From positions 372,001 to 436,000 of the forward strand of contig JAPEUD010000007.1 in the NCBI GenBank assembly GCA_026026165.1: 64,000 nt of DNA, written 5' to 3'. This stretch comes from Sarea resinae. Taxonomy: Eukaryota. Each line of letters begins with the position of its first letter. Position 1 is the first letter of the stretch. Shown piece by piece: positions 1 through 64,000 of this stretch. The notes beneath the pieces are model-generated. The model was not told where the DNA came from, did no database searches, and worked only from the letters and a program-made list of their open reading frames with translations. The translations under genes and the position numbers were made by a program.

Positions 1-1562
1 CTGATGCCGTCGGAGACCAGCACGAGGAAGGAGAACTCGGCGGGGCCGAGCTCGGTGCGGCGGATCTCCGGCTCGGCCGACACGCCGATGCGCTTCGATT
101 GCATGTCGCCAAAGGCGCGCGTGTTGGCGAGCCCCGACATGCGCTCCTCGCCAAACGAGTCCGTGACGAAGGTCGTGGCGTAGCGGCGCAGGCGCCGGCC
201 CTCGGACTGCGTGGCTGGGTGGTGGTCCGTCGTCAGCGGGCAGGCGGCGCCGGTGGCGGTTTCGCAGAGCAGGATGCGCGTGTCGCCGACGTGGGCGGTG
301 ATCAGGGACGCGTGGCTGGCGGGGTGCCAGTAGGGCGTCGGGTTCGGGGTCGAGATGAGCGCGATCGAGCAGGTGGAGCCGCCCTTGAAGCGCTTGAGGC
401 CGCCGATCTGCTTGGAGGGCTCGTCGAAGATGTCGGATGCGTTCAGAGGCCGGTCCGCCTCGACGGCGTCTTCCTCTTCGTGTTTGCGCGCCTGCGCCGA
501 GATGAAGTCGAGATCGGCACGGAGGAAGGCGTGCATGAGGACGGGTTCGATGCTGAGGCCGTCGCTGGGCCGGCTGGCGATCTCGTGCAGGTGTCTGTCG
601 CGCTGCCGTTTGGCTTCTTTGCTGTGAGGGTGCGGGTGGTCATGGCGGCCTTGAGGCAGCGAGAAGTATTCCGGCCGGAATCGCCGGAAGTAACCGCCTA
701 CGGTCTCTCGCCATTGATGCACAATCGAGCGTTCCAGGTCGAAGATTTTCTCTCGGTTGCCGCCTTGTGTCAAAGACGGTTCGCCGGGAGATGGCTGTGC
801 GTGCGTCTGGTGCGCCGCAGGCGGTACCAGACCGCCGTCTGAGGTTGTGGTTTGCTGGTCTTGCGTTGTAGCAGATAGTGGCTCCTTTGCTGGTGCTCTA
901 GACGTGTCGCTCTGCTGGCCTTGGGTAGGTTTTGCGGCAGTAACCTCGGGCGTTACAGGGGCAGATTCGATTTCACCTGCCTTATCGGCGGTATTCAAGC
1001 TCGATCGGAGCTCGAATTGCTGCGCCGACTCCTCGATATAACCATGTAGTCTCTCCATGAGGAAATCGCTGCATTCTGCGCCTCCATGCCCATCAAACAC
1101 GCCATAGTAGAAGACTTGCGGATCCCCATTCTTGCTCTCCGCTGCAGTGACCTCGCCGCTTTCTATTTTACCATTTGGTGACCGTGTGAGTGATATGGGT
1201 GCTCGCTTTGCAAACGACGGCAGGTCAATGACGCCGGCCTGAAAAGTGTCTTCATTGTATCCTCTGCTTCCCCTCGAGACCGCGACGCCAAAATGATGCT
1301 TTGCGCTACGGATGGGTATTCGGACGGTGGTCGTATCTCTCGCACGGCCGATCAGATGAGAAGCAGGCGAAGATGACCCATTTGGTGCTGGCGTCTCGGA
1401 GGATGGAGCGGTCCGGGGCAGATTCGAGGAGCGAGAATCCGGGTGGAGAGAAGACGAAGGCAGATTCGTCACGAAATAGTTGTGGAAGCACCTTTTCTGA
1501 TAAGCGTCGAGGCAGACGTGTTTCTTGATGCGGGGTCGAGACGACGTCTGCATCATCGCCAT
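1..1562 (-). CDS. PTC6: PP2C-family protein phosphatase (Ptc6-like, probably mitochondrial); 3' end runs off the window
   Basis: Manual minus-strand translation gives RGYNEDTFQAGVIDLP and QVFYYGVFDGHGGAECSDFL (PP2C motifs), and near the edge HVGDTRILLC, LTTDHHP and EFSFLVLVSDGI. Absent from the ORF track because no stop lies in the window. First in-frame ATG at 1562; an upstream exon is possible. Confidence 0.85.
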   Translation of the reverse strand, partial: MAMMQTSSRPRIKKHVCLDAYQKRCFHNYFVTNLPSSSLHPDSRSSNLPRTAPSSETPAPNGSSSPASHLIGRARDTTTVRIPIRSAKHHFGVAVSRGSRGYNEDTFQAGVIDLPSFAKRAPISLTRSPNGKIESGEVTAAESKNGDPQVFYYGVFDGHGGAECSDFLMERLHGYIEESAQQFELRSSLNTADKAGEIESAPVTPEVTAAKPTQGQQSDTSRAPAKEPLSATTQDQQTTTSDGGLVPPAAHQTHAQPSPGEPSLTQGGNREKIFDLERSIVHQWRETVGGYFRRFRPEYFSLPQGRHDHPHPHSKEAKRQRDRHLHEIASRPSDGLSIEPVLMHAFLRADLDFISAQARKHEEEDAVEADRPLNASDIFDEPSKQIGGLKRFKGGSTCSIALISTPNPTPYWHPASHASLITAHVGDTRILLCETATGAACPLTTDHHPATQSEGRRLRRYATTFVTDSFGEERMSGLANTRAFGDMQSKRIGVSAEPEIRRTELGPAEFSFLVLVSDGI

Positions 1563-2633
1563 GCCATCATCTCGCGGGGCCACTTCAGCCCGGCTGAGGG
1601 CGTCGCACGAACTGTATCGGACATGGCTCGCCCAACTTCCACCGTCCCTCGAGACGTAGGTGGCGATGAAGCCTGAGGACGTCGCAGTGTGTCAGTAGAC
1701 TGATCATGCCATGGAGATGGAGCTGGCAGATTTACCGTAAGTATCTCTCAGCGTCCAAACGTGCTGGCGTTGGCGGTGCAGCAGAGCGCGGGAGCCAGCT
1801 CTACACATGACGAGCTAGAGGCACGAGGCGCCAACAGAGGACACGATCATTGATGTCGAGGATGCCAATCGTCAGCACATTATCGCTGCCAGCATTTGAG
1901 GAGGACGAGTATGGAGTCTGGAGTCTGGCGTCTGGTGTCTTGAAGGTGCTGGGAGGTTTGCAGTCGCCCTCTTCATCGTCCGTCGTCCTCGTCTCGTAGT
2001 CGTTCTCCACAGATGGGGTGAACAGCTGCACTCCAGTGACAGTGACATGGTGGGCGCACGCATACACGGAACGTCCAATCTCCGTGTCACTCGGACTATG
2101 TAGCGCTTCTCCACTACTCCACGCTATGCCACATGGTAGCATGGAGGACCCCGCTGGAGCACGCCGCTGTCACCTGCACCGAAAACACTGGGGATCACCT
2201 CCGGAGAACACCTTCTTTTGTCATGATAACCTGATTCCGACCACTTCACCCCGTGGCCCGAGTCGTCTGCTCTGGACCGGATTCCTGACTCACGATGCAT
2301 CATGGCGGGCTACGGAGTACTTCATCATCCAGAGTAGAATGGCCGGGCCGTGTCTATCGCGTCTTCTCTTCTACGTCTCTGTTTGCAGTGCATTGGGGCA
2401 CAACGTCCTGACATCATTGTTTGCATTTCCTATCTTGACCCTGCAAAGGGCCCTCGGGTGTACGAGTACTACGATCATCAAACACCATTGTGACAGATCT
2501 AGCTGAGTTCAACGTGAGAGAGGAGCGGTAGAGAAGGAGCTTCCTCCAAGTACATGCCTAGATCTTTCACAAAGGAATCCAACAGCCCTCGATCCACATT
2601 CCCAATCCGCATCAAGAAACCCTGGAGGTTGAT

Positions 2634-4602
2634 CTAATCCATCACCAAGACTTGAGCCTTCGCGTATGTCTTGGGAACGACCGACATGCCCGACCAACCA
2701 CGCTTGACGACAGTCGGCGTAATCGACAGCTTCACGCTCGCCTTCCTCGACTCTAGTACAGCGGGGTCCTCGAAGACAATCGGTCCGCGGCTCTCATGGA
2801 TGTTGCGATTGAAAGACGTCCGAGCGCCAGCTTCGGGGAAGTCGAATTTCCACTCCGCCGGCACCGAGAACATGGCTGCACTCAGACGGTAGGCCTGCTC
2901 GAAAAGTCTCTGGCACTCCGAAGCAGCCCCGGCGCTCTGCTGGTGGAGTAAAGGACGGACTTTGTCGAAGATGTGGACAGTCGTCGTTGCCGCTCTGCTC
3001 ATGAGAAAGTCATCCCAGTTGCTCATAGTAGAAACACTGGAGATGATGTCTGCGATCTGCATATCAAGGGCCCTACGAGTACGGAACTCCGTGTCTGCAG
3101 AAGGATTAGCAAGAAGCATGAGGCGCATTGAAAGTGAGTACTTACAAGACTGCCTCGAATCGAGAGCGGTCTGGATCTTGCGATCATAGTTCTCGTCATA
3201 GCCTTTCAGGGCGACCTCCTTGAAGCAATACTTGACGATCGAGACATTGATAACTCTAGCAGCGATGAGGAACCGAATTTCCGGATCGATCAAGAAGTAC
3301 TGGTAGTCTTCAGACGAAGCTTTCAGTACCTCTGTCAGCCCATAGGGATAGTCAGGATTGCTAGTATGATCAACACAGCCTGCCCACTTGGCCGCCCATG
3401 CCTCAGTCTCACCAAATAGTTGGAGAAACTCTTTGGTCCAATCCGGTTCTTGTCGTCGCGGAGAGTTCAACATTCGCTCGCTATGGAGAGCATGAGCCAC
3501 ATTCTGGGCACTATTAGCCGTGAAGGCGGCCGTGTTGTGAGTAGTGATAGTAGCTCCAAAAGTAACTTGACCAGGAGTCTCAGGCACCGAGACAGGCATC
3601 TCAACGTGATGTGGCTGCATGTAGTTATGGCCTGAGTGGTGACCTGACTGCATGTACTGAGACTCGTTCTGTGCATAAGAAGACCCATCATAGGGGATAA
3701 GAGCTCCAAAATAGGGCTGCGACGGATTCGAGTCGTTCTGATAGCAATGCCCAGCACGAGACGGAGGGGGGACCATGGCATTAGGAGCCACCACAGTCCA
3801 ATTAGGGCGACATTGCGCGTCAGGTGGCGGAACCCGCGGCTTTGCTTGCTCAAGCCACGGACCAAACACTGGCGGTGGATGTTCATAGATTTTCTCAAAG
3901 CTGCGATTGCGATGGCCAGTGGTCGGTGTCTTCTGGATGGTTTCAGACTGGACCTTGATTGTCCTACGCGCCTTCTCAAGATCCGTTTCCTTCTCCTTGA
4001 GGGCTTTTTCCTTCTCCTTCAGGGCGTTCCTAACGTCTTCCAGTTCTTTCGCGGATCCTTTGACTGTTTCTAACTCCTTATATGCTTCTTTGAGCATTTG
4101 AAGCTCACGCGACTTCTGCGTAGCGAGCGCATTGGCATCTTCGAGCTCGACTTCTTTCCATTCCAGCTCCTGGTCTTTGATGTGCAACGCATGTTCATTG
4201 TACTTCAGAACCTCTTCAGCCTCATCAAGCCTATGCTGGAGCATATTGACTTCGATGACGGTGTAATCGAGCCCCATCTGGGCCTCGTCATGCATGGCAC
4301 CTGCTTGGTCACGCTGATACTTGTAGCGTCCAAAGTGGCTTCTGAATCGAGGGCCGTTGCCAATTCCCAAGTTTCCCAAAACACTCGGCTGCTGCGATGA
4401 GGATGGAATGAGCTCTGGCAACGGCAACGGAGAAGTGACTCAACGTCTGAAAAGCACTTACATTACCGAAGCCTTGTTGCGGAACGCAGTACTCATTCGG
4501 AAGAACCAAACGTGGCGTCTCACGAGACCCATGAGACCCCTGAGAGCCGAAAGACATTGTAGACTCGGGCCCGGGTCCGCGATGGGAGAGAAAATAGGAC
4601 AT
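2634..4602 (-). CDS. Fungal hypothetical protein with an N-terminal coiled coil
   Basis: 597-aa ORF with an E/K-rich heptad segment and a globular-looking C-terminus. Probable first exon 4602-4462 (MSYFLSHRG...) followed by a GTAAGT donor. In-frame 51-nt intron at 3095-3145. Confidence 0.7.
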
Positions 4603-6931
4603 TCTGGTAGCATTAGTCTCACGATCAATAGACAATAAATCATTCGTCAGAACCAACCTCAATAGTGGTACGTGCTCTTAGTCCAATATCAAGGACAAGA
4701 TTATCTGCAAACTCGAGTTGACCAAGGTTCAAGACAGTTATCGTCGTGGAAATCTATGTATGAATCAAGTCCAGTCAGTATGAGGAATCTGTCTGCTTCA
4801 AAGAGCCAGCAAAGCAGTCTGCAGGAGTAGACTCGAGAGACTGTAGGCTAGTCCGGAAGCCCTAGGGAACATAGTCATCGCAGCATGGTGGTCATGACAT
4901 ATTGACTTGGAAGCTCTTTGAGCGTTGACCTGACTGACCTTGATCTAGCGTTATCCAGAGCCTCGGCGAAAGCCAAGAAGCTGACGGAACTAGCTGCAGC
5001 GCGGCTCGATCGAAGAGTCTCGATCAGTGATGCTCTTGAATGATTTCTCACTTGCTCGGGAAAGGGGTGATGAACGATGCGAAGATGTTTTTTCGATGAC
5101 AGTGGATCGGAGGATGTCGAGACGTTTTGAACGTAGGTAGACAACAGCAGGAACCGGTCGATTTAAATAGTGGCACGGTGTAGCGAGAAAAAAATGAGTG
5201 ACGGCTCGGTGAAGAATTGTTGAAGCAAGTGAATTGGAGTCGCTTGGTCTTTTAAGGGGATGCGCTTCACGGTATGTGTTAACACAACCACAGACGAGAT
5301 ATAGGGGTAAATGGTAGTGGCTTCAGAGCCGTGGATGTTCTCTCTTTTCCTAGACAGCTTGTCCCAGTAAACAAGGGAAGCCGAACAAGTCGGTGCCTGT
5401 TATATAGCAGCCATAGTCCAAAGCAGAATCTCTGAAAGCCCATGCTTCAACCAATCTTTGCCATTCTTCACCCGTCTGTCAGGCTTCGAGCCGGCATTTC
5501 CTTGAGCACCGCACTGAGATATGTCCTTCACTACCCTATCTCCAGAACAACATTTTTGATCTCTATGGTTGTGATCCTGGTGTAGCTCCGGATCCAATAT
5601 CTCGACGATATCCTCATCCCTTTAGAGCACAAGACGACCCTATTTGTCCCTCAGGCCGTTTAGGACCTTCAAGACTTTTCTCGAGTCTCGTTCAAACACC
5701 TTTCGACACCGTACGGTGTGTAATGGACCAACGAATGCATGCCTCATCCCGAAAAGCTAGATCCCTTTTCATGGGACTCCTTCCGTTAATGTGAAGAACA
5801 CCTCTTAGCCAATATAGACATAAACGAACACGTTTAACTCGCACTGTATTCTTTTGGAATTGCCAGAATAGTCCTGGTATCCCTTAGCCAAGGTATGCCA
5901 TGTCAGATAGCTGCGATATCAATGACAAGAAAGGCCAATTGAAACCCTTTCCTTCAGACTCTTCAGAAGCAGCGTGCGGTCGATCGAAGCCTGTTATAGA
6001 CTTCTTTCTATGGGCATGTTGAGAACACATGAAGATCGATCAACAAAGCACAATCGCCTCCGTAGCGGTGGTTCTCGACTTGATGCCTTTCCTGAACTGG
6101 TTATGAAAGTTTATCCCATCGATCCAGGTCGAAGAACACGGGCTATCTAGGAGAAACGCTCCTTGATCAACGAGTTGGGAGGTCTTGAATCGAAGTGTAT
6201 GAACAACTTTCTTGAGCGTGTGATCGGTAAATCGAAATATACTTTGCCTTTGAAAATGTTCTTGACACCATGTGGGAAGCGACTATATTGTACGAGAACG
6301 AAACTATGCGGTTCTCAGGTGTACATGGCTCATCTGGTATCAAATTCTTGATCCTCTTGTAGCAAGGTGCACTTCACGATCACAAGTCTGAGGTGCAAGC
6401 AGGGCGTTCATATAAGTGTATTGCAACTAGAAACAAGTAGAAAGCACGACAACTCCCGAGGCAGCATCGTTTACAGAGATGTGGGCAGAAACGCTGGGGC
6501 AATGGTGCTCATTTTGCAAAGACGATCGGCGGTACCAAGTATTGGCCGGACGTGACCAGTTTACGGAGAGTCTCCTAGAGTTTTAGCAAGGGAAAGAGGT
6601 GCTTGGTCGATATGGAAATGATAGCCTTGTCTTGTCGTCCCTGGAGGTTTTCAGCAGTCCGACTTGCCACTGGGACGGTTCCTAATATGGTGAGATGAAA
6701 ACGGGAGCATCAAGAATGGCTACAATGCAATGATCAGGGTTGAAGTTGAATGCGGCGTAGTGAAAGCGAGTATTAGGGAAGGTAGCGTAGCATTCTGGCA
6801 GCCGAACGGAAAACGCCATGCTCAGCTGACGGAGTAAGATCTATGTTCATGTCAGATTGAAACATGAAGCAACAAAAGGCTACATGGAATAATACCCGAT
6901 GAAAATTGTATCCTTCGTCAAGATCGGCGAT

Positions 6932-8911
6932 TTAGATGGCTTTGGTGCGCGAGAACAAACTGCTGTAGACGGCGTCAACGACGGGCGTAGCGCTGATTTG
7001 TCTACCTCCAAAGAATCTGCCATTAAGACCCTTGATGGCGTTCTCTCCTCCTTGGACACTAGTAAATTTGAGATAGATATCTCCTTGGGTGTTTGGATCC
7101 AGTGCGATGTGAACGACGTGACCGTACTTCTCTTCGCATTCTGCGCGCACGTCATCTTCAAGTTCTTTGATCCAGGCATCACCTTCTTCTCTGTAATGAT
7201 ATTAGCAATCATACCTCTCAATGTATCCAGACAACTTACTCTGCGGGGTCGAACATATTCCTCAACACGACACACCTGCTGGCCATGCTGACATTGACAG
7301 GAAGGGGTTTTGTCTCGGTCCTAGGTTTGATTATTTTGCGCCTCTCGTCAGCACCGTTGGTTTCGGGAGCAGGCTCGTCTGTTCTTGCAAGCTTCCTCAT
7401 TAACGCATCTCTGCTGTAGTTGTTAAAATTCACACCAGCTACATCAGTGTCATCCAATGCGCTTGCTCCACCAGCACCTTTGTCGTTATCTCGGCCTCCG
7501 GCACGATCGAATGCGCCACCGCCGCCTCCGGCCTGAGCACCACGTCCTCCATGTCCCGAAAAGGCGGAGCCCTGGAAGTTCTGTTGGTTATGCTCTCGAC
7601 CTTGAAATCGTTGCAAGAGATTGGCGGTCGATTCAGGAGTGAACTTATCGTTGCCGAGGCCCACACGAATAGGACGACCAGCAAGGTCAAACCCATTCAT
7701 CTTTTCTAAAGCTTCACGAGCCTGATTGGGATCGCGGAACCTAGACTCAAATCAGTACTGAATCACGCAACCTTAGGAACCTTCCACTTACTGCACGAAA
7801 CCATAACCCCTACTGCGCCCTTGCTCTTCCTTCTGCAACTGCACAAATTCAAGCTCGCCGAACGGCTCAAACACATTCTGTAGATCGCTCTCAGTGATAC
7901 TGAAGTGGATATTTCCAACGTACAACCTATGGAAAGGAACCTGATTGGGGTTATTATGAGTAGTACCGTCTGTCGTTCGCGCTTGTCGATTTTTTTCCGC
8001 TTCGGTAAGTTGGGCAATGATGGGGATGCCTAGAAGCTTTTGGCCCGTAAGTTGGATAGCAAGTGGTACAGACTCTTCTTTCTTGAACTCGACATAGCCA
8101 ACACTATGATCGTTAGCATTCGCAAGATGAGAAGCAAGGGCTAGAGACCTCACCCTTTGGATCTGCCGCTGACCCTATCCTTTACAATTTGTGCCTCCTT
8201 AACAGGCCCCACTTTTTCAAAGAAGGCAATGAGCTCCTTCGTTCTTAATCGAGCTGCAAGTTGCTGAACGAAGACTGTTCGACGATCGCGCTCATCCTCT
8301 GTCGGCTGTGGGGATGCTGATCTGCTTTTGCCCCTCTTGGCAGACGGGCTTCGCCTTCGGCGCTCGTTCCGGCCTCGGCCGCTTCGACGGTCATCTCTAG
8401 CTCGATCGCCATCTCTGTCGTCACGATCGCGACGGCCTCCTCTTCCTGATGGTCGGTAGTATCTGTTTTCATCGGGAGACCTGGAACGGGTGCGAGGGCG
8501 GCCGGGGCCGCGATAGTAATCCCCACCCGATGACCTAAAAGCATCGTCTGGCTCAACAGAATCGCGGTGGTGGTCACGGCGAGAGTGGCGTCTGTCACTG
8601 TCTCGACTCCGGCTTCTCCTCTTACTTCTGTGGCTGCCATTAGCGCTGCCGCGATCACTTCTGGGGCTCTTCATCTCCAGGTCGCCATCTTCCTCTTTGG
8701 AAAGTCTAAGCTTATCGCGGCTGCGATCCCGTCGCTTTCGATCTCTGTCCCGGTCACGACTGCCATCACGATGGCGATCACGGTCCCGTCGATCATGTCT
8801 CTCGCTTTTATGGCGATCGTCACGATCGTTCAAGCGCGGTGACTGGCCTTGTTCGGGCGCAGCAGCATTTGCAGTAGAGTCGAGAAGTGCTTCGACGTCG
8901 AGACCTGACAT
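6932..8911 (-). CDS. pad-1: RNA splicing factor Pad-1 / RBM39 (CAPER/Rsd1) family: RS domain, two RRMs, UHM
   Basis: RS/RD-rich N-terminus; RRM1 ([12 protein letters not shown]...RSKGVGYVEF); RRM2 (RLYVGNIHF...RGYGFVQ); linker [27 protein letters not shown] ([10 protein letters not shown]...GRFFGGRQI). Three GT-AG introns. Confidence 0.93.
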
Positions 8912-9563
8912 ATTTGCAACCTGTTGGATACTGTGCTGCTGCGGCAAAAAGTGCGGATCTGGGAGGACGATTTCACTTTTCGGTCGATTAGAAGGGTTAA
9001 TCTAGATGAGGCGACCGATGCGAACCCTTTGAATTTGTTATCAGTACCCTTGATAGCAGAAGATTGCTAATGGGCTACGAGGAGCGACAGTTCAGCTGAG
9101 GTTGATTTCGATCTTCAGGTTAAATTCTGGTGAGGAGTAGAGGATGCGTGAAATGTGGTGAGTGGCTATCGGTGAGTGGATCGCAAGTGGATGGTCAGCA
9201 AGATCCAAGGTCAAATTTGGAGGTAGCCTAAGTATTATGCTGACTAAGCCTTGCGCGAGCAAGGCCCAACCACTAACCACCAGGAGGCATTCATACCGTA
9301 ATCATGAGCAGACCGAAGCGAACATTCACGACAGCTAATCGGCACCATCCAGATTCAATTTCAAAAAAGAGTGACTTGGATTATTATGTATGAGTCGTGA
9401 AGGGACAACTCGTAGTGTACAGGTAAAGAATGTCTGGCATATTTTCCCTGGAGCATTTTCGCCATGAGTCCCCAAAGCTTTGACGAATTCCTTGAACGCC
9501 GGCTTTGCATCACACGGCCGGCCATATGTTCCATAAAAGCGACCCTTAGCACCATCCCTATGC

Positions 9564-10855
9564 TTACGCTGCCTTCGCTGCTTTTGCGTCAATGATCTCG
9601 GTATCGAAGACCCAGTCCCAGAATTTACTGGTAACGCCAAAGCCGTGCTGGTAGTCCATAAAGTGATGCTCCAAATGATACTTCTTGAGCTCATGATAGA
9701 ATTTCGGGAGTCTAGTCGATTGTTCAGTAGATCTTCCAACCCAGGTGAGAAAAGAGAACTTACTGCGCGAAATGAAGGAAGTAGTGGGTCAAATCGTAGC
9801 AGATATAGCCAAAGATGCCACCGCAGAACACTGCAGTCGCAACATACCAGTTGTAAAAGAAGATAATATGCGCTAGCTTCCAGAAGGGAGTTGCCAGCAC
9901 AGTAAACAGAGTAGGAGGCATTACCAGACGATACTTGTCCATGGGGAGATAGTGGTGAACCCCATGGAGTAAGAAGTGCAAGGTGATGCCAAACCGATTG
10001 TTTGGAAGATAGCTGCTTCAATTAGTACCATGTTGTCACCTAGGAAGCAATGAACACTTACTAGTCCAGATGGAACAAGAACCTGTGGAGTATGTACTCG
10101 ATTAAAGTCCATAGCAAAAGCCCAGATGTCCAATATGCGGCAAATTGGGGGAAGCTAGACAGTCCCATGAAGGCGGTGAAAGAACCGTACAGCACCGGAG
10201 GCAACCAGACTGTCGGCACAACCCACCACGCAGTCAAGCTGATCGGTTCAAGGAAGTTCCCAAAGAGCGGCGCAGATGCTCCTCCCTTGTAATATCTGGG
10301 ACGATGGACTTGTTCCAAGTAGAAATCCTTTTCGAAGCCTCCAAAGAACACTTGCGGCAAGAGCGGACGGTTGAGATCGAGGAACTTGTGGACCTTATAA
10401 TCAGTCGTAATGTCGGTTTCCTTCTCGAGGTCCTCCACCGTTGACATGCCAGTGCTGGGATACAAGGGCTCGGCTCTCATAGCAACACCGTCGGCCGCTC
10501 CGTTTGACAGAAGCTCCTGTTTTCCTTCCTTCGATGGTGGCAGGGGGACAACGTTCGGCGGGTGGTCGCTCTTGGCGGCAGTCTCAATAACACCCTCGGT
10601 TGGCATGAAACCGACCAGACTGTCGTCGAGGATCTCATATGCCGCCTCGGAATGGACATGGGACGGTTCATCTTGCATAATCTCGGACACGTCTTTGCCT
10701 CCATATTGCAGAATCAGATCTCCACCGCCCGGATGATCATCAACAAACGAAGTGACATCAAACACCTTGGTTCCAATGGTAACATAGCATGAGTTTTTGT
10801 CATTATGGGACTCGACGTCCGTCTTAAGGATCGTGGGTAGAGTTTGGGCGGGCAT
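9564..10855 (-). CDS. SCS7: Sphingolipid fatty-acid alpha-hydroxylase (cytochrome b5 plus fatty acid hydroxylase domain)
   Basis: Cytochrome b5 HPGG motif; His boxes HRFLFH, HGVHH, HYFLH, HLEHH; last exon ends GFGVTSKFWDWVFDTE...AA*. Two GT-AG introns. Confidence 0.95.
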
Positions 10856-13800
10856 GGCGAGACGACGAGAGTGGTGCTCCGGGGTCGAAAGGAAAACTCA
10901 AGGGGAATGCTCGAAGAGACAAACTCGACAGGAAAGCTCAGCAGCGGGACGGCCGTGGAATTATTAAAAAGAACGCGACGGAACGGCTCTCCTCGATGAT
11001 CTGGCCGAGATTGCAGTAAAGAGAGGCAGCAAACTGGTCGTATGAGTGTCAGGAGAGCGTGAGAGAGAGGTACGCTGTACAGTGCGGTACAGCGAGTAGA
11101 GTACACAAATTCCTTTTTGTCGCTCGCCCCGTAGTAAGGAGAAGTGGCAAAAAAGTCCAGAACGGCCACTACGGAGTCGGGCGTCCGAGGCTCGCTATTG
11201 GTGGAGCGATGCGGTAGCCAGTTCGCTGGCTGGTACCGGTACTTGGAGCACGCCGCGGGCTGTGCTGGGCCGGAGTCACGGTACTGCCGGAACCCAAGGC
11301 GATGATAACGAGCCCTGGAGATTAAAGTTCCTGATCAGACGCTACTAACATGTCCTTTTGGTCTGGCTTTTGAGCCCAGGGCAGATGGGTACTCGACGGA
11401 GTACTCGAGGAAGGAGAATTAGGCTGATTGGGCTCGAGGTAGTCTGCCGTGCTCGAACCGTGCGGTGCAATTGCACGTATTCTTCATCTGCCACGGTGAA
11501 GGCATGCCGGATTCCGGAAGACTTGAGCAGCCGTTTCCAGAGTCGATCAAAGCTCCGTAGGTGGTACTATGCAGTACTCGAAGTAGTAAGAGAGATCCAT
11601 GATATCCGTGATCCATCCATCTGAGCTTACTCCGTAGAAGCAGATACCTTCTCGCAGTGGTCCGAGGGTCCTCTCCTGCCCTGCCCTGCTCTGCTCAAGT
11701 CCCAGATATCTTACCCATGGATACCTTGCCTTCCTTACCTGATGAAGAATCGGCCTGCCCCCGAAACTCTCCACTTTTACCTAAGCTTCCAGGTCGAGGT
11801 TCCTTTGAGAAAACAATCAGAAACATGTCGAGGGAGGAGCTCTCCATACCCGTAGAGTAAGGACTCGTCGCTCTTGATACTTCGGTCTGACCCCTTTGCT
11901 TCAGCCCGGGACATCAACAGTGACGGTAATGGGATGCCAGTCAGGGCCATGTTGAAACTTTGCCACGTATGTTTCTAATCAATACTGCCTACTGAGTAGG
12001 CATCAAATGGACGAGTCTGTTATATACACTTCGACGTCCAATTCGTAGCAATTGAACGCGTACGCAGTAAACATCCTCCTCAGCCTAACGCGTAATCATG
12101 CTGCTGCCGCAGATGAAATCCTCGATTGATTATTGGCAAGGATTACGATCATGGTACGGAATACGGAGTACTACAGTACTAATGTTGATACGAGTAGATC
12201 CGATTGCGCGACCAAGCCCAGGATGGCCACGATCAAGGTACGCCATACTGCTTAGAGAGGCTGGGAAAGGTTCATGGTAGGTACTGAGCACTTGATATAC
12301 GTGTACTTTGCCGCCCATAAACTAGTATTGACTACCTTATATCGACCTGAGTCATTGCGTGCCGTTCCTGCTTCGACCCCTCTGGCCTTTTCCTGATGTA
12401 GGCATTGCCCCTACCTAGGTATACTTCTTAGAAATCCTCCAGTCCGTGACGACGTAGGGCTTCAACGTTACCGCATGCAGGTGGAGCTTACGAAACAAAT
12501 GACGAAGCATTCAATGAGCAATGGCATCAATCATAGTCTTGGATCGGCTTATGCTGTCCAAAGGAAATTGTCATCCCGCTCGCCACGAAGTCGAAAGGGC
12601 AGTGGGATTATTGCAGTAGATTGCACCGGTAAAGGTCTAATGCACTCAGCAATCTGCCATGGATCTAGCCTCGATCAACTCTCAGATGCTTCCCGAGCAG
12701 TGGCCAAGGTATGCGGGCAAGGAGTGGGGAACATTATGGTATCGGTTGTAATATGTCTCAAGACTGATCTTCGCAGAGTAGCTCTTCCACTGCCTCGTCA
12801 ATCGGATTCTGGGGCAATGAGGTGAAGTCTTTATCTATAGTGCTGGCAGTATAGAGCATCCTCTCCATGCAGGGCCGTGGAGAGGAGTGTCCGCTCCTTT
12901 GACTCTTTTTTGTTTACCGTATAACATCCATTCCTTAATGTTCTTTTGCTCTTTTTTTTGTGTGCTTTCGCCTCTGCACTTTGAATCGGTCTTAGCAGTT
13001 GTGCTCGGGCAGACAGAATCGTTGAATATCCACCTGTCCTTTCCTTCTGTCTCTTCAAGGCCTGATTGAGCTCTGTTCCTAGTGGTCCTGTCAATATTAC
13101 TCAGTGTCTATCCTTCTGGCATCTGGAGCTCAACGGTCAGCAACACTCGATCCACCATATCTTAACCTCTTCTCACAAGGGGTCTGAAGGGACATATATG
13201 CGTTCTGGTGGCGCTGTTTCTTGAATTAGGTTTCATTGTCCTCCGCCATAAGTGGACTGGCATTCGATATCTGTTTCAGAAAGCGCTTAGGAACCTTCAA
13301 TGTTCGTCCATTGGTTGCGCTCGACCTTCGGCGGTGAACGGTCTTGCTGTTGCTCTCAGAGTATCTTGCGATGGGTGATGCTCGAGTCTGCGTGGCAATC
13401 CAATTGGATGGCCCTGGAACTCGCCCTGGGGAGAATGAGGCTAATCTCTCCAAGCCTTTCATTCTTTTGGGGTCCAACTGGCAGATGTTAGCGCCGTGAA
13501 CACTGTTGTTTTCAAAAAGAAATTGCCATGTCTGACAAGAAGTCCCCCACCATACAGCACCAATTGATCTTAATCAAAGACGAGAAGGGAAATTGAGAAG
13601 TATCGCTGATGTGTAAGGACGATTTAGCAGTGCTTTCAGTATTGAAGGATCATAACATAGGGGTATATGGAGCCTCAGAAGGGTGCATTTTGGTCAAAGC
13701 GGCTTGAAATATTGATTTGCTATGTCTGCATGCTCCTGTTCAGAAGTGCGTTCCCTGCAATATTCCACATACGCAGCGTGCTCTGGACTCGTGAAGCGTT

Positions 13801-14081
13801 TTCACAAGGCCTCGACCCGAAATGTCTTTGCAGCTAATGTTCACACTCGCACCTAATCACTACCGTCGTGATTAGTATTCTCCTTCAAGCCTGCTGAGCC
13901 CCAGAGGCTCTCCGCCTTGATCCCCTTTCATATCCTCTGTTTACCCCTTTCGAGAATTTCCCAAGAGCCCAGCAATACAAGCTTTCACACCGGTTCACGA
14001 CACAGTGTTAAGATCGTTCTACCGGCCTGAGGTTTCTCATCGAGCGTATCTGCCATTGCTTATCGCACAAGATAGAGCGCA

Positions 14082-16597
14082 ATGAGCGACGCATCAGTTA
14101 CCCTCGGCGACGCAGACTTGCTTAGTCTCTCGGCGCCTGACATACTAGGCACCGTCTCCTCTTCTTCACCTTCATCGAACCCTATCCTCTTCACACTCAG
14201 AACCTTAGATTCTGAGCAATCCCATTTCTCTGCCATCGCATCTCCAAACAGCTCAACCGCATCTCCAAACAATTCAACCCCATCTCCACATACTCTCTCA
14301 TCTTTCCTTCCAATAGCAGACTCGGGAAATATGCGTTCTTTTCGAGGACTCGATTCGAGAGCTCTAGAAGCCGATCTCATTACCGAGCAACAGACCATGA
14401 GGTCATCATCACCATCCGGGCAGTCCTCATCTGCCAAGTCTCCAGACAGCCAGGATGGGTTGAGCGATGACAATGATGATCGCACCTACATTGTAGGAGA
14501 AGGTTCTGACAGCTTTGTTGGAAGAGCCGCCACTCCAGAGAACGATGCAGTTGATGATCTCGGGACCAGATTTGCGCAGATCATCTTCGACGTGATCCCA
14601 TCGATCGAAAAGGGCGAGAATGGACCTAACATCATCCAAGGTCAACAAGATCGTTCCCAAGAACTTGATCCTGATAACGAGCCGCGCTACTCTTCGGAGA
14701 GTGACTCTGATCAGGAAGATTCTGGATCTAGGGAAGCACTACAAGATCGTCCGAACCGCACTCATCAAAGCCACAGTCCAAGTCGTCCTGAAGATTCCAA
14801 AGCTGATCCTGCTACAACTTCCGAGAGCACTGGTGGTAAGGAGACTTCCACGAACCCGAACCAGACGTCGAACATTGCAATGGCTCCACCGTCTGGCTTT
14901 CTGGGAAAGAAATCTCAAGTGCTTCACGGCTCATCCGCTCTGCACCCCTCAAAGCACACAACAGAGGATGATAAGCTCCAAGGAGCAAAGATGACTGACA
15001 GCCCTTTTGGACTCGATGGGGACTTCGTGTCCTCAATCTCGGAACGGGTCAAAACGCGTGTCCCTAGAGCAACACTCTTCGGCACTGCCACGAGAGCCTG
15101 TCAAACGACACAAGAGCAGCCCGTCGTCCCACCGACTCCGTTCCAACGGCCCGCCAGACGTCGCCCTCGTGCTGATGAGATTCCTTACTGTACGTGCGGC
15201 AGGCCTGACGACGGCAGTACCATGGTGCGATGCTCAAAGGTCAATGACTGTGGAATCAAATGGTATCACCTAGCATGCACGAACCTTGATCATGTTCCTG
15301 AGCCCAAAGGTAAGCTCTCTCTTCTCGTATTCTGTTCAGTATCTCGTCTTCGGGGTGTCCTTTTTGTATCGCTTTCTGGTCTTTTGTGCTCGCGTTCAGA
15401 ATTTCTCTTTTCTGTCAAGACGTTCCTTCACTTCTTTATTTCCTTTAATTCTTTTCTTTCCCCCTTTCCACACACTATCAATGGCCGATTACTAACATCT
15501 CCACCCGCGGCGTTTTAGAGCGATGGTACTGTCATAATTGCCAATTGAATATGGCGCTCGACGAGATCGGACCCTTGATCGGCACCCCTCTAGGACCCAC
15601 GATGATAGACGTGGTCGATGCAAGCTTGGATCGCTTCTACAACACCGGGGTTGTCGCTAGTCGTCAACTCCAGCGCCTCTATGCCAAGCTTGCTGATCTC
15701 GTCGATGATCCTTTCCATAAGCAATGGTTCGCGTCGCTTGCCAACCCTCGTGCCGATCGTGCTGCTGGTGCTGGTCATGGTGCCAATGATGCTGCTGGCA
15801 GGAATGTCGGTGGTAATGCCCCTGGCCGTGCCGTTCCAAATGTTCTTGCTCCCGCTGGGGCTAATAATCTCGGCCACTCTGGTGGCAATGTCTTCGGTCA
15901 ATCTGGGTCCAGTGCTGGTTCCGATTCCAGCGACAAAGTCTCTCTTCACGCTAGAGGCAATATCGCTGGTCTCCAGTCTTCCAGTCCTAGTCCTCATGCT
16001 GGAGGCAATGCCTTTGGTCACAGTCATGCCAATGTCGGTGCTCATGCTCTGGGCAATGTTGGTGGCCGCGCCCCTTTGGGTGACGTTGGTGACTTCCCGG
16101 CTGGACAGACCAGGCGTGTGGCTGAAGATGCTAGGGCTCGGGCTGATCTCCCTAGGGATCTGGCTGAAGCGAATAGAGCTTGGCCAATGTCCAACCTTCC
16201 CTCTCATCCTGATGTTTCTGCTCCTCGGTACGCTGGTCCTCATCCTGGAGACAGCAGAGGCAACGTCTTTGGTCCAGCTAAGGCCAACTCTGATCTTCGA
16301 GCCGTGAGCAGTGTCGGCCGTCAACTGATAGGTAACACTGATGGAAACGCCGCCGATGATCCTCGACCGAGCAACGTGAGATCTGATATCAGACACGCCG
16401 CCGCCTCCCTTGGACTCGAACCGGATCAGCAGGGAACCGCATGTGTGGGCACCGCCAATACGGCCGGCCCCGCCGCCCTCGCCGCCGCCGCCAACGCGGG
16501 GCTCGAGCAGCAGAGCCGGGATGACAGTCTTGATGATTCCTGCTCCGATGACGAGTACGATTCCTCCTCCTCGGATGATGAGGACAACGCCAACTGA
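14082..16597 (+). CDS. Low-complexity protein with one ING-type PHD finger
   Basis: Splicing 15310-15518 (GTAAGC...CTAAC...TAG) joins the two long ORFs and completes C4HC3: YCTCGRPDDGSTMVRCSKVNDCGIKWYHLACTNLDHVPEPKERWYCHNC. Confidence 0.8.
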
Positions 16598-16939
16598 TCG
16601 TGCTGGTTAGGTATGGAGGTTTGGATGGGCAGTGACGACGGAGCCGGATGCACGGCGGCGGGGGGGATTCACTAGTCCCTAAGAGACGGCGCACCACGGG
16701 CAACAGATTCACCTGCGTTCAATTACTCCATGGCGCCGTGGCCGTCACCACCCAGCAGCAGGATGCCAATGATTCCCGCGGTTTTTAACACTTTCAGGCC
16801 CATCCGTTCCTTCGAGACTTGCACGATCATGTTTGCGATGACGAGGTTTTCCCTGCTTTTTTTTTTCTTTCTTTTTTTTTTGCCCGTTCGTCGTTTGTGG
16901 GGATTGGTCTGCAGTCTGGGTTGACGGGATACAAGGGAC

Positions 16940-17322
16940 GAGATACGAGATACGAGAGACGGGAATTGGGAATTGGGAATTGGGAATTGGGAAGGCTGGC
17001 TGGGATTGATTGGTTGATTGAATTGATTGGATTTGTTTCATGCGATTCATTTGGTCGAGGATATCAGTCAAGTCAGTCGAGGAAGTCAGTTCGGGTCAGT
17101 CAGTTCGTCGAGGATATCGGTCAACTCAGTCAGTCAGTCAGCCAGTCGGGGTTTTTACTTGGCGTGCTTTTCCTTTCGGTTCCTTTGGTGTCGTTTAGCT
17201 ATAGTTTGGTCGGCCGGGCCAAACAGTCGGTCAAGAAGTCATTCAAAAAAGTTTGAGAAAGGTTCAAAAGTCGGTCGAAAAGTTTCGTCTCTAGACACAG
17301 CGGTGATAGGTGATAGGTGATA

Positions 17323-17357
<35 letters not shown>

Positions 17358-17800
17358 AAGAGGCTAAACAACAATAGTAATAATGATGATAATGGTGATG
17401 ATAGTAATAACACCCTCTCTGCAAACACACACACGCAATTAATTAGGTTTGCATTAGTTACCTAGTCAGTTGGTTGGTTAGTTCCAGGGATCTAGGGTTC
17501 TAAGTTACGGGTCTATCTAGGTACCTTAGGTAAATCATATATCTAGGAGAAGAAAAAATCAAGAGACGTACGTAGTAGGTAGTAAGTAGGAGGATTTCTA
17601 TTACTTCTATTACAGAGTACACGTGGTAAAGACTCTTAGGACCTTGAAGATTTTTTAGACGTAGGGTTAGACTTGGGATTGGGATTGGACTAGGCTTGGA
17701 CTTGGGATTGGAACTAGAAGTGCACTTGGATTTGAACTTGGATTTTAGACTTTGGTTTAGACTTGGACTTGGTTTTAGACTTTGGAATTAAATATTTGGC
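16940..17800. repeat. Simple-sequence block: (GGGAATT)n, (TCAG)n, (TGA)n and a degenerate (TTGGAC/TTAGAC)n tract
   Basis: Directly visible tandem units at about 16961-16993, 17318-17357 and 17667-17790. Confidence 0.85.
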
Positions 17801-18202
17801 CACTTTTGAATTCTATGGACGGGAAAAACTTGCTAGGTAAGGGTAGACAAGAGAACAGGACACAGAGAAAAGGGTAGATGGACAAAGAGAAAAAGAAAAA
17901 ACCTGGGGAGCTTGTGATGGCGAGTTCGACGGATGGATGACAGATAGATAGATGCATGGATAGGTAGGTAGGTAGGACGTACGAATCGTGGTATCTCGGA
18001 CATATTTGGCAGAAGACGGAGAGATGCGGGAACGAGGCGGACCGGGTTGGGATGGCCAACAAGAAAAAAGGACAGCGAAAAGAGGATATTATGTGCACGG
18101 CCATCGATCGGTCGAGTATGAACAAACAGATCAAAGACGCTATGGAAGTGGAAGAACAACAACAATCCGCGGGCGCTGCACATCCGGAGACCCAGAAAAC
18201 TA

Positions 18203-21040
18203 CTACTCTTCGTCGGCCTCGAAAAAGGTCAAGATGGCATGGATGCCCTTGGTGCCCAGGCCATACTCGGGATAACACACATAGACCGGATCCTCGGTCG
18301 CGCCCAGCTTCTCCCGGAACTCGCCCTTGGCCGTCAGCTTCAGCTGCGAGGCGATGCTGTTGTAGCTGCGGGACAGGAACTTGACGCGGAAGCCGCTGAG
18401 ATTCTTGCCGGGCGTCAGCGTGGCCGTGGCGGCGCCGCCAAAGGTGACGCGCTTGGCGCCGGCCTCGCGCGCGACGTGCATCGCGTGGATGGTGATGTAC
18501 TCGATGGTGCCACCGGGTGCGCCCGGGAAGTCGAGCGAGTACTTGATCTGGTAGCCGTTCTGGGGCGCCAGCTGGGCCAGCACGATGAGCGCGCAGATCT
18601 TGCCCGAGGCGTCGCGCGCGTACGACACGATGCGGTGTTCCGGGTCGCGCCACGGGTGCAGCGCCGTCAGATGCACCTGCGTGCCCTTGCGGTTGGCCAG
18701 CCAATCCTTCATGCGCGCGTCGCACTCGCGCTGGATGTCATCCGGCACGATGGTGAAGGGGGCCACATCGAAGATCTTGACGCCCTCCTTTTCGGCGTGC
18801 CGCACCTTGCGCTTGATGGCCGGGTCGTCCTCGGCCGGATTCTTGGCCGGGTCGGCGCGCTCCTCGGCCGCGCACGACAGCGTGCGCCAGCCGAGCTTGT
18901 TGCCCAGGATCTCCTCGACGTCGCGGCTGGCAAGGAGCCAGACGGGCTTGAGGCCGTGCTTCTTCTTCAGCCACTGCAGAAAGGACCGCACCACGAGCGT
19001 GTATTGGGACTTCTCGCACAGCGGATCGCCGAGGATGCAGGCGAAGCCTTCCGAGGGCACGAAGCCGACGGCCGCGCCCGTGTCCTCGTGGCGCCACACT
19101 TGATAGCGGTCGTCGAGCCAAGCCGTGTTGGTGCTGTCGCCGTAGTTGGCGATGAGTTTCTCGAGCGGTTGGAATTCCTTGTCGAGCAGGGCCTCCAGCT
19201 TGCCGCCTTCCCATGGCGGGTGCAGGGTGCTTGCTTCCGGGTAGCGCAGCGGCGAGACCGGCGGCCGGGCCGGCAGCGACTTGGGGTCGCGTGGGAAGAG
19301 CGAGGCCCAGCGCACGTTGCCGAGAGCGAGGATGAGCATGACGATGCGCTCGAGGCCGATGCCGCCACCGGCGTGCGGAGGGGCGCCCCATCGGAAACCT
19401 TGCATGTAGTCTTCCATGTCGTTGGGATCGATGCCCTGTTTGCGCATGCGGGACTCGAGGAGCGTGGCGTCGTGGATGCGCTGGCCACCGGAGAGAATCT
19501 CCTGGCCACGCACGAAGATGTCATACGAGTTGGTGAAGCGATCGTCGTTGGGGTCAGGCATGGTGTAGAAAGGTCGAGGGGAGCTGGGGAATTTGTCGAG
19601 GATGTAGTAGTCGGTGTGGTACTTCTCCTTGACCAGCTGGCCGAGGCGGATCTCGTCGCGCGTGTGCAGATCTTCGTACGGGGACGGCTCCTTGCCGTCC
19701 TCGTCCTTCCAGCCGGAATCGATCAGCATCTGGATGCCCTCCTTGAAGGGAATGATGGGCGTCTGGTCCAGCCAAACGAGGTCCTCGTGCGGGAAGTGCT
19801 TCTTCACCACGTCCACTTCGCGTCGATAGCGCTCGTAGATTCCCTTGAAGACGAACTTCAAGGCATTGTCGATCATGGTCAGGGCTTCGTGGTAGTGCTC
19901 CTCGATGGACATTTCGATATCCAGCCCCGTGTATTCCGTCAGATGTCGGTGGGTATTACTGTTCTCGGCACGGAAGATCGGGCCCACTTCATAGACCCTC
20001 TCCATATCCGCAGCGATGCACATCTGCTTGGCCAATTGCGGGCTCTGCGCCAGATAGGCCGGCCGGCCGAAATAGTTGACTTCGAAGACGCTCGAACCGG
20101 ACTCGGTTGCCGAGCCTTGCAGTTTGGGCGTATGGATCTCGACAAAACCTTGCGAGTCGAGGTAGGTACGGAAGAGATTGCAGACGCCCGAATTGATTCG
20201 GAAGACACCCTGCGAGGTCGGAGTACGAAGGTCGATGATGCGGTTGAAGAGAAGCGTTCGGTCGGTGATGTGGCTCTTGTGGTGCTGCTCGTTGTCCTTG
20301 TCTCGCGACAGTTCGGCCTCGTAGACGTTGAAGGGCAGTGGTTCCGTCATCTGCGTGACGATGTGAATCTTCTCGATGAAGACCTCGGCGTCGTGGATCT
20401 GCGCGCCTTTGACTTCCTCCTTCGGCTTCTGCACGACACCGGTGACGAGCACGATGGCTTCGGCCGGGATCCGTTCGGCCCACTTGACCATGTGCGGGGT
20501 GATGGCACCGGCGCGCGCCAGGAGCACACCTTGAATGGTCATGAGCTGCTGGCGAAAGACGAAGAAGCCGAGCTTGGCGCTCATCTTGCGGAAGGTCTCG
20601 ACGCGGCATCGGAAGGTGATGGTCTCGCCGATGTTTTTGGATGAGATGGTATCGATCTGCGTGCGCTTCTCGTGCTTCCAGTCCTCGTCCTTGGACACGA
20701 GTAGCGGCAGCGTGCCATAACGCGCGCGCACCTCGGGCGGCTCCTCTTTGGCCGCGCGCTCGTCTTCCTCGCGCTTCCGATCTTCGACTTCGCGTTCGCG
20801 CATGAGACTCTGCCGACGCTTGAAATCCTGCGATTCTCTCTTGTTATGCCGTCTCAACTGGCTCTTGCTCATGCGCTCGCCATTCTCGTTCAGCGGTCCG
20901 TCGCTGTCCGACGACGAGGACGGCTCCGACTCGCGGACCTTGGCGACGGCCTTGTGCTCCGCCCTCTGCTCGGCATGGTTATAGACAATGTCCTTGCCGT
21001 TCGACTTGAACTTGGACAGGGCTCTTCTCAGGGCCGACAT
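18203..21040 (-). CDS. erdS: Aspartyl-tRNA synthetase fused to a DUF2156/aminoacyl-transferase domain: ergosteryl-3beta-O-aspartate synthase
   Basis: Intronless 945-aa ORF. OB-fold anticodon domain, class II motif 1 (GFVEIHTPKL), AYLAQSPQL, motif 2 (FRAENSNTHRHLTEY) and motif 3 (GGGIGLER). After RDPK comes a ~350-aa extension (LIANYGDSTNTAW, LGDPLC, GAPGGTIE, FREKLGA) resembling the MprF/LPG-synthase C-terminal domain. Confidence 0.93.
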   Translation of the reverse strand: MSALRRALSKFKSNGKDIVYNHAEQRAEHKAVAKVRESEPSSSSDSDGPLNENGERMSKSQLRRHNKRESQDFKRRQSLMREREVEDRKREEDERAAKEEPPEVRARYGTLPLLVSKDEDWKHEKRTQIDTISSKNIGETITFRCRVETFRKMSAKLGFFVFRQQLMTIQGVLLARAGAITPHMVKWAERIPAEAIVLVTGVVQKPKEEVKGAQIHDAEVFIEKIHIVTQMTEPLPFNVYEAELSRDKDNEQHHKSHITDRTLLFNRIIDLRTPTSQGVFRINSGVCNLFRTYLDSQGFVEIHTPKLQGSATESGSSVFEVNYFGRPAYLAQSPQLAKQMCIAADMERVYEVGPIFRAENSNTHRHLTEYTGLDIEMSIEEHYHEALTMIDNALKFVFKGIYERYRREVDVVKKHFPHEDLVWLDQTPIIPFKEGIQMLIDSGWKDEDGKEPSPYEDLHTRDEIRLGQLVKEKYHTDYYILDKFPSSPRPFYTMPDPNDDRFTNSYDIFVRGQEILSGGQRIHDATLLESRMRKQGIDPNDMEDYMQGFRWGAPPHAGGGIGLERIVMLILALGNVRWASLFPRDPKSLPARPPVSPLRYPEASTLHPPWEGGKLEALLDKEFQPLEKLIANYGDSTNTAWLDDRYQVWRHEDTGAAVGFVPSEGFACILGDPLCEKSQYTLVVRSFLQWLKKKHGLKPVWLLASRDVEEILGNKLGWRTLSCAAEERADPAKNPAEDDPAIKRKVRHAEKEGVKIFDVAPFTIVPDDIQRECDARMKDWLANRKGTQVHLTALHPWRDPEHRIVSYARDASGKICALIVLAQLAPQNGYQIKYSLDFPGAPGGTIEYITIHAMHVAREAGAKRVTFGGAATATLTPGKNLSGFRVKFLSRSYNSIASQLKLTAKGEFREKLGATEDPVYVCYPEYGLGTKGIHAILTFFEADEE

Positions 21041-22406
21041 GGCGCTCGACGGGTGTCCTGATCGTTGCGCCTCGCTGCGATGTGTCTGGAAGACAATTGC
21101 GATGGAAAGGAACGGGAAGCAGCAGTGGCGGGATTAAAGAGGAAAGAAGAGTCGAAGGGGGATGCACAACCGGAAATTGTGAGGATCCGGGGGGCTGCAG
21201 ATTGTGCGTGCGTGTGATGTCAGAGCAGGATGATGGGCTGGGACCCGGGGGGGGGGGGGGGGGAGCACCTCAGATATTATCTGGGATGAGTAAGGCACGG
21301 TCAGGAAAAAGGAGCCCGTCGGCGGTCTTCGGTCGGGCACTGATTGGCCCGTGTCAAGTCCGACGGCGATGGGAATGGGATGCTGAATAAGAACGTTGAC
21401 GATTCAAGAGAAGGCGAAGGAGAAGATTCACGATGCTACTAGTAGTGCGTGTAATAACGACGAGGACGAAGACGCTGACTACGACGTAGTGACGGACTCG
21501 CCGGTCGTCTTACTCGTCGGCCGTTGCGAGGTACCCGTCACGCCCGCTAGAGGCGACTTGATTACTTAGCACGGCCGCCGGAAGAGAGGGTCCGGCCTCT
21601 CCCCATGGAGTCATTCATTGATCGTGAAGACGACCAGAACAGGAAGACTCAGAGGCAGCGGCAGAAGCATCCAGAAGAACGAAAAGCCTCAATGATCCCA
21701 TGATCCCATGATTCCATGATGCCCCCTCTGCATCTTCCTCATCATTGAGGGATTCGTGGACCGTGAGAATCATCTCGATCTCCGATGGGCGAGAAGATTC
21801 TTGCAGGTTGCACCTATTTTGGTCGAGCCCGTCCGCGGCCGGGATCTGTAATTGCGACGCTTCGACCTGCAGTAGCCGGTACCTGGCCCGAGGAGCTCTC
21901 GACGCGGCAGAGACAAGTACCCAGCACATGCCGCGACCCGACGCAGCCGTGTCGGACCGAGGACTGCCTGACATGCATGGATACAGAATATGAAGTACAT
22001 TCCTCTCCTGCGTCGTGGTGGTGTCAGATCAGGTACCAGTCACCCAAGCTTCCGCACGGTCCTCACTCGGTGCGCTTGCTTCCCCTGGCTCGGCCGAGGA
22101 GGGCAATCATGGAGGGATGCCTTGTACATAGTAGTAGAGTACCGTACAGCTACGGCAACTCCGGCGCTCAATTGGATTTGTCGCAGTCTCGCATTCGGCG
22201 TCAAACGCTGACGCTGCTCATTCGTGCCGTGAGTCATGCTTCTCCCTGGCCGCAGCTGCTCGACATTTGTGCGCGGGCACATCTTTGTGCTCGAGGAGAA
22301 CATACTGCGTAATTCGACCATCATCCTCGGCTGTCGGAGTCCAAGGCTGCCGACATCGTACCTGCTGAAGGTATTCGTACACTGCCGTGTCAGACGGTTG
22401 GTCACT

Positions 22407-22531
22407 TGACGTGGGTGGCCGTCAGCGCTCGTCAGCTCTCCCGTCGTCAGCTCTCCCGTCGTCAGCTCTCGTCAGCGCTCGTCACTTCTCGTCACTTCTC
22501 CTCAATTCCCCCTCGTCGTCTCTTTATATAA
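22407..22531 (+). promoter_or_regulatory. Tandem CGTCA/TGACG half-site array followed by TATATAA in the erdS-erdH intergenic region
   Basis: TGACG at 22407; CGTCA at 22420, 22430, 22445, 22460, 22470, 22480 and 22490; TATATAA at 22525-22531. Confidence 0.5.
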
Positions 22532-23367
22532 GGCTCGCCGGTGCGCCGTCGCGATGATGCGGGTACCGATGGCTTTCTTTCGTGGGTGGGTCTCGTGGGA
22601 GTGCTCTCGTATCGTCTTTCACTTTCTCTCCGCTGCATCCGCCCGCTCTCCTCTCGAGACGTGATGATGCAAATGCAACACCCAAGGGTACCTCTCGAGG
22701 CAGCCAAACATGCTCGGAGATGAGGTACTGTATGTATCTACCGTATCTGTCTACTTACTCCAATGCTACTTTATTTGCTGGCATACTGCTTCAACCATAG
22801 TCAAGAATTGAGGATTATTAATCCCTTTCCAGCTTCTTCCGTGTGAGACTTATATAGAGCCAGGGGCGTCATCTCGCGACATGGCCTGGATGGACAGGAT
22901 GCAGCTCTGTCCATCATCATTCTTGACCTTCTCCTTTGGGATCTGCCTTCCATCCGCCTCCGGCACCATCCCGAATCAGCGACGTTTGGCGGTCTTGACC
23001 TCCGGTACCTCCGTACCGCATTGCCTCCTGCGGACGACCAGATCCCCCCAAGGGCAGTGCCCTGGCTGAGTCAGCGGTCGTCTGCGCTGCCCACGATGCG
23101 ACGACGCGTGTGTGCCCTAACCATGTGGGGATTGGGCCTGCTGCTTGCGGTAATGTGCAGCGTCATCGTGCTGGTAGGTGATCGTGATTGATCTGATGTT
23201 CGTCTGATGTTGTCCATGTCCACGCTCGCCGTCCCCAACGCGGAGAGTGACATAGCATCCATTGCGTTGGCCAAGCGTCCCAACTGATCCTCTCTCCACA
23301 CCCCCTTATCACGACCCTTATCTCCCCTTTCTCGCTCCGTACTACCGTACCCTTTCGTTTCATCACC

Positions 23368-23398
<31 letters not shown>

Positions 23399-23554
23399 TC
23401 TCCAATGCCATCCTGCTTGGTGGACGACGACAACGACAGCAACAACAACAATAACAATCATAACAAAGAAGTCATACTGATGTGGACATACCAAACCTCA
23501 TACTAGAATTACCATCACCCTTCTCCAGCTCTAGCCTCCGTCACCCCTCCGACA

Positions 23555-24742
23555 ATGGCTACCACTCAAGCCACGGCGGGTCCCAGCGGCCACCGAAGAA
23601 ATAAAACAATCGACACCATCGCCTCCGTAGCCGACCCACGGCGGTCCTCGGTCATCATTCCCACCAAGGCCGAACTCAGGCACTTGTCCAAGGCGCCCTC
23701 GCGGTGGTATCTCCGTATGCAGGCGCTGTGGTGGCGCGTCCTGATGTCCTGGGGCATGTTCTTCCATCGACTGCCCTCGCCTCGCCCTCCCCACCCGTCC
23801 TTTTCCCGCGTGGTCTCGTCGACGGTGTCGCCGACGCCGGGAACCTTTAAACTGCAATTCTACACGCCGGCCAACTACACGATGCGCGAGCCCGACCGGC
23901 GCTTCCCCGTCGTCGTCAACTTCCACGGCGGCGGCTTCACCATCGGCACGGCCACCGACGACGCCCGCTTCGCCCACCGCATCATCAACGACGTGCCGGC
24001 CGTCTTCGTGTCGGTCGAGTACCGTCTGGCGCCCGAGTATCCATTCCCGACGGCGGTCGAGGACGGCGTCGACGCGATTCTGTATTTGGTCGACCACGCC
24101 GACGAGCTGGGCATCGACCCGATGAACATCGCGCTCACGGGCTTCTCGGCCGGCGGCAACCTCGCATTCACCGTGCCGCTGAAGCTGCACGACCGCACGC
24201 TGATCTCGCGGCACTCGGTCGACCTGGGCGCCGTCAACTCGGGCTCGCAGGGCTGGGACATCAAGGCCATTGTGGCCTGGTACCCGGCGACGGACTGCAC
24301 CAAGACGCGGGCGCAGCGGCGGGCGGCCAATCCGCGGCCCGACAAGCACGTGCCGTCGTACCTGACCGACCTCTTCGACTTCTCGTACCTGCCGTCGGTG
24401 ACAGACCAGCGTGCGCTGTCAGACCCGTACCTGTCGCCGGGCGTGGCCCCAGACGCCATCCTCAAGCACCTGCCAGCCGACATCTCCATCTACGCGTGCG
24501 AGTGGGACATGCTGCTGGGCGAGGCGCAGCGGTTCTCGCATCGGCTGCGCGACGACGCGGGCAAGAACGTCAAGTTCAACGTCATCGAGGGCGTGCACCA
24601 CGCCTGGGACAAGAGCCCGAATCCCTTTTCGCTGCATCCCGCCACCATGGGCCGGTACAAGCTGGCGTGCGAGGATCTGAAGAAGGCCTTTGAGGGCGTC
24701 GAGTGGGTCAGTGACATTGAAGATTTCAAGGAGAGCGTTTAG
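23555..24742 (+). CDS. erdH: HSL-family alpha/beta hydrolase, probable ergosteryl-aspartate hydrolase
   Basis: Intronless 395-aa ORF with HGGGF oxyanion motif, YRLAPEYPFP, GFSAGG nucleophile elbow, EWDML (Asp) and HHAWD (His). Divergent from erdS, as in the described locus. Confidence 0.87.
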   Translation: MATTQATAGPSGHRRNKTIDTIASVADPRRSSVIIPTKAELRHLSKAPSRWYLRMQALWWRVLMSWGMFFHRLPSPRPPHPSFSRVVSSTVSPTPGTFKLQFYTPANYTMREPDRRFPVVVNFHGGGFTIGTATDDARFAHRIINDVPAVFVSVEYRLAPEYPFPTAVEDGVDAILYLVDHADELGIDPMNIALTGFSAGGNLAFTVPLKLHDRTLISRHSVDLGAVNSGSQGWDIKAIVAWYPATDCTKTRAQRRAANPRPDKHVPSYLTDLFDFSYLPSVTDQRALSDPYLSPGVAPDAILKHLPADISIYACEWDMLLGEAQRFSHRLRDDAGKNVKFNVIEGVHHAWDKSPNPFSLHPATMGRYKLACEDLKKAFEGVEWVSDIEDFKESV

Positions 24743-24899
24743 AATCGATAGAGGGGGAGAGCCGGTGTTATCATGTTTGCATGGTTTTGGGTTTCTACTA
24801 TCAACGCCCCTCGCTCGATTAGAGAAGCCTTTTTTCCTTTTCTCTCGTCTGCCCATATCTCTGAATCCTAGCGTTTGAGCCTCGGTCTAGCCTAGCATT

Positions 24900-26252
24900 T
24901 GATTTTCTAGTCATCTTGTCTCCTGCCCTCTTTGACCTCTTGCCTCCTGCCCTCTCTGCTACCTCACCCAACCACTCAATCATTCGAGCACACAATCCTC
25001 GACAACTCGACTACTCAATTATTCAGCCACTCAATCACTCACTCGACCACTCAATCAATCACTCACCCATCAACATCCTTGGTCACCGTCCCTCTCCCTC
25101 TCCAGCATCCTCTCACCCAATCAGCCACTCGCTCACTCCCTCGACGACTCACCCCTCAACATCATCGGTTCCCCCGCCCTCCTACCCCGTCTCCAGCATC
25201 CCAGCATCTCATCTCATCCTCTCACCCTCTCATCCGCTCTCACTCGCTCTTCACAAACACAGTCCTGTCCACATAAAGCGGTCGTTAGATTCGTGGATCC
25301 GGGGAACCAGCTAGCCAGACAAACATACACACCGGCGTTGTTGTTCTTGTCTTCGTTGTTGTTCTTGTCTTCGTTCTTGCTCTTTTCCTCGCTCTAGCCC
25401 TTTTCCTTATTCTTGTTCTCGTTCTCGTTCTCGTTGTTCTTGTTCGCGTTCTCTTTGTCGTCTGTATGTTATCATGGTCTGTTATCGAGAATCCTATCAT
25501 CGATCATCTATCATCTATCATCTATCTCTCTCTCTGTGTCTCTCTCGCTCTCTCGCTCTCTCGCTCTCTCTACAGTGTGAGTTCTTGTGAGTTCTATCTT
25601 CTAGTCTATCTTCTAGTCTTGTGAGTCTGTTGGGGGCTACAATAGAGTGGAGGAGGAGGGGGCAGGGTTGTGTGTCCATGTCTGCGTTTACAGGTACTAT
25701 GTTATACTATACTATATTCTATCACGCTAGACAAGACCATACTATACTATATTAAACCACTAAAACTATCTCCTAGCCTACCTACCTAGCCTAGCCTACA
25801 GTGCCTAGCCTAGCCTACCTACCTACCTAGGTACTCCTACATAATAATGAGCAGAAAAGGTAAAGAAGGATTATAAATTCTATCTTTTCTCTCAAAGAAA
25901 GTGAGAAGAAGAAGAGAAAGAAGAAGAGGTAAGGAGTAGATTCAGGTAGATTTTAGATGAAAAGTAGTTAGGTACTATAGGTAGGTTGTGTTACTCGAAT
26001 TCAGAGAAGAGAAGAGAAGAGAAGAGAAGAAAAGAGAGAATAGCATAAGATTTAGAATTAGATAGATAGATAGAATAAAAGTGTAAAGAGTAGAGAGTAG
26101 AGAGTAGAGAGTAGAGAGTAGAGAGTAGAGAGTAAAGAGTTAAGAGTAAAGAGTATAGAGTATAGAGAGTAGAGAGTAAAGAGAGTAAGGTGTAAAGAAG
26201 AAATATTTGTCGGTATTACATTATGCTCTTTCTCTCGCTCTTTTTCTCTCTT

Positions 26253-26299
<47 letters not shown>

Positions 26300-26530
26300 C
26301 TTTAAACAACTAAGCCCTTAAGCCCTACTAGGTATATAGGTTAGTACTGTAGATAGCAAAAGAGTAGCAAGAGAGTAGTAGTAAAAGAGTAGCCAAAGTC
26401 TAGATAAGGTAGCTTCTAGAGTAGAGCAACAGAAGCCAAGGTGAGCTATAGCTAAGTAGAGCAGAGCCAAGCCAGAGCCAAGGGAAACTAAAAGCTAAGC
26501 AAATCAGAGCCAAGCCATGTCAAGCTAGGT
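24900..26530. repeat. AT-rich mosaic of microsatellites: (TC)n, (AGAGTAG)n, (CCTA)n, (CCTAG)n, (GAGAA)n; RIP-like
   Basis: Visible tandem arrays, e.g. 26085-26135 and 26258-26297; TpA abundant and CpA/TpG scarce by eye. Confidence 0.8.
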
Positions 26531-26893
26531 ACGCTACGTCGAGCAACAATGGTCCCAAGTCTACATACATATATAACAACGACAGCGGATTGGACATTAG
26601 AGCCACCACCCAGCTATTTCCACTTCCTAGTACGGATCTCGGTTTTCCATGTCCTGCCGCACCCTACCGTACCGTACCCGTCCATCCCATCTCGTGCCGT
26701 GTCTCGTGCCGGTCCCTTTATCCCTGGTATGACCCATCCATCATCGGTCAATCATTCATCCCTTCGACGCATCCATTGATCCATCCATCCATCCATATAT
26801 CATGCTCGGAAAGAAACCCAGAAGAAAACTCCACTCTCCACAAACACCAAACGATATGTTCGCCCGACTTCCATAGAAACGACAGAGGGAAAG

Positions 26894-29046
26894 CTATTCG
26901 TGAGCGATGATGCCGCCCAAATATCCCAACTCGTCAAAGAGCTGCTGCAGAGTCGAGGATCTCTGATCTGGATACTGAGTATCGGTATAACTATGATGGT
27001 GATGGTGGCTCAACCCGATCTTGGGCTCGTTCTCGTGCGTAGTGTGGCCATGGCCATGTTGCTGGTGCAAAAGCCTAGGCTCGTCTTCGTGCTCATCCGG
27101 CCACATGTCCATGAAGCCGTGGCCATCGAGGTCGATATCCAGACGCTCGATTTGCGGGGGCGAGACATCAGACGTTCTACCCCGACTCTTCTTCTCCCCG
27201 CCCTTCAACGTTAGCTCGGAGGCATGCTCCTCTTCCGGTAGTGTATACCCCTTAAAATGACCGAACCCGAAACAGGCCGCCTTGCGTTTCTCCCCGGCCT
27301 TGTCGATCCGAAGTCCTGCGAGCGATGAGATGGGCCCGCCGTCGTCTATGCATGATACGTTGTCATTGGGTGCCGACAGAGGCTCGGGTACTTCCAAGCT
27401 AGATTCTCGTTCGGGAGTCTTGTCGTCCTCGCTGAAGTCGCTCATGGATGGGGTCGTCTGGTCAGAAGTGTAGCCGAAGCGGCAGCCGGGGCTGTTGGAG
27501 TCTTCGGTTGTGGAGCTAAACGACGGTGATGTGGGGTGGAAAGGCGGACAGGATCTTGGTGGGGAAGCAAAGGTTGAAGTACTGTAGACGGAGAAGTGGC
27601 TTCGAATGGGAGGGGAAGACGAGGCGGGTTCTGCGGGCAGGGGAGGAGCGACGTAGTCTAAACTCGGTGGAGGTGAGGATGCGGCGTGGTGTGAGTGTAG
27701 TCGGGATGTGTACGGCAGTGGCGCCTCGGGTTGAGATGATTTGGTGGGTATGCTGAGAGGCTCAGGCATTAACGAAAGGAGAGGCTCGAAAGGAATGTCT
27801 GGCAATTCTTTGTTCAGGATATCGTGAGTTGGGGACGCTTCTCTCTGATGCTGGTATGGCCGTGGTGCCAGGCCATGCTGGCAAGGTGCCTCCTCCTGTA
27901 GACCATCAAGAGAAGCCCGGCTGTCAAAATCATCGCCATCATCCGGCGTCTTGGCCACATCCTGCAAAGATATCAACGCCATTGAAGATCCAGCACTCCT
28001 ATCCTGTCTCAAAGGTGACGGTTCTCTGCACCTGGCTGGCGGACGGAAAGTAAGCTGTGGGCTTGTGACACTTTGGCGCATTATCAGCGGCGGTGTATCC
28101 TGGGTGGGTGTGCGGCGGGACGATTGGACTGAAGATACCGGCTTCCAGGACGCAAAATAAGGTCTCTCATCCGTGCGGCCAATCAGCATGGGGCTACTAA
28201 TTTCCATATCCGCTTCTCTACCCCAGTACCCGCGGCGGCCAGACAAAGGATTCGTCTCAGCATATGCCGAGTGGGGAGCCCTGCTGGCAGTTCCTGTCCC
28301 ACGAGGAGCATGGAGCGTCGGTGATCCCGGCCGCATGCAGTCTTCCGATTGTTTGCGCGACAGTAAACGGCTAAAGTTGATGGTGCTTCCCGGGTAAGGA
28401 GAAGACTTAATGGACCTCTCTGCTGGTGGCGGACGGACCTCGCAACGCTTTCTCTCCATCGAAGCCGGGGATGTTGTAAGGCGAGGTAGCTTGGGCACCG
28501 GCACCGCCCTCGGTGCAAGATACTTGTCGTCAGGATTCATGGTCCGGGTAGCCACTCGTGAATCACTGCGACCCCTTCGCTCTTCGGATTCGGCTTCGAT
28601 AGGAACGTCGAGGACATTGACTGGCTGTCCAGGAAGGAAAGGGCATGCCGTGGTAGATGGCTCGCTGGGGTTATGATGCTCAACATCATGGTCAAGCCGG
28701 TACTAGCAAGACGTAAGAAACTGCAGTAATAAAAGTCGGCATGGCGGTACGCACATAGTACCAATATCGTCCCCCCATCTTCAGGCCTCCTTCTCTTCTC
28801 CCACCAGGTAATTGAGGATCGCCATCACAGATGATGTTCTCGAATGAATGACACCCACGCCAGTGTCCTCGACCTTTGCGTGGATCTTTCTGCATTGGAT
28901 ATGGTTTGCAGAAGTTGTCCCAAGAACCCAGCAGATGAGCGGATTGTACCGACGGTGCCGTTTGACTATACAAAGTCAATTCAATGTCTCGAAGAACATG
29001 AAGACTCCACTTACAGCATAAACGTAACGAGAGTGGTCAACTCCAT
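26894..29046 (-). CDS. Fungal hypothetical protein with an N-terminal CBM48/AMPK-beta-like domain and a long Ser/Pro-rich tail
   Basis: Start MELTTLVTFM, intron, then AHLLGSWDNF...GHWRGCHSF...GGLKMGGRYWYY, intron, then HNPSEPSTTACPFLPGQSVNVLDVP, continuing into the 553-aa ORF that ends QQLFDELGYLGGII. Confidence 0.72.
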
Positions 29047-32000
29047 GGCAACAGTTAGATTACACACTAGACACTTAGATTAGGTTGCAGAGAATGAACA
29101 CACTGAGAGCAACAGAAGATTTTTGCACAGATGACTCGATCTATTTTCGATGTACCAGGGCCTGCCTGAATGAGAGAGAAGAGAGGAGGGTATTCTCAAA
29201 GGAAAGGACGCCGGAGAAAGAATGACTGAAGATATCAAATGAAAGAAAGTAAAGGCAGAGCATGCTATTGAAGGAGTCAGTAAAGTGCGTCACCATACCG
29301 CGCAAGGACAGGACAAACTTACCAAAGAAACAAAAGAACGACCGACTGCTCCCTCTATTGCTGTCTTCCCTCTATAGCTAAATCACAGCTTCCCAGAGCC
29401 GGACTTCAGATGGTAGATATACAGCCAGCCCGCGGATGAAGCGAGCGAGCATTGGCAATATTTACTGCCCCGCTGTTGCAAGTCTGCGACAACGACGAGA
29501 GCGTAGTGTATTCAATGGCAGCTCCAGAGAACGGACGCGACGTTTGAGGTGTGCTACTGGGGTACCTGATGCAATTCGATGGCCGTCTCTCGGCCAATAG
29601 AGGGCGATTCGATTAAGCGCCGTGAGGCTCGACGGTCATATAGTCAACTCCTTCGGCTGCGCCGCTTGTTTCTGGGGGGTTCTTCTCGTTTCAACACTTG
29701 CTGGTGTGTGGTTTGAGCGAGAAAAGAGGGTCTGATTCAAGTCATAAATAGTAGACGGAGTCAGTTGAGAGCAATGAGGCACGTTCGAGGCATGGCTCAT
29801 GCTGGTTCGGTCTCGACCACTGCCAGCACAGACAACACAGACAAGATGATGAGTACTGATAGCCGTCGTAGGCAGGCACCTGGGACAATAACAATGATAG
29901 GCCTCGAGGGGCACGCTGTACGCTATGGGCTGTGCGCACTTTAAGAGGACACCAGACTCTACGCTTCGGGGCTGCGATAGGGTGATCCATGGCACGTCAG
30001 GGTAAGGGATCCGTAGGGAGCAGGAAGAGCGAGAGTGAGGTCAACATGACTTGACTCCCGTCCCTTGGAATCAACGGCAGCAGCCATTTGATTGCTGGCG
30101 CGCACCCACCGCGAATAGCTAGGGCAGACAAGAAGAGACGGCCGTGGTAGGTAGGGCAAGGTCGGCCGAAACGGTTGACCGCAGATGGATGGAGCAGTGC
30201 CGCTGTCAGAGCAAGGCAGGACAAGCCGGGGCCGCCACCTACTCCGGAGTAGTGACATTGTGCCGCCAAATTGCAAGCCGAGCGCGTTCCAGTCAGGCAG
30301 CTTAGAGTTCCGATACTGCACTCGGTAGCAGATATCAATTAATCACAATGCAGGGCAACGGTGTCCATCACATTGGCATTGGCATTGCATTGGCATTGCA
30401 TTGGCATCTGCCATTGCTGTGCCTGTCATGATGATGATGATGACTGCTCGAGACGGAAGAGGGCAATCCTCTCCACGTTGGGGTGCGGCATTGCCATTCA
30501 CGTCCATGCTGTGATGGGAGATCCATGACCAGTGGAGACCAAACGAATGTGCTTGGAAGAGGAGAGAGGGCAGCTACGTGCAGCAAGCAGGCATGGGCAG
30601 CCAGCCAGCCAGCCAGCCAGCCAGCAAGCAAGCAAGCATTCCCACCACTCTACTCTCTAAACCCTCCTCTCACGCTACATCCAATGTATTTCTACTCCAT
30701 ATCCTCGTACTTGATCGACGAAACGAACCCCGTCACCAGCGCACCACCCGCTCAGGAACCAAGCGCCCATAGGCCAGCGAGCCACTTCCCTCGGCCATGG
30801 CAGTCGGTGCCGAACAGGCATCAATTCCTCCATTGTTTCTCATCTCCCATCCTCGTCCCCCTCCTCGTCCCCATCCATCGTACTCCCACCAACCGATGAA
30901 AAATGCTGTACAGTAGAAAAGAGAAAGTGGTAATATCGTTCAGTTCCACAAGCCCATCCACGTCCACGAGCGACCGAGCAAGGCCAGGAAGGACGAACAA
31001 TGCTGCTTGCTGCTTGCTCATTTCCGACGTCAGCTGTCCGGTGGCGCAATGGATAAGATACCAGAGCGACCCGTCCTCCCCTGCGACACACCCGATTCCC
31101 AATGGGGTTCGCAGGGGAAACACCCGGGCGTGACTCCTCACCCAATCATCAAATGGGAGATTAACCAGCCAGATTGCCAGCTACATACCATAGTAGTAGA
31201 TCGACGACGCCCTCACTACTCTAGTTTCGAGCATATCTGGCCAGCCGGACCTGGGCACTGACGGGAATGGCAGATGTGCGGTGGCCCGATTGGGATGGGC
31301 ATTCTGCATGGAGATGCGAAACCGGTTTTCTTGCGAAATTGGGGCGACAACCACGAGCCACTTGCACACGGCGCGCGACAGGGGACTTGTCGTGTCTTTT
31401 CGTCGGGCTCGATGGATCGTTTGATAGGGGAATGTTGCTATCCTCTCACATCATCGTGTCTAATCTACCTACCTACCTACCTAGCCACTTCCGACTTACC
31501 CTACTGCAGTAGAGCGGGAGCCAACTCACTTTACTCCATGCTGTATGGACATCACGCCAACGGGATGGATCTGTTCTCTGGAATATAATCGCAATGATTG
31601 ACGAATGACGAATCTGACATGACTTTTGCAAGATGCATCGACCAACCCGTACCCTCGCGACCTCGCCAACCGTCGCGAATTACGGAAGGCCTTCTAAAGC
31701 TCTAGACAAGCATCATCACAAACCTAGAATCATCATACCGCTCGGCATTGGCAGGTAGTAATACCATCAGACTCGCCAAGACCACATCATCTTAGCCAGG
31801 AACCTTAGCAGGCAGCCTTGCCCCAGAAAGAAATCATCTCGTAATTCAATCTCGAGCGACACATTTCCGAATCTCCCTCCCTTACATACAGCGTGTGACC
31901 GTTTCAATTCCAAGCTTCATACCCGTCAGCGAACACCCCCATTCTGCGATCCCGTTTCTGCGGCACCGGAATGCTTCGAATCGTTCGCTAGGTTTCTTCG

Positions 32001-32457
32001 ACGTTACCCTAAACTTGCCATACTTCCCCAGAGTTCCAACGAATACGAAGGTGTATGCGAGGAGAGAAGAGATGCCGTGCTTGCAAGCATGCATGCATGA
32101 CTTTATCGTCTCGGATAGTCGATAGTCGTCTGTGCACAAGCTTTCACACGGGGGCCAGCGTTTGTCTGGTTGCCCTCCAAAAACATTGCAGACGGTCAAA
32201 AACTATTCGAGATTCACGTCGGACTGGTGATTTTATTCTTGGGAGCTCGGTGCTGCCTTTTCTTCTCTTTCTCGTATTCTCCTCTTCTTCGTAATGTTCT
32301 CGGTAGGAACCGTTTTTCTCTCTTAGGCTTCCGAATGAGAGCCATCCTCCCGCTTTTACGTTCGAGGACATATGCCCACCTTGAATTAAACCAATGAGAA
32401 CTGCTCATTGCAGCTTCCGCTTGCCATCCGGGCGATCGAGAGGATAGCCATCAGATA

Positions 32458-33790
32458 CTATATATCCTTCCAGTCCCTTTCCTCCGCATTGAACATATCT
32501 CGAGCCCATTGATGTGTATGTTTGCATGAATTTTGTGGCTTGGGGCGAAGCACCACAGAAACATCATAGGTTCCTACTTTATTTGGCGCACCCTCAGACC
32601 AGGCGTGTTCTATTCTGCGGTCACGCCAACAGTGGCCACAGATCCCGATATCAGGCCAGCCCCTATCGACACAGACTTCCAGGACATTGAGCACGGGCTC
32701 AATTCGCGTCCGCAGGCCGCAATGGGCATGATTAGGGTTGATTTGGTATGATGGACACTGGCGTAGAGTCTTGAGTAACGTCTTGATGTCCCCTGGGTAG
32801 TACTGGGGTCCTTGCGTGTCGAAAATGGTCCCTTGAAGTCGGAGGGTGCCTACGCGCGTGAAGAAGCGGATCATTTCTCCCAGCTGAAAGGAGTCGCACT
32901 GAGGAGAAGAGTCGTATCCCAGTTTGCATTGGCGGTCTTTCGAGGTGTAGAGGTTGAGAAAGTGTTTCTGGAGAGAATTCACTGTGTCAAGTAGAGATTC
33001 GCGACGGTAGAGTAATTCGGCTGCAACGAGCTGGTGAGCGTGCTGATTTGGTTGGAGATTGATGATACTTACCTTCTAGGCCTTTAGGGAGGTCCCACCA
33101 TAGCGGAAGGTTTTCGGCGCTGGAAATTTCATCGGATGTCCACCTTGTAGAGCCTTGGAAGATGATCTCCTTGCTGAAGAAGGCCACGTACTCGGGATAA
33201 TCGAGTAGGATACAGATGAGTAGCTTCTGTCGCAGCAATTCCTCATTCAAGGGCCCTTTCTGTATACGTCGTAAATCTGGTGCCACGAACAGTCGTTGAG
33301 CTTTCAAATAGGGACCCACTACACGTAGGCAATCGAATCTGTCTGCTATGATTGCCAAAGTGACAAGATAAGCCGTGGGCTTTCCTTTGCTTGGCAATTT
33401 CAAATCAGCTTCTCCGCCCTGGCCATGCAAGATGCGTAGATAATCGGCGAATATTTCACGTGTCAGGTGATCCAGCGGTGTATGTTCCATTCCAGATACT
33501 ACGATATGTGGCAGTTCGCGGTTCGATGCCAGCGAGAAGCTGGAGTATTGTCCTCGAAGCGTCTTGTGGGTCTCGCTGACAATGGCTCCTTCTTTGAATT
33601 TTAATGGATCGAGTAGAGTGCTGAAGTATTCCGATCTATATGTCAGGCATCGGGACAAGACTCTGAAGAGCCATATCTCATGGCTCGACTGGTCTTGGAA
33701 CCCGAGGATGAGATCGCCGCTCTCATCAATGGTGGTCACAGCTGGATCGTCATCGCCGTCGTCTCGTATCGGCACACCCACAGAAGCCAT
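32458..33790 (-). CDS. Fungal BTB/POZ-like domain hypothetical protein
   Basis: IDESGDLIL...FRVLSRCL...SEYFSTLLDPLKFKEG and LAIIADRFDC are typical of fungal BTB proteins. An intron at about 33022-33072 links to a second exon with CDSFQLGEMIRFF and HAHCGLR. Confidence 0.75.
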
Positions 33791-34565
33791 GAGGAGCAGG
33801 CTTGAATCATGGGAGGTTGTGATTATATGACCGAGCGACTTATGACAAGAAGAAGCGGCGCCGCCATGTGAGCTTCGAGGTACCTAAAACTGCATCAAGA
33901 CAAGGCAAATTGATGAGACATGCCCCTAGCCTTCTCGAACGTTATATGGCTACCTAGGACTGTAAAGTGGCGAAGATTAGATCGGAAGGCATTTACGAAT
34001 ATTGCCAGCCATTTATTGATGTAGCACGTGGGATTGCCGGTCTATCAGTCGCTGACCGCCTTCGCTACGGCTCGTGGCTGTCTACTCATAGTACTACGAC
34101 ATGGTACAACCCCACCAACCCTCAAGTACTCCGAGTACTCACCCAAGGACCAATCAGACAATACAGATATAAGCTGACACTGTTGTCCTATTTTGTCTCC
34201 CTCTTCGTCCTCACAATCCACCTGCTCCCCATCGACACTTGATCGTCTTCTATTTCCGTCATATTCCTCATCCACTCTCTGATCTCTTGTATCGAAAGTG
34301 GTGCATTCCTATCTCCATCGACTCTTCCAATCATGAGGTACATAATGAGCTTTAGCTGCAGCTTCTAATCAATCACTGAAACAATATGCCTTGCGACTCC
34401 GAGCAAAGAAAGCAATAAGATCAAGTACTGTTCATCCAGATCAGAATCTCTGGCTTGAACTCCGCCGCAACTCCATTATACTGGAACAAGAAAGTTTCTG
34501 CATGTTGAACGCTCGAATCGCTCGGGAAGCTGTTCAAGACGGCCATACGGTCATATCGAAGAATG

Positions 34566-35989
34566 CTAATCATCAATGCTCCGCACGTTTGTGGACGTGA
34601 CACCAACATCTCCAGTCTTCTTTTCAAACTCTGTTTCAATGACGCCTGATTCTTCATCAAAGCTGGGATTGGTGCTGGATTCAGAGTTCATAGCCTTCGC
34701 CTTCAGAAAAGGCCAGTGGCCTCGTCTTTCCTTGTATCGCATTGCGAGGAAGCCAAGCATGATGACGACCCAGTAAAGGTTGTATCCGATGACTGTTCCA
34801 TAAGTCGCAGAGTTCTCCCAACCGAGAATAGCGTTGAAGATACCCCAGCCGCCGCCGCCATTGACCTCAGCATTACAGCACTGGGCTCAGATGTCAGCAC
34901 AAGACTAACAAAAAGGCTTACGCCAATACTAATTCGAAGCTTACATTGACATGCCAGACACTCTGACGGATATCATAGGAACCAGGGCCCGAACCAGTCT
35001 CGGAGGCATCCCCTCCAGTGAGACTACTCCACTGTGATTTCGTCAGCTTTTCGCTCTTCAATGCGTTATGGTATGCAAGCCAGGCCACATACCGCATGAT
35101 TCTCAAAGTACCAGATGGCCTTGGAGAAGAGACCAGCAGCAACCAGATATAAGAAGCATGTTGAAACGATCAAAAACACCTGGATTGGCGCGTGGTTACC
35201 ACCCCTAGCAAAAGATCAGCTTCATGAGGAGTGTAGAAGAGGCAAAATCACCCACTTATAGATCAAGAAGCCGATGGCGAAGCCAGCAAGCAGTCCACAG
35301 ACCACGGCAAGAGGGAAGGCCGTGGCGGGTAGACCAAGACTTACGCCTCCGATGAAGACGACTGCTTCAAGACCTTCTCGGAGGACCGTGATGAAAGGGA
35401 GAAGGAACATGGCATATTTCTCTGCCCAAAGCTTCAGCCGGGCGCCGATGCGGCCCTGAGTAAATTTGCTCTTCTCCTTGGCCTCAAGGGCTTTGGCCAG
35501 CTTGACTCGCCACTTGTCTTGGAGCTTTGATACCCGCAGGAGCGCGGCGCCCATCATAGAGATGACGAGGGAAGCAATGAGACCAAAGGAACCTTCCCAG
35601 ATGTCTTCCGTATTCGAGAAATGATCTTTCCCCAGCCCATAGAAGGCTCCGATCATCCCGGCACCGATACAGATACATATTACCAAGCCTAATGCGGTAC
35701 CAAACCAGACCTTGAGCCAAGTCTTAGCATCCTCGCTGTCACGAAAACGAAGCGTGGAAAGACAATCGCTTTTTCACGGAGAATGTTTACCTGTCTGACA
35801 AGTTTTCTATATACTATTGGATCCTTGTCAGGGCCCAAAGTCTGCTTGATAAATGCGAGAAGCACAGAGACAATGATGCTTGTTTCAAGCGTCTCACGGA
35901 AGCAGATGAAGAAGACTGTAAATGTGTTAGCTGGGGCTCGATCAACAATATCGTGGATCCTTACTCGGAACGGCAAAGACGGCCACCAT
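34566..35989 (-). CDS. FTR1: High-affinity iron permease
   Basis: Start MVAVFAVP at 35989; two REXXE motifs (RETLE, REGLE); [37 protein letters not shown]. Five GT-AG introns. Confidence 0.95.
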
Positions 35990-36111
35990 CTTTGCAACTT
36001 CACAACAGCGTGCTGCAAATGGATCGAAGGAATACAGAAAGATGAAGGACTATGAAACCTTGCAGGCAGATTATGAGTGTTGATCACCCCGACAAGGTCA
36101 GCACGAGTCTG

Positions 36112-37284
36112 ATCTGATAAATTGGGGGGAAAGAGGTGGAGGACATCGATCTGATAAAGTTCTACCGTCGCTACTGCGGAAAACCCATGGCTAAGCGAGC
36201 AGCACTCGCATAATCGGCCACTCACACCTTAGCGTTTGCCCTAGGGAAGTGCGACTTTGTGAATCCACCCCAAGAGGTGAAGGTGTCGGCCGGTCTCGGG
36301 GCCATTGGACATAGAGTCAGGCCATTCTAGGTTGGCCTTGTTACAACTGCGACGTAAATGCCGAGAGACGTGGCTAAAGAATGTCGGGGAAAGTGGGTCA
36401 CCACACACCCCAAGATAAAACTCAAAGTACATGGACCGTCAAAGTTTCCGGATCGCGTGGCTTGACGGAAACCCAAGTCTTGCCGAACCAGAAAGCTCAT
36501 CACGGCTCTTGCTGGGGCGTCATGGTCTCGTGCTGACTGGCAATTTTCTTGCTAACATATAGCAGTTCGATTAATCAAAATACGAGCACGGCAGTACTGC
36601 CGAAGTACGTAAATACGGGATTTGTTGGGTGTGAAGGGGTGAAGGTGGTGAGGGGCAGGGCGGGAGAATGCTTGATCTGATAAGCTAAAAACATTTAGAC
36701 TTTGGCTAATACGAGTCTAGCGTCCTTTGCGGGCACACACGCTACTGTCTCATTGGATACTCTGGAACAGAATTTTATCTGATCGGCCTTGAGATGATCT
36801 GACAAGCGGCGGCCTGCATTGCATTACTGTTGAAGTTGCACCGGTTCCTCCACGAGGCATTCGAGAAGGCTTGGTCTCTGATCGTCATTCTTGGCCTGCA
36901 ATTTCATGCGTTGACCCGCTTCCTCCCTGATATCTTTTTCCTACCTCTTTGCTTCCCTGGGATTCTGTGACACATCAATCGAAGCCAGCAGTGGGATTGG
37001 GGCTTGTGACACCACGTTGTCGAATCTGGCCGCCTTCCTTGCAGAGTATCCCGTTCTTGTGTTCGAATTGGTACTCCGCACGAAAGGCTTGTCAATTATC
37101 CAAGCCGAAAGTTCCTTTCCGCTACGGCTGCCATCCAAGTTCCCTTTTAGTTTAGGCGCCCAACGCGCCATTTCTTTCGCCAAGACTTTCACCCCCACAA
37201 TCAGATATCGTTACGCATTTCCAGGTTCCGGCATTTTGCCGCGCTGCAGACATCAGACAAGATCACAGACTGCCCTTATCAGAT
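36112..37284. promoter_or_regulatory. Cluster of ATCWGATAA extended GATA sites (SreA/SRE iron-repressor type) in the bidirectional FTR1-FET3 promoter
   Basis: ATCTGATAA at 36112, 36149 and 36675; reverse-strand copies TTATCTGAT at 36775 and TTATCAGAT at 37276; near-matches at about 36797, 37200 and 37251. Confidence 0.8.
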
Positions 37285-37421
37285 CATCATCTGTCTTCAA
37301 GAGTCACTGGTCAAACTCAGCGTCCGTTGATCAATAAGGACTCTCAATCATAGAGGCCTTTCACGAAAACCCTACTCGAAATATTTGAAGGGCAAGGCTC
37401 TCTTCTAACACTTCATACCCC

Positions 37422-39718
37422 ATGGCGCTCTCTCTTTCTTTCTTCCCCGTTATGGGGCTTCTGCTCCTGCCATTCGGGCTTATAGCAAATGCGAAAACGG
37501 TAACTTACGACTGGAATATCACCTGGGTTCTTGCGAATCCGGATGGGCTATTTGTTCGTCCGACGATTGGCATCAACAATCAGTGGCCCTGCCCTCGTCT
37601 CTCTGCAGATGTTGGAGATAGGGTCATTGTCAACCTTAATAATCAATTGGGAAATGAAAGCACCAGCTTGCATTTCCATGGCCTCTTTATGAATGGCACG
37701 AATGAGATGGACGGAGTGGTTGGTGTCACACAATGTGCTGTTCCTCCTGGATCTTCAATGACTTATAATTTTACGGTAAGCATTCCCTGATTTATAACGA
37801 GATTTCTTTCTCTAAGCCACTCGCTGCTGCAATAGATTGATCAACCCGGAACTTATTGGTACCATTCCCACGAGAGAGGTCAATATCCGGATGGTCTTCG
37901 AGGACCTCTCATCGTAAATGATCCTGATATACCCTTCAAGGATCAGTATGATGAAGAGCTAGTCCTTACGTTGTCAGAGTGGTACCACGATCAGATGCCC
38001 GGTCTGATGAAGACTTTCCTCAATGTGGCAAACCCAACAGGCGCTGAGCCAGTTCCGGATTCCGCTCTTTTCAATGACACACAGAACCTCCAAGTTGCCG
38101 TGCAACCTGGGAAGACCTATATGCTACGTATCGTCAGCATAGCTGCTTTTGCGTCGCAATATGTCTGGTTTGAGGGTCATACGATGAAGATCATCGAAGT
38201 AGATGGCATCTACACTGAGCCTACAGAAGCAGACATGATCTACTTGACGCCTGCGCAGCGCTACAGTGTTCTGATCACCACCAAAAACGATACGAGCACT
38301 AATTATGCTTTCGTTGGAAGCATGGATGAGGTATGATGACGTTTTACGTTCTGCTAGATGCACTCAGCTCACGACTTCTTAGGATCTATTCGATACAGTC
38401 CCCAAGACTCTCGACCCTAATGTTACCGGTTGGCTCGTTTATGATGATAAGGCAGAATTGCCTAAACCAGCCTTGCTAGAGGAGTTCAATCCTTTTGACG
38501 ATTTTACGCTTGTGCCTTACGACCATGAAGAATTATATGATCACGTTGACTACTCGTTTAACTTGGATGTAAAGATGGATAATCTAGGGGATGGTATCAA
38601 TTAGTGCGCGATCCATTCAACAACCCCAATGCACCTCGACGATGGCTAACAGACTTGCAGCGCATTTTTCAATGACGTTACTTATGTTAGTCCCAAGGTG
38701 CCTACTCTTTATACAGCGCTTTCGGCTGGTGACCTAGCCACCAATGCCGCTATCTACGGCCCCAATACCAACTCTTTCGTCCTCAAAAAGGGCGACGTCG
38801 TTGAGATCGTCCTGAATAACGACGACACGGGTAAACACCCGTTCCATCTCCACGGCCACACTTTCCAGGCCGTCTGGCGATCCGACGAAAACGCTGGTTT
38901 TTATAACGGTACCGGCGCGCTGTCTAAAGTACCCATGCGGAGAGATACCTTCATGGTCCGACCGCAGGGCAATATGGTTCTCCGTTTCGTCGCCGACAAT
39001 CCTGATAAGTCCCCCTTTTGCAACCATGCTCCCATACTCACCGCTGACTTTTCCCCTCACGCATCTGGTTTTTTCACTGTCACATCGAATGGCATGTCGA
39101 ATCGGGCCTCATTGCCACCATGATTGAAGCGCCCATTGAACTCCAGAAAACCATGAGCATTCCAGCGGACCACTTCCAAGTCTGCAAAGCTGCGGGTAAG
39201 CCAACTGAGGGTAATGCCGCAGCCAATACTCAAGATTTCTTGGACCTCACGGGCGTGCCCAAGAGCCCGAAACCTCTCCCAGCCGGGTAAGAAGCCAAAA
39301 GTCTATTCCTTGCGACTTAATGTTTCTCCTCAAGGCCATCACTGATCGTGCGCTTTACTTGATATAGATTCACGGCCAGAGGCATCGTGGCAATGGTGTT
39401 CAGTGCTATTAGTGGTATTCTCGGCATCACTGTCATTGCATGGTAAGTCTCTCCCCTCCTCTCCCCTCTCTGCCCTCTCTGCCCCACTCCCCTCAACCAA
39501 GTCCTCCCCATGAACATGCACTAAATCTATGCAACGCTTACAGGTACGGCATGGGCGAGCTCTCTGTCGAGGAACAAAAGAAAGTCATGGCCGAGACCGC
39601 AGCCGCAGCCGCCGCAGGTGGTAATAGCATTGACTTCGAAAACGAAACAGCGGCCAGCACCACAGCGACCGAGACTAGGGAAGAGCGACAGAGGCACGAG
39701 AGAGGGTCGGGGCAGTAG
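37422..39718 (+). CDS. FET3: Plasma-membrane multicopper ferroxidase
   Basis: Signal peptide; [17 protein letters not shown] and HCHIEWH copper motifs; GAEPVP and NLGDG ferroxidase acidic residues; C-terminal TM helix. Introns 37776-37835, 38331-38382, 38604-38660, 39005-39060 (AT-AC), 39287-39367 and 39443-39543. Confidence 0.95.
39005..39060 (+). other. Non-canonical AT-AC intron in FET3
   Basis: CCTG|ATAAGT...GCTGAC TTTTCCCCTCAC|GCATCTGG. Removal restores [14 protein letters not shown]; no usable AG acceptor lies in the interval. Confidence 0.85.
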
Positions 39719-40133
39719 AGTAGAGTAAAGGGAATGAGTAGAGGAAATGTCGAGTGCGTGTGCCTGTGCGTGTGCCTCTATGCAGCGGGGCCGTGGGTAG
39801 GAACTGGTGGTGCTTGCTAGTCTTTGATTTTTGGAAGACGTTTGTTTGTTCGTTCGTTCATTCGTTCGCCCGGGACGCGCGCAGGGAGTTAGTTCTGCTT
39901 CTTGTCTGATTGGCTGTTCATCTGTTATTATTCATGAGCGACGAGGAAGAGGCTAGGGGCCGTGTGGGCAAATGAGTGGATAAAGTGAGGACGAGGACAG
40001 GAGAGAGCAGACGCGGGGCTTAAATCATGCTTGCTTGATTGATTGAGGTGGCTTGGAGGGCCTCCTCATACACGACTGGAAATAAATGGCAGATACACAT
40101 GCATATATCGAGCACCTAATATTTCGGACATAG

Positions 40134-40164
<31 letters not shown>

Positions 40165-40187
40165 ATTGATTGCTTGATTGATTGATT
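40134..40187. repeat. (GATT)n microsatellite
   Basis: Directly visible between FET3 and MIR1. Confidence 0.85.
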
Positions 40188-40765
40188 CATGGCAAATGCG
40201 ACTGACTGCCGTTTTATGTCTGGATAGTCGCCCCCCTTTCTTCAGTCTGGCCCTTACCTCTTTTCCTCTTTTTCTCTTTTTCTTTTACTGCGTACTCGAA
40301 TGCAAACCTCAGATGAAAAACTCAGATATAAATCAACCAGCCAGCAGAGAGACCACGACGAGAACGCGAGCAAAACATCTTAAGAAGAAAGGTCTAGGAT
40401 TATTTGTGAAGAGTACTTAGTAGTAGGTTGACGAGAGAAAATAGTACTACAAACTCCCTTCCACCTCTCTATCTCACCTCCCTTCCTCTCTGTTTACCGC
40501 AGCAGCCAGTTCCATCTATCCTTTGCCAAATCGCTGCTCCTGCGCTACAATTAAAGGAAAAGAAAAAGAGAAGACATTTCCATCCACTACTGCGCGTAAA
40601 TACAACGATTCTTCACCCCTCCTCCTCCTCGTCCCCATTGAATCGGCTCAGCTCGGCTCGTCTATCTTCGCGTTCGTTACCGATTCCCCCTCCCGACCCT
40701 GAGGGCTTCTCGCTTCCCGCTTCCAAGCACCCAACAACGTCCCGTCACACGCGCACTCTGCTCAT

Positions 40766-41967
40766 CTATTTCGCAGAGATCTCGACTCCACCGACGGCGC
40801 CAAGCATACGCTTGCAGTCACCTAATCGAAAGTTATCAGTCATTTGTTTCATGCAAGAAGATTGTATGAAGAGCATGTAACTTACCGTAGATGGCGAATT
40901 GACCAGCAGTCAGAGTACCAACCATGAAGAGACGAGCACCAATACCGGCATAGCTGCCACGGAGACCGAGTTCCTTTCCGATCTTGAACAGACGGCTCAT
41001 GGTGCCCTCACCGGGAAGACCCTTGGACTTGTTGATCTTGCTAAGCATGGTGTCGGCGGGCTGGGAGACGATAGCGGCGGCAAAACCGGCGAGCAGACCG
41101 GATCCGAGGTTGACACCGGTCTGGGCAGCGTCGGAGAGAGTGGACTTGTCAACGCGCTTGTAGACGTTCTCGACGACCTTCTCGAAGACGACGAACTTGG
41201 CCATGGTGTAAGGGACCCTGGAATTCTGCATTAGTGTGGATTTTCCTCGGTTCGATATGCTACTACATACTGCTTGAAGAGGATAGGTCCGAAACCAGAG
41301 TAGAAAGCACCAATACCCTCATTCTTGGCGATCTTGCTGAAACCACCGACTAGACCGTTGGCGAAAGTAGGCTCGGAGACGAGACGGATACGGGTAGCTT
41401 CCAGAGGGCAGAGGGCAATGTCGGCGAAGAACTCAGCAGCGGCGGAGGAGGCAAGGTAGACAGCGGTTCGGTTGTTCGAGGCGGTCTCGTAGCCAATGGC
41501 GCTGATCCATTGCTGCTTGAAGAACTCGTATCCTCCGAATTTGAAAGCACCCTGGAGGAAGTATCCGGCAGCGGTGGGACCGAAACCGGTGAGAAGGGCA
41601 CCAGCACCCTCCTTGGCAACCACCTGTCTGAAGCCGCCGATGAGACCTCTGTTGTAGGTCACGGGGTCGAGCTGGATCCTCGTCTTGACCCTATTGGAAA
41701 CGAATTAGCTCACGGAACAACCAAGCTTTAGGCGGCTGATCGATCGCATCGCAGGTATTGTGTCCCGGCGTGGGCAAACATAGAACAAAAGCAAGGGCAG
41801 TCTTACACATCCACGGGCGTGAGACCACCGTGCGTGATGGAGCAGCACACAGCACCGGCCAAGGCGAATCTCGAGTAGAGAGCAAGACCGCTCAGCTTCT
41901 CGGGGGTGTTGGCAGCCGCCGTGTTCACGGCGGCGTCAATCTTGGTTGATCCAGTAGAGGCAGCCAT
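40766..41967 (-). CDS. MIR1: Mitochondrial phosphate carrier
   Basis: Three carrier signatures ([24 protein letters not shown]) and [17 protein letters not shown]. Three GT-AG introns; ends GGVEISAK*. Confidence 0.93.
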
Positions 41968-44011
41968 TGCGTCGATGGATGGTTGTGTGGAGAGTGGAGA
42001 GTGGAGATGGGAGGACGGAGGACGGGGGATGGATGCTGGAGGATGGAGGATGGAGATGAGAAGATGGAAGATGAAGAATTGAGATGTGTAGTGATAGTAA
42101 GGTATGGTAGTAGTTACTGCTAGTCAGTAGTAAGTCGTAAAGACGGGGCTTGTTTCGGAGGAGCTTTGTCAGTGGAAAGGACACAAATTTTGCACACTCC
42201 GGTTCGGGTTAGTGGAAGGGGTGGCACATTCGGCCTCGGGAAGCTTAGGGACGGGAATGAAGACATTTCAGAAGTCCCTTTCCGCCCGGGTTAGTATGCC
42301 AGAGGTACCTCATGCCGTGCACAGCTTGACTCGCCCCCCAGCCGAGAATCCTCCGAGCGGAGAGTTATTCACCCTCCATATCCATTGTACGGTATCCTTT
42401 CATGTTCGAGCTTCTTACCTGCCAAATTTACTCTCAAGACGGAGATAAGCAGACGGCCCCGAGATGAAGTGCCACTTTATCTTCCCTATTCAATGACTGC
42501 TTCCGGCAAATTCTATTGCACTGGAGAAGTGCTGGCGCGCAACTGTGATTTGTGGGCAGGAATCAATTTCATACGAAACGCAACGATAATGCAGTTGGGG
42601 GACCCGCGCGGTACTTACTTCAGAACGTACTTTTTTCCCCCCAGAGAGCTTCCGCTGGCCGTCGAGACGGGCTATGAGCAGGGCTGAAAGTCGATCAAGC
42701 TGTTCCCCAAGCCACCCTGTTATCCCGGATGCTTTCTTCAGGAAGTGAGAAAGTACGGTTTGTCCGGCTTGATGTTGACCGCGTTATCGAAAATGAAGAA
42801 CAAAAGATTCGACAAACCAGCCGCTTGTTACTTCGAGCAGGAGAAAGCGGATTTGGAGAGAAAGACTTATGAGAGTCCAGATCTGGTGTGAGTGCTCTAA
42901 ATGAAACCGAATCGATTCTTTCGCCTCGTCGAGTCGGGACGCAATGGGCTTATACGCATCTCGCTCTGACGAGCTGGGTTCAGTCTCTGGGCTGTCTTTA
43001 CAGCGGACTGCACGAATGCTCATGATCCCAGATATAAGGTAGCTTTGAACTAAAAAGCTAGGGCACTGCATACAGTGGTTAGACGTGCTAGATCATATCC
43101 ACATTATCTGTCAACCTATGCCACTACCTACATACCTTAGGTAGCCCAGAGAATACGATCCTACCAGTACGCTGTAAACCTCGTAGTGCCAAAGTTTCCC
43201 TCGCCATTTATTGCCGTCATCATGAATAATGCCCTGTTAATCAGTTCCATACGATACAACCAAGACTAGAATCCCAACAGTGATAGTAGACTTGATTGTA
43301 ATCTTAGATGATTGTATCCTCTTCGCCACGCTACAACTTTAAGCAACATAAATAGCGAAAGTCATATACTTTTCACATTTCTGAAGGACAAGAGTGTAGA
43401 TAGCTCTGTGATTTTGTGAATCCTTGCTGATTCTGGTAGGTAATGACGTGGTGGGAGAGAGTGGTGAAAAGCGAGACTTCATCATGAATTGAGATGAGCA
43501 TACACCGATATTTGCTATCCACGCGTGCAATGATAGCTCTAGCTGGCGTGATCGACTCAGCTGCTGCAAGCCCATGTGCTCTCCGTGGCAAAAAGGCCTC
43601 TCATCTTCATGAGCCTTCCCCCTACTCTAGTCCGACACCCTCCCCGCAACCCTACCTCGATGCCCTCCTCTCTCTGCTCTTCTTAGATTCTACACTTCTT
43701 TTCAAGACGCCCACACAGCAAGAGCTTTCTAGACGTGTGAGGCATAGGAGGGCTCCTGCAATGATGCCCGGCAAAAGCGTTGTAGAGGCACCTGAATTTA
43801 ATCAAGTTGCCCTTCATTATCGAGCGGATTGCTTCGAAAAGCTTTCAGCGCCGTTTCGACTCGCCAGACGGAGTTTTTGGTCTCTGACTGTAGATCACCG
43901 TTCTACCGAAATTCTGTCAATGTGCATATTGAGGCAACGGTCACAGCCGAACCTAATCAATAGCAAGACAATGCGCTGCTATTCATTTCGCTTTGGCTGT
44001 GTTTTGGATTT

Positions 44012-44570
44012 TCAACAGCTTCTCCAGCTCTCCCTAACCGGGTCCCAGATTTTTGAACGTGGCTGCTGCTGCTGCTGCTCCGTTGAAGGAGTGGCGGCGG
44101 TAGCTGGAATTGGGCCTAGGCTGGCTTCATCTTTCCAGTCTGCAGAACTTCTATTAGCAGAGGCGCGGGCTGCAACAGAGGATAAAGGGCTTGCCGACAA
44201 TCCTGCCGCACGAGGTAGAAATGCGGTCGCATCATCCGAAGGGCTGTCTGATACTGATCTTTACTAGACATTGTAAGGATGCTACCCTTACATTGCGGAT
44301 CTGCCAGGATCATGTCCTTGATGTCGTTGACCACAGGTTGAATCATCCATTTTGGATGATACCTGAGCTCTCTGTCCAGATCAAGCTGCCCTTGCTGGAT
44401 GCTTGCTTTCACCGTCGCCTTGATAGATTCCTAAACAAATAAGAAGATTGGTGAGTAGAAGAACAATATATTCGACTAACACGTACATTGATGCGTCTCT
44501 TGCCAATGTTACATTCCGTCTCTGATCCATGAGGACCAAGAATTTTGTAGAAGTCATCTGAAATAGGCAT
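44012..44570 (-). CDS. Possible small spliced orphan gene
   Basis: ATG at 44570; intron 44431-44486 (GTACGT...TTTAG) joins MPISDDFYKIL...RRIN in frame to ESIKATVKASIQQGQLDLD. A second, weaker intron would lead to ...QQQQQPRSKIWDPVRESWRSC*. Confidence 0.4.
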
Positions 44571-47500
44571 TGTCTCTTCGCCGAGACCAGCAGACGGTAC
44601 TGCCAGCGGAGATGAATCCAGTAAGCACGCTACGAGTGGGATCCGGGGATTTATAACCGTAGTGCAATCTAGGAGTCCTGGCAGTAAATAAGGTAGTTTC
44701 ACAATCTTTTGATCAAGGTACCGTAAACCACATACGGGAAGCTACCTCCTCGGGCTGGCACGTTCCTCCCGTCGCTTCAAGCCGCCCGATCACTACGGCT
44801 GTAGCGGTGCCCAATGAGGTGGGTACCAAGTATTCAGGTACGTACGATATCAAAGAATACGTACCGATTTTCGAAACAAAGAGATCTTCGTGTACGGGGA
44901 TGATGTGCAAAGCCGTCTGAAGCTTTTCGCCGCTAGGACGAAGGTACGCAGTAGGTAGTCTTCAGCTTCTGTTGAGTACAGCAATCAAGGCACGGGATAG
45001 ATTGGTAGCCTCCAGAGTGCGATTAAGGCTAGGCTTTGCTAGATAAGACAGGTCATAGCTTTAGATTTGTCCAGGGCTTAGAGCGGACTTCGGTAAATAT
45101 CGTCTACTGCGTATCTGCCTTACGTTTTGTCCAGTTGCACCAATTAAAAGTTGACTTGAGCTTATTTTACTGCGTACATGGAGAGAGAGGAAAATGAGAA
45201 GGAAAATGAGAGAAGGAAAAGACAAGAGTATCCATATCATATCATCTTATCCTTCTTACCAGTTTCACTAATTCGTCTGTATCTATACTCAGAGTAGATT
45301 ATAGGCAGCTTAGAACATCCCTCACGTGGCTTGATGTACCTCAGGGAGTAATAGCCTAAAGTACCTAATGAGGGTCTAACCTGAATGAGCTAAAGTCTAG
45401 AGAATGAAGACAAGAGTCTTCGTCTTGAATATCATATTTCTCTCTGATTATCGCAGCCACCGGTGTACGCCCTTGTCGAGGCCATTTGTGTAAGATATTC
45501 AAAGTATTGAGTTCATAACTCATGCGCGACAGGCAGGGTCCTTTGGCCAGCAGTGGTGAAGATAGGTCGATTCTCAACTCCGAAATAGTTGCTTGCTTCG
45601 ACAGGAAGCGACTGTACTCCATACACTAGGAATTGTAGTCCAAGAGGTTGGCCGACTACGCACAGATAAAAGTACAGATGAAGCTGTCTGAGTCTCGAGT
45701 ACAGACCGGAAGTGATATGGATGGTGTACTTTTTTTAGAATCGTAGATAGTCGTTGTCGTCTCCAGGGATCAGCTCATCTGAATGCGGGTGAAATGGATT
45801 CTCATCATTCCTCATAGATTACATTCTTATTGTCTTCTCAACTATCTCGGTGGCTCTTTTCTCAGAGGACTTCAAGAGATACACATCTAGGTTAAGCATT
45901 ATGATTATATATCAACGAACGGTAAGGCACTTGGGGTTAACTTTTTCCTTTGAAGGGGGCGAGCGGACGCGCGACATCGGTGGGAGCGTGGCTGCCCGAG
46001 TCGGTGGGTGCGGTGGGTGCGGTGGGTGCCCGCCGCTCACCGTAAGTTAGTCATGTGTTGCTCAAAAGGCGGAATTGGATGCGAAAGCGGAATGCGGGGT
46101 TGCAAACTTGGCAAGGAGCCAATTGTGCAAGTAAAAATAGAGGTTGGAACCCCCTCTGGATCCGACTCTATCTACCTTCCCTAGGTACCCGGTCGTTCAA
46201 GAAACTCCGCGCTCTCGGGGGAATGGGACAAGCAGGAATAAGTGAGGTTGGTATCAGAATCGAGATATCTTTTTTTCTCTATCCGTGGCAGGGTTCTCTT
46301 TCTGAAACGCTGTACTTCGTACTCCTGCTCTGTCAATCTACGCAGTATCCGGAGTAGGCCCTAGGCTGAGGGGGCCACTCTCGCGTGCGACTCAAGAGGT
46401 ACTAACATGACTAGCCTCTCTCCACGCGCATTTGCTCTCAATTGCATCAAATCCATTCTCCTCCAAGCGCTGTTCTTCCTCTCGACAGTGGGGACGGTGA
46501 AAAAGAGACGGGGCTCATCCCAGCGGTGGCCTGTCTGAATTCTCTACTCACCGTAGGCCCGTCGCAGATCCCTCTTGGTTGGCGATAGCGAGATGAAACC
46601 CCGGCGACGCCGTGCACTTGAATCGGTCATCTGACCTGAATAGCCTGACTACTACAGTACCTACCTATGGAGTACTTATGCCTGTTTCGTGGCTCGGAGT
46701 GGCAACTGTGGCAGAAGTACGAAGTACAAAGTACAGAGCATGACCCCGGGGGACGGTCGTTAGCTGACCATTTAGCATTGTGCCTCGTGCCCTGGACGGA
46801 CCCAAATTGACCAATCCTCCGTCTCACCGATCGTCTCCGCACTTGAGAAGCCGCAAAAGATTGCAAATGCAGAGTCGGCAAAAAGGGCCAAGGGGGGGAG
46901 GGGGGGCGGCGTTTTTAGGGCAATGAAAAAGATGGTCACTATCGCCACGGTTGCCACGATGATGCCGCGGTCTCCCAATCAAACAAGCACGGATTGCATG
47001 CAGGTGAGGTAGGCAAAGGTAGGCATGCAGAGGAGAGCGCTGCGTACGATGTAGTATATCCTTGGACAGCCTCGCCCCCCGCTTTCATCATTGAGGCCTC
47101 GATCAAGGTAGATGATCATCCTCAGGTACTCTGCGTACTCCGAGCAGAGTCGCCGTCGTCGTTGTTCCCAAAAGTACCATGTCGAGAAAGATCCAGATGG
47201 TTCATTTGTTCCCGGCAGTAGGGGATAGAGCAAATGTTAAATAAGTTAGTCTGCGCCTGTTGGAGGCTGTCCGGGGCCGATCCCTTCTCGAGTTCTCGAC
47301 TCTAGAGTACTCGGAGTAGAGGACTGCGCAGTAGCAAGGCACGAATGTTCGCATCATCGCACCAAATGCGACACTAAGCAACCTAACCTAAACGACACCA
47401 CGTACTGCCGGCCACCTACCTTACCTGATCCTGGGCTTAGTACTCTCACTCGCCGCGGCCCTCCGCCTCGAGCCTTCCCTTCCCATACTTCTGCGCCAAA

Positions 47501-47652
47501 CAAAACTGGTGAACCTGCAACCTCGCTGCCCCTAGGGGTCCTCAACCCCCTCCATTGATCTCGTCCTCCAAGCTCATGAGGCGATTGTCTCTCGACGAGG
47601 CGGAGGACAGCTACCACCGCTGATCCATCCCGCCGGATTTGTCCCTGAGGAT

Positions 47653-50600
47653 ATGAGCTCGTCCGGCCAGGACCTCCCGCAGCCCAGGCAGATTCGCTTT
47701 GTCTCCAATGATGGCCAACCGCATACGAAAAGACGGCGGATAAATGCTGCGTACGTACAGTGGCTCCCCTCCCCCCGTGATCTTTGAACCTGGCAGTTTG
47801 GCTTCTCGTACTCGGGCCGCTTGACAGTCATTCCGCTGACAGGCTTACGGTGTGAAGGTGTGGAACTTGCAGGAAACGAAAGACCCGTTGCTCAGGAGAA
47901 CGTCCAGTCTGCTCGACGTGCACACAAAACGGCCACGGCTGCTTGGGTTACGCGGATCCCGTTCCAAATGTTCGCGATGCCTCGTCGACTCATGCGAGTG
48001 GTCCTTCGCATGGAGATAATGTCGCAGAGGCCGTCAATCCCCGAATATCGCCTGCCAGGTCTGGTTCGGGCTCGCCCACGCAAAAGAGAAAATGGCTCGC
48101 CGAAGACAAACAGGTCCCAGTCTCGGCCGCTTCAAATTCATCACCTACTAAAGCTCCGTCGTCGTCTAATCGAACGGATGCATCTCCACTCCTGCATCGC
48201 GATTCTAAGGCTTCAATAAAATTAGAGAAGAAGGATACTCCAAAGACGAGTCCGGTTGCAAATGGTGCGTCACCCCTACCTAGCTTCTCCAATTGTAGAG
48301 AACACGTCCTACGTCTAGGCATGAATATCGATAATAACGGACGTGCTCATCTATAGATCGCACAACTGCCCATCTGGATACTCGCAATCGGGTCCCCTAT
48401 TTTCGATATTTTGGCCCAACAGCCATTGTCCCTGGTTTCAAGCAAATGGTCGTGCAGGTGAAAGAGCGTCGACCAAGCACTGCCGTGCACTCGTCTTCTG
48501 CCGGTATGCTCATGAATTCTAGTACCTGCGCTCATGGATTAGTATATTGACAATAATATAGAGTCCCCTGCCTCAACATCTTCGGAGCAAAGTGGTCGGG
48601 TGGGCCTCGGATTTGGTCAAGCCTCAACGCCATCCCAAAGTGGTGCCGAGACTCATGTTTCGGTCGATATCCCATTCTATGATCCGAACAACCCGATGCC
48701 GAATAACCCCTTGATCACCCATCTCGGCGAGGTTTTCTTTGCACATCTGGGATGCAATTTTCCGTTTCTACAGCGGGATCGATTCCTCCGTGATCTAGCG
48801 GCAAAACGTGTTGATGCGATTCTGGTGGATGCGGTTTGTGGTCTAGCCGCGCGATTTTCGACTCACCCACTATTGACTTCTATTCAATTATCCTACTCGA
48901 CTGGAGGGCGCAACAAGGAACGCCAGATAAGCAAGTCACAGTATGGGCAGGCATTCGCCCAGCGTGCCATGTCTGCTGTAGTGGACGCCTTCTCTTGCCC
49001 TAGCGTTGCTGTCGTACAAGCCTGCCTCCTATTGGCTTATGAAGAATTCGGCTCAAACCACGACAGTGGGCTTTGGATGTTCTTGGGTATATCGATCAGA
49101 ATGGCACAAGATCTCGGTATGCAAAAGCTTGAAGGCTTGCAGTTTGAAGGGCGGGACGGCCCAACACCTAAAAGCGTGAAGAACGGCTACGTCGAAGAAC
49201 CAAGCGAATATGGTGAGGACCGCGGATCGGCAAACAAGAGTTCTGACAGTGAAGAGCATTTGAATGAACGTGGATTCCTCGCGCAAGCTGTTCCAGAAGC
49301 TGTTCCGCCGTTTCGACAAAACACAAGAAAAGAACCCCCCACCGGCGCAGGAGACGATGATCCGACGAATGTGCAGCATTTTGAGGAGCAGAGAGCCGTG
49401 GAGAGAGAGCGCATCGACACATTTTGGGCAATCTTTTTCCTTGATCGGGTGATCTCCTCGGGGACGGGCAGGCCTGTCACTCTTCGTGATAAAGACGTCG
49501 AGCTTTCCTTTCCTCGAGAGGAAGTTGATCCAGTCACCGGCTGGCCGGCGCCCTTTCCTGCACTTATCAGGATAATTCACCTCTATGGACGAGTCACAGA
49601 CCTGCTCAATAACTTCAAAGAGATCAACCACGTAACCTCGGAGACAGTGAACCAATTGGCGGGAATGGAGCATGACCTCACGAGTAAGACATTGCTCAGC
49701 TCCACTGAACCTTGACACTTTGATACTAATCACGTTTAGGTATATATCAACGTCTTTCACCAAAGCTGCATTTCAACGCCGTTAACTTCCAGCACTATGT
49801 CAAAGCTGGCCAGGGCATTAATTTCATCTTACTACATTTCTGGTTCCATACTTTGATCGTGCTACTTCATCAGCCGACATTGCTGCATTCTTTCGAGGGA
49901 CGTATGCAGCAATTGTTTCCCAACAGTCGCGAGCTTTCTGTTTCATCCGCCAAGACGATCGCAGATATATTGGCGTTTGCGGAGCTGATCGACGCCAACA
50001 GCTTCATTGGGAATCCTTTCACTTGCCAGCCTATATACACTGCCGCTTGTGCTTTTCTGATGGAGAGTGCCGCTCATACAGACCCTCTACCTGAAGTTAC
50101 AACTCCTTTGGTCTCTCATTTCACGCTCTCACATCCTCCTTCAAATGCGCCCCACGTCCTCGGCGAGCGACACGGTTCCTGGAGAGATACCTCGACTACA
50201 AGTGGTGGAAGAGGTAGTGGAAACAACGCAGAACAAAAGAAGACATCAAAGCACAGCTTGTTAGCGGCAGCAGCAAATCAAAATTATCAGTGCTGCTATA
50301 AAGCTCTGAAGTCAATCGAGACTTACTGGGCGGGGGCGAAGTATATTCTTACGGTCCTGGATCAGAAAGCCAAAGGCATTGGCGATCCTCTTCTCTACAC
50401 GATAGAGGAGGCTGAGAGTGCGCTCGAAGTGCCGAAAACAAGGCCGGCATTTACCTCGTCCGGGTGGCGACGAAGACTGTCACACAGCGAGCATGCAGTA
50501 GAAGATGGTTCGGATATCTCTCGTCAATCGCCGCTCAAGTTCGCCAGGCCTCGCGTATCTGAAGACCAGAGGCAAGACATTCGGGGATCGCCTTCGATGG

Positions 50601-51403
50601 ATCCGAGCCACGGTAAGAACTCTGCTGTAGATTCGATTGTTGCAATGAAGCTAACCAATTTTATAGCCATCGGCTGGTCACTCACAGGAACGACAAATTC
50701 GCCGAATTCGAATTTGAGTTTTCTATATCAGACTTCTACCGGCGAGCTAGCAGGTCCTGCACCCATGTCCTCGAGCATGGCCAACTTCAGGCCTAGCCTT
50801 CAATCCACTCTGGAAATCCCCTCTGGTCCCAACACAGCTACGAGTGCCACTTCACCTCTTGCACCTTCTCAAAGCTCGATTTCTCGTATGTCTGTCTCTC
50901 AGATGTCCTCGGACCTTGATGTTGGCCAACACTCACCAAACACCCCACTGAATCGAATCACGGCGCCCTTGTCGATGGCCAAACACAATATCTCGGGTGA
51001 TCCCGTTGCTACTTCCGATGCCGAAATGCTCCTGGGGTTACATTCGCCCTACCCAGCGTCAGCAATATCTCAGTCTCGTCTCAATGGCGGCGCGGCAGTG
51101 TCTTACGATATGAGCGGTAGCGGCGGCGCTTTTCAGCAACAGGAACAGCCGCAACAGTCAGCATCTCATGAGGCAGCTGTCTATGACTTCTCGCAAACCC
51201 CTCGCTTCAATTACTTTGGCGACGAGACCCTGAACATGCCGCTTGGAGATATGATGATCGAAAGCCAAGATATCGACATGAGTTCCTTGGGCGGTGACAA
51301 TATGATGCCTTGGTACTTGCCACAGGATATGCTCGGCGTATTTGAAGCGTCATCCGTGGACGGGGGAGGAATGCCACTACCGCACCCTCCATCTCAGGGG
51401 TAA
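47653..51403 (+). CDS. Zn(II)2Cys6 transcription factor with fungal TF middle homology region
   Basis: After intron 1: CGTCRKRKTRCSGERPVCSTCTQNGHGC. Middle region FPFLQR, QACLLL, AIRMAQDLG-like SIRMAQDLG and RIDTFWAIFFLDR. Several GT-AG introns. Confidence 0.92.
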
Positions 51404-52658
51404 GGAGGCGGAAGAAGAGGAAAACAAGAGGGAGAGGATCCAAAGGAGGATAGCGAGGAGGATGAAAAGACGGTGAAACGAGAGGAGGGCTAAGAGGACC
51501 AAGAGGAAGATGTATGAAACAAGGAGGTCTATTTCGCGAACGTGTACTTGATTGAACCGATATTTTGGGGCGGTGGGGTATGTTGGGGGCGCCACGGGGC
51601 GGGCGTTGACTTCGAGGTGGAGGATTTTTTCGGTGCTGTGTAACGTGTGGCGTTTGTTGACAGGATAGGAGCATGTGCATTGGCTGGGCTTGGCTGGGGT
51701 ATGGCTGGGCTGGGCTGGGCTCTTCTGTCTGGGTAGGATTTACTACCAAGCAAACGTACCGAAGTTTGCTTGTGCGTCGTTTTGATTTCTGTTCTGGACT
51801 TTGCTCAGATTATCTGTCTGTGTAGATACCCCCGACCACTACTGAGAGGATGGGATGATGGGAGCTTGATAGGTTGACATATGAAACGGTATATCATGGA
51901 GGTTCTTCATCGCAAATCTTCGCATCACATCGAACAAGTCGCTTCTCCCACGAATCCGTCTCGTCATCACATTCTAGAACAAAGAAAGCGAAGCTAACAG
52001 GACAGCCGACCATTCTAGTGCGATATACGCATCCGTACATGATCTCGTCCCTCGACCTCTTCGCACTTTGGCACATAAGACCCTACTTGTACTCTCTCAC
52101 ACCCTCCACAAATTTCCGAACAAAGAAATCCTCGGACCCTGGTTCCATCTTCCATCTGTCTAGATGTTTCTTCGCAAGCGTTTTTGCGTCGCGCTGTTGT
52201 CTAATTCCTTTACTAAATTTCTGTCAAGCTTGTTACGTGTAGAGACTCGTCTCGTTTGCCGTTCTGGAGCATATGGGATGATGCTCTTTCTCCTTGGCAG
52301 ATTGCAGAATATTACACATAGAGCAGTTGCAGAAGAGCAAAACAAGAGAACAAAGAGCCCAGGAAATGGCCCGGGCCTTCTCGAGATGCTCTTATGTCTG
52401 TTTAGTTCTCTTTTCACTTCGACTTCTGCAAGCGTACATGTCCAGACTAAACAGTGAAGGGCCAGTCGAAGCTTGAGGAGGATGGGATACATAAGGCGGA
52501 GGGAGCGCTCTCTCTTTTTCTACTCTCCTACTTTCCAACTTTTCCTTTGATCTCTTACTGGTTGATTTTTTCAACAAAATAACCAGACCACAGCACTATA
52601 CTTACAGCGAACAAGTTGAGAAGTGGCTCCTGGTGGGTATTCATTTTACTAGAACCCG

Positions 52659-54830
52659 ATGGCTGGTCAATGGCACCACCACCAATGCTCAGACTTAGGC
52701 TCGGCTCCGGCTTTCTGTTCTTCACACACTCTGTCGACTCGGCCTACAACCGGCAAGTCCTTGAAATCCTCGACGTCCACAGAGCCCAGCAAAACAACCG
52801 CGCCAACTGCAACAACGATCGCAGCCTCAAGCGGTCCAAATGCATTAAATACTGTACCGCTCAAAGACCCACAGCAATACCCCCTAACCCTAGCCTCCCT
52901 TTCTCACGTCGACATCACACTCCTGACACGGCTCCTCTCCCACCACCCCCCACAGGACATTCGCGCCAAGTACCCAACCCTGTATACGCAATACAGCGCC
53001 GCTGTCGCCCGCTTGATCTCCGAACTACCATGGTGGCTCCGGGCGGTGCCTTTGCAGGGTGTGGTTCTAAAGATGGCCAGGAGAGGTAGTGCCGGGGGGA
53101 GGGGGAAGGAAAGGGGGAATGGGAAAGAGAAGAGTATGAAACTATGCGCGTTGCACAGAGACCTCAATGTCTTCGTCATCAACGACGTCCATGAGTGCCT
53201 CCAATCGCTTGTCTATGGACGGTGGATCGAGGAGTGCTTTGCTAGTGGTGATGAGGGTGCGGATGGGGAATTCGACTCTTTCCCTGCTTCTCCGGCCGCT
53301 CGTGTCTTCTCTCTTGGCTCGACCCCTTCCTCATCGTCGAGCTATTCCCTTTATGTTTTCCCTGCCAATTTCCAAGAGGACATCAAATATGACAACACAC
53401 GAGCAAAGCCTCTAGCGTTCCGACATCCGTCGGCCGTCCCCTCGGCGCTAAACCCACAACAATCCCTAAAGCCCCCGAACCTCGACCTCAAAGCCCAAAT
53501 CCAACACCTCCAGCACCTCCTCTCGCCCTCCTACACCCCCTCTCCTCCCCCACAAAAGCCATCTGGCCCCCACACCAACTGCACCGCATGCGCGCTCGCC
53601 TCGCTCGGCCACAGCCGCGACGTCCTCGCGCCCCTGCACGGGATCCTGCTCGCGCGCGCGCGCACCTCGCGACGCGAGCCACGGCTTCTACGCTGGGCAG
53701 GCGCGTGGATCGCATGGCTGGGCGCCGAGGAAGCCGGAGAGGTGATGGCGGAGGCGGGGCTCGTGGCCGCGGAGCTCCGGCGCTGGAGAAGGAGGCGGAC
53801 GCGACGGGCCGAGGAGGGATGGGGGGACGAGAGGGAAAGCGGAGAAGAGGGGTGGGAGGTTGGTGGCGAGGAGGCGCTGAAGAGTTTGGGAGAGAGGCTG
53901 GATTCTGCGTTGGGTGGGTGGGGGTCGGCTCCGCGTTGTTCTGCTGTTTCTGCTGTTGCTTCTCATGCCATCAACACCGAGAAGAATAGCCTCGCCGGCA
54001 TCCACGACACTCCTCTAAATAGCATCCTGCACGGCCAAGCACACGAGCTCGAGGGGGATAGTGGTAGTCTCTACTCGCGTCCTTTCTCCCGGCCCTATTC
54101 CCGTCCTTCGTCTCGCCCAGACCACGAAGATGGCTACCCATCCTCGTCATCACCATCACCACCATCACCAGAAGCCCCTCCCCCCGCCAAAAACCAAGCA
54201 AGTCACACAAACAACAACACCACCAAAGCCAGAGAAACTTCTCCGCCTTCTCCGCCTTCTCTGACGACGACGACCGGGTCAAGCCACGAGTACGTCTGCC
54301 CGCGAGTGCGCTGGTCGGATCGCTGTGGCCACCACCATCACCACCACCTCCTCCACCACCACCAGCAGCAATTAACACCGCCATCACAGCCGCCACAGCC
54401 GCCACAGCAGGAGCAGAAACAAAACCAGGACCAGCAGCGGCCTCCCCGCAACAGCATCCTGATCAAGGGCCTTGAACCCGGAACCACTGCCACCACCGTA
54501 CCGAGATTGACATCGACATCGACACCCACACCCACACCCACACGCGCAGCGACACGCACAACGACACGCACAGCCAGCTCTCTGGCGCGCGAGTACCAAG
54601 ACCTGATCCACGGGTCTCCCTCGCCCTCTCCTTCTCCTTCTCCCTCTCCCTCTTTCCCTTCCTCCCCATCGCCCCCGCCCTCCTTCACTCCCTCCCTCTC
54701 GTTTATTCTCAGCAAGAACGCCGATGCAGGGACCAAGGGCGCGCGAGCCGACAGAGCAACAGACCAAGCACAAGCAAACGGGCACGGGCGCAGCAGAAGC
54801 AGAAGCACGACGTGGGCTGCCTTCTACTGA
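52659..54830 (+). CDS. Fungal hypothetical protein with a Cys/His-containing core and low-complexity C-terminus
   Basis: Uninterrupted 723-aa ORF; LCALHRDLN and CTACALASLG...RLLRWAGAWI segments; tail of poly-H/Q/SP. Confidence 0.65.
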   Translation: MAGQWHHHQCSDLGSAPAFCSSHTLSTRPTTGKSLKSSTSTEPSKTTAPTATTIAASSGPNALNTVPLKDPQQYPLTLASLSHVDITLLTRLLSHHPPQDIRAKYPTLYTQYSAAVARLISELPWWLRAVPLQGVVLKMARRGSAGGRGKERGNGKEKSMKLCALHRDLNVFVINDVHECLQSLVYGRWIEECFASGDEGADGEFDSFPASPAARVFSLGSTPSSSSSYSLYVFPANFQEDIKYDNTRAKPLAFRHPSAVPSALNPQQSLKPPNLDLKAQIQHLQHLLSPSYTPSPPPQKPSGPHTNCTACALASLGHSRDVLAPLHGILLARARTSRREPRLLRWAGAWIAWLGAEEAGEVMAEAGLVAAELRRWRRRRTRRAEEGWGDERESGEEGWEVGGEEALKSLGERLDSALGGWGSAPRCSAVSAVASHAINTEKNSLAGIHDTPLNSILHGQAHELEGDSGSLYSRPFSRPYSRPSSRPDHEDGYPSSSSPSPPSPEAPPPAKNQASHTNNNTTKARETSPPSPPSLTTTTGSSHEYVCPRVRWSDRCGHHHHHHLLHHHQQQLTPPSQPPQPPQQEQKQNQDQQRPPRNSILIKGLEPGTTATTVPRLTSTSTPTPTPTRAATRTTTRTASSLAREYQDLIHGSPSPSPSPSPSPSFPSSPSPPPSFTPSLSFILSKNADAGTKGARADRATDQAQANGHGRSRSRSTTWAAFY

Positions 54831-55111
54831 CGTGAAAGTAACATAACGAAGCAGACCGCCCGCGGGGTGGGGGGGGCAGGGAGAAGGGAGAAAGGTTCAA
54901 GTGTCTGTCATCTCGTTGTTGTTCGATTTTAGCTATATTCATACCTTTACCACAGTCGGTCGATCGATCGGTCAGCCAGGAGAAAAAAAAGACAGGCAGA
55001 AGAAGAATAGACATTATGATTTGGGTTTTCTGCTGCGAGTCTTTTTTATACAAAAGTAGTAATAGAAGAGCCCGGGACTCGCCAGCGCATGTGCCTAAGT
55101 ATAATGACATC

Positions 55112-55140
55112 AAGAAGAAGAAGAAGAAGAAGAAGAAGAA
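55112..55140. repeat. (AAG)n microsatellite
   Basis: Directly visible. Confidence 0.85.
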
Positions 55141-55540
55141 ATACAAAATTTGAGTGAAGAGTAAGAAGTAAGAGGGGTTGTTGTGCCTCCCTCCCTCCCC
55201 ATCTGCCTGCCTGCCTGCCTGTCCTACCCGAGTGCCCTAGGTCCCATCACCAGCGTCGGTCGTACGACGAAACGAGAGAATTATCGGTTTTACATACAAT
55301 GGTTCGCATAGCGAGAGTCTTTGTTGTTGAGTCAATGTCGATGTGATTCGCATGGATTCGGCGCAAGAACGCCAGCGTCGTACAATGACAATGAAGGAAA
55401 GCCCCCGAAAGGCGGCAAAGGAAGAAAAGCACGCCGGAACTCCCAATTGACGACCTTACGAGCAGAAGATGAATCAATCAGCTGCTGCTCTCAACACCGA
55501 GCACAGCCCCGCTTCGACCGTGTGCACCGGTGCTCACGCG

Positions 55541-57074
55541 CTATCGCAGGTTCTTGAGACTGTCCGCAGGCGCAGTCGAGGTGCCTGCCTTCTGTCGCGT
55601 GCTGCGTTTTAGCGCCGCTTTGGCGTCGCGTTCTTCTTCAGCTTCTGCAATGAGCACAGCAGGTCCGCCACCCACCTTGTCATCCAGGACTTGTTCGCGA
55701 GAGCCGACAGCCTGTTGGGCGGCTTTGCCACCGGCAGAAACCTTGGGCGGGATGTTGAGGAGCGCTTCCGGAGAGTGCTTCGCATTGGCAATCTCGTCAT
55801 GGTATGGCCGGTCGTCCTCCGACGAGCTTTCAGATTCGTGAGTCCGGATGTGCGTGAAGTGGGGTGGCTCCTCCGGGTGCTGCTTCTCGTAGTCGAGCTT
55901 CTGCTGAGCGTGCAATCTGGATTTGGCGTAGCGAGCGGAGACATCTCCGCCAACCCATTGGGTGCCGAGACTGCTATCCCAGAAGGTGAAGAACGGCTGC
56001 GAGAAGTTGGTCTACCCAAAATGTTAGCAAGTTCCGATACAATGATCAGAAAATATGGAGCCTACCTTGATGCCCCAGCTCTGGTGATGGATGTCATGAT
56101 ATCCGGCATTATTGGAAGTGATGTGCTGCAATGGGTCGAATGGCAATGCGTATCCACAATGGTCGTCGACGGTCTTGATGGTCGAGCAGGTGAAGAACCA
56201 CATGCCTTGGCGAGTGCTCATACCAGACAGCATATAGGCAATCCCAGTCCCAAGCGTGTCGAGCAAAAATCCTTCAAACGGGTGGTTGTAGAGCGCACCG
56301 TAGGCGTATGGAACATAAAGACGATGGTGGCGAGAGTGGAAGGTTGCTAGAAGACGTGAGCTTAATCCCTCAAAGACCGGGTCCCTGAAACATACCATAA
56401 AGCCATCGGTTCATGTGCATCAATCGGTGCAAGAAGTATTGCCATGTGTCCACGATGAGAATGCCGAACAAGAATTGAAGAGCGGGCACGAGGAACCAAT
56501 AGATTGCCTTTGCCGCGAAAATCTCCCAAGAAGCAAAAACGGGCACGACTGCGTCTTTCCCAGCCGCGACAGTCATTGTCTGCGTTAGCCACGGATAGCT
56601 GCCTCCTGCGAGTGCGCCTGCGAGAGCCGGCGAGGACACTTTCTTCGCCAGCCCTAGAGCGTCGAGCCCGACGGCAGAAAGTACCGCAGGGATGGCGCGC
56701 TGGGCGAGTCTGATCCTTTGTGCCCATACGGCAACATCGTAATCCTCCTTGCCGAAGACATCTTCGGGCTCAACCACGAGCATGAGAAGGCCGAAGATGG
56801 TTTGGATGACATGCTGCAAAAGAACATCCCGAACAACCTCCAATCTGGTCGCATGATTCCGTTTCAACACTTCAGCCGGTGTGTGAAGTCGGTATTGGGG
56901 GAAAAGGTCATAGGTATCGACCAAATGGAAGGTCATGGACAAAGCCCAATACGCCACCACAGGTAGGAGGAGCGACAAGACCTTGTCTGGGATCGGTGGA
57001 ACGAGCGAGGGTAGTGGCTGCAGGGTGTACGATGGCAGAGGAGGAAGATCGGAGAATGTCGTTGCGTTCTCCAT
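55541..57074 (-). CDS. SUR2: Sphinganine C4-hydroxylase
   Basis: WQYFLHRLMH, HSRHHRLYVPYAYGALYNHP, KTVDDHCGY and YHDIHHQSWGIKTNFSQPFF. Two GT-AG introns. Confidence 0.95.
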
Positions 57075-59922
57075 GATGAGCTGCTGGGGGAATCAATGAA
57101 GCTGTGAAAAGAGAGCTGGCGACCAAACAATTAGGGGGCCTTGGACCGTCACGAGCGTTCACGAGGGCTGCCGCACTGCAGACGAGCAGACCAAGAGAGG
57201 CGCGACGATGAGAACGATGGGCGCACAAGGCAGTCTCACATCCAAAAAGAATGGGATGTAGAGACAACAAGAGGAGCAGCGACGAGATGAGGTGAAGGTG
57301 AGTGGATGGAGAGAGAGGTGAGGGAGGCAAAACAGAAGGGGAATTGCAATGAAATTTAATGTCTCGCTGGACTGACAAAGCTGCGAGCTACGAGACTACC
57401 ATGGAGGTACAAGGCTGGATAAGGGATAAGCGGTCGATGGACATGGATGAACACGCCTGGGCGGTACGGAGTGTGCGGCACAGGCGAGTCGATGGCGAGT
57501 CGAGAAGGACGAGATGCACCGATTTGCCTCTCGCTTGGAAGTATCCTCGAAGTCGCGGTACTCTGGGTGTCCGGGCTCGAGCGTTCGTCTCTGGCCGTCT
57601 GCTTTGCATATGGGCTGATGGACTTCGTGAGGACAAGACCAAGCTTCGAGAGTATCCGTACAGAGTACCTTGCAGTACCCTCGAGTACTGTACCTGCTGT
57701 GATGACTGCTCAGGCCAAGGACTTGGAGTCTCCGTCCTCCGTCCCGGCGCAGGAGTACGGCCAGGTACCTGGGCTTACTCTTTCATGTGCTCGATGGAAG
57801 TCGTTCGAGGTGATGAATATGATCGATAGTGGTACGGAGACCAGTCCATCCCATCTCCTCTCACGCACACAGCACGAAGATCAAAGCCACGAGAATCACG
57901 ATATTCTTCCTCCCTGTGGTCCTATTTCTCTTTGCTTGTTCCTCGTTCCTGCTCACCGCACCACGCCCGATCTGACGTGGCTCAGGTGCAGTCGCAGGCA
58001 CGGCACAGTGGCATGTAAAGCCTCGTGCTTGTTTGCGCCCAATTGGCTTGGCTGCTTGCCCGGCCTACCTCGACTGGGAAGTCTTTGCGGGTGAGGCACT
58101 TTTGTCCAGCTGTAATTACCGGCGGCCGGGGAGTAATCACCGCTCAGATCGGCCCTGCCCAGGCCGGACAACTCCTTTAAACGTACCATTCTCGATCGAT
58201 CGTATCTCTTTCTTCTGGGGTCGTGAGCATAGGCACCACCTCCATGATGCGCAATGGGCCATATGGATCATCTAGGTCCGCATTGTGTGTATTATCCTTG
58301 AGAGATGCAAGCCACAATGGTGGAGTGATTTGCATATTTGGACGTGCACGTACGAAGCAATGCCCGCGATGGGTGCAATCGCAACATCCTTCTCCGTTCT
58401 TACCCCAGATTCCAGATACCCGATTACCCGTTGGCATTACCTCCACGCTGCATCTGGCAAGTCACCTTACATCGCTCAATAATCGGCATATATTTCTTCC
58501 CTCCTGGTCTTATTACATAGGTATGAAAGTAGTTTGAATGGGGCCGCGATCATCATGCTTGAAAGTACGGTCAGTAGCCAGACTAGGAGACTGCGATAGA
58601 GAATCGGTCCAGACTCTTGATTTGCATCGTCATTTGCTGAACGTAGGGTTCCTGGAGAGCATAGGCCCAGCGGCTCAACCAAGTATACACCCAGTCTACA
58701 CAGTCATCTCCTTTTTGAGAAGATCCTTCAGCCATTCCCTTCCTATTGGCTTTCATCACATAGGCTACCGTGTGAACAGGGTATCAATATTATTGATGGC
58801 AGGCTCTCAATTGATACAGCATCTCCTTGACAGAAGGAGCCGAATTGGAAAGTGCTGACCTGACAAAAGCATGCTATCTATCTTACAGTTCCTCACTGGT
58901 AGAATGCCGGCGAGAATATATACCGCCAAATTCAAGACAGAAGCGGTGAACACCTTCCATAGTGCTTGCAGAGCTCTCATGAAGGTACATTGTCTTCTGA
59001 CAAGAGCACGCTCGCATTAGCCACAGCTTCATGCACTCTTCAAGGATAAGATCGGTGTCTGCACGTGTTTCGGTGATCAAAGCTGTAGTGTGCACGCAAA
59101 GGATAACATGAAACCCACGTCTCCGTGAAGCCGCAATATAGTTCACTTCAGAACCTGCATGGATGCGCACGAACGGAAAAAGATAAGAAAAGATAGGAAA
59201 GGAAAAGGATATCAATGGAAGTGGAGCAACGCCTTGAGACCACTATCAAACGGAGACCCCTAGCTGAGAGGGATTCCGCTGCGGTGTCAGGCTAAAGAGT
59301 TTTTGGCGCCTCGGTTTCCCCAAGATACAGTCTTAGAAAAAAGTTGCCTGATGATTTCTATCTGTGCCATTTCCCACGCCTATCGCTTTCCTGTAATCTG
59401 CTTGCTTTTTCTCTCCTCGCATGAACATTGAGCGATACCTGACGCGCTGTGAATGCGGTGTGTTGATTGTATCGAAGTCCAATCAGCGTGTTGCTGATAC
59501 TATCAGACCACCCTCTTTTTGGATAAAAATGGGCGCGACACCGTACAGCTATACATGAATCTGCCCTATTACCATCGCAATTGTTCCTCCCGTTTGATTT
59601 TTCTAATTCTCAAGAATATCTACGATGAAGAATTGAGATCTTTCGAGTCTAAGACAGCATCGAGATGTGCAATGTGCTGTAAACAGAGACGCCAAACACT
59701 ACAGACTCCTCCGCAAAGTCTGTCTCGGCAACAGCCGTAAATAGCCTAGCGCCAAAATGGACTGCCCCACCAAACAAATCTGGAATTCTGACATTATTCC
59801 ACTTCGAACATTTTCTTCCCGGTTGTCCATCACCGCCCAGTCGAGTTAACTTTGCTCTGAGGCTTCTATTATTGCATACTAGCTTGCCGTATTATATCTT
59901 TCGCTAAACTTACGTCGCAAAA

Positions 59923-60738
59923 ATGATTATCTTCAAGGTAATTTTTTACCACAGTTGGGGCTGTTACCCCGCCCGGCTGCGGAGCGTCGCATTCCGACAA
60001 GGTCCTATTGTGCAATCTTGAATGCTGATCATCGTGTTGGAATAGGACATCATCACAGATGACGAAGTCATCTCCGACAGCTACCCCATGAAGGAGGTCG
60101 ATGGCATCGTCTACGAGATCGAGTGCAAGATGATCACCAAGGGAGGCGAGAACTTCGGTCAGTCCTCAACCTCTTAGGCGAATAGGCGCAAACCGTGCTC
60201 TTCAGCTCGACCACAGAACATTCCTGACTTTGACTAGACATTGGCGCCAACCCGTCGGCTGAGGGTGGTGAGGATGAGGACGTCGATGAGGCGAAGCAGC
60301 AGGTCATCGATGTGGTTGATGCTTTCCGTCTGGAGAAGGCCGACTTCATCGCTGACAAGAAGGCTTATCTTACCCAGTTGAAGAGTTCGTAGCGTCTTTC
60401 TCTAGCCAGAAATGTGTACAGCTAACGATATGTCTTCAGCCTACATGAAGAAAGTCAAGGAGGCGATGAAGAAGAAGGGCGCTGATGATGCCACCGTATC
60501 GGCATTCGAGAAGGGTGCCGCTGGCTACGCCAAGAAGATCATTAGCAACTTCAAGGACTACGACACGTATCTCGGCCCATCCATGGACCCCGACGGAATG
60601 TGAGTGGCTTCTTTGCATTTTGGTACCACATGATCACTGATGCCAAATTCCAGGCTCCTCCTCCTCAACTACCGCGAGGATGGCGTGACCCCCTTCTTCA
60701 CCGTCTGGAAGCATGGCCTCACCGAGATGAAGGTCTAG
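59923..60738 (+). CDS. TMA19: Translationally controlled tumour protein (TCTP)
   Basis: [17 protein letters not shown]...[12 protein letters not shown]...[33 protein letters not shown]. Four GT-AG introns. Confidence 0.95.
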
Positions 60739-61691
60739 ACTAGCAAGATGGAATTATGTTCGCTATACTCCCCCCTTCTCTCCCATGGGCGTAACAGAGA
60801 ACCCTCTAGTCTCTTCCTTTGTGTCACGGTCACTTCGTATCATTTCATGCATCTCCCGTTCCGTTTTTCTAGAAAGATGAAAAATGTTCATGACTCCACG
60901 ATAATCATTCTTCCAAAATTATGTTGCTCTCAAAGAAAAGTAAAAGCTTTTACCAGCTCTTGTCACATCGAGTCCTCTCGGTACCCCTCTTGATGAGAGA
61001 TTATCTCTCATACTTCGTCACGAACAGGATTACATGTGGCTTTGGAAGCTTAGGCGAGGCCACAATGGGTCGGGTATTCAAGTTCATTATAGAGAGAACG
61101 GGCCTGAGGAAATGGACGTTTAGGATGGAAAGAGTTTTAGGCAGAATAAGCAAACTAGCCTACATACTTCTTTCGAGAACAAAAGCACGAGAGCACATGG
61201 AGTCAGACGGACCGACAGAAAGCCCCAGCGCCGTTGCGCTCACCAAGGTCGTTACCATTTAGACTTCCCCACTACCGAAAAGGATATCAGGGTGCATTGT
61301 TTTAGCAGCAATGTCGTCCTTACTCACGTATGGCCCTCTGTCACGTAAACATCCGTAGAAGAACAGGGGGGAAAGGAAGGAAAAAGACAAAATCGTGTCG
61401 GGCATAATCAGGAGAGAGCCCAGACAGTTACTGGCAAGCTTTCGGAGGTAATTGTCCCGTAGCATCAGCTGAAGGTGAAAGGTTGAAGGTAGCAAGACTA
61501 TCTCCAGCTGCGCTTATCCGGCGCGCGCCAAGCGAATCTCGATTTCATCTGATCGGCACGCGGCCCCACTCGGCAGTTTGTTTACTAAATCTCCATGTAA
61601 CTTTGTCGCATATCTCAACAGTGAAAGAGAATCAAGCAAACGAAGCCACCGATTGCACTTGCGCCCAGACGCTGGCACGCCAACTGCAAGT

Positions 61692-63591
61692 ATGGAGTGT
61701 TCTCAATGCGTCAAATGTAAATTGAGCTATCAGTCCACACGATATTATGTCGAGTCGAGTCGAGTCCGTCGTGCTGACAAATGAGCAGCGTCGCATCCTT
61801 CGGTCCCCTCCCCAGATGGCACCCTGATCGCAAGCGTGCTTGCCCCGCGGCTCATCATTCGTTCCTCGGAATCCCTCGAAATTGTACGCACAATCAATCT
61901 ACCGCCTGACTTCGCCTCTCGCCCTCTCCTTACCCGCTGGTCTCCCTTATCCGATGACCAGAGCACCGGCGAGCATCGTCTGCGACCGCGAATCCTGCTC
62001 GCCGACGACGACACCGTCCGAGTCTGGGACCTTCAAGACTCCGACTGGACAGCAATCATCAACAATGCCGCTGGAGGCTTCACCAAAGTCGCACATGTCT
62101 CGTTTGGGAGTAGCGCCGGCTCGATCCTCACATTCTCGGAGTTCAATTTCAAAGTAACGGCCTGGCTGCTTGACACCGGCCGCAGTGTCGAGATCCGAGA
62201 TCCCAAATTCACAACAGGCAAGGGTTATAGCTATCGGCCAGGCAGTGGGCACTTCGCTCTGCTGACGAGGCCTGCCGCCCACGATATCATCACCCTTCAC
62301 GCGCCAGGCGATTATAAATTACTGAATAGCTTTCCGCTGGCTACGATTGATGCGCAGAAAGTGAAGTGGAGTCCTTGTGGACGATGGCTCGCTGTCTTGG
62401 AATCTGCGGGTTGTGGATTTAGGGTAGTGGTATATACTGCGAACGGTCACTTGTATCGGACGTACGCCGGCGAAAATGAGAACGGAGTCGAGGGGTTAGG
62501 AGCGAAGTCCTTTGAATGGAGTCCTAGGGGGGACCTCCTAGCCGTAGGCAACTATTCCAACCGCGTCACTCTTTTACGGAGTACTACCGTAAGCTCCCAC
62601 ATGTGCCACTAATCTATAATCCGCGCTGACATCCCCCCGTCAAAATGCCCAGTTCTCAGCCTCGGTCTTCCTGGACCACACGCCAACAATAAAGCTACCC
62701 CTGATAACAATATGGCAAGAATACATCTCAGCACTCAACGAGCATTCCTTCACTGCAGCGGCCCAGCCAACGTGTCCACCGACAGTGTCATCCCTACCAA
62801 CCGACCCTAACCCGAAGATGGGCATCTCAACCATCGCTTTCAACAACCCGGACGGCGGCTACGTGGCTACTCGAGACGATTCCATGCCGACGACGGTGTG
62901 GATCTGGACTCTAAAACAGTGTCCCAGACCATTTTCTATTCTCGTGCTCCACTCTCCAGTCCGAAGTCTTCAGTGGCATCCCTCGAGACCGGATCTCCTC
63001 ATGATCCAGACCGTCCACGACGAACGCATTGTATATGTCTGGAGTGCCGGATGTGAACAACCACGCATCATCAAATTTCCCATGGAGAACGAGAAAGTGA
63101 TAGGCAAGCATGAGGTCAGCTGGCTGAGAAGAGAAGGAAACACAAATGAACACAAAGCGGTGATCATGTCCGCGGACTCCCAGCACTACGTTCTTGGGAC
63201 TCTAGACTGTCCTCAAGCTCAAGCTGCAGCTACAGCTACGGCTACAATTACCGAGGACCCAGACCCCCGTCGCAACACCAGCGATGATGACAAAACAAGC
63301 AACAACACTGCTGCGTCCCACGTGCACGAGACTGCTCTCTTCCATACTCTAGCAGAGGACAATAATACCAGGCTGAAGGACAACTCCGAAGAAGAAGAAG
63401 AACTTCACAGATTCAGTCCCGCTTTCACCACCACCAACACCACCTCACCACCATCACCATCTCCCGCCCCGTCTCTTCCTCACTCCTCCGCCTCCTCCTC
63501 TTACGACCAAGAGGAAAGCACAGACGACGACACTTTCTACCACCGGCCTCTCCACCGGCAGCACCAGACACACATGACCACAACCACCTGA
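61692..63591 (+). CDS. WDR8: WD40 protein of the WDR8/WRAP73 family (spindle pole body)
   Basis: SPDGTLIAS, VRVWDL, TIDAQKVKWSPCGRWLAV, GLGAKSFEWSPRGDLLAVG, ATRDDSMPTTVWIW and VRSLQWHP. Introns at about 61717-61788 and 62589-62652. Confidence 0.8.
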
Positions 63592-64000
63592 CACGTGACA
63601 CGACACCACAAAAACGAAACAGCCACAAAAAGGAAGAGAAAAACAGAGCAAGAATCCCAACAAGTAAACCGAACCTAGCCCTCCTCCGACTATCTCACCA
63701 GTCAAATCCACACAGCCAAGGAAGGGAAAAAAACTCCGTCAACTTTCCTCGACACACACTTCTAGCTGTACTCTCTCCTACTGCTTCCTCCCTGCCCCCG
63801 CGTTCGTCCGTCCGTCCGTTTGTCCGCTCGTTCGTTTTTCCACCCCCCCTTTTTTTTCTTCTCTCTCTCTCCCGATTCTCACAGGCCAACGAGCGACGAG
63901 CGACGAAAGACGAGGTTTCCGGGGGCCCGTCTACAGGGGATTGCTTGGCGTGTTTGGGCGTTTTTCTTTTGGGGGGAAAGGGGTTGTTCGGGTGGCGGTG

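Follow-up and report, generated by a model that had tools for sequence, protein, structure and literature searches.

A probable orthologous copy of the fungal ErdS/ErdH sterol-aspartylation gene pair in Sarea resinae

The 64-kb stretch of Sarea resinae DNA that was analysed (hereafter the window) contains two long open reading frames on opposite strands, which at first sight encode an aspartyl-tRNA synthetase (AspRS) and a lipase. The locus raises the question of whether these are housekeeping proteins that happen to be neighbours or whether they form the tRNA-dependent system in which ErdS esterifies ergosterol with aspartate and ErdH removes the modification, as the original prediction held. 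The two frames are arranged head-to-head, with 2514 bp between their start codons. Both begin with ATG and are open over their full length, and their ends were recovered exactly as noted earlier (Table 1).

Table 1. Coordinates of the features of the locus within the 64-kb window.
Feature	Position	Strand	Description or basis
erdS	18203..21040	-	Intronless 945-aa ORF, stop included; probable ergosteryl-3beta-O-L-aspartate synthase orthologue
N-terminal extension of ErdS, residues 1–105, with a putative charged helix	20726..21040	-	Translation and 9W9F alignment
Anticodon-binding OB fold of ErdS, residues 146–227	20360..20605	-	Sub-threshold Pfam match; within alignments to yeast AspRS 1asy and to 9W9F
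Class II AspRS catalytic core of ErdS, residues 262–585	19286..20257	-	Pfam tRNA-synt_2; AspRS structure matches
Aminoacyl-tRNA transferase domain of ErdS (DUF2156/LPG_synthase_C), residues 634–901	18338..19141	-	Pfam PF09924
Shared divergent upstream region, 2514 bp	21041..23554		Gene arrangement
erdH	23555..24742	+	Intronless 395-aa ORF, stop included; probable Erg-Asp hydrolase orthologue

The reference for the comparison was the system of Aspergillus fumigatus, which comprises ErdS (AFUA_1g02570; PDB 9W9E, 9W9F and 9W9G) and ErdH (AFUA_1g02580), the ergosteryl-aspartate (Erg-Asp) hydrolase with KEGG entry K24279. The data-availability passage of PMC13219428 links the cryo-EM structure 9W9F to A. 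fumigatus ErdS. Publication of the system dates from 2020, when its synteny and its distribution over Dikarya were also described (PMC7334510), in agreement with the earlier statement that the class is not new; orthologues in Dikarya number in the hundreds. The accompanying statement that its physiological role is poorly understood has been overtaken by a 2026 paper, which reports structure, mechanism and phenotypes for ErdS (PMC13219428).

Pfam searches of the 945-residue protein placed an N-terminal AspRS and a DUF2156 domain on a single polypeptide. The tRNA-synt_2 match covered profile positions 4–307 of 308 (E = 3e-74), and the catalytic core matched yeast and human AspRS structures with E values of 1e-135 to 1e-150. 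Yeast cytosolic AspRS (Dps1; PDB 1ASY/1EOV) aligned as a whole enzyme with residues 105–589 (E = 3.2e-150). The translation shows a QSPQ string as well as strings that correspond to the motifs of class II synthetases. The anticodon-binding OB fold scored under the Pfam cut-off (tRNA_anti-codon, E = 0.0031; 17.9 bits compared with 27). Unlike canonical cytosolic AspRS, the protein continues into a C-terminal transferase domain of roughly 350 residues, which was identified as LPG_synthase_C (PF09924, DUF2156 family; E = 8.5e-22, 78 bits, cut-off 27.5), and homology to the 9W9F transferase extends to approximately residue 941. The full class II AspRS and the extra MprF-like domain proposed for this gene were thus both recovered.

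The similarity to A. fumigatus ErdS extends over the entire protein. Residues 4–941 aligned end to end with residues 3–946 of 9W9F (1217 bits, E = 0) with only short gaps, the total lengths being 945 and 947 residues, respectively, and the two enzymes share the order of N-terminal helix, anticodon-binding domain, AspRS core and double-GNAT transferase. Because this match has an E value of 0, a chance origin of the features of both genes is excluded. Across 119 AspRS–DUF2156 fusion proteins, identity to S. resinae ErdS ranged from 58 to 64%, with values of approximately 58–59% for relatives from Aspergillus section Fumigati. The closest named species among the matches listed was Xylona heveae TC161, represented by an 'aspartyl-tRNA synthetase' (P0122; 64% identity) and an 'alpha/beta-hydrolase' (P0002; 58%). 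Within the charged N-terminal region, residues 57–66 read M-S-K-S-Q-L-R-R-H-N, so that SKSQLRR at positions 58–64 resembles the xSKxxLKKxx motif with Arg-Arg in place of Lys-Lys. In A. fumigatus, this motif lies in the N-terminal helix that clamps the tRNA elbow (PMC13219428), and by analogy the S. resinae segment may serve the same purpose.

Two known groups of enzymes invite comparison. Bacterial MprF and other aminoacyl-phosphatidylglycerol synthases also have a transferase domain of Pfam family PF09924; in these systems it moves an aminoacyl residue from aminoacyl-tRNA onto a membrane lipid, and a hydrolase gene is located nearby (PMC7334510). The S. resinae protein nevertheless differs from them in its eukaryotic host, in having AspRS as the N-terminal partner with no membrane flippase domain detected by Pfam, and in the fusion of the transferase to the synthetase that supplies its substrate. 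Moreover, the ErdS acceptor is a sterol, bound in a pocket that is regarded as unlike others in the transferase family (PMC13219428). With an AspRS rather than an integral-membrane (flippase) domain as its N-terminal partner, S. resinae ErdS falls outside the MprF group, whose transferase is fused to such a domain and acts on phosphatidylglycerol. ErgS, the ergosteryl-3beta-O-glycine synthase of Ascomycota, is a further DUF2156 transferase, which modifies ergosterol with an amino acid taken from aminoacyl-tRNA. It is unfused and captures Gly-tRNA(Gly) released by GlyRS (PMC8913301), whereas S. resinae ErdS carries its own AspRS.

Functional residues were compared position by position with A. 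fumigatus ErdS. All eight residues of the CCA pocket (W785, R789, K790, G791, Q793, H795, F913 and K916), the mutation of which lowered activity in A. fumigatus (PMC13219428), are identical in S. resinae (W780, R784, K785, G786, Q788, H790, F908 and K911), and the proposed catalytic pair H795/R914 is kept as H790/R909. The positively charged alpha(+) helix, which sits between the two GNAT folds in the Aspergillus enzyme (PMC13219428), contains R744, K745, R747 and H748 at the positions of R749, K750, R752 and R753; most sequences (104 of 120) have His at the fourth of these positions.

Of the 16 sterol-pocket residues given in PMC13219428, 11 are identical in S. resinae, including Q836, K838, W645 and D647. 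Because Asn at the S642 position and Asp at the N677 position are majority states (108 and 89 of 120 sequences, respectively), only two pocket positions are unusual. These are Ala640 at the S644 position, where Ala occurs in 2 of 120 sequences and Ser in 117, and Ala793 at the E798 position, where Ala is again found in 2 of 120, namely S. resinae and Xylona heveae. The latter species, unlike S. resinae, retains Ser at the S644 position and has His at that of K790. The Ala640 column is also one of eight, out of 214 columns at least 97% conserved in the other sequences, at which S. resinae ErdS deviates, which places it among the more divergent of the sequences (median 1; rank 115 of 120).

These observations bear on the possibility that the protein, though a genuine ErdS relative, is less active or has a shifted sterol preference. 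Such a reading would invoke all four substitutions, the rarity of the two alanines and the eight deviating columns. It would also draw on the A. fumigatus S644A mutant, which showed the strongest activity loss of the sterol-pocket mutants bar Q836R, with an Erg-Asp/PE ratio below 0.5 compared with 1.42 for the wild type, and on a section title of the same paper describing ErdS as 'highly promiscuous' in sterol aspartylation (PMC13219428). We regard it as distinctly unlikely, given that two of the four substitutions are common, that Q836, K838, H795 and R914 are intact, that Ser-to-Ala is a small change and that 11 of the 16 pocket mutants had slight or non-significant effects (PMC13219428). 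It is similarly unlikely that the pocket has drifted in this little-sampled lineage near Xylonomycetes such that another 3beta-hydroxysterol is preferred or the rate is much lower. Were this so, the enzyme would be a natural specificity variant for mapping the sterol-binding site, for which there is so far no structure with bound sterol. In any event, the locus offers a naturally occurring Ser-to-Ala exchange at one of the pocket residues probed by mutagenesis in PMC13219428.

The second protein was assigned to Abhydrolase_3 (PF07859) over residues 120–351 of 395 (E = 2.4e-46), and its matches among PDB sequences included family-IV esterases as well as hormone-sensitive lipase (8zvq, E = 7.8e-22). 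The triad S198, D318 and H349 is invariant in 120 of 120 relatives, and the HGGG motif at 124–127 is nearly so (H124, G126 and G127 in 120 of 120; G125 in 118). The triad of A. fumigatus ErdH consists of S153, D277 and H307 (PMC7334510), which gives spacings of 124 and 30 residues compared with 120 and 31 in S. resinae. As A. fumigatus and Neurospora crassa ErdH were not among the 120 matches listed, the comparison with Aspergillus was performed through a stand-in, the metagenome locus L060. In this Aspergillus-like (Eurotiales-like) locus, ErdS shares 79.5% identity with its A. udagawae counterpart and lies head-to-head with a 336-residue esterase that has S151, D274 and H304, within 2–3 residues of the A. 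fumigatus positions. The L060 esterase is 48% identical to that of S. resinae over residues 49–380 of the latter (1e-99). Residues 1–48 constitute a lineage-specific N-terminal extension, which distinguishes S. resinae ErdH from the A. fumigatus protein and from the 339-residue Xylona heveae ErdH.

The S. resinae esterase thus belongs, on sequence grounds, to the same orthologous group as the esterases that divergently adjoin ErdS in other fungi. An HSL-family esterase with an intact triad, facing the synthase gene, had been predicted, and this description stands, as does its relation to the Aspergillus hydrolase within the bounds of the stand-in. The epithet 'divergent hydrolase' is apt for the orientation of the gene but not for its sequence, which is typical of the family and departs from the other members at 1 of 69 highly conserved columns. 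A decayed state of one or both genes would accord with the above-average deviation of ErdS at conserved columns, but is hardly credible given two full-length frames free of frameshifts and stops, an alignment of ErdS with 9W9F interrupted by short gaps only, and intact catalytic residues in both proteins.

Pairing of the two genes was examined in 80 metagenome loci fetched by esterase family. An ErdS homologue was also present in 17 of these, lying upstream and on the opposite strand in every case, although the 17 include near-duplicates, for example L006 and L014. For 40 of the loci, more than 3 kb of sequence upstream of the esterase was present, and in 25 of these the fetched flanks contained no ErdS. 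In named genomes, the locus tags of the ErdS and ErdH matches are consecutive in Piccolia ochrophora (002432/002433) and differ by three in Candelaria pacifica (002627/002630). The size of the longest contig, which is only a proxy for contig identity, agrees between the two matches in Xylona heveae and differs in several named Dothideomycetes. Universal erdS–erdH synteny was consequently rejected on the basis of the 25 loci and the differing Dothideomycetes contigs.

The pairing also bears on the housekeeping alternative, namely a cytosolic AspRS with a passive extra domain next to an unrelated general lipase. Several database sources do label the relatives 'aspartate--tRNA ligase, cytoplasmic' and 'alpha/beta hydrolase', S. 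resinae ErdS has an intact AspRS core, and Aspergillus ErdS complements a yeast AspRS deletion (PMC13219428). This reading is nonetheless very improbable. Every transferase residue shown by mutation to be critical is retained, a pattern that points to selection for transferase activity; esterases of this family stand head-to-head with ErdS in the 17 loci, which appear independent apart from the near-duplicates; and all ErdS-bearing fungi are said to retain a separate AspRS (PMC13219428). Two sources use the names 'ergosteryl-3beta-O-L-aspartate synthase' and 'putative ergosteryl-3beta-O-L-aspartate hydrolase' for relatives. Within the window, neither a second AspRS-like stretch (tblastn) nor any tRNA gene, including one for tRNA(Asp) (ARAGORN), was detected.

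We therefore consider the locus to be an ordinary orthologous copy of the fungal ErdS/ErdH system, with a probability of roughly 0.9 as judged from sequence. The architecture, orthology, residue conservation and gene arrangement are present in S. resinae itself, and together they match the ErdS/ErdH architecture originally proposed: a synthase alignable throughout with 9W9F, its transferase residues intact, and an Abhydrolase_3 esterase with a Ser-Asp-His triad as divergent neighbour, as in A. fumigatus. The chemistry, tRNA hand-over and physiological role would follow by analogy with work on Aspergillus and Neurospora. ErdS is predicted to act as a dimer, the AspRS core of which would charge tRNA(Asp) with aspartate. 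The N-terminal helix would grip the tRNA elbow while the CCA end moves over to the double-GNAT domain at the C terminus. There, according to the proposed mechanism, His790 would act as the base on the ergosterol 3beta-OH and Arg909 would stabilise the oxyanion, yielding ergosteryl-3beta-O-L-aspartate. ErdH, as a putative family-IV (HSL-type) serine esterase acting through S198, D318 and H349, would hydrolyse this ester, so that the two proteins would be writer and eraser of a sterol modification. By the same analogy, the pair may contribute to hyphal growth, sporulation and germination.

As the system has already been published, the locus adds one new, ordinary case from a member of the Pezizomycotina and matters little beyond correct annotation. 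The useful outcome is the labelling of the pair as erdS and erdH, since several database sources call the relatives by the plain synthetase and hydrolase names given above. The locus also extends the documented range of tRNA-dependent sterol aspartylation by one lineage, with Xylona heveae as the nearest named relative.

The region between the two genes, at 2.5 kb, is a further difference from A. fumigatus. It presumably acts as a bidirectional promoter, to judge from the gene arrangement. Three ORFs of 137–181 residues within it had no Pfam match, and neither blastn nor tblastx detected similarity to the 80 metagenome loci, including the 17 with erdS; on these searches, the idea that the spacer hides a gene or a conserved element was rejected. 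Inspection of the spacer by eye revealed a short run of near-repeats at approximately 22420–22500.

Judged by its sequence, the erdS–erdH locus is a plain orthologue of a system that has already been published, has a solved structure and is widely distributed, and that is unstudied in this lineage. The interpretation of the pair as ErdS and ErdH put forward in the original prediction is supported by the end-to-end alignment of the synthase with 9W9F, a cryo-EM structure of A. fumigatus ErdS, by the functional residues kept in it, and by a related esterase that lies next to an Aspergillus-like ErdS in metagenome locus L060. Pfam and PDB searches were run with both proteins, and their matches bear out the earlier description of the two proteins and their arrangement, including the HSL-type relatives of the esterase, with ORF ends exact for both genes. 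Feature coordinates and profile scores are collected in the table.

Features of the erdS–erdH locus and of the surrounding window (nucleotide positions refer to the window; residue positions to the 945-aa ErdS or the 395-aa ErdH)
Feature	Position	Strand	Details
erdS ORF	18203-21040	-	945 aa, uninterrupted
Anticodon-binding OB fold	ErdS residues 146-227		Pfam, sub-threshold
Class II AspRS/LysRS/AsnRS core	ErdS residues 262-585		Pfam E 3e-74, essentially whole profile
LPG_synthase_C (PF09924, DUF2156 family)	ErdS residues 634-901		Pfam E 8.5e-22, 78 bits vs cut-off 27.5
erdH ORF	23555-24742	+	395 aa, uninterrupted
Abhydrolase_3 (PF07859) esterase	395-aa protein		Pfam E 2.4e-46
PP2C phosphatase	3-1691	-	runs off the window's start
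RBM39-like RRM protein	7236-9001	-	
Cytochrome b5-domain protein	10061-10897	-	
FTR1-family iron permease	35222-36228	-	E 7e-41 and 1.3e-06 for its two ORF pieces
Multicopper oxidase	37389-39123	+	three ORF pieces: Cu-oxidase_3, Cu-oxidase, Cu-oxidase_2
Fungal_trans transcription factor	48543-49715	+	

The C-terminal part of the window's ErdS, which had been predicted to be DUF2156-like, matched the PF09924 profile, and yeast AspRS (1ASY) aligned over its whole length to residues 105–589 (E 3.2e-150). The PDB sequence search returned 9W9E, 9W9F and 9W9G (862–947 residues), which PMC13219428 (Nat Commun 2026) identifies as A. fumigatus ErdS solved by cryo-EM, both by itself and together with tRNA(Asp); residues 4–941 of the window's protein aligned to residues 3–946 of the 9W9F chain (1217 bits). 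Two relatives bear the record name "ergosteryl-3beta-O-L-aspartate synthase". Since the residue numbers in PMC13219428 match the letters of the 9W9F chain, the functional residues reported there were mapped by hand onto the window's ErdS via this alignment, and then checked by MAFFT alignment of the protein with its 119 best homologues. The CCA pocket is identical at 8/8 residues (W780, R784, K785, G786, Q788, H790, F908 and K911); according to PMC13219428, mutation of the A. fumigatus pocket residues (W785, R789, K790, G791, Q793, H795, F913 and K916) cut activity, and H795 and R914 are proposed as the general base and the oxyanion-stabilising residue, respectively. In the window's ErdS, these two correspond to H790 and R909, and the basic alpha(+) helix comprises R744, K745, R747 and H748, with His at the last position being the majority state (104/120 sequences), and residues 58–64 of the N-terminal extension, S-K-S-Q-L-R-R, come near xSKxxLKKxx, the motif given in PMC13219428 for the tRNA-elbow clamp.

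In the sterol pocket, 11 of the 16 positions taken from PMC13219428 carry the same residue as A. fumigatus. Of the five differences, Asn at the S642 position (108/120) and Asp at the N677 position (89/120) are majority states among homologues, and Asp at the E712 position is common (30/120). Ala793, at the E798 position, is rare (2/120) and common to the window's ErdS and Xylona; also rare is Ala640 at the S644 position (2/120, the second carrier being a Tulasnella protein), which is occupied by Ser in 117 sequences. With Q836R set aside, engineered S644A had, as reported in PMC13219428, the strongest effect of any mutant in the pocket; its ergosteryl-aspartate/PE ratio fell below 0.5, vs 1.42 for the wild type. 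Among 214 conserved columns, defined as those at ≥97% in the other 119 ErdS sequences, the window's protein deviates at eight (R263L, F329Y, V355I, A488P, H600Y, S640A, Y805V and H879K), which ranks it 115 of 120 (median 1, range 0–9). Its best named relative among the matches listed, from Xylona heveae (Xylonomycetes), is only 64% identical. The deviations are not evidence of decay; they fit a long, poorly sampled branch and leave room for a possible quantitative or specificity difference. The only mildly interesting detail of the locus is the naturally occurring Ala640, at a pocket position whose function has been probed.

Among the ErdS relatives listed, full-length AspRS–DUF2156 proteins with 59–60% identity were found in Lepraria neglecta and Lecanora helva, whose placement in the Lecanoromycetes was confirmed; Mycoblastus, Bacidia and Lasallia, also listed, are genera that we take to belong to the same class. 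Lecanoromycetes are named in PMC7334510 among the lineages without ErdS, a gap that newer genomes seem to overturn, with contamination possible for some records, which are labelled MAG.

The nearest solved relatives of the window's esterase, the putative ErdH, are family-IV/HSL-type esterases, hormone-sensitive lipase among them, and PF07859 is present in all 120 of its best relatives, two of which are JGI records named "putative ergosteryl-3beta-O-L-aspartate hydrolase". In a 12-sequence alignment, conservation begins at R50/W51, followed by a hydrophobic, Pro-rich N-terminal segment and by the blocks HGGG (124–127), G-F-S198-A-G-G, E-W-D318 and H349. The triad and H124, G126 and G127 are invariant in 120/120 sequences and G125 is kept in 118/120, the window's esterase being off at one of 69 highly conserved columns (W139F). 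Its first 48 residues (23555–23698, +) are without a counterpart in most relatives. No in-frame ATG lies between M1 and the conserved R50/W51 block; M1 is therefore the likely start, and the N-terminal extension is lineage-specific.

Orthology of ErdH was tested through gene neighbourhood: the esterase alignment was used to scan metagenomes, which yielded 80 loci, some of them near-duplicates (e.g. L006 and L014). An ErdS homologue was found by tblastn with the window's ErdS in 17 of the 80, always upstream of the esterase and on the opposite strand. By hand count, 40 loci have more than 3 kb upstream of the esterase, 15 with ErdS and 25 without; two further loci with ErdS, L012 and L039, fall short of this flank length. 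In L060, ErdS shares 79.5% identity with the Aspergillus udagawae protein, and the 336-aa esterase beside it carries Ser151, Asp274 and His304, at most three residues from S153, D277 and H307, the A. fumigatus ErdH triad whose mutation, as reported in PMC7334510, abolished hydrolysis of ergosteryl-3beta-O-L-aspartate. Taking the L060 esterase as a stand-in for A. fumigatus ErdH, the window's esterase is 48% identical to it (E 1e-99). Linkage of erdS and erdH is not universal. The longest contigs of the ErdS and ErdH matches are equal in size in Xylona and unequal in several named Dothideomycetes, and the two genes carry neighbouring locus tags in Piccolia (002432/002433) and tags that differ by three in Candelaria (002627/002630); cases of interspaced genes were noted in 2020 (PMC7334510).

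From published work (PMC7334510 and PMC13219428), we infer for the window's proteins that the AspRS core of ErdS would produce Asp-tRNA(Asp), that its N-terminal helix would hold the tRNA on the enzyme while the CCA end is passed to the transferase domain, and that the conserved His would activate the ergosterol 3beta-OH for attack on the aminoacyl ester, a modification that ErdH would reverse. Going by the same papers, the physiological role, originally called poorly understood, is less obscure than assumed.

The two genes are divergent, with 2514 bp between start codons, and introns need not be assumed for either. In the spacer, no ORF is recognised by Pfam, tRNA genes are absent and no stretch is conserved with the metagenome loci; at 2.5 kb it lies at the long end, the distance between aligned parts being 782 to 2341 bp in the 15 ErdS-bearing loci with more than 3 kb upstream (hand calculation). 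By eye, a short run of near-repeats with units resembling cgtcagctct / cgtcacttct (22420–22500, +) and a G17 homopolymer tract (~21247–21263) were seen in it. A second AspRS-like stretch is absent from the 64-kb window; by the rule given in the literature, fungi with ErdS all retain a separate AspRS. The PP2C, RBM39-like, cytochrome b5 and Fungal_trans genes are ordinary fungal neighbours, and the long ORFs 2634–4439 (-), 14076–16597 (+), 26894–28702 (-), 49730–51403 (+) and 52653–54830 (+) gave no Pfam match. The window also contains a divergent FTR1-family iron permease and multicopper oxidase, both apparently intron-split, which we take to be the Ftr1/Fet3 pair, the classic system of fungi for high-affinity reductive iron uptake.

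Follow-up and report, generated by a model that had tools for sequence, protein, structure and literature searches.

Introns that begin with A and end with C have been made on purpose and found in nature. Parker and Siliciano (1993) reportedly engineered such double mutants, with A as the first and C as the last base, from introns of yeast and human. A change of the first base from G to A is rescued by a change of the last base from G to C in both organisms, with lower efficiency (PMC1557818). The natural counterparts are the U2-type AT-AC introns, or type II, of which those of human SCN4A and SCN5A and of human and Drosophila TAF2 are the described examples (Sheth et al. 2006, PMC1557818). 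These have AT and AC termini, a donor that is U2-like apart from +1 (/ATAAGT is the consensus of the metazoan members, PMC5029451), an ordinary branch site and a pyrimidine tract, and they are conserved in orthologues. Across whole genomes such introns are rare (PMC1557818, PMC7072748), and members of the class have been hypothesised in the xylanase genes of filamentous fungi (PMC1557818). U12-type AT-AC introns share with them the terminal dinucleotides and are distinguished by an ATATCC donor and a TCCTTAAC-type branch site. According to PMC10639083, both Ascomycota and Basidiomycota have lost the minor snRNAs and retain no convincing minor introns.

The window analysed here, a 64,000-nucleotide stretch of the genome of Sarea resinae, holds a gene that by class membership appears to encode a FET3-type ferroxidase (Table 1). 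Its product has three cupredoxin domains (Pfam Cu-oxidase_3, Cu-oxidase and Cu-oxidase_2), the copper-ligand His/Cys motifs, including HCHIEWH, are present in the exon translations, and a hydrophobic stretch in exon 6 reads as a putative C-terminal membrane anchor. Among proteins of solved structure, yeast Fet3p is the closest relative (1zpu, E 1.2e-57 and 2.2e-38), with the best laccases far behind (E 1e-27 and 1.7e-9); the product is thus closer to Fet3p than to laccases. With Saccharomyces cerevisiae Fet3p it shares the three cupredoxin domains, a DNPG-[IV] segment, which is uninterrupted in the yeast protein, and a GAEP segment, which contains the ferroxidase residue Glu185. As with Fet3p and Ftr1p, there is a neighboring gene for the iron permease FTR1, the usual partner of FET3. 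To our knowledge the yeast FET3 gene is intronless, and that of Sarea has six introns. The spliced translation stays in frame and meets no stop before the terminal one, and the five introns other than intron 4 are all GT-AG, as the first-pass annotation of this DNA had stated.

Table 1. Features of the FET3 locus, in positions of the window
Feature	Positions	Strand	Details
FTR1 iron-permease gene, exon fragment	35692-36228	-	Pfam FTR1, E 1.3e-6, above cut-off; divergent from FET3
FET3-type multicopper ferroxidase gene (predicted)	37422-39718	+	7 exons, 6 introns, 629 aa plus stop
FET3 exon 1	37422-37775	+	
FET3 exon 2	37836-38330	+	
FET3 exon 3	38383-38603	+	
FET3 exon 4	38661-39004	+	ends AAT CCT G, Asp-Asn-Pro plus first base of Gly codon
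FET3 intron 4 (predicted)	39005-39060	+	56 nt, phase 1, AT-AC termini
Putative 5' splice site ATAAGT	39005-39010	+	U2-type consensus GTAAGT apart from +1
Branch-site match GCTGAC	39043-39048	+	presumed branch A 39047, 13 nt before last base of intron
Putative 3' splice site CAC	39058-39060	+	first AC after branch site
FET3 exon 5	39061-39286	+	starts GC, completing Gly codon; H-C-H codons 39075-39083
Stop codon reached on intron retention	39121-39123	+	read-through ends ...SLPP; end of public model P0001
FET3 exon 6	39368-39442	+	
FET3 exon 7	39544-39718	+	

The case for unusual termini starts from the reading frame. Exon 4 reads GCC GAC AAT CCT G up to 39004, and the frame of exon 5 opens at 39063, after the two bases GC (39061-39062). 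The sole AG between 39005 and 39075 is at 39008 and the sole nearby GT at 39009; hence, the frame cannot be mended with a GT-AG or a GC-AG pair, and 39004^39061 is the only junction that restores it. Nor can this junction slide: the G at 39004 is not matched by the C at 39060, nor the A at 39005 by the G at 39061. In the alignment to Pfam Cu-oxidase_2, exon 4 is matched to profile position 110 (Pro) and exon 5 from the Trp at 113, leaving positions 111-112 to Gly and Ile, so that the junction fits without an indel; it is likewise exact against yeast Fet3p. This re-reading bears out what the first-pass annotation had proposed from the frame break, namely that a 56-nt intron of the form ATAAGT...GCTGAC...CAC is the sole clean repair, that no AG acceptor precedes the His/Cys codons, and that the intron lies immediately before the codons of the His-Cys-His copper ligands.

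Intron 4 begins with AT (39005-39006) and ends with AC (39059-39060), its donor departs from the U2 type at +1 only and is not ATATCC, and its branch site is of the ordinary, not of the U12 TCCTTAAC, type. The branch motif reads CGCTGAC in its context, is followed by a tail with a pyrimidine fraction of 0.92, and resembles the CT[AG]AC-type motif carried by the GT-AG introns of the window, as seen in their printed sequences. With these signals, 39005-39060 is very probably a genuine U2-dependent AT-AC ('type II') spliceosomal intron, whose excision by the major spliceosome we infer. In the proposed course of splicing, the major spliceosome would take AUAAGU as the 5' splice site despite one mismatch at +1, would use GCUGAC as the branch site, and would then cleave at the first CAC downstream of it. 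The first A and the last C would stand in for the usual two Gs, whose interaction is needed in the second catalytic step. Excision would create the Gly codon G|GC and restore the copper-ligand segment; failing this, the protein would end 20 codons on, with loss of the T1/T3 ligands and of the membrane anchor, in line with the premature stop on retention that the first-pass annotation had located. A non-spliceosomal route through RNA structure was also considered for this intron and was dropped, the region folding no better than its shuffles (z +1.77).

The identical phase-1 codon position was compared in orthologous DNA from 80 metagenome loci. Twenty of these have a complete intron there, with AT-AC termini in six (L001, L002, L003, L024, L025 and L061), AC-AC in two (L013 and L079) and GT-AG in twelve; two more begin with GT in an intron that is cut by the contig end, and 58 have no intron at the site. 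Mixed termini (A..G or G..C) occur in none of the 20 complete introns. The lengths of the A-type introns (52, 52, 86, 67, 52 and 52 nt) vary and their interiors are unrelated; the termini have thus been kept in an intron that has otherwise drifted. The recurrence of A..C termini in 8 of the 80 loci with diverged interiors is more than chance. The first-pass annotation had asked for such an alignment as a check on the conservation of the AT-AC state, which it upholds. Counting the window, AAGT stands at +3 to +6 in all nine A-type introns versus 2 of 14 GT-type introns, and the A-type 3' end is CAC in seven and TAC in two. Their CT[AG]AC branch motifs lie 10-23 nt from the intron end; in L024 and L025 we read AGCTAAC, about 12 nt from the end, by eye, where the script had chosen the nearer CCCTGAT. 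The GT-AG introns at the same site have short branch-to-3' distances too (9-24 nt). Neither the ATATCC donor nor the TCCTT[AG]A[CT] branch motif is found in any of the nine A-type introns, a result that accords with the earlier assignment of U2-type rather than U12-type signals. In L001, the one locus in which all four introns could be mapped (the others failed or were ambiguous), three GT-AG introns at the window's positions precede the AT-AC intron.

Protein models that translate the intron extend this comparison. An Asp after DNP, which marks a read-through A-start intron as G|AT or G|AC and is blind to AT versus AC at the donor, occurs in 46 of 338 related proteins (25/120, 6/71 and 15/147 by set). 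Each of the 46 that continues into exon 5 points to AC as the intron's end. Fifteen of the first 25 reach exon 5, and all 15 imply an AC end, coded as Arg (C|GN), Thr (AC|G) or His/Tyr (xAC); thirteen of these calls were made by script and two, P0008 and P0025, by eye. The 120-protein set also has ten G-start read-throughs, of which seven reach exon 5 and all seven imply AG, so that matched termini are paired in 22 of the 22 models informative on both ends. Asp-Ile, the read-through expected from an ATATCC donor, is seen in none of the 46 A-start proteins. The 22 scripted G-start calls of the 147-protein set include contiguous non-Trp proteins such as P0252, P0257, P0258 and P0297, and P0145 of the 71-protein set was flagged as G-start wrongly, being a contiguous protein with a residue other than Trp. 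Two further proteins lack the insert. P0006, a 598-aa protein that runs from its Met without a break, shares 96% identity with the genomic ORF P0021 in the part outside the insert and has Gly where the latter has 22 residues (DKS...SPR); P0017 (601 aa, from a 2478-nt contig) is 91% identical to P0012 of Alectoria fallacina and shows a gap of 30 residues where the latter has its insert. Both ORFs look like transcripts, with Gly at the place of the read-through, and lend indirect support to excision. Both come from species other than those of their genomic comparators and could represent intron-less genes instead of transcripts; they form the best pairs from two protein searches, which returned no spliced and unspliced pair from the same species.

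Taken across these data, the intron is old and its position common to Pezizomycotina, the site being AT-AC (or AC-AC), GT-AG or empty, with both terminal bases always changing together. The AT-AC state at the FET3 site appears widespread over several pezizomycotine classes, including many lichen fungi, a breadth that is drawn mostly from translated read-through and less from DNA, in a set where some annotated models may hold invented internal introns. The first-pass annotation had called the intron rare, which is right of the class genome-wide (PMC1557818, PMC7072748) and not of the FET3 site in these fungi. In our view, intron 4 adds a new and deeply conserved example to the U2-type AT-AC introns already known. 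Unlike the introns of SCN4A, SCN5A and TAF2, it resides in a filamentous ascomycete, from a group reportedly devoid of the minor spliceosome; its site is shared by five or more named pezizomycotine classes or orders, alternates with GT-AG more than once, and has an AC-AC variant (L013 and L079). Also unlike theirs, its dependence on the major spliceosome is predicted, from its sequence signals. As in the mutants of Parker and Siliciano, the first and last bases change together, A with C for G with G; unlike those laboratory constructs, the FET3 pairing is natural covariation, perfect at one orthologous site. The site offers a natural test of the catalytic rule by which A at the first position calls for C at the last, and G for G, in a lineage reportedly without the minor spliceosome. 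In the literature searched, the matches were incidental and none described this FET3 intron; fungal AT-AC introns might be listed in the supplementary intron tables of PMC7072748 and PMC10639083.

A history with just one switch between AT-AC and GT-AG is rejected on the gene tree (p-AU 6e-5), as a result of which the paired double change is to be regarded as recurrent. A stronger reading, that the site is an ancient toggle, with AT-AC held across several classes of Pezizomycotina and paired flips to and from GT-AG on more than one occasion, we consider unlikely. Conceivably, too, the intron is the relic of a U12-type AT-AC intron taken over by the major spliceosome when Dikarya lost the minor one, or it persists because the second catalytic step is slow and so tunes the amount of ferroxidase.

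A possibility raised by the first-pass annotation, and properly a refinement of the U2-type explanation, is that the AT-AC termini slow or condition splicing, so that the intron gates Fet3 production in a rate-limiting or iron/copper-responsive way. Introns with A first and C last splice 'less efficiently' than those with G and G in yeast and human tests (PMC1557818), this one directly precedes essential ligand codons such that its retention leads to a premature stop, and the AT-AC state has persisted in many lineages. However, the site has a GT-AG intron in 12 loci and none in 58, and its state has switched more than once; therefore, a conserved regulatory role is not required, and any switch role would not be general. 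Persistence is also explained by epistasis, as the single reversions (GT-AC and AT-AG) should splice badly, and the intron region forms no stable fold that could act as a sensor. No result supports such a gate, and we deem it quite improbable.

Still less probable is that the intron is retained, the locus being a pseudogene or the source of a truncated 415-aa protein, or that errors in the sequence produced the two unusual bases. The public model P0001 does terminate at the stop in the intron frame, but all seven exons are open, the copper-ligand motifs and the hydrophobic tail are intact, the exons 3' of intron 4 are conserved, and the partner gene FTR1 is adjacent. The termini recur in independent genomes, and a Logan contig built separately from run X1 agrees throughout 38383-39718 (0 differences, word depth 367), upholding the A at 39005 and the C at 39060 that the first-pass annotation had singled out for checking. 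Run X1, a DNA run and the only run, DNA or RNA, listed with 38383-39718, is probably the source run of the assembly, so this check is independent of the assembler and not of the sequencing. The AT-AC termini are no assembly slip.

That intron 4 is of the U12 type and removed by a minor spliceosome persisting in Sarea is scarcely credible: one subclass of U12 introns typically has AT-AC termini and the branch A at 13 nt from the 3' end falls inside the U12-type range, but the donor is ATAAGT, the GT-AG introns of the site have short branch-to-3' distances too, the U12 branch motif and the Asp-Ile read-through are both absent from the A-type sets described above, and minor introns and snRNAs are reported absent from Ascomycota (PMC10639083). 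This report agrees, for Dikarya, with what the first-pass annotation had said of filamentous ascomycetes, and the absence of the minor spliceosome from Sarea is presumed from this literature on Ascomycota in general. An Rfam search of the 64-kb window at the gathering threshold gave no match, which is uninformative either way.

The U2-type AT-AC intron has a practical consequence for annotation, one that had been predicted at first pass: because it is AT-AC, FET3 models are regularly wrong, being truncated or distorted in this Sarea genome and in those of many lichen fungi. The public model of the Sarea locus, P0001, runs through the intron to the stop and has 415 instead of 629 residues, and no fewer than 45 other protein models or ORFs from relatives show such a read-through as well. 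In models of this kind the T1/T3 copper site is missing or distorted, and they could be misread as a loss of high-affinity iron uptake. Those of Lasallia, Mycoblastus, Candelaria, Vezdaea and others stop within the intron, that of Alectoria translates it, and those of Usnea and Cornicularia swap eight residues.

The window carries a seven-exon gene whose joined exons (1890 bases) stay in frame to a single terminal stop and specify 629 residues. Matches to the Pfam domains Cu-oxidase_3, Cu-oxidase and Cu-oxidase_2 extend across these exons, and among proteins of solved structure yeast Fet3p (1zpu; E 1.2e-57 and 2.2e-38) ranks first, with the laccases far behind. The divergent neighbor, with which it has an upstream region in common, is an iron-permease exon matching Pfam FTR1. 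FET3 and FTR1 form a classic gene pair, FTR1 being the usual permease partner of FET3. The copper-oxidase matches, the Fet3p relationship and the FTR1 neighbor mark this gene, on sequence grounds, as a FET3-type ferroxidase gene beside its permease partner. By taxonomy look-up, Sarea belongs to the Sareomycetes within the Pezizomycotina. Intron 6 is unusually rich in pyrimidines, with CTCTCCCCTC-like units repeated ahead of the branch region, and some 420 nt 3' of the FET3 stop codon there is a (TTGA)n-like microsatellite, two of whose units are TTGC variants.

Features of the FET3 region, in window coordinates
Feature	Position	Strand	Remarks
FTR1 exon	35692-36228	-	Pfam FTR1 match
Common upstream region	about 36229-37421		upstream of both FTR1 exon and FET3
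FET3 gene	37422-39718	+	seven exons
Exon 1	37422-37775	+	in-frame gene model
Exon 2	37836-38330	+	in-frame gene model
Exon 3	38383-38603	+	in-frame gene model
Exon 4	38661-39004	+	in-frame gene model
Intron 4	39005-39060	+	56 nt, phase 1, ATAAGT...GCTGAC...CAC
Branch-site motif GCTGAC	39043-39048	+	within intron 4
Exon 5	39061-39286	+	in-frame gene model
Exon 6	39368-39442	+	in-frame gene model
Intron 6	39443-39543		101 nt, GT-AG
Exon 7	39544-39718	+	in-frame gene model
Microsatellite	40134-40188		(TTGA)n-like

Introns 1, 2, 3, 5 and 6 have GT-AG termini. Across 39005-39075 the sole AG is at 39008 and the sole nearby GT at 39009, so that at intron 4 the frame is not repaired by any canonical donor-acceptor pair; the AT-AC junction cannot slide, since the exon bases beside the intron do not match those at its ends. 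Excision rebuilds a Gly codon from G|GC and makes the copper-ligand segment continuous, as the same segment is in yeast Fet3p, and the Pro and Trp around the junction fall on positions 110 and 113 of the Cu-oxidase_2 profile, indicating that the join is exact. Retention leads to a stop at 39121-39123. The first-pass annotation had described these termini, the branch site, the frame and the read-through stop, and all proved correct on rechecking. Its reading of the bases at 39005 and 39060 is upheld as regards an assembler slip: the Logan contig of sequencing run X1, a DNA run and the sole one listed with the stretch 38383-39718, has 0 differences from the window there at a word depth of 367, though X1 is probably the source run of the assembly and thus does not amount to independent sequencing. 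RNA runs with this stretch were looked for in the same listing and none appeared. The stronger case against sequence error is the presence of the same termini in other genomes.

An exon-4 alignment (A1), scanned against metagenome contigs, yielded 80 loci (L handles), in which we scored the site that splits, after its first base, the Gly codon next to the D-N-P residues at the end of exon 4. It is occupied by an AT-AC intron in 6/80 loci (L001, L002, L003, L024, L025, L061), by AC-AC in 2/80 (L013, L079), by GT-AG in 12/80 (L015, L018, L021, L035, L036, L038, L042, L049, L053, L057, L062, L065), and in 2/80 (L019, L033) by an intron with a GT start that the contig end cuts; the states of L015 and L061 were read by eye first, the pattern match recovering both afterwards. 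The remaining 58/80 lack an intron at the site, a count that includes loci with introns a few codons off (L006, L008, L010, L045, L046) and two whose contigs end a few bases past it (L037, L074). Some introns are identical (L024 and L025; L062 and L065) or nearly so (L013 and L079). Besides that of the window, there are six distinct A-type introns (those beginning AT or AC), of 52, 52, 86, 67, 52 and 52 nt and with unrelated interiors. None of the 20 complete introns at the site has mixed termini (A start with G end or G start with C end). This clean natural covariation of the two end bases is notable in combination with their repeated switching (see below) and the AC-AC variant. The latter, found in near-identical loci (approximately L013:1564-1615 and L079:1843-1894), reads ACAAGT...AGCTAAC...CAC, has no alternative frame-keeping GT-AG pair, and is the +2 T-to-C counterpart of GC-AG. 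In a related MCO group (L006, L008, L010) the Gly codon is without an intron, and introns occur instead within the Trp codon and a few codons on, the second within an apparent Cys codon (by eye, the sequence seen ending at the donor); intron positions around the copper motif are therefore not fixed.

Database ORFs and models (P handles) that run into the intron served as a proxy for DNA: an Asp after D-N-P signifies G|AT or G|AC, and a Gly followed by foreign sequence G|GT. The first 120 relatives comprise 25 A-start (24 by script and P0007 by eye), 10 G-start, 80 contiguous and 5 unclear cases. An AC end was recognized, by the re-entry frame into exon 5, as Arg (C|GN), Thr (AC|G) or His/Tyr (xAC). 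Fifteen of the 25 A-start models reach exon 5, the other 10 stopping earlier, and all 15 bear an AC-end signature (13 flagged by script, P0008 and P0025 by eye); of the 10 G-start models, 3 stop earlier and each of the 7 that reach exon 5 bears an AG-end signature, namely Gly, Arg (AG|G) or Lys/Gln (xAG). A second protein search added 6 A-start cases among 71 new proteins, and cluster representatives 15 more among 147; these 15 are at 45-73% identity, and 11 of them reach exon 5 (by eye), 11/11 AC-compatible. The A-start taxa include Alectoria, Lasallia and Peltigera (Lecanoromycetes), Candelaria (Candelariomycetes), Cirrosporium (Xylobotryomycetes), Neodothiora (Dothideomycetes), Vezdaea and Thelocarpon (leotiomyceta incertae sedis), as well as Agyrium, Mycoblastus, Ptychographa, Pycnora, Hypocenomyce, Sarcosagium, Candelina and Trizodia. 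G-start cases include Alternaria viburni and the ORF P0067, nearly identical to a Gyalolechia ehrenbergii protein (Teloschistales). Such deep conservation of an AT-AC intron at a single FET3 site is notable, and we found no published description of this intron in the literature searched.

The signals of these introns are of the U2 type, as the first-pass annotation had proposed for that of the window. All 9 A-type introns, window included, have an A[T/C]AAGT donor and, 10-23 nt before the end, a branch motif of the CT[AG]AC type (in L024 and L025 the script chose a nearer CCCTGAT, and AGCTAAC was placed by eye about 12 nt from the end), and they finish in CAC (7) or TAC (2). Neither the U12 donor ATATCC nor a TCCTT[AG]A[CT] branch site occurs in any of the 9. 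Similarly, Lys follows the Asp (AAR at +3..+5) in 36 of 46 A-start proteins, and Ile, which ATATCC would give, in 0/46. The donor conforms to the "very strong /ATAAGT consensus" that PMC5029451 gives for metazoan U2-type AT-AC introns. AAGT at +3..+6 occurs in just 2 of 14 GT-type donors of the same site; its strictness in A-type donors fits compensation of the terminal mismatch by the rest of the site, as is assumed for GC-AG sites in Sheth et al. 2006 (PMC1557818). The same paper lists U2-dependent AT-AC II introns in human (15), mouse (6) and fly (3), with which the Sarea intron shares AT-AC ends and U2-type signals, mentions that they had been hypothesized for filamentous-fungus xylanase genes, and describes rescue of a first-base G-to-A change by a last-base G-to-C change in yeast and human at lower efficiency. 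According to Larue and Roy 2023 (PMC10639083), Ascomycota and Basidiomycota are without convincing minor introns and have lost most or all minor snRNAs, and Frey and Pucker 2020 (PMC7072748) indicate that AT-AC is far rarer in fungal annotations than in plant or animal ones. Intron 4 is very probably a genuine U2-type AT-AC intron, ordinary in mechanism but uncommon.

A FastTree tree of 152 rows (window, 80 loci, named proteins and read-through proteins of the first search; junction columns dropped) places most A-type rows in one 66-row group, which also takes in losses and a G-type group that is Teloschistaceae-like. The A-type rows outside it are L024/L025, Neodothiora, and P0024 with P0068. 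In an IQ-TREE "quick" search without bootstrap, reduced to 64 rows by setting aside near-duplicates, short sequences and the majority of loci lacking the intron (some of the rows kept are partial), the A/G labels need 4 changes, at least 2 of them forced by well-supported branches. The best tree in which one branch splits the 22 A rows from the 10 G rows is 111.7 log-likelihood units worse (p-AU 6e-5), so the paired change of the terminal bases occurred repeatedly in this gene's history; the tree, a gene tree and unrooted for the purpose, gives no direction of switching.

Two ORFs resemble transcripts in which the AT-AC intron has been cut out exactly. P0006, 598 residues and open from its Met, matches the Usnea florida model at 94% identity across 566 residues and is 96% identical to the genomic ORF P0021 outside the insert, where its single Gly stands opposite 22 residues of P0021 (DKS start, SPR end). 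The 601-residue P0017, carried by a contig of 2478 nt, likewise has a 30-residue gap opposite the insert of Alectoria fallacina P0012. Both come from species other than those of their comparators, no same-species spliced/unspliced pair being found among the compared proteins, and they may instead be genes with precise intron loss. They are indirect evidence that intron 4 would be excised in Sarea resinae.

The first-pass annotation further suggested that the intron may act as a rate-limiting or metal-responsive switch. A/C end pairs are indeed reported to splice less efficiently in PMC1557818; however, no stable fold was predicted for the intron region, orthologs get by with GT-AG or no intron, and the AT-AC state should last long in any case, as reverting one end only would leave a mismatched pair. 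Such a switch is very unlikely, and no result speaks for its metal-responsive form.

The expectation that gene predictors would mis-model the intron is borne out, and this systematic mis-annotation is a notable consequence of it. The public model P0001 comprises 415 aa and terminates with the read-through stop of the Sarea intron; a public hypothetical protein from a Sarea resinae metagenome-assembled genome is 100% identical to exon 4. Models likewise end inside the intron in Mycoblastus (465 aa), Vezdaea (472 and 479), Candelaria (485), Cirrosporium (484), Sarcosagium (470), Lasallia (481), Hypocenomyce (478), Trizodia (476) and Neodothiora (487), and the Alectoria model translates it in frame. 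In P0070 (Usnea florida) and P0121 (Cornicularia normoerica) a false canonical intron puts intron-encoded residues (PNTTSSPR or a near variant) in place of the eight conserved ones, RFRADNPG; the Arg among the intron-encoded residues betrays the C|GN junction. The Piccolia ochrophora model (P0037) skips the copper-ligand segment entirely.
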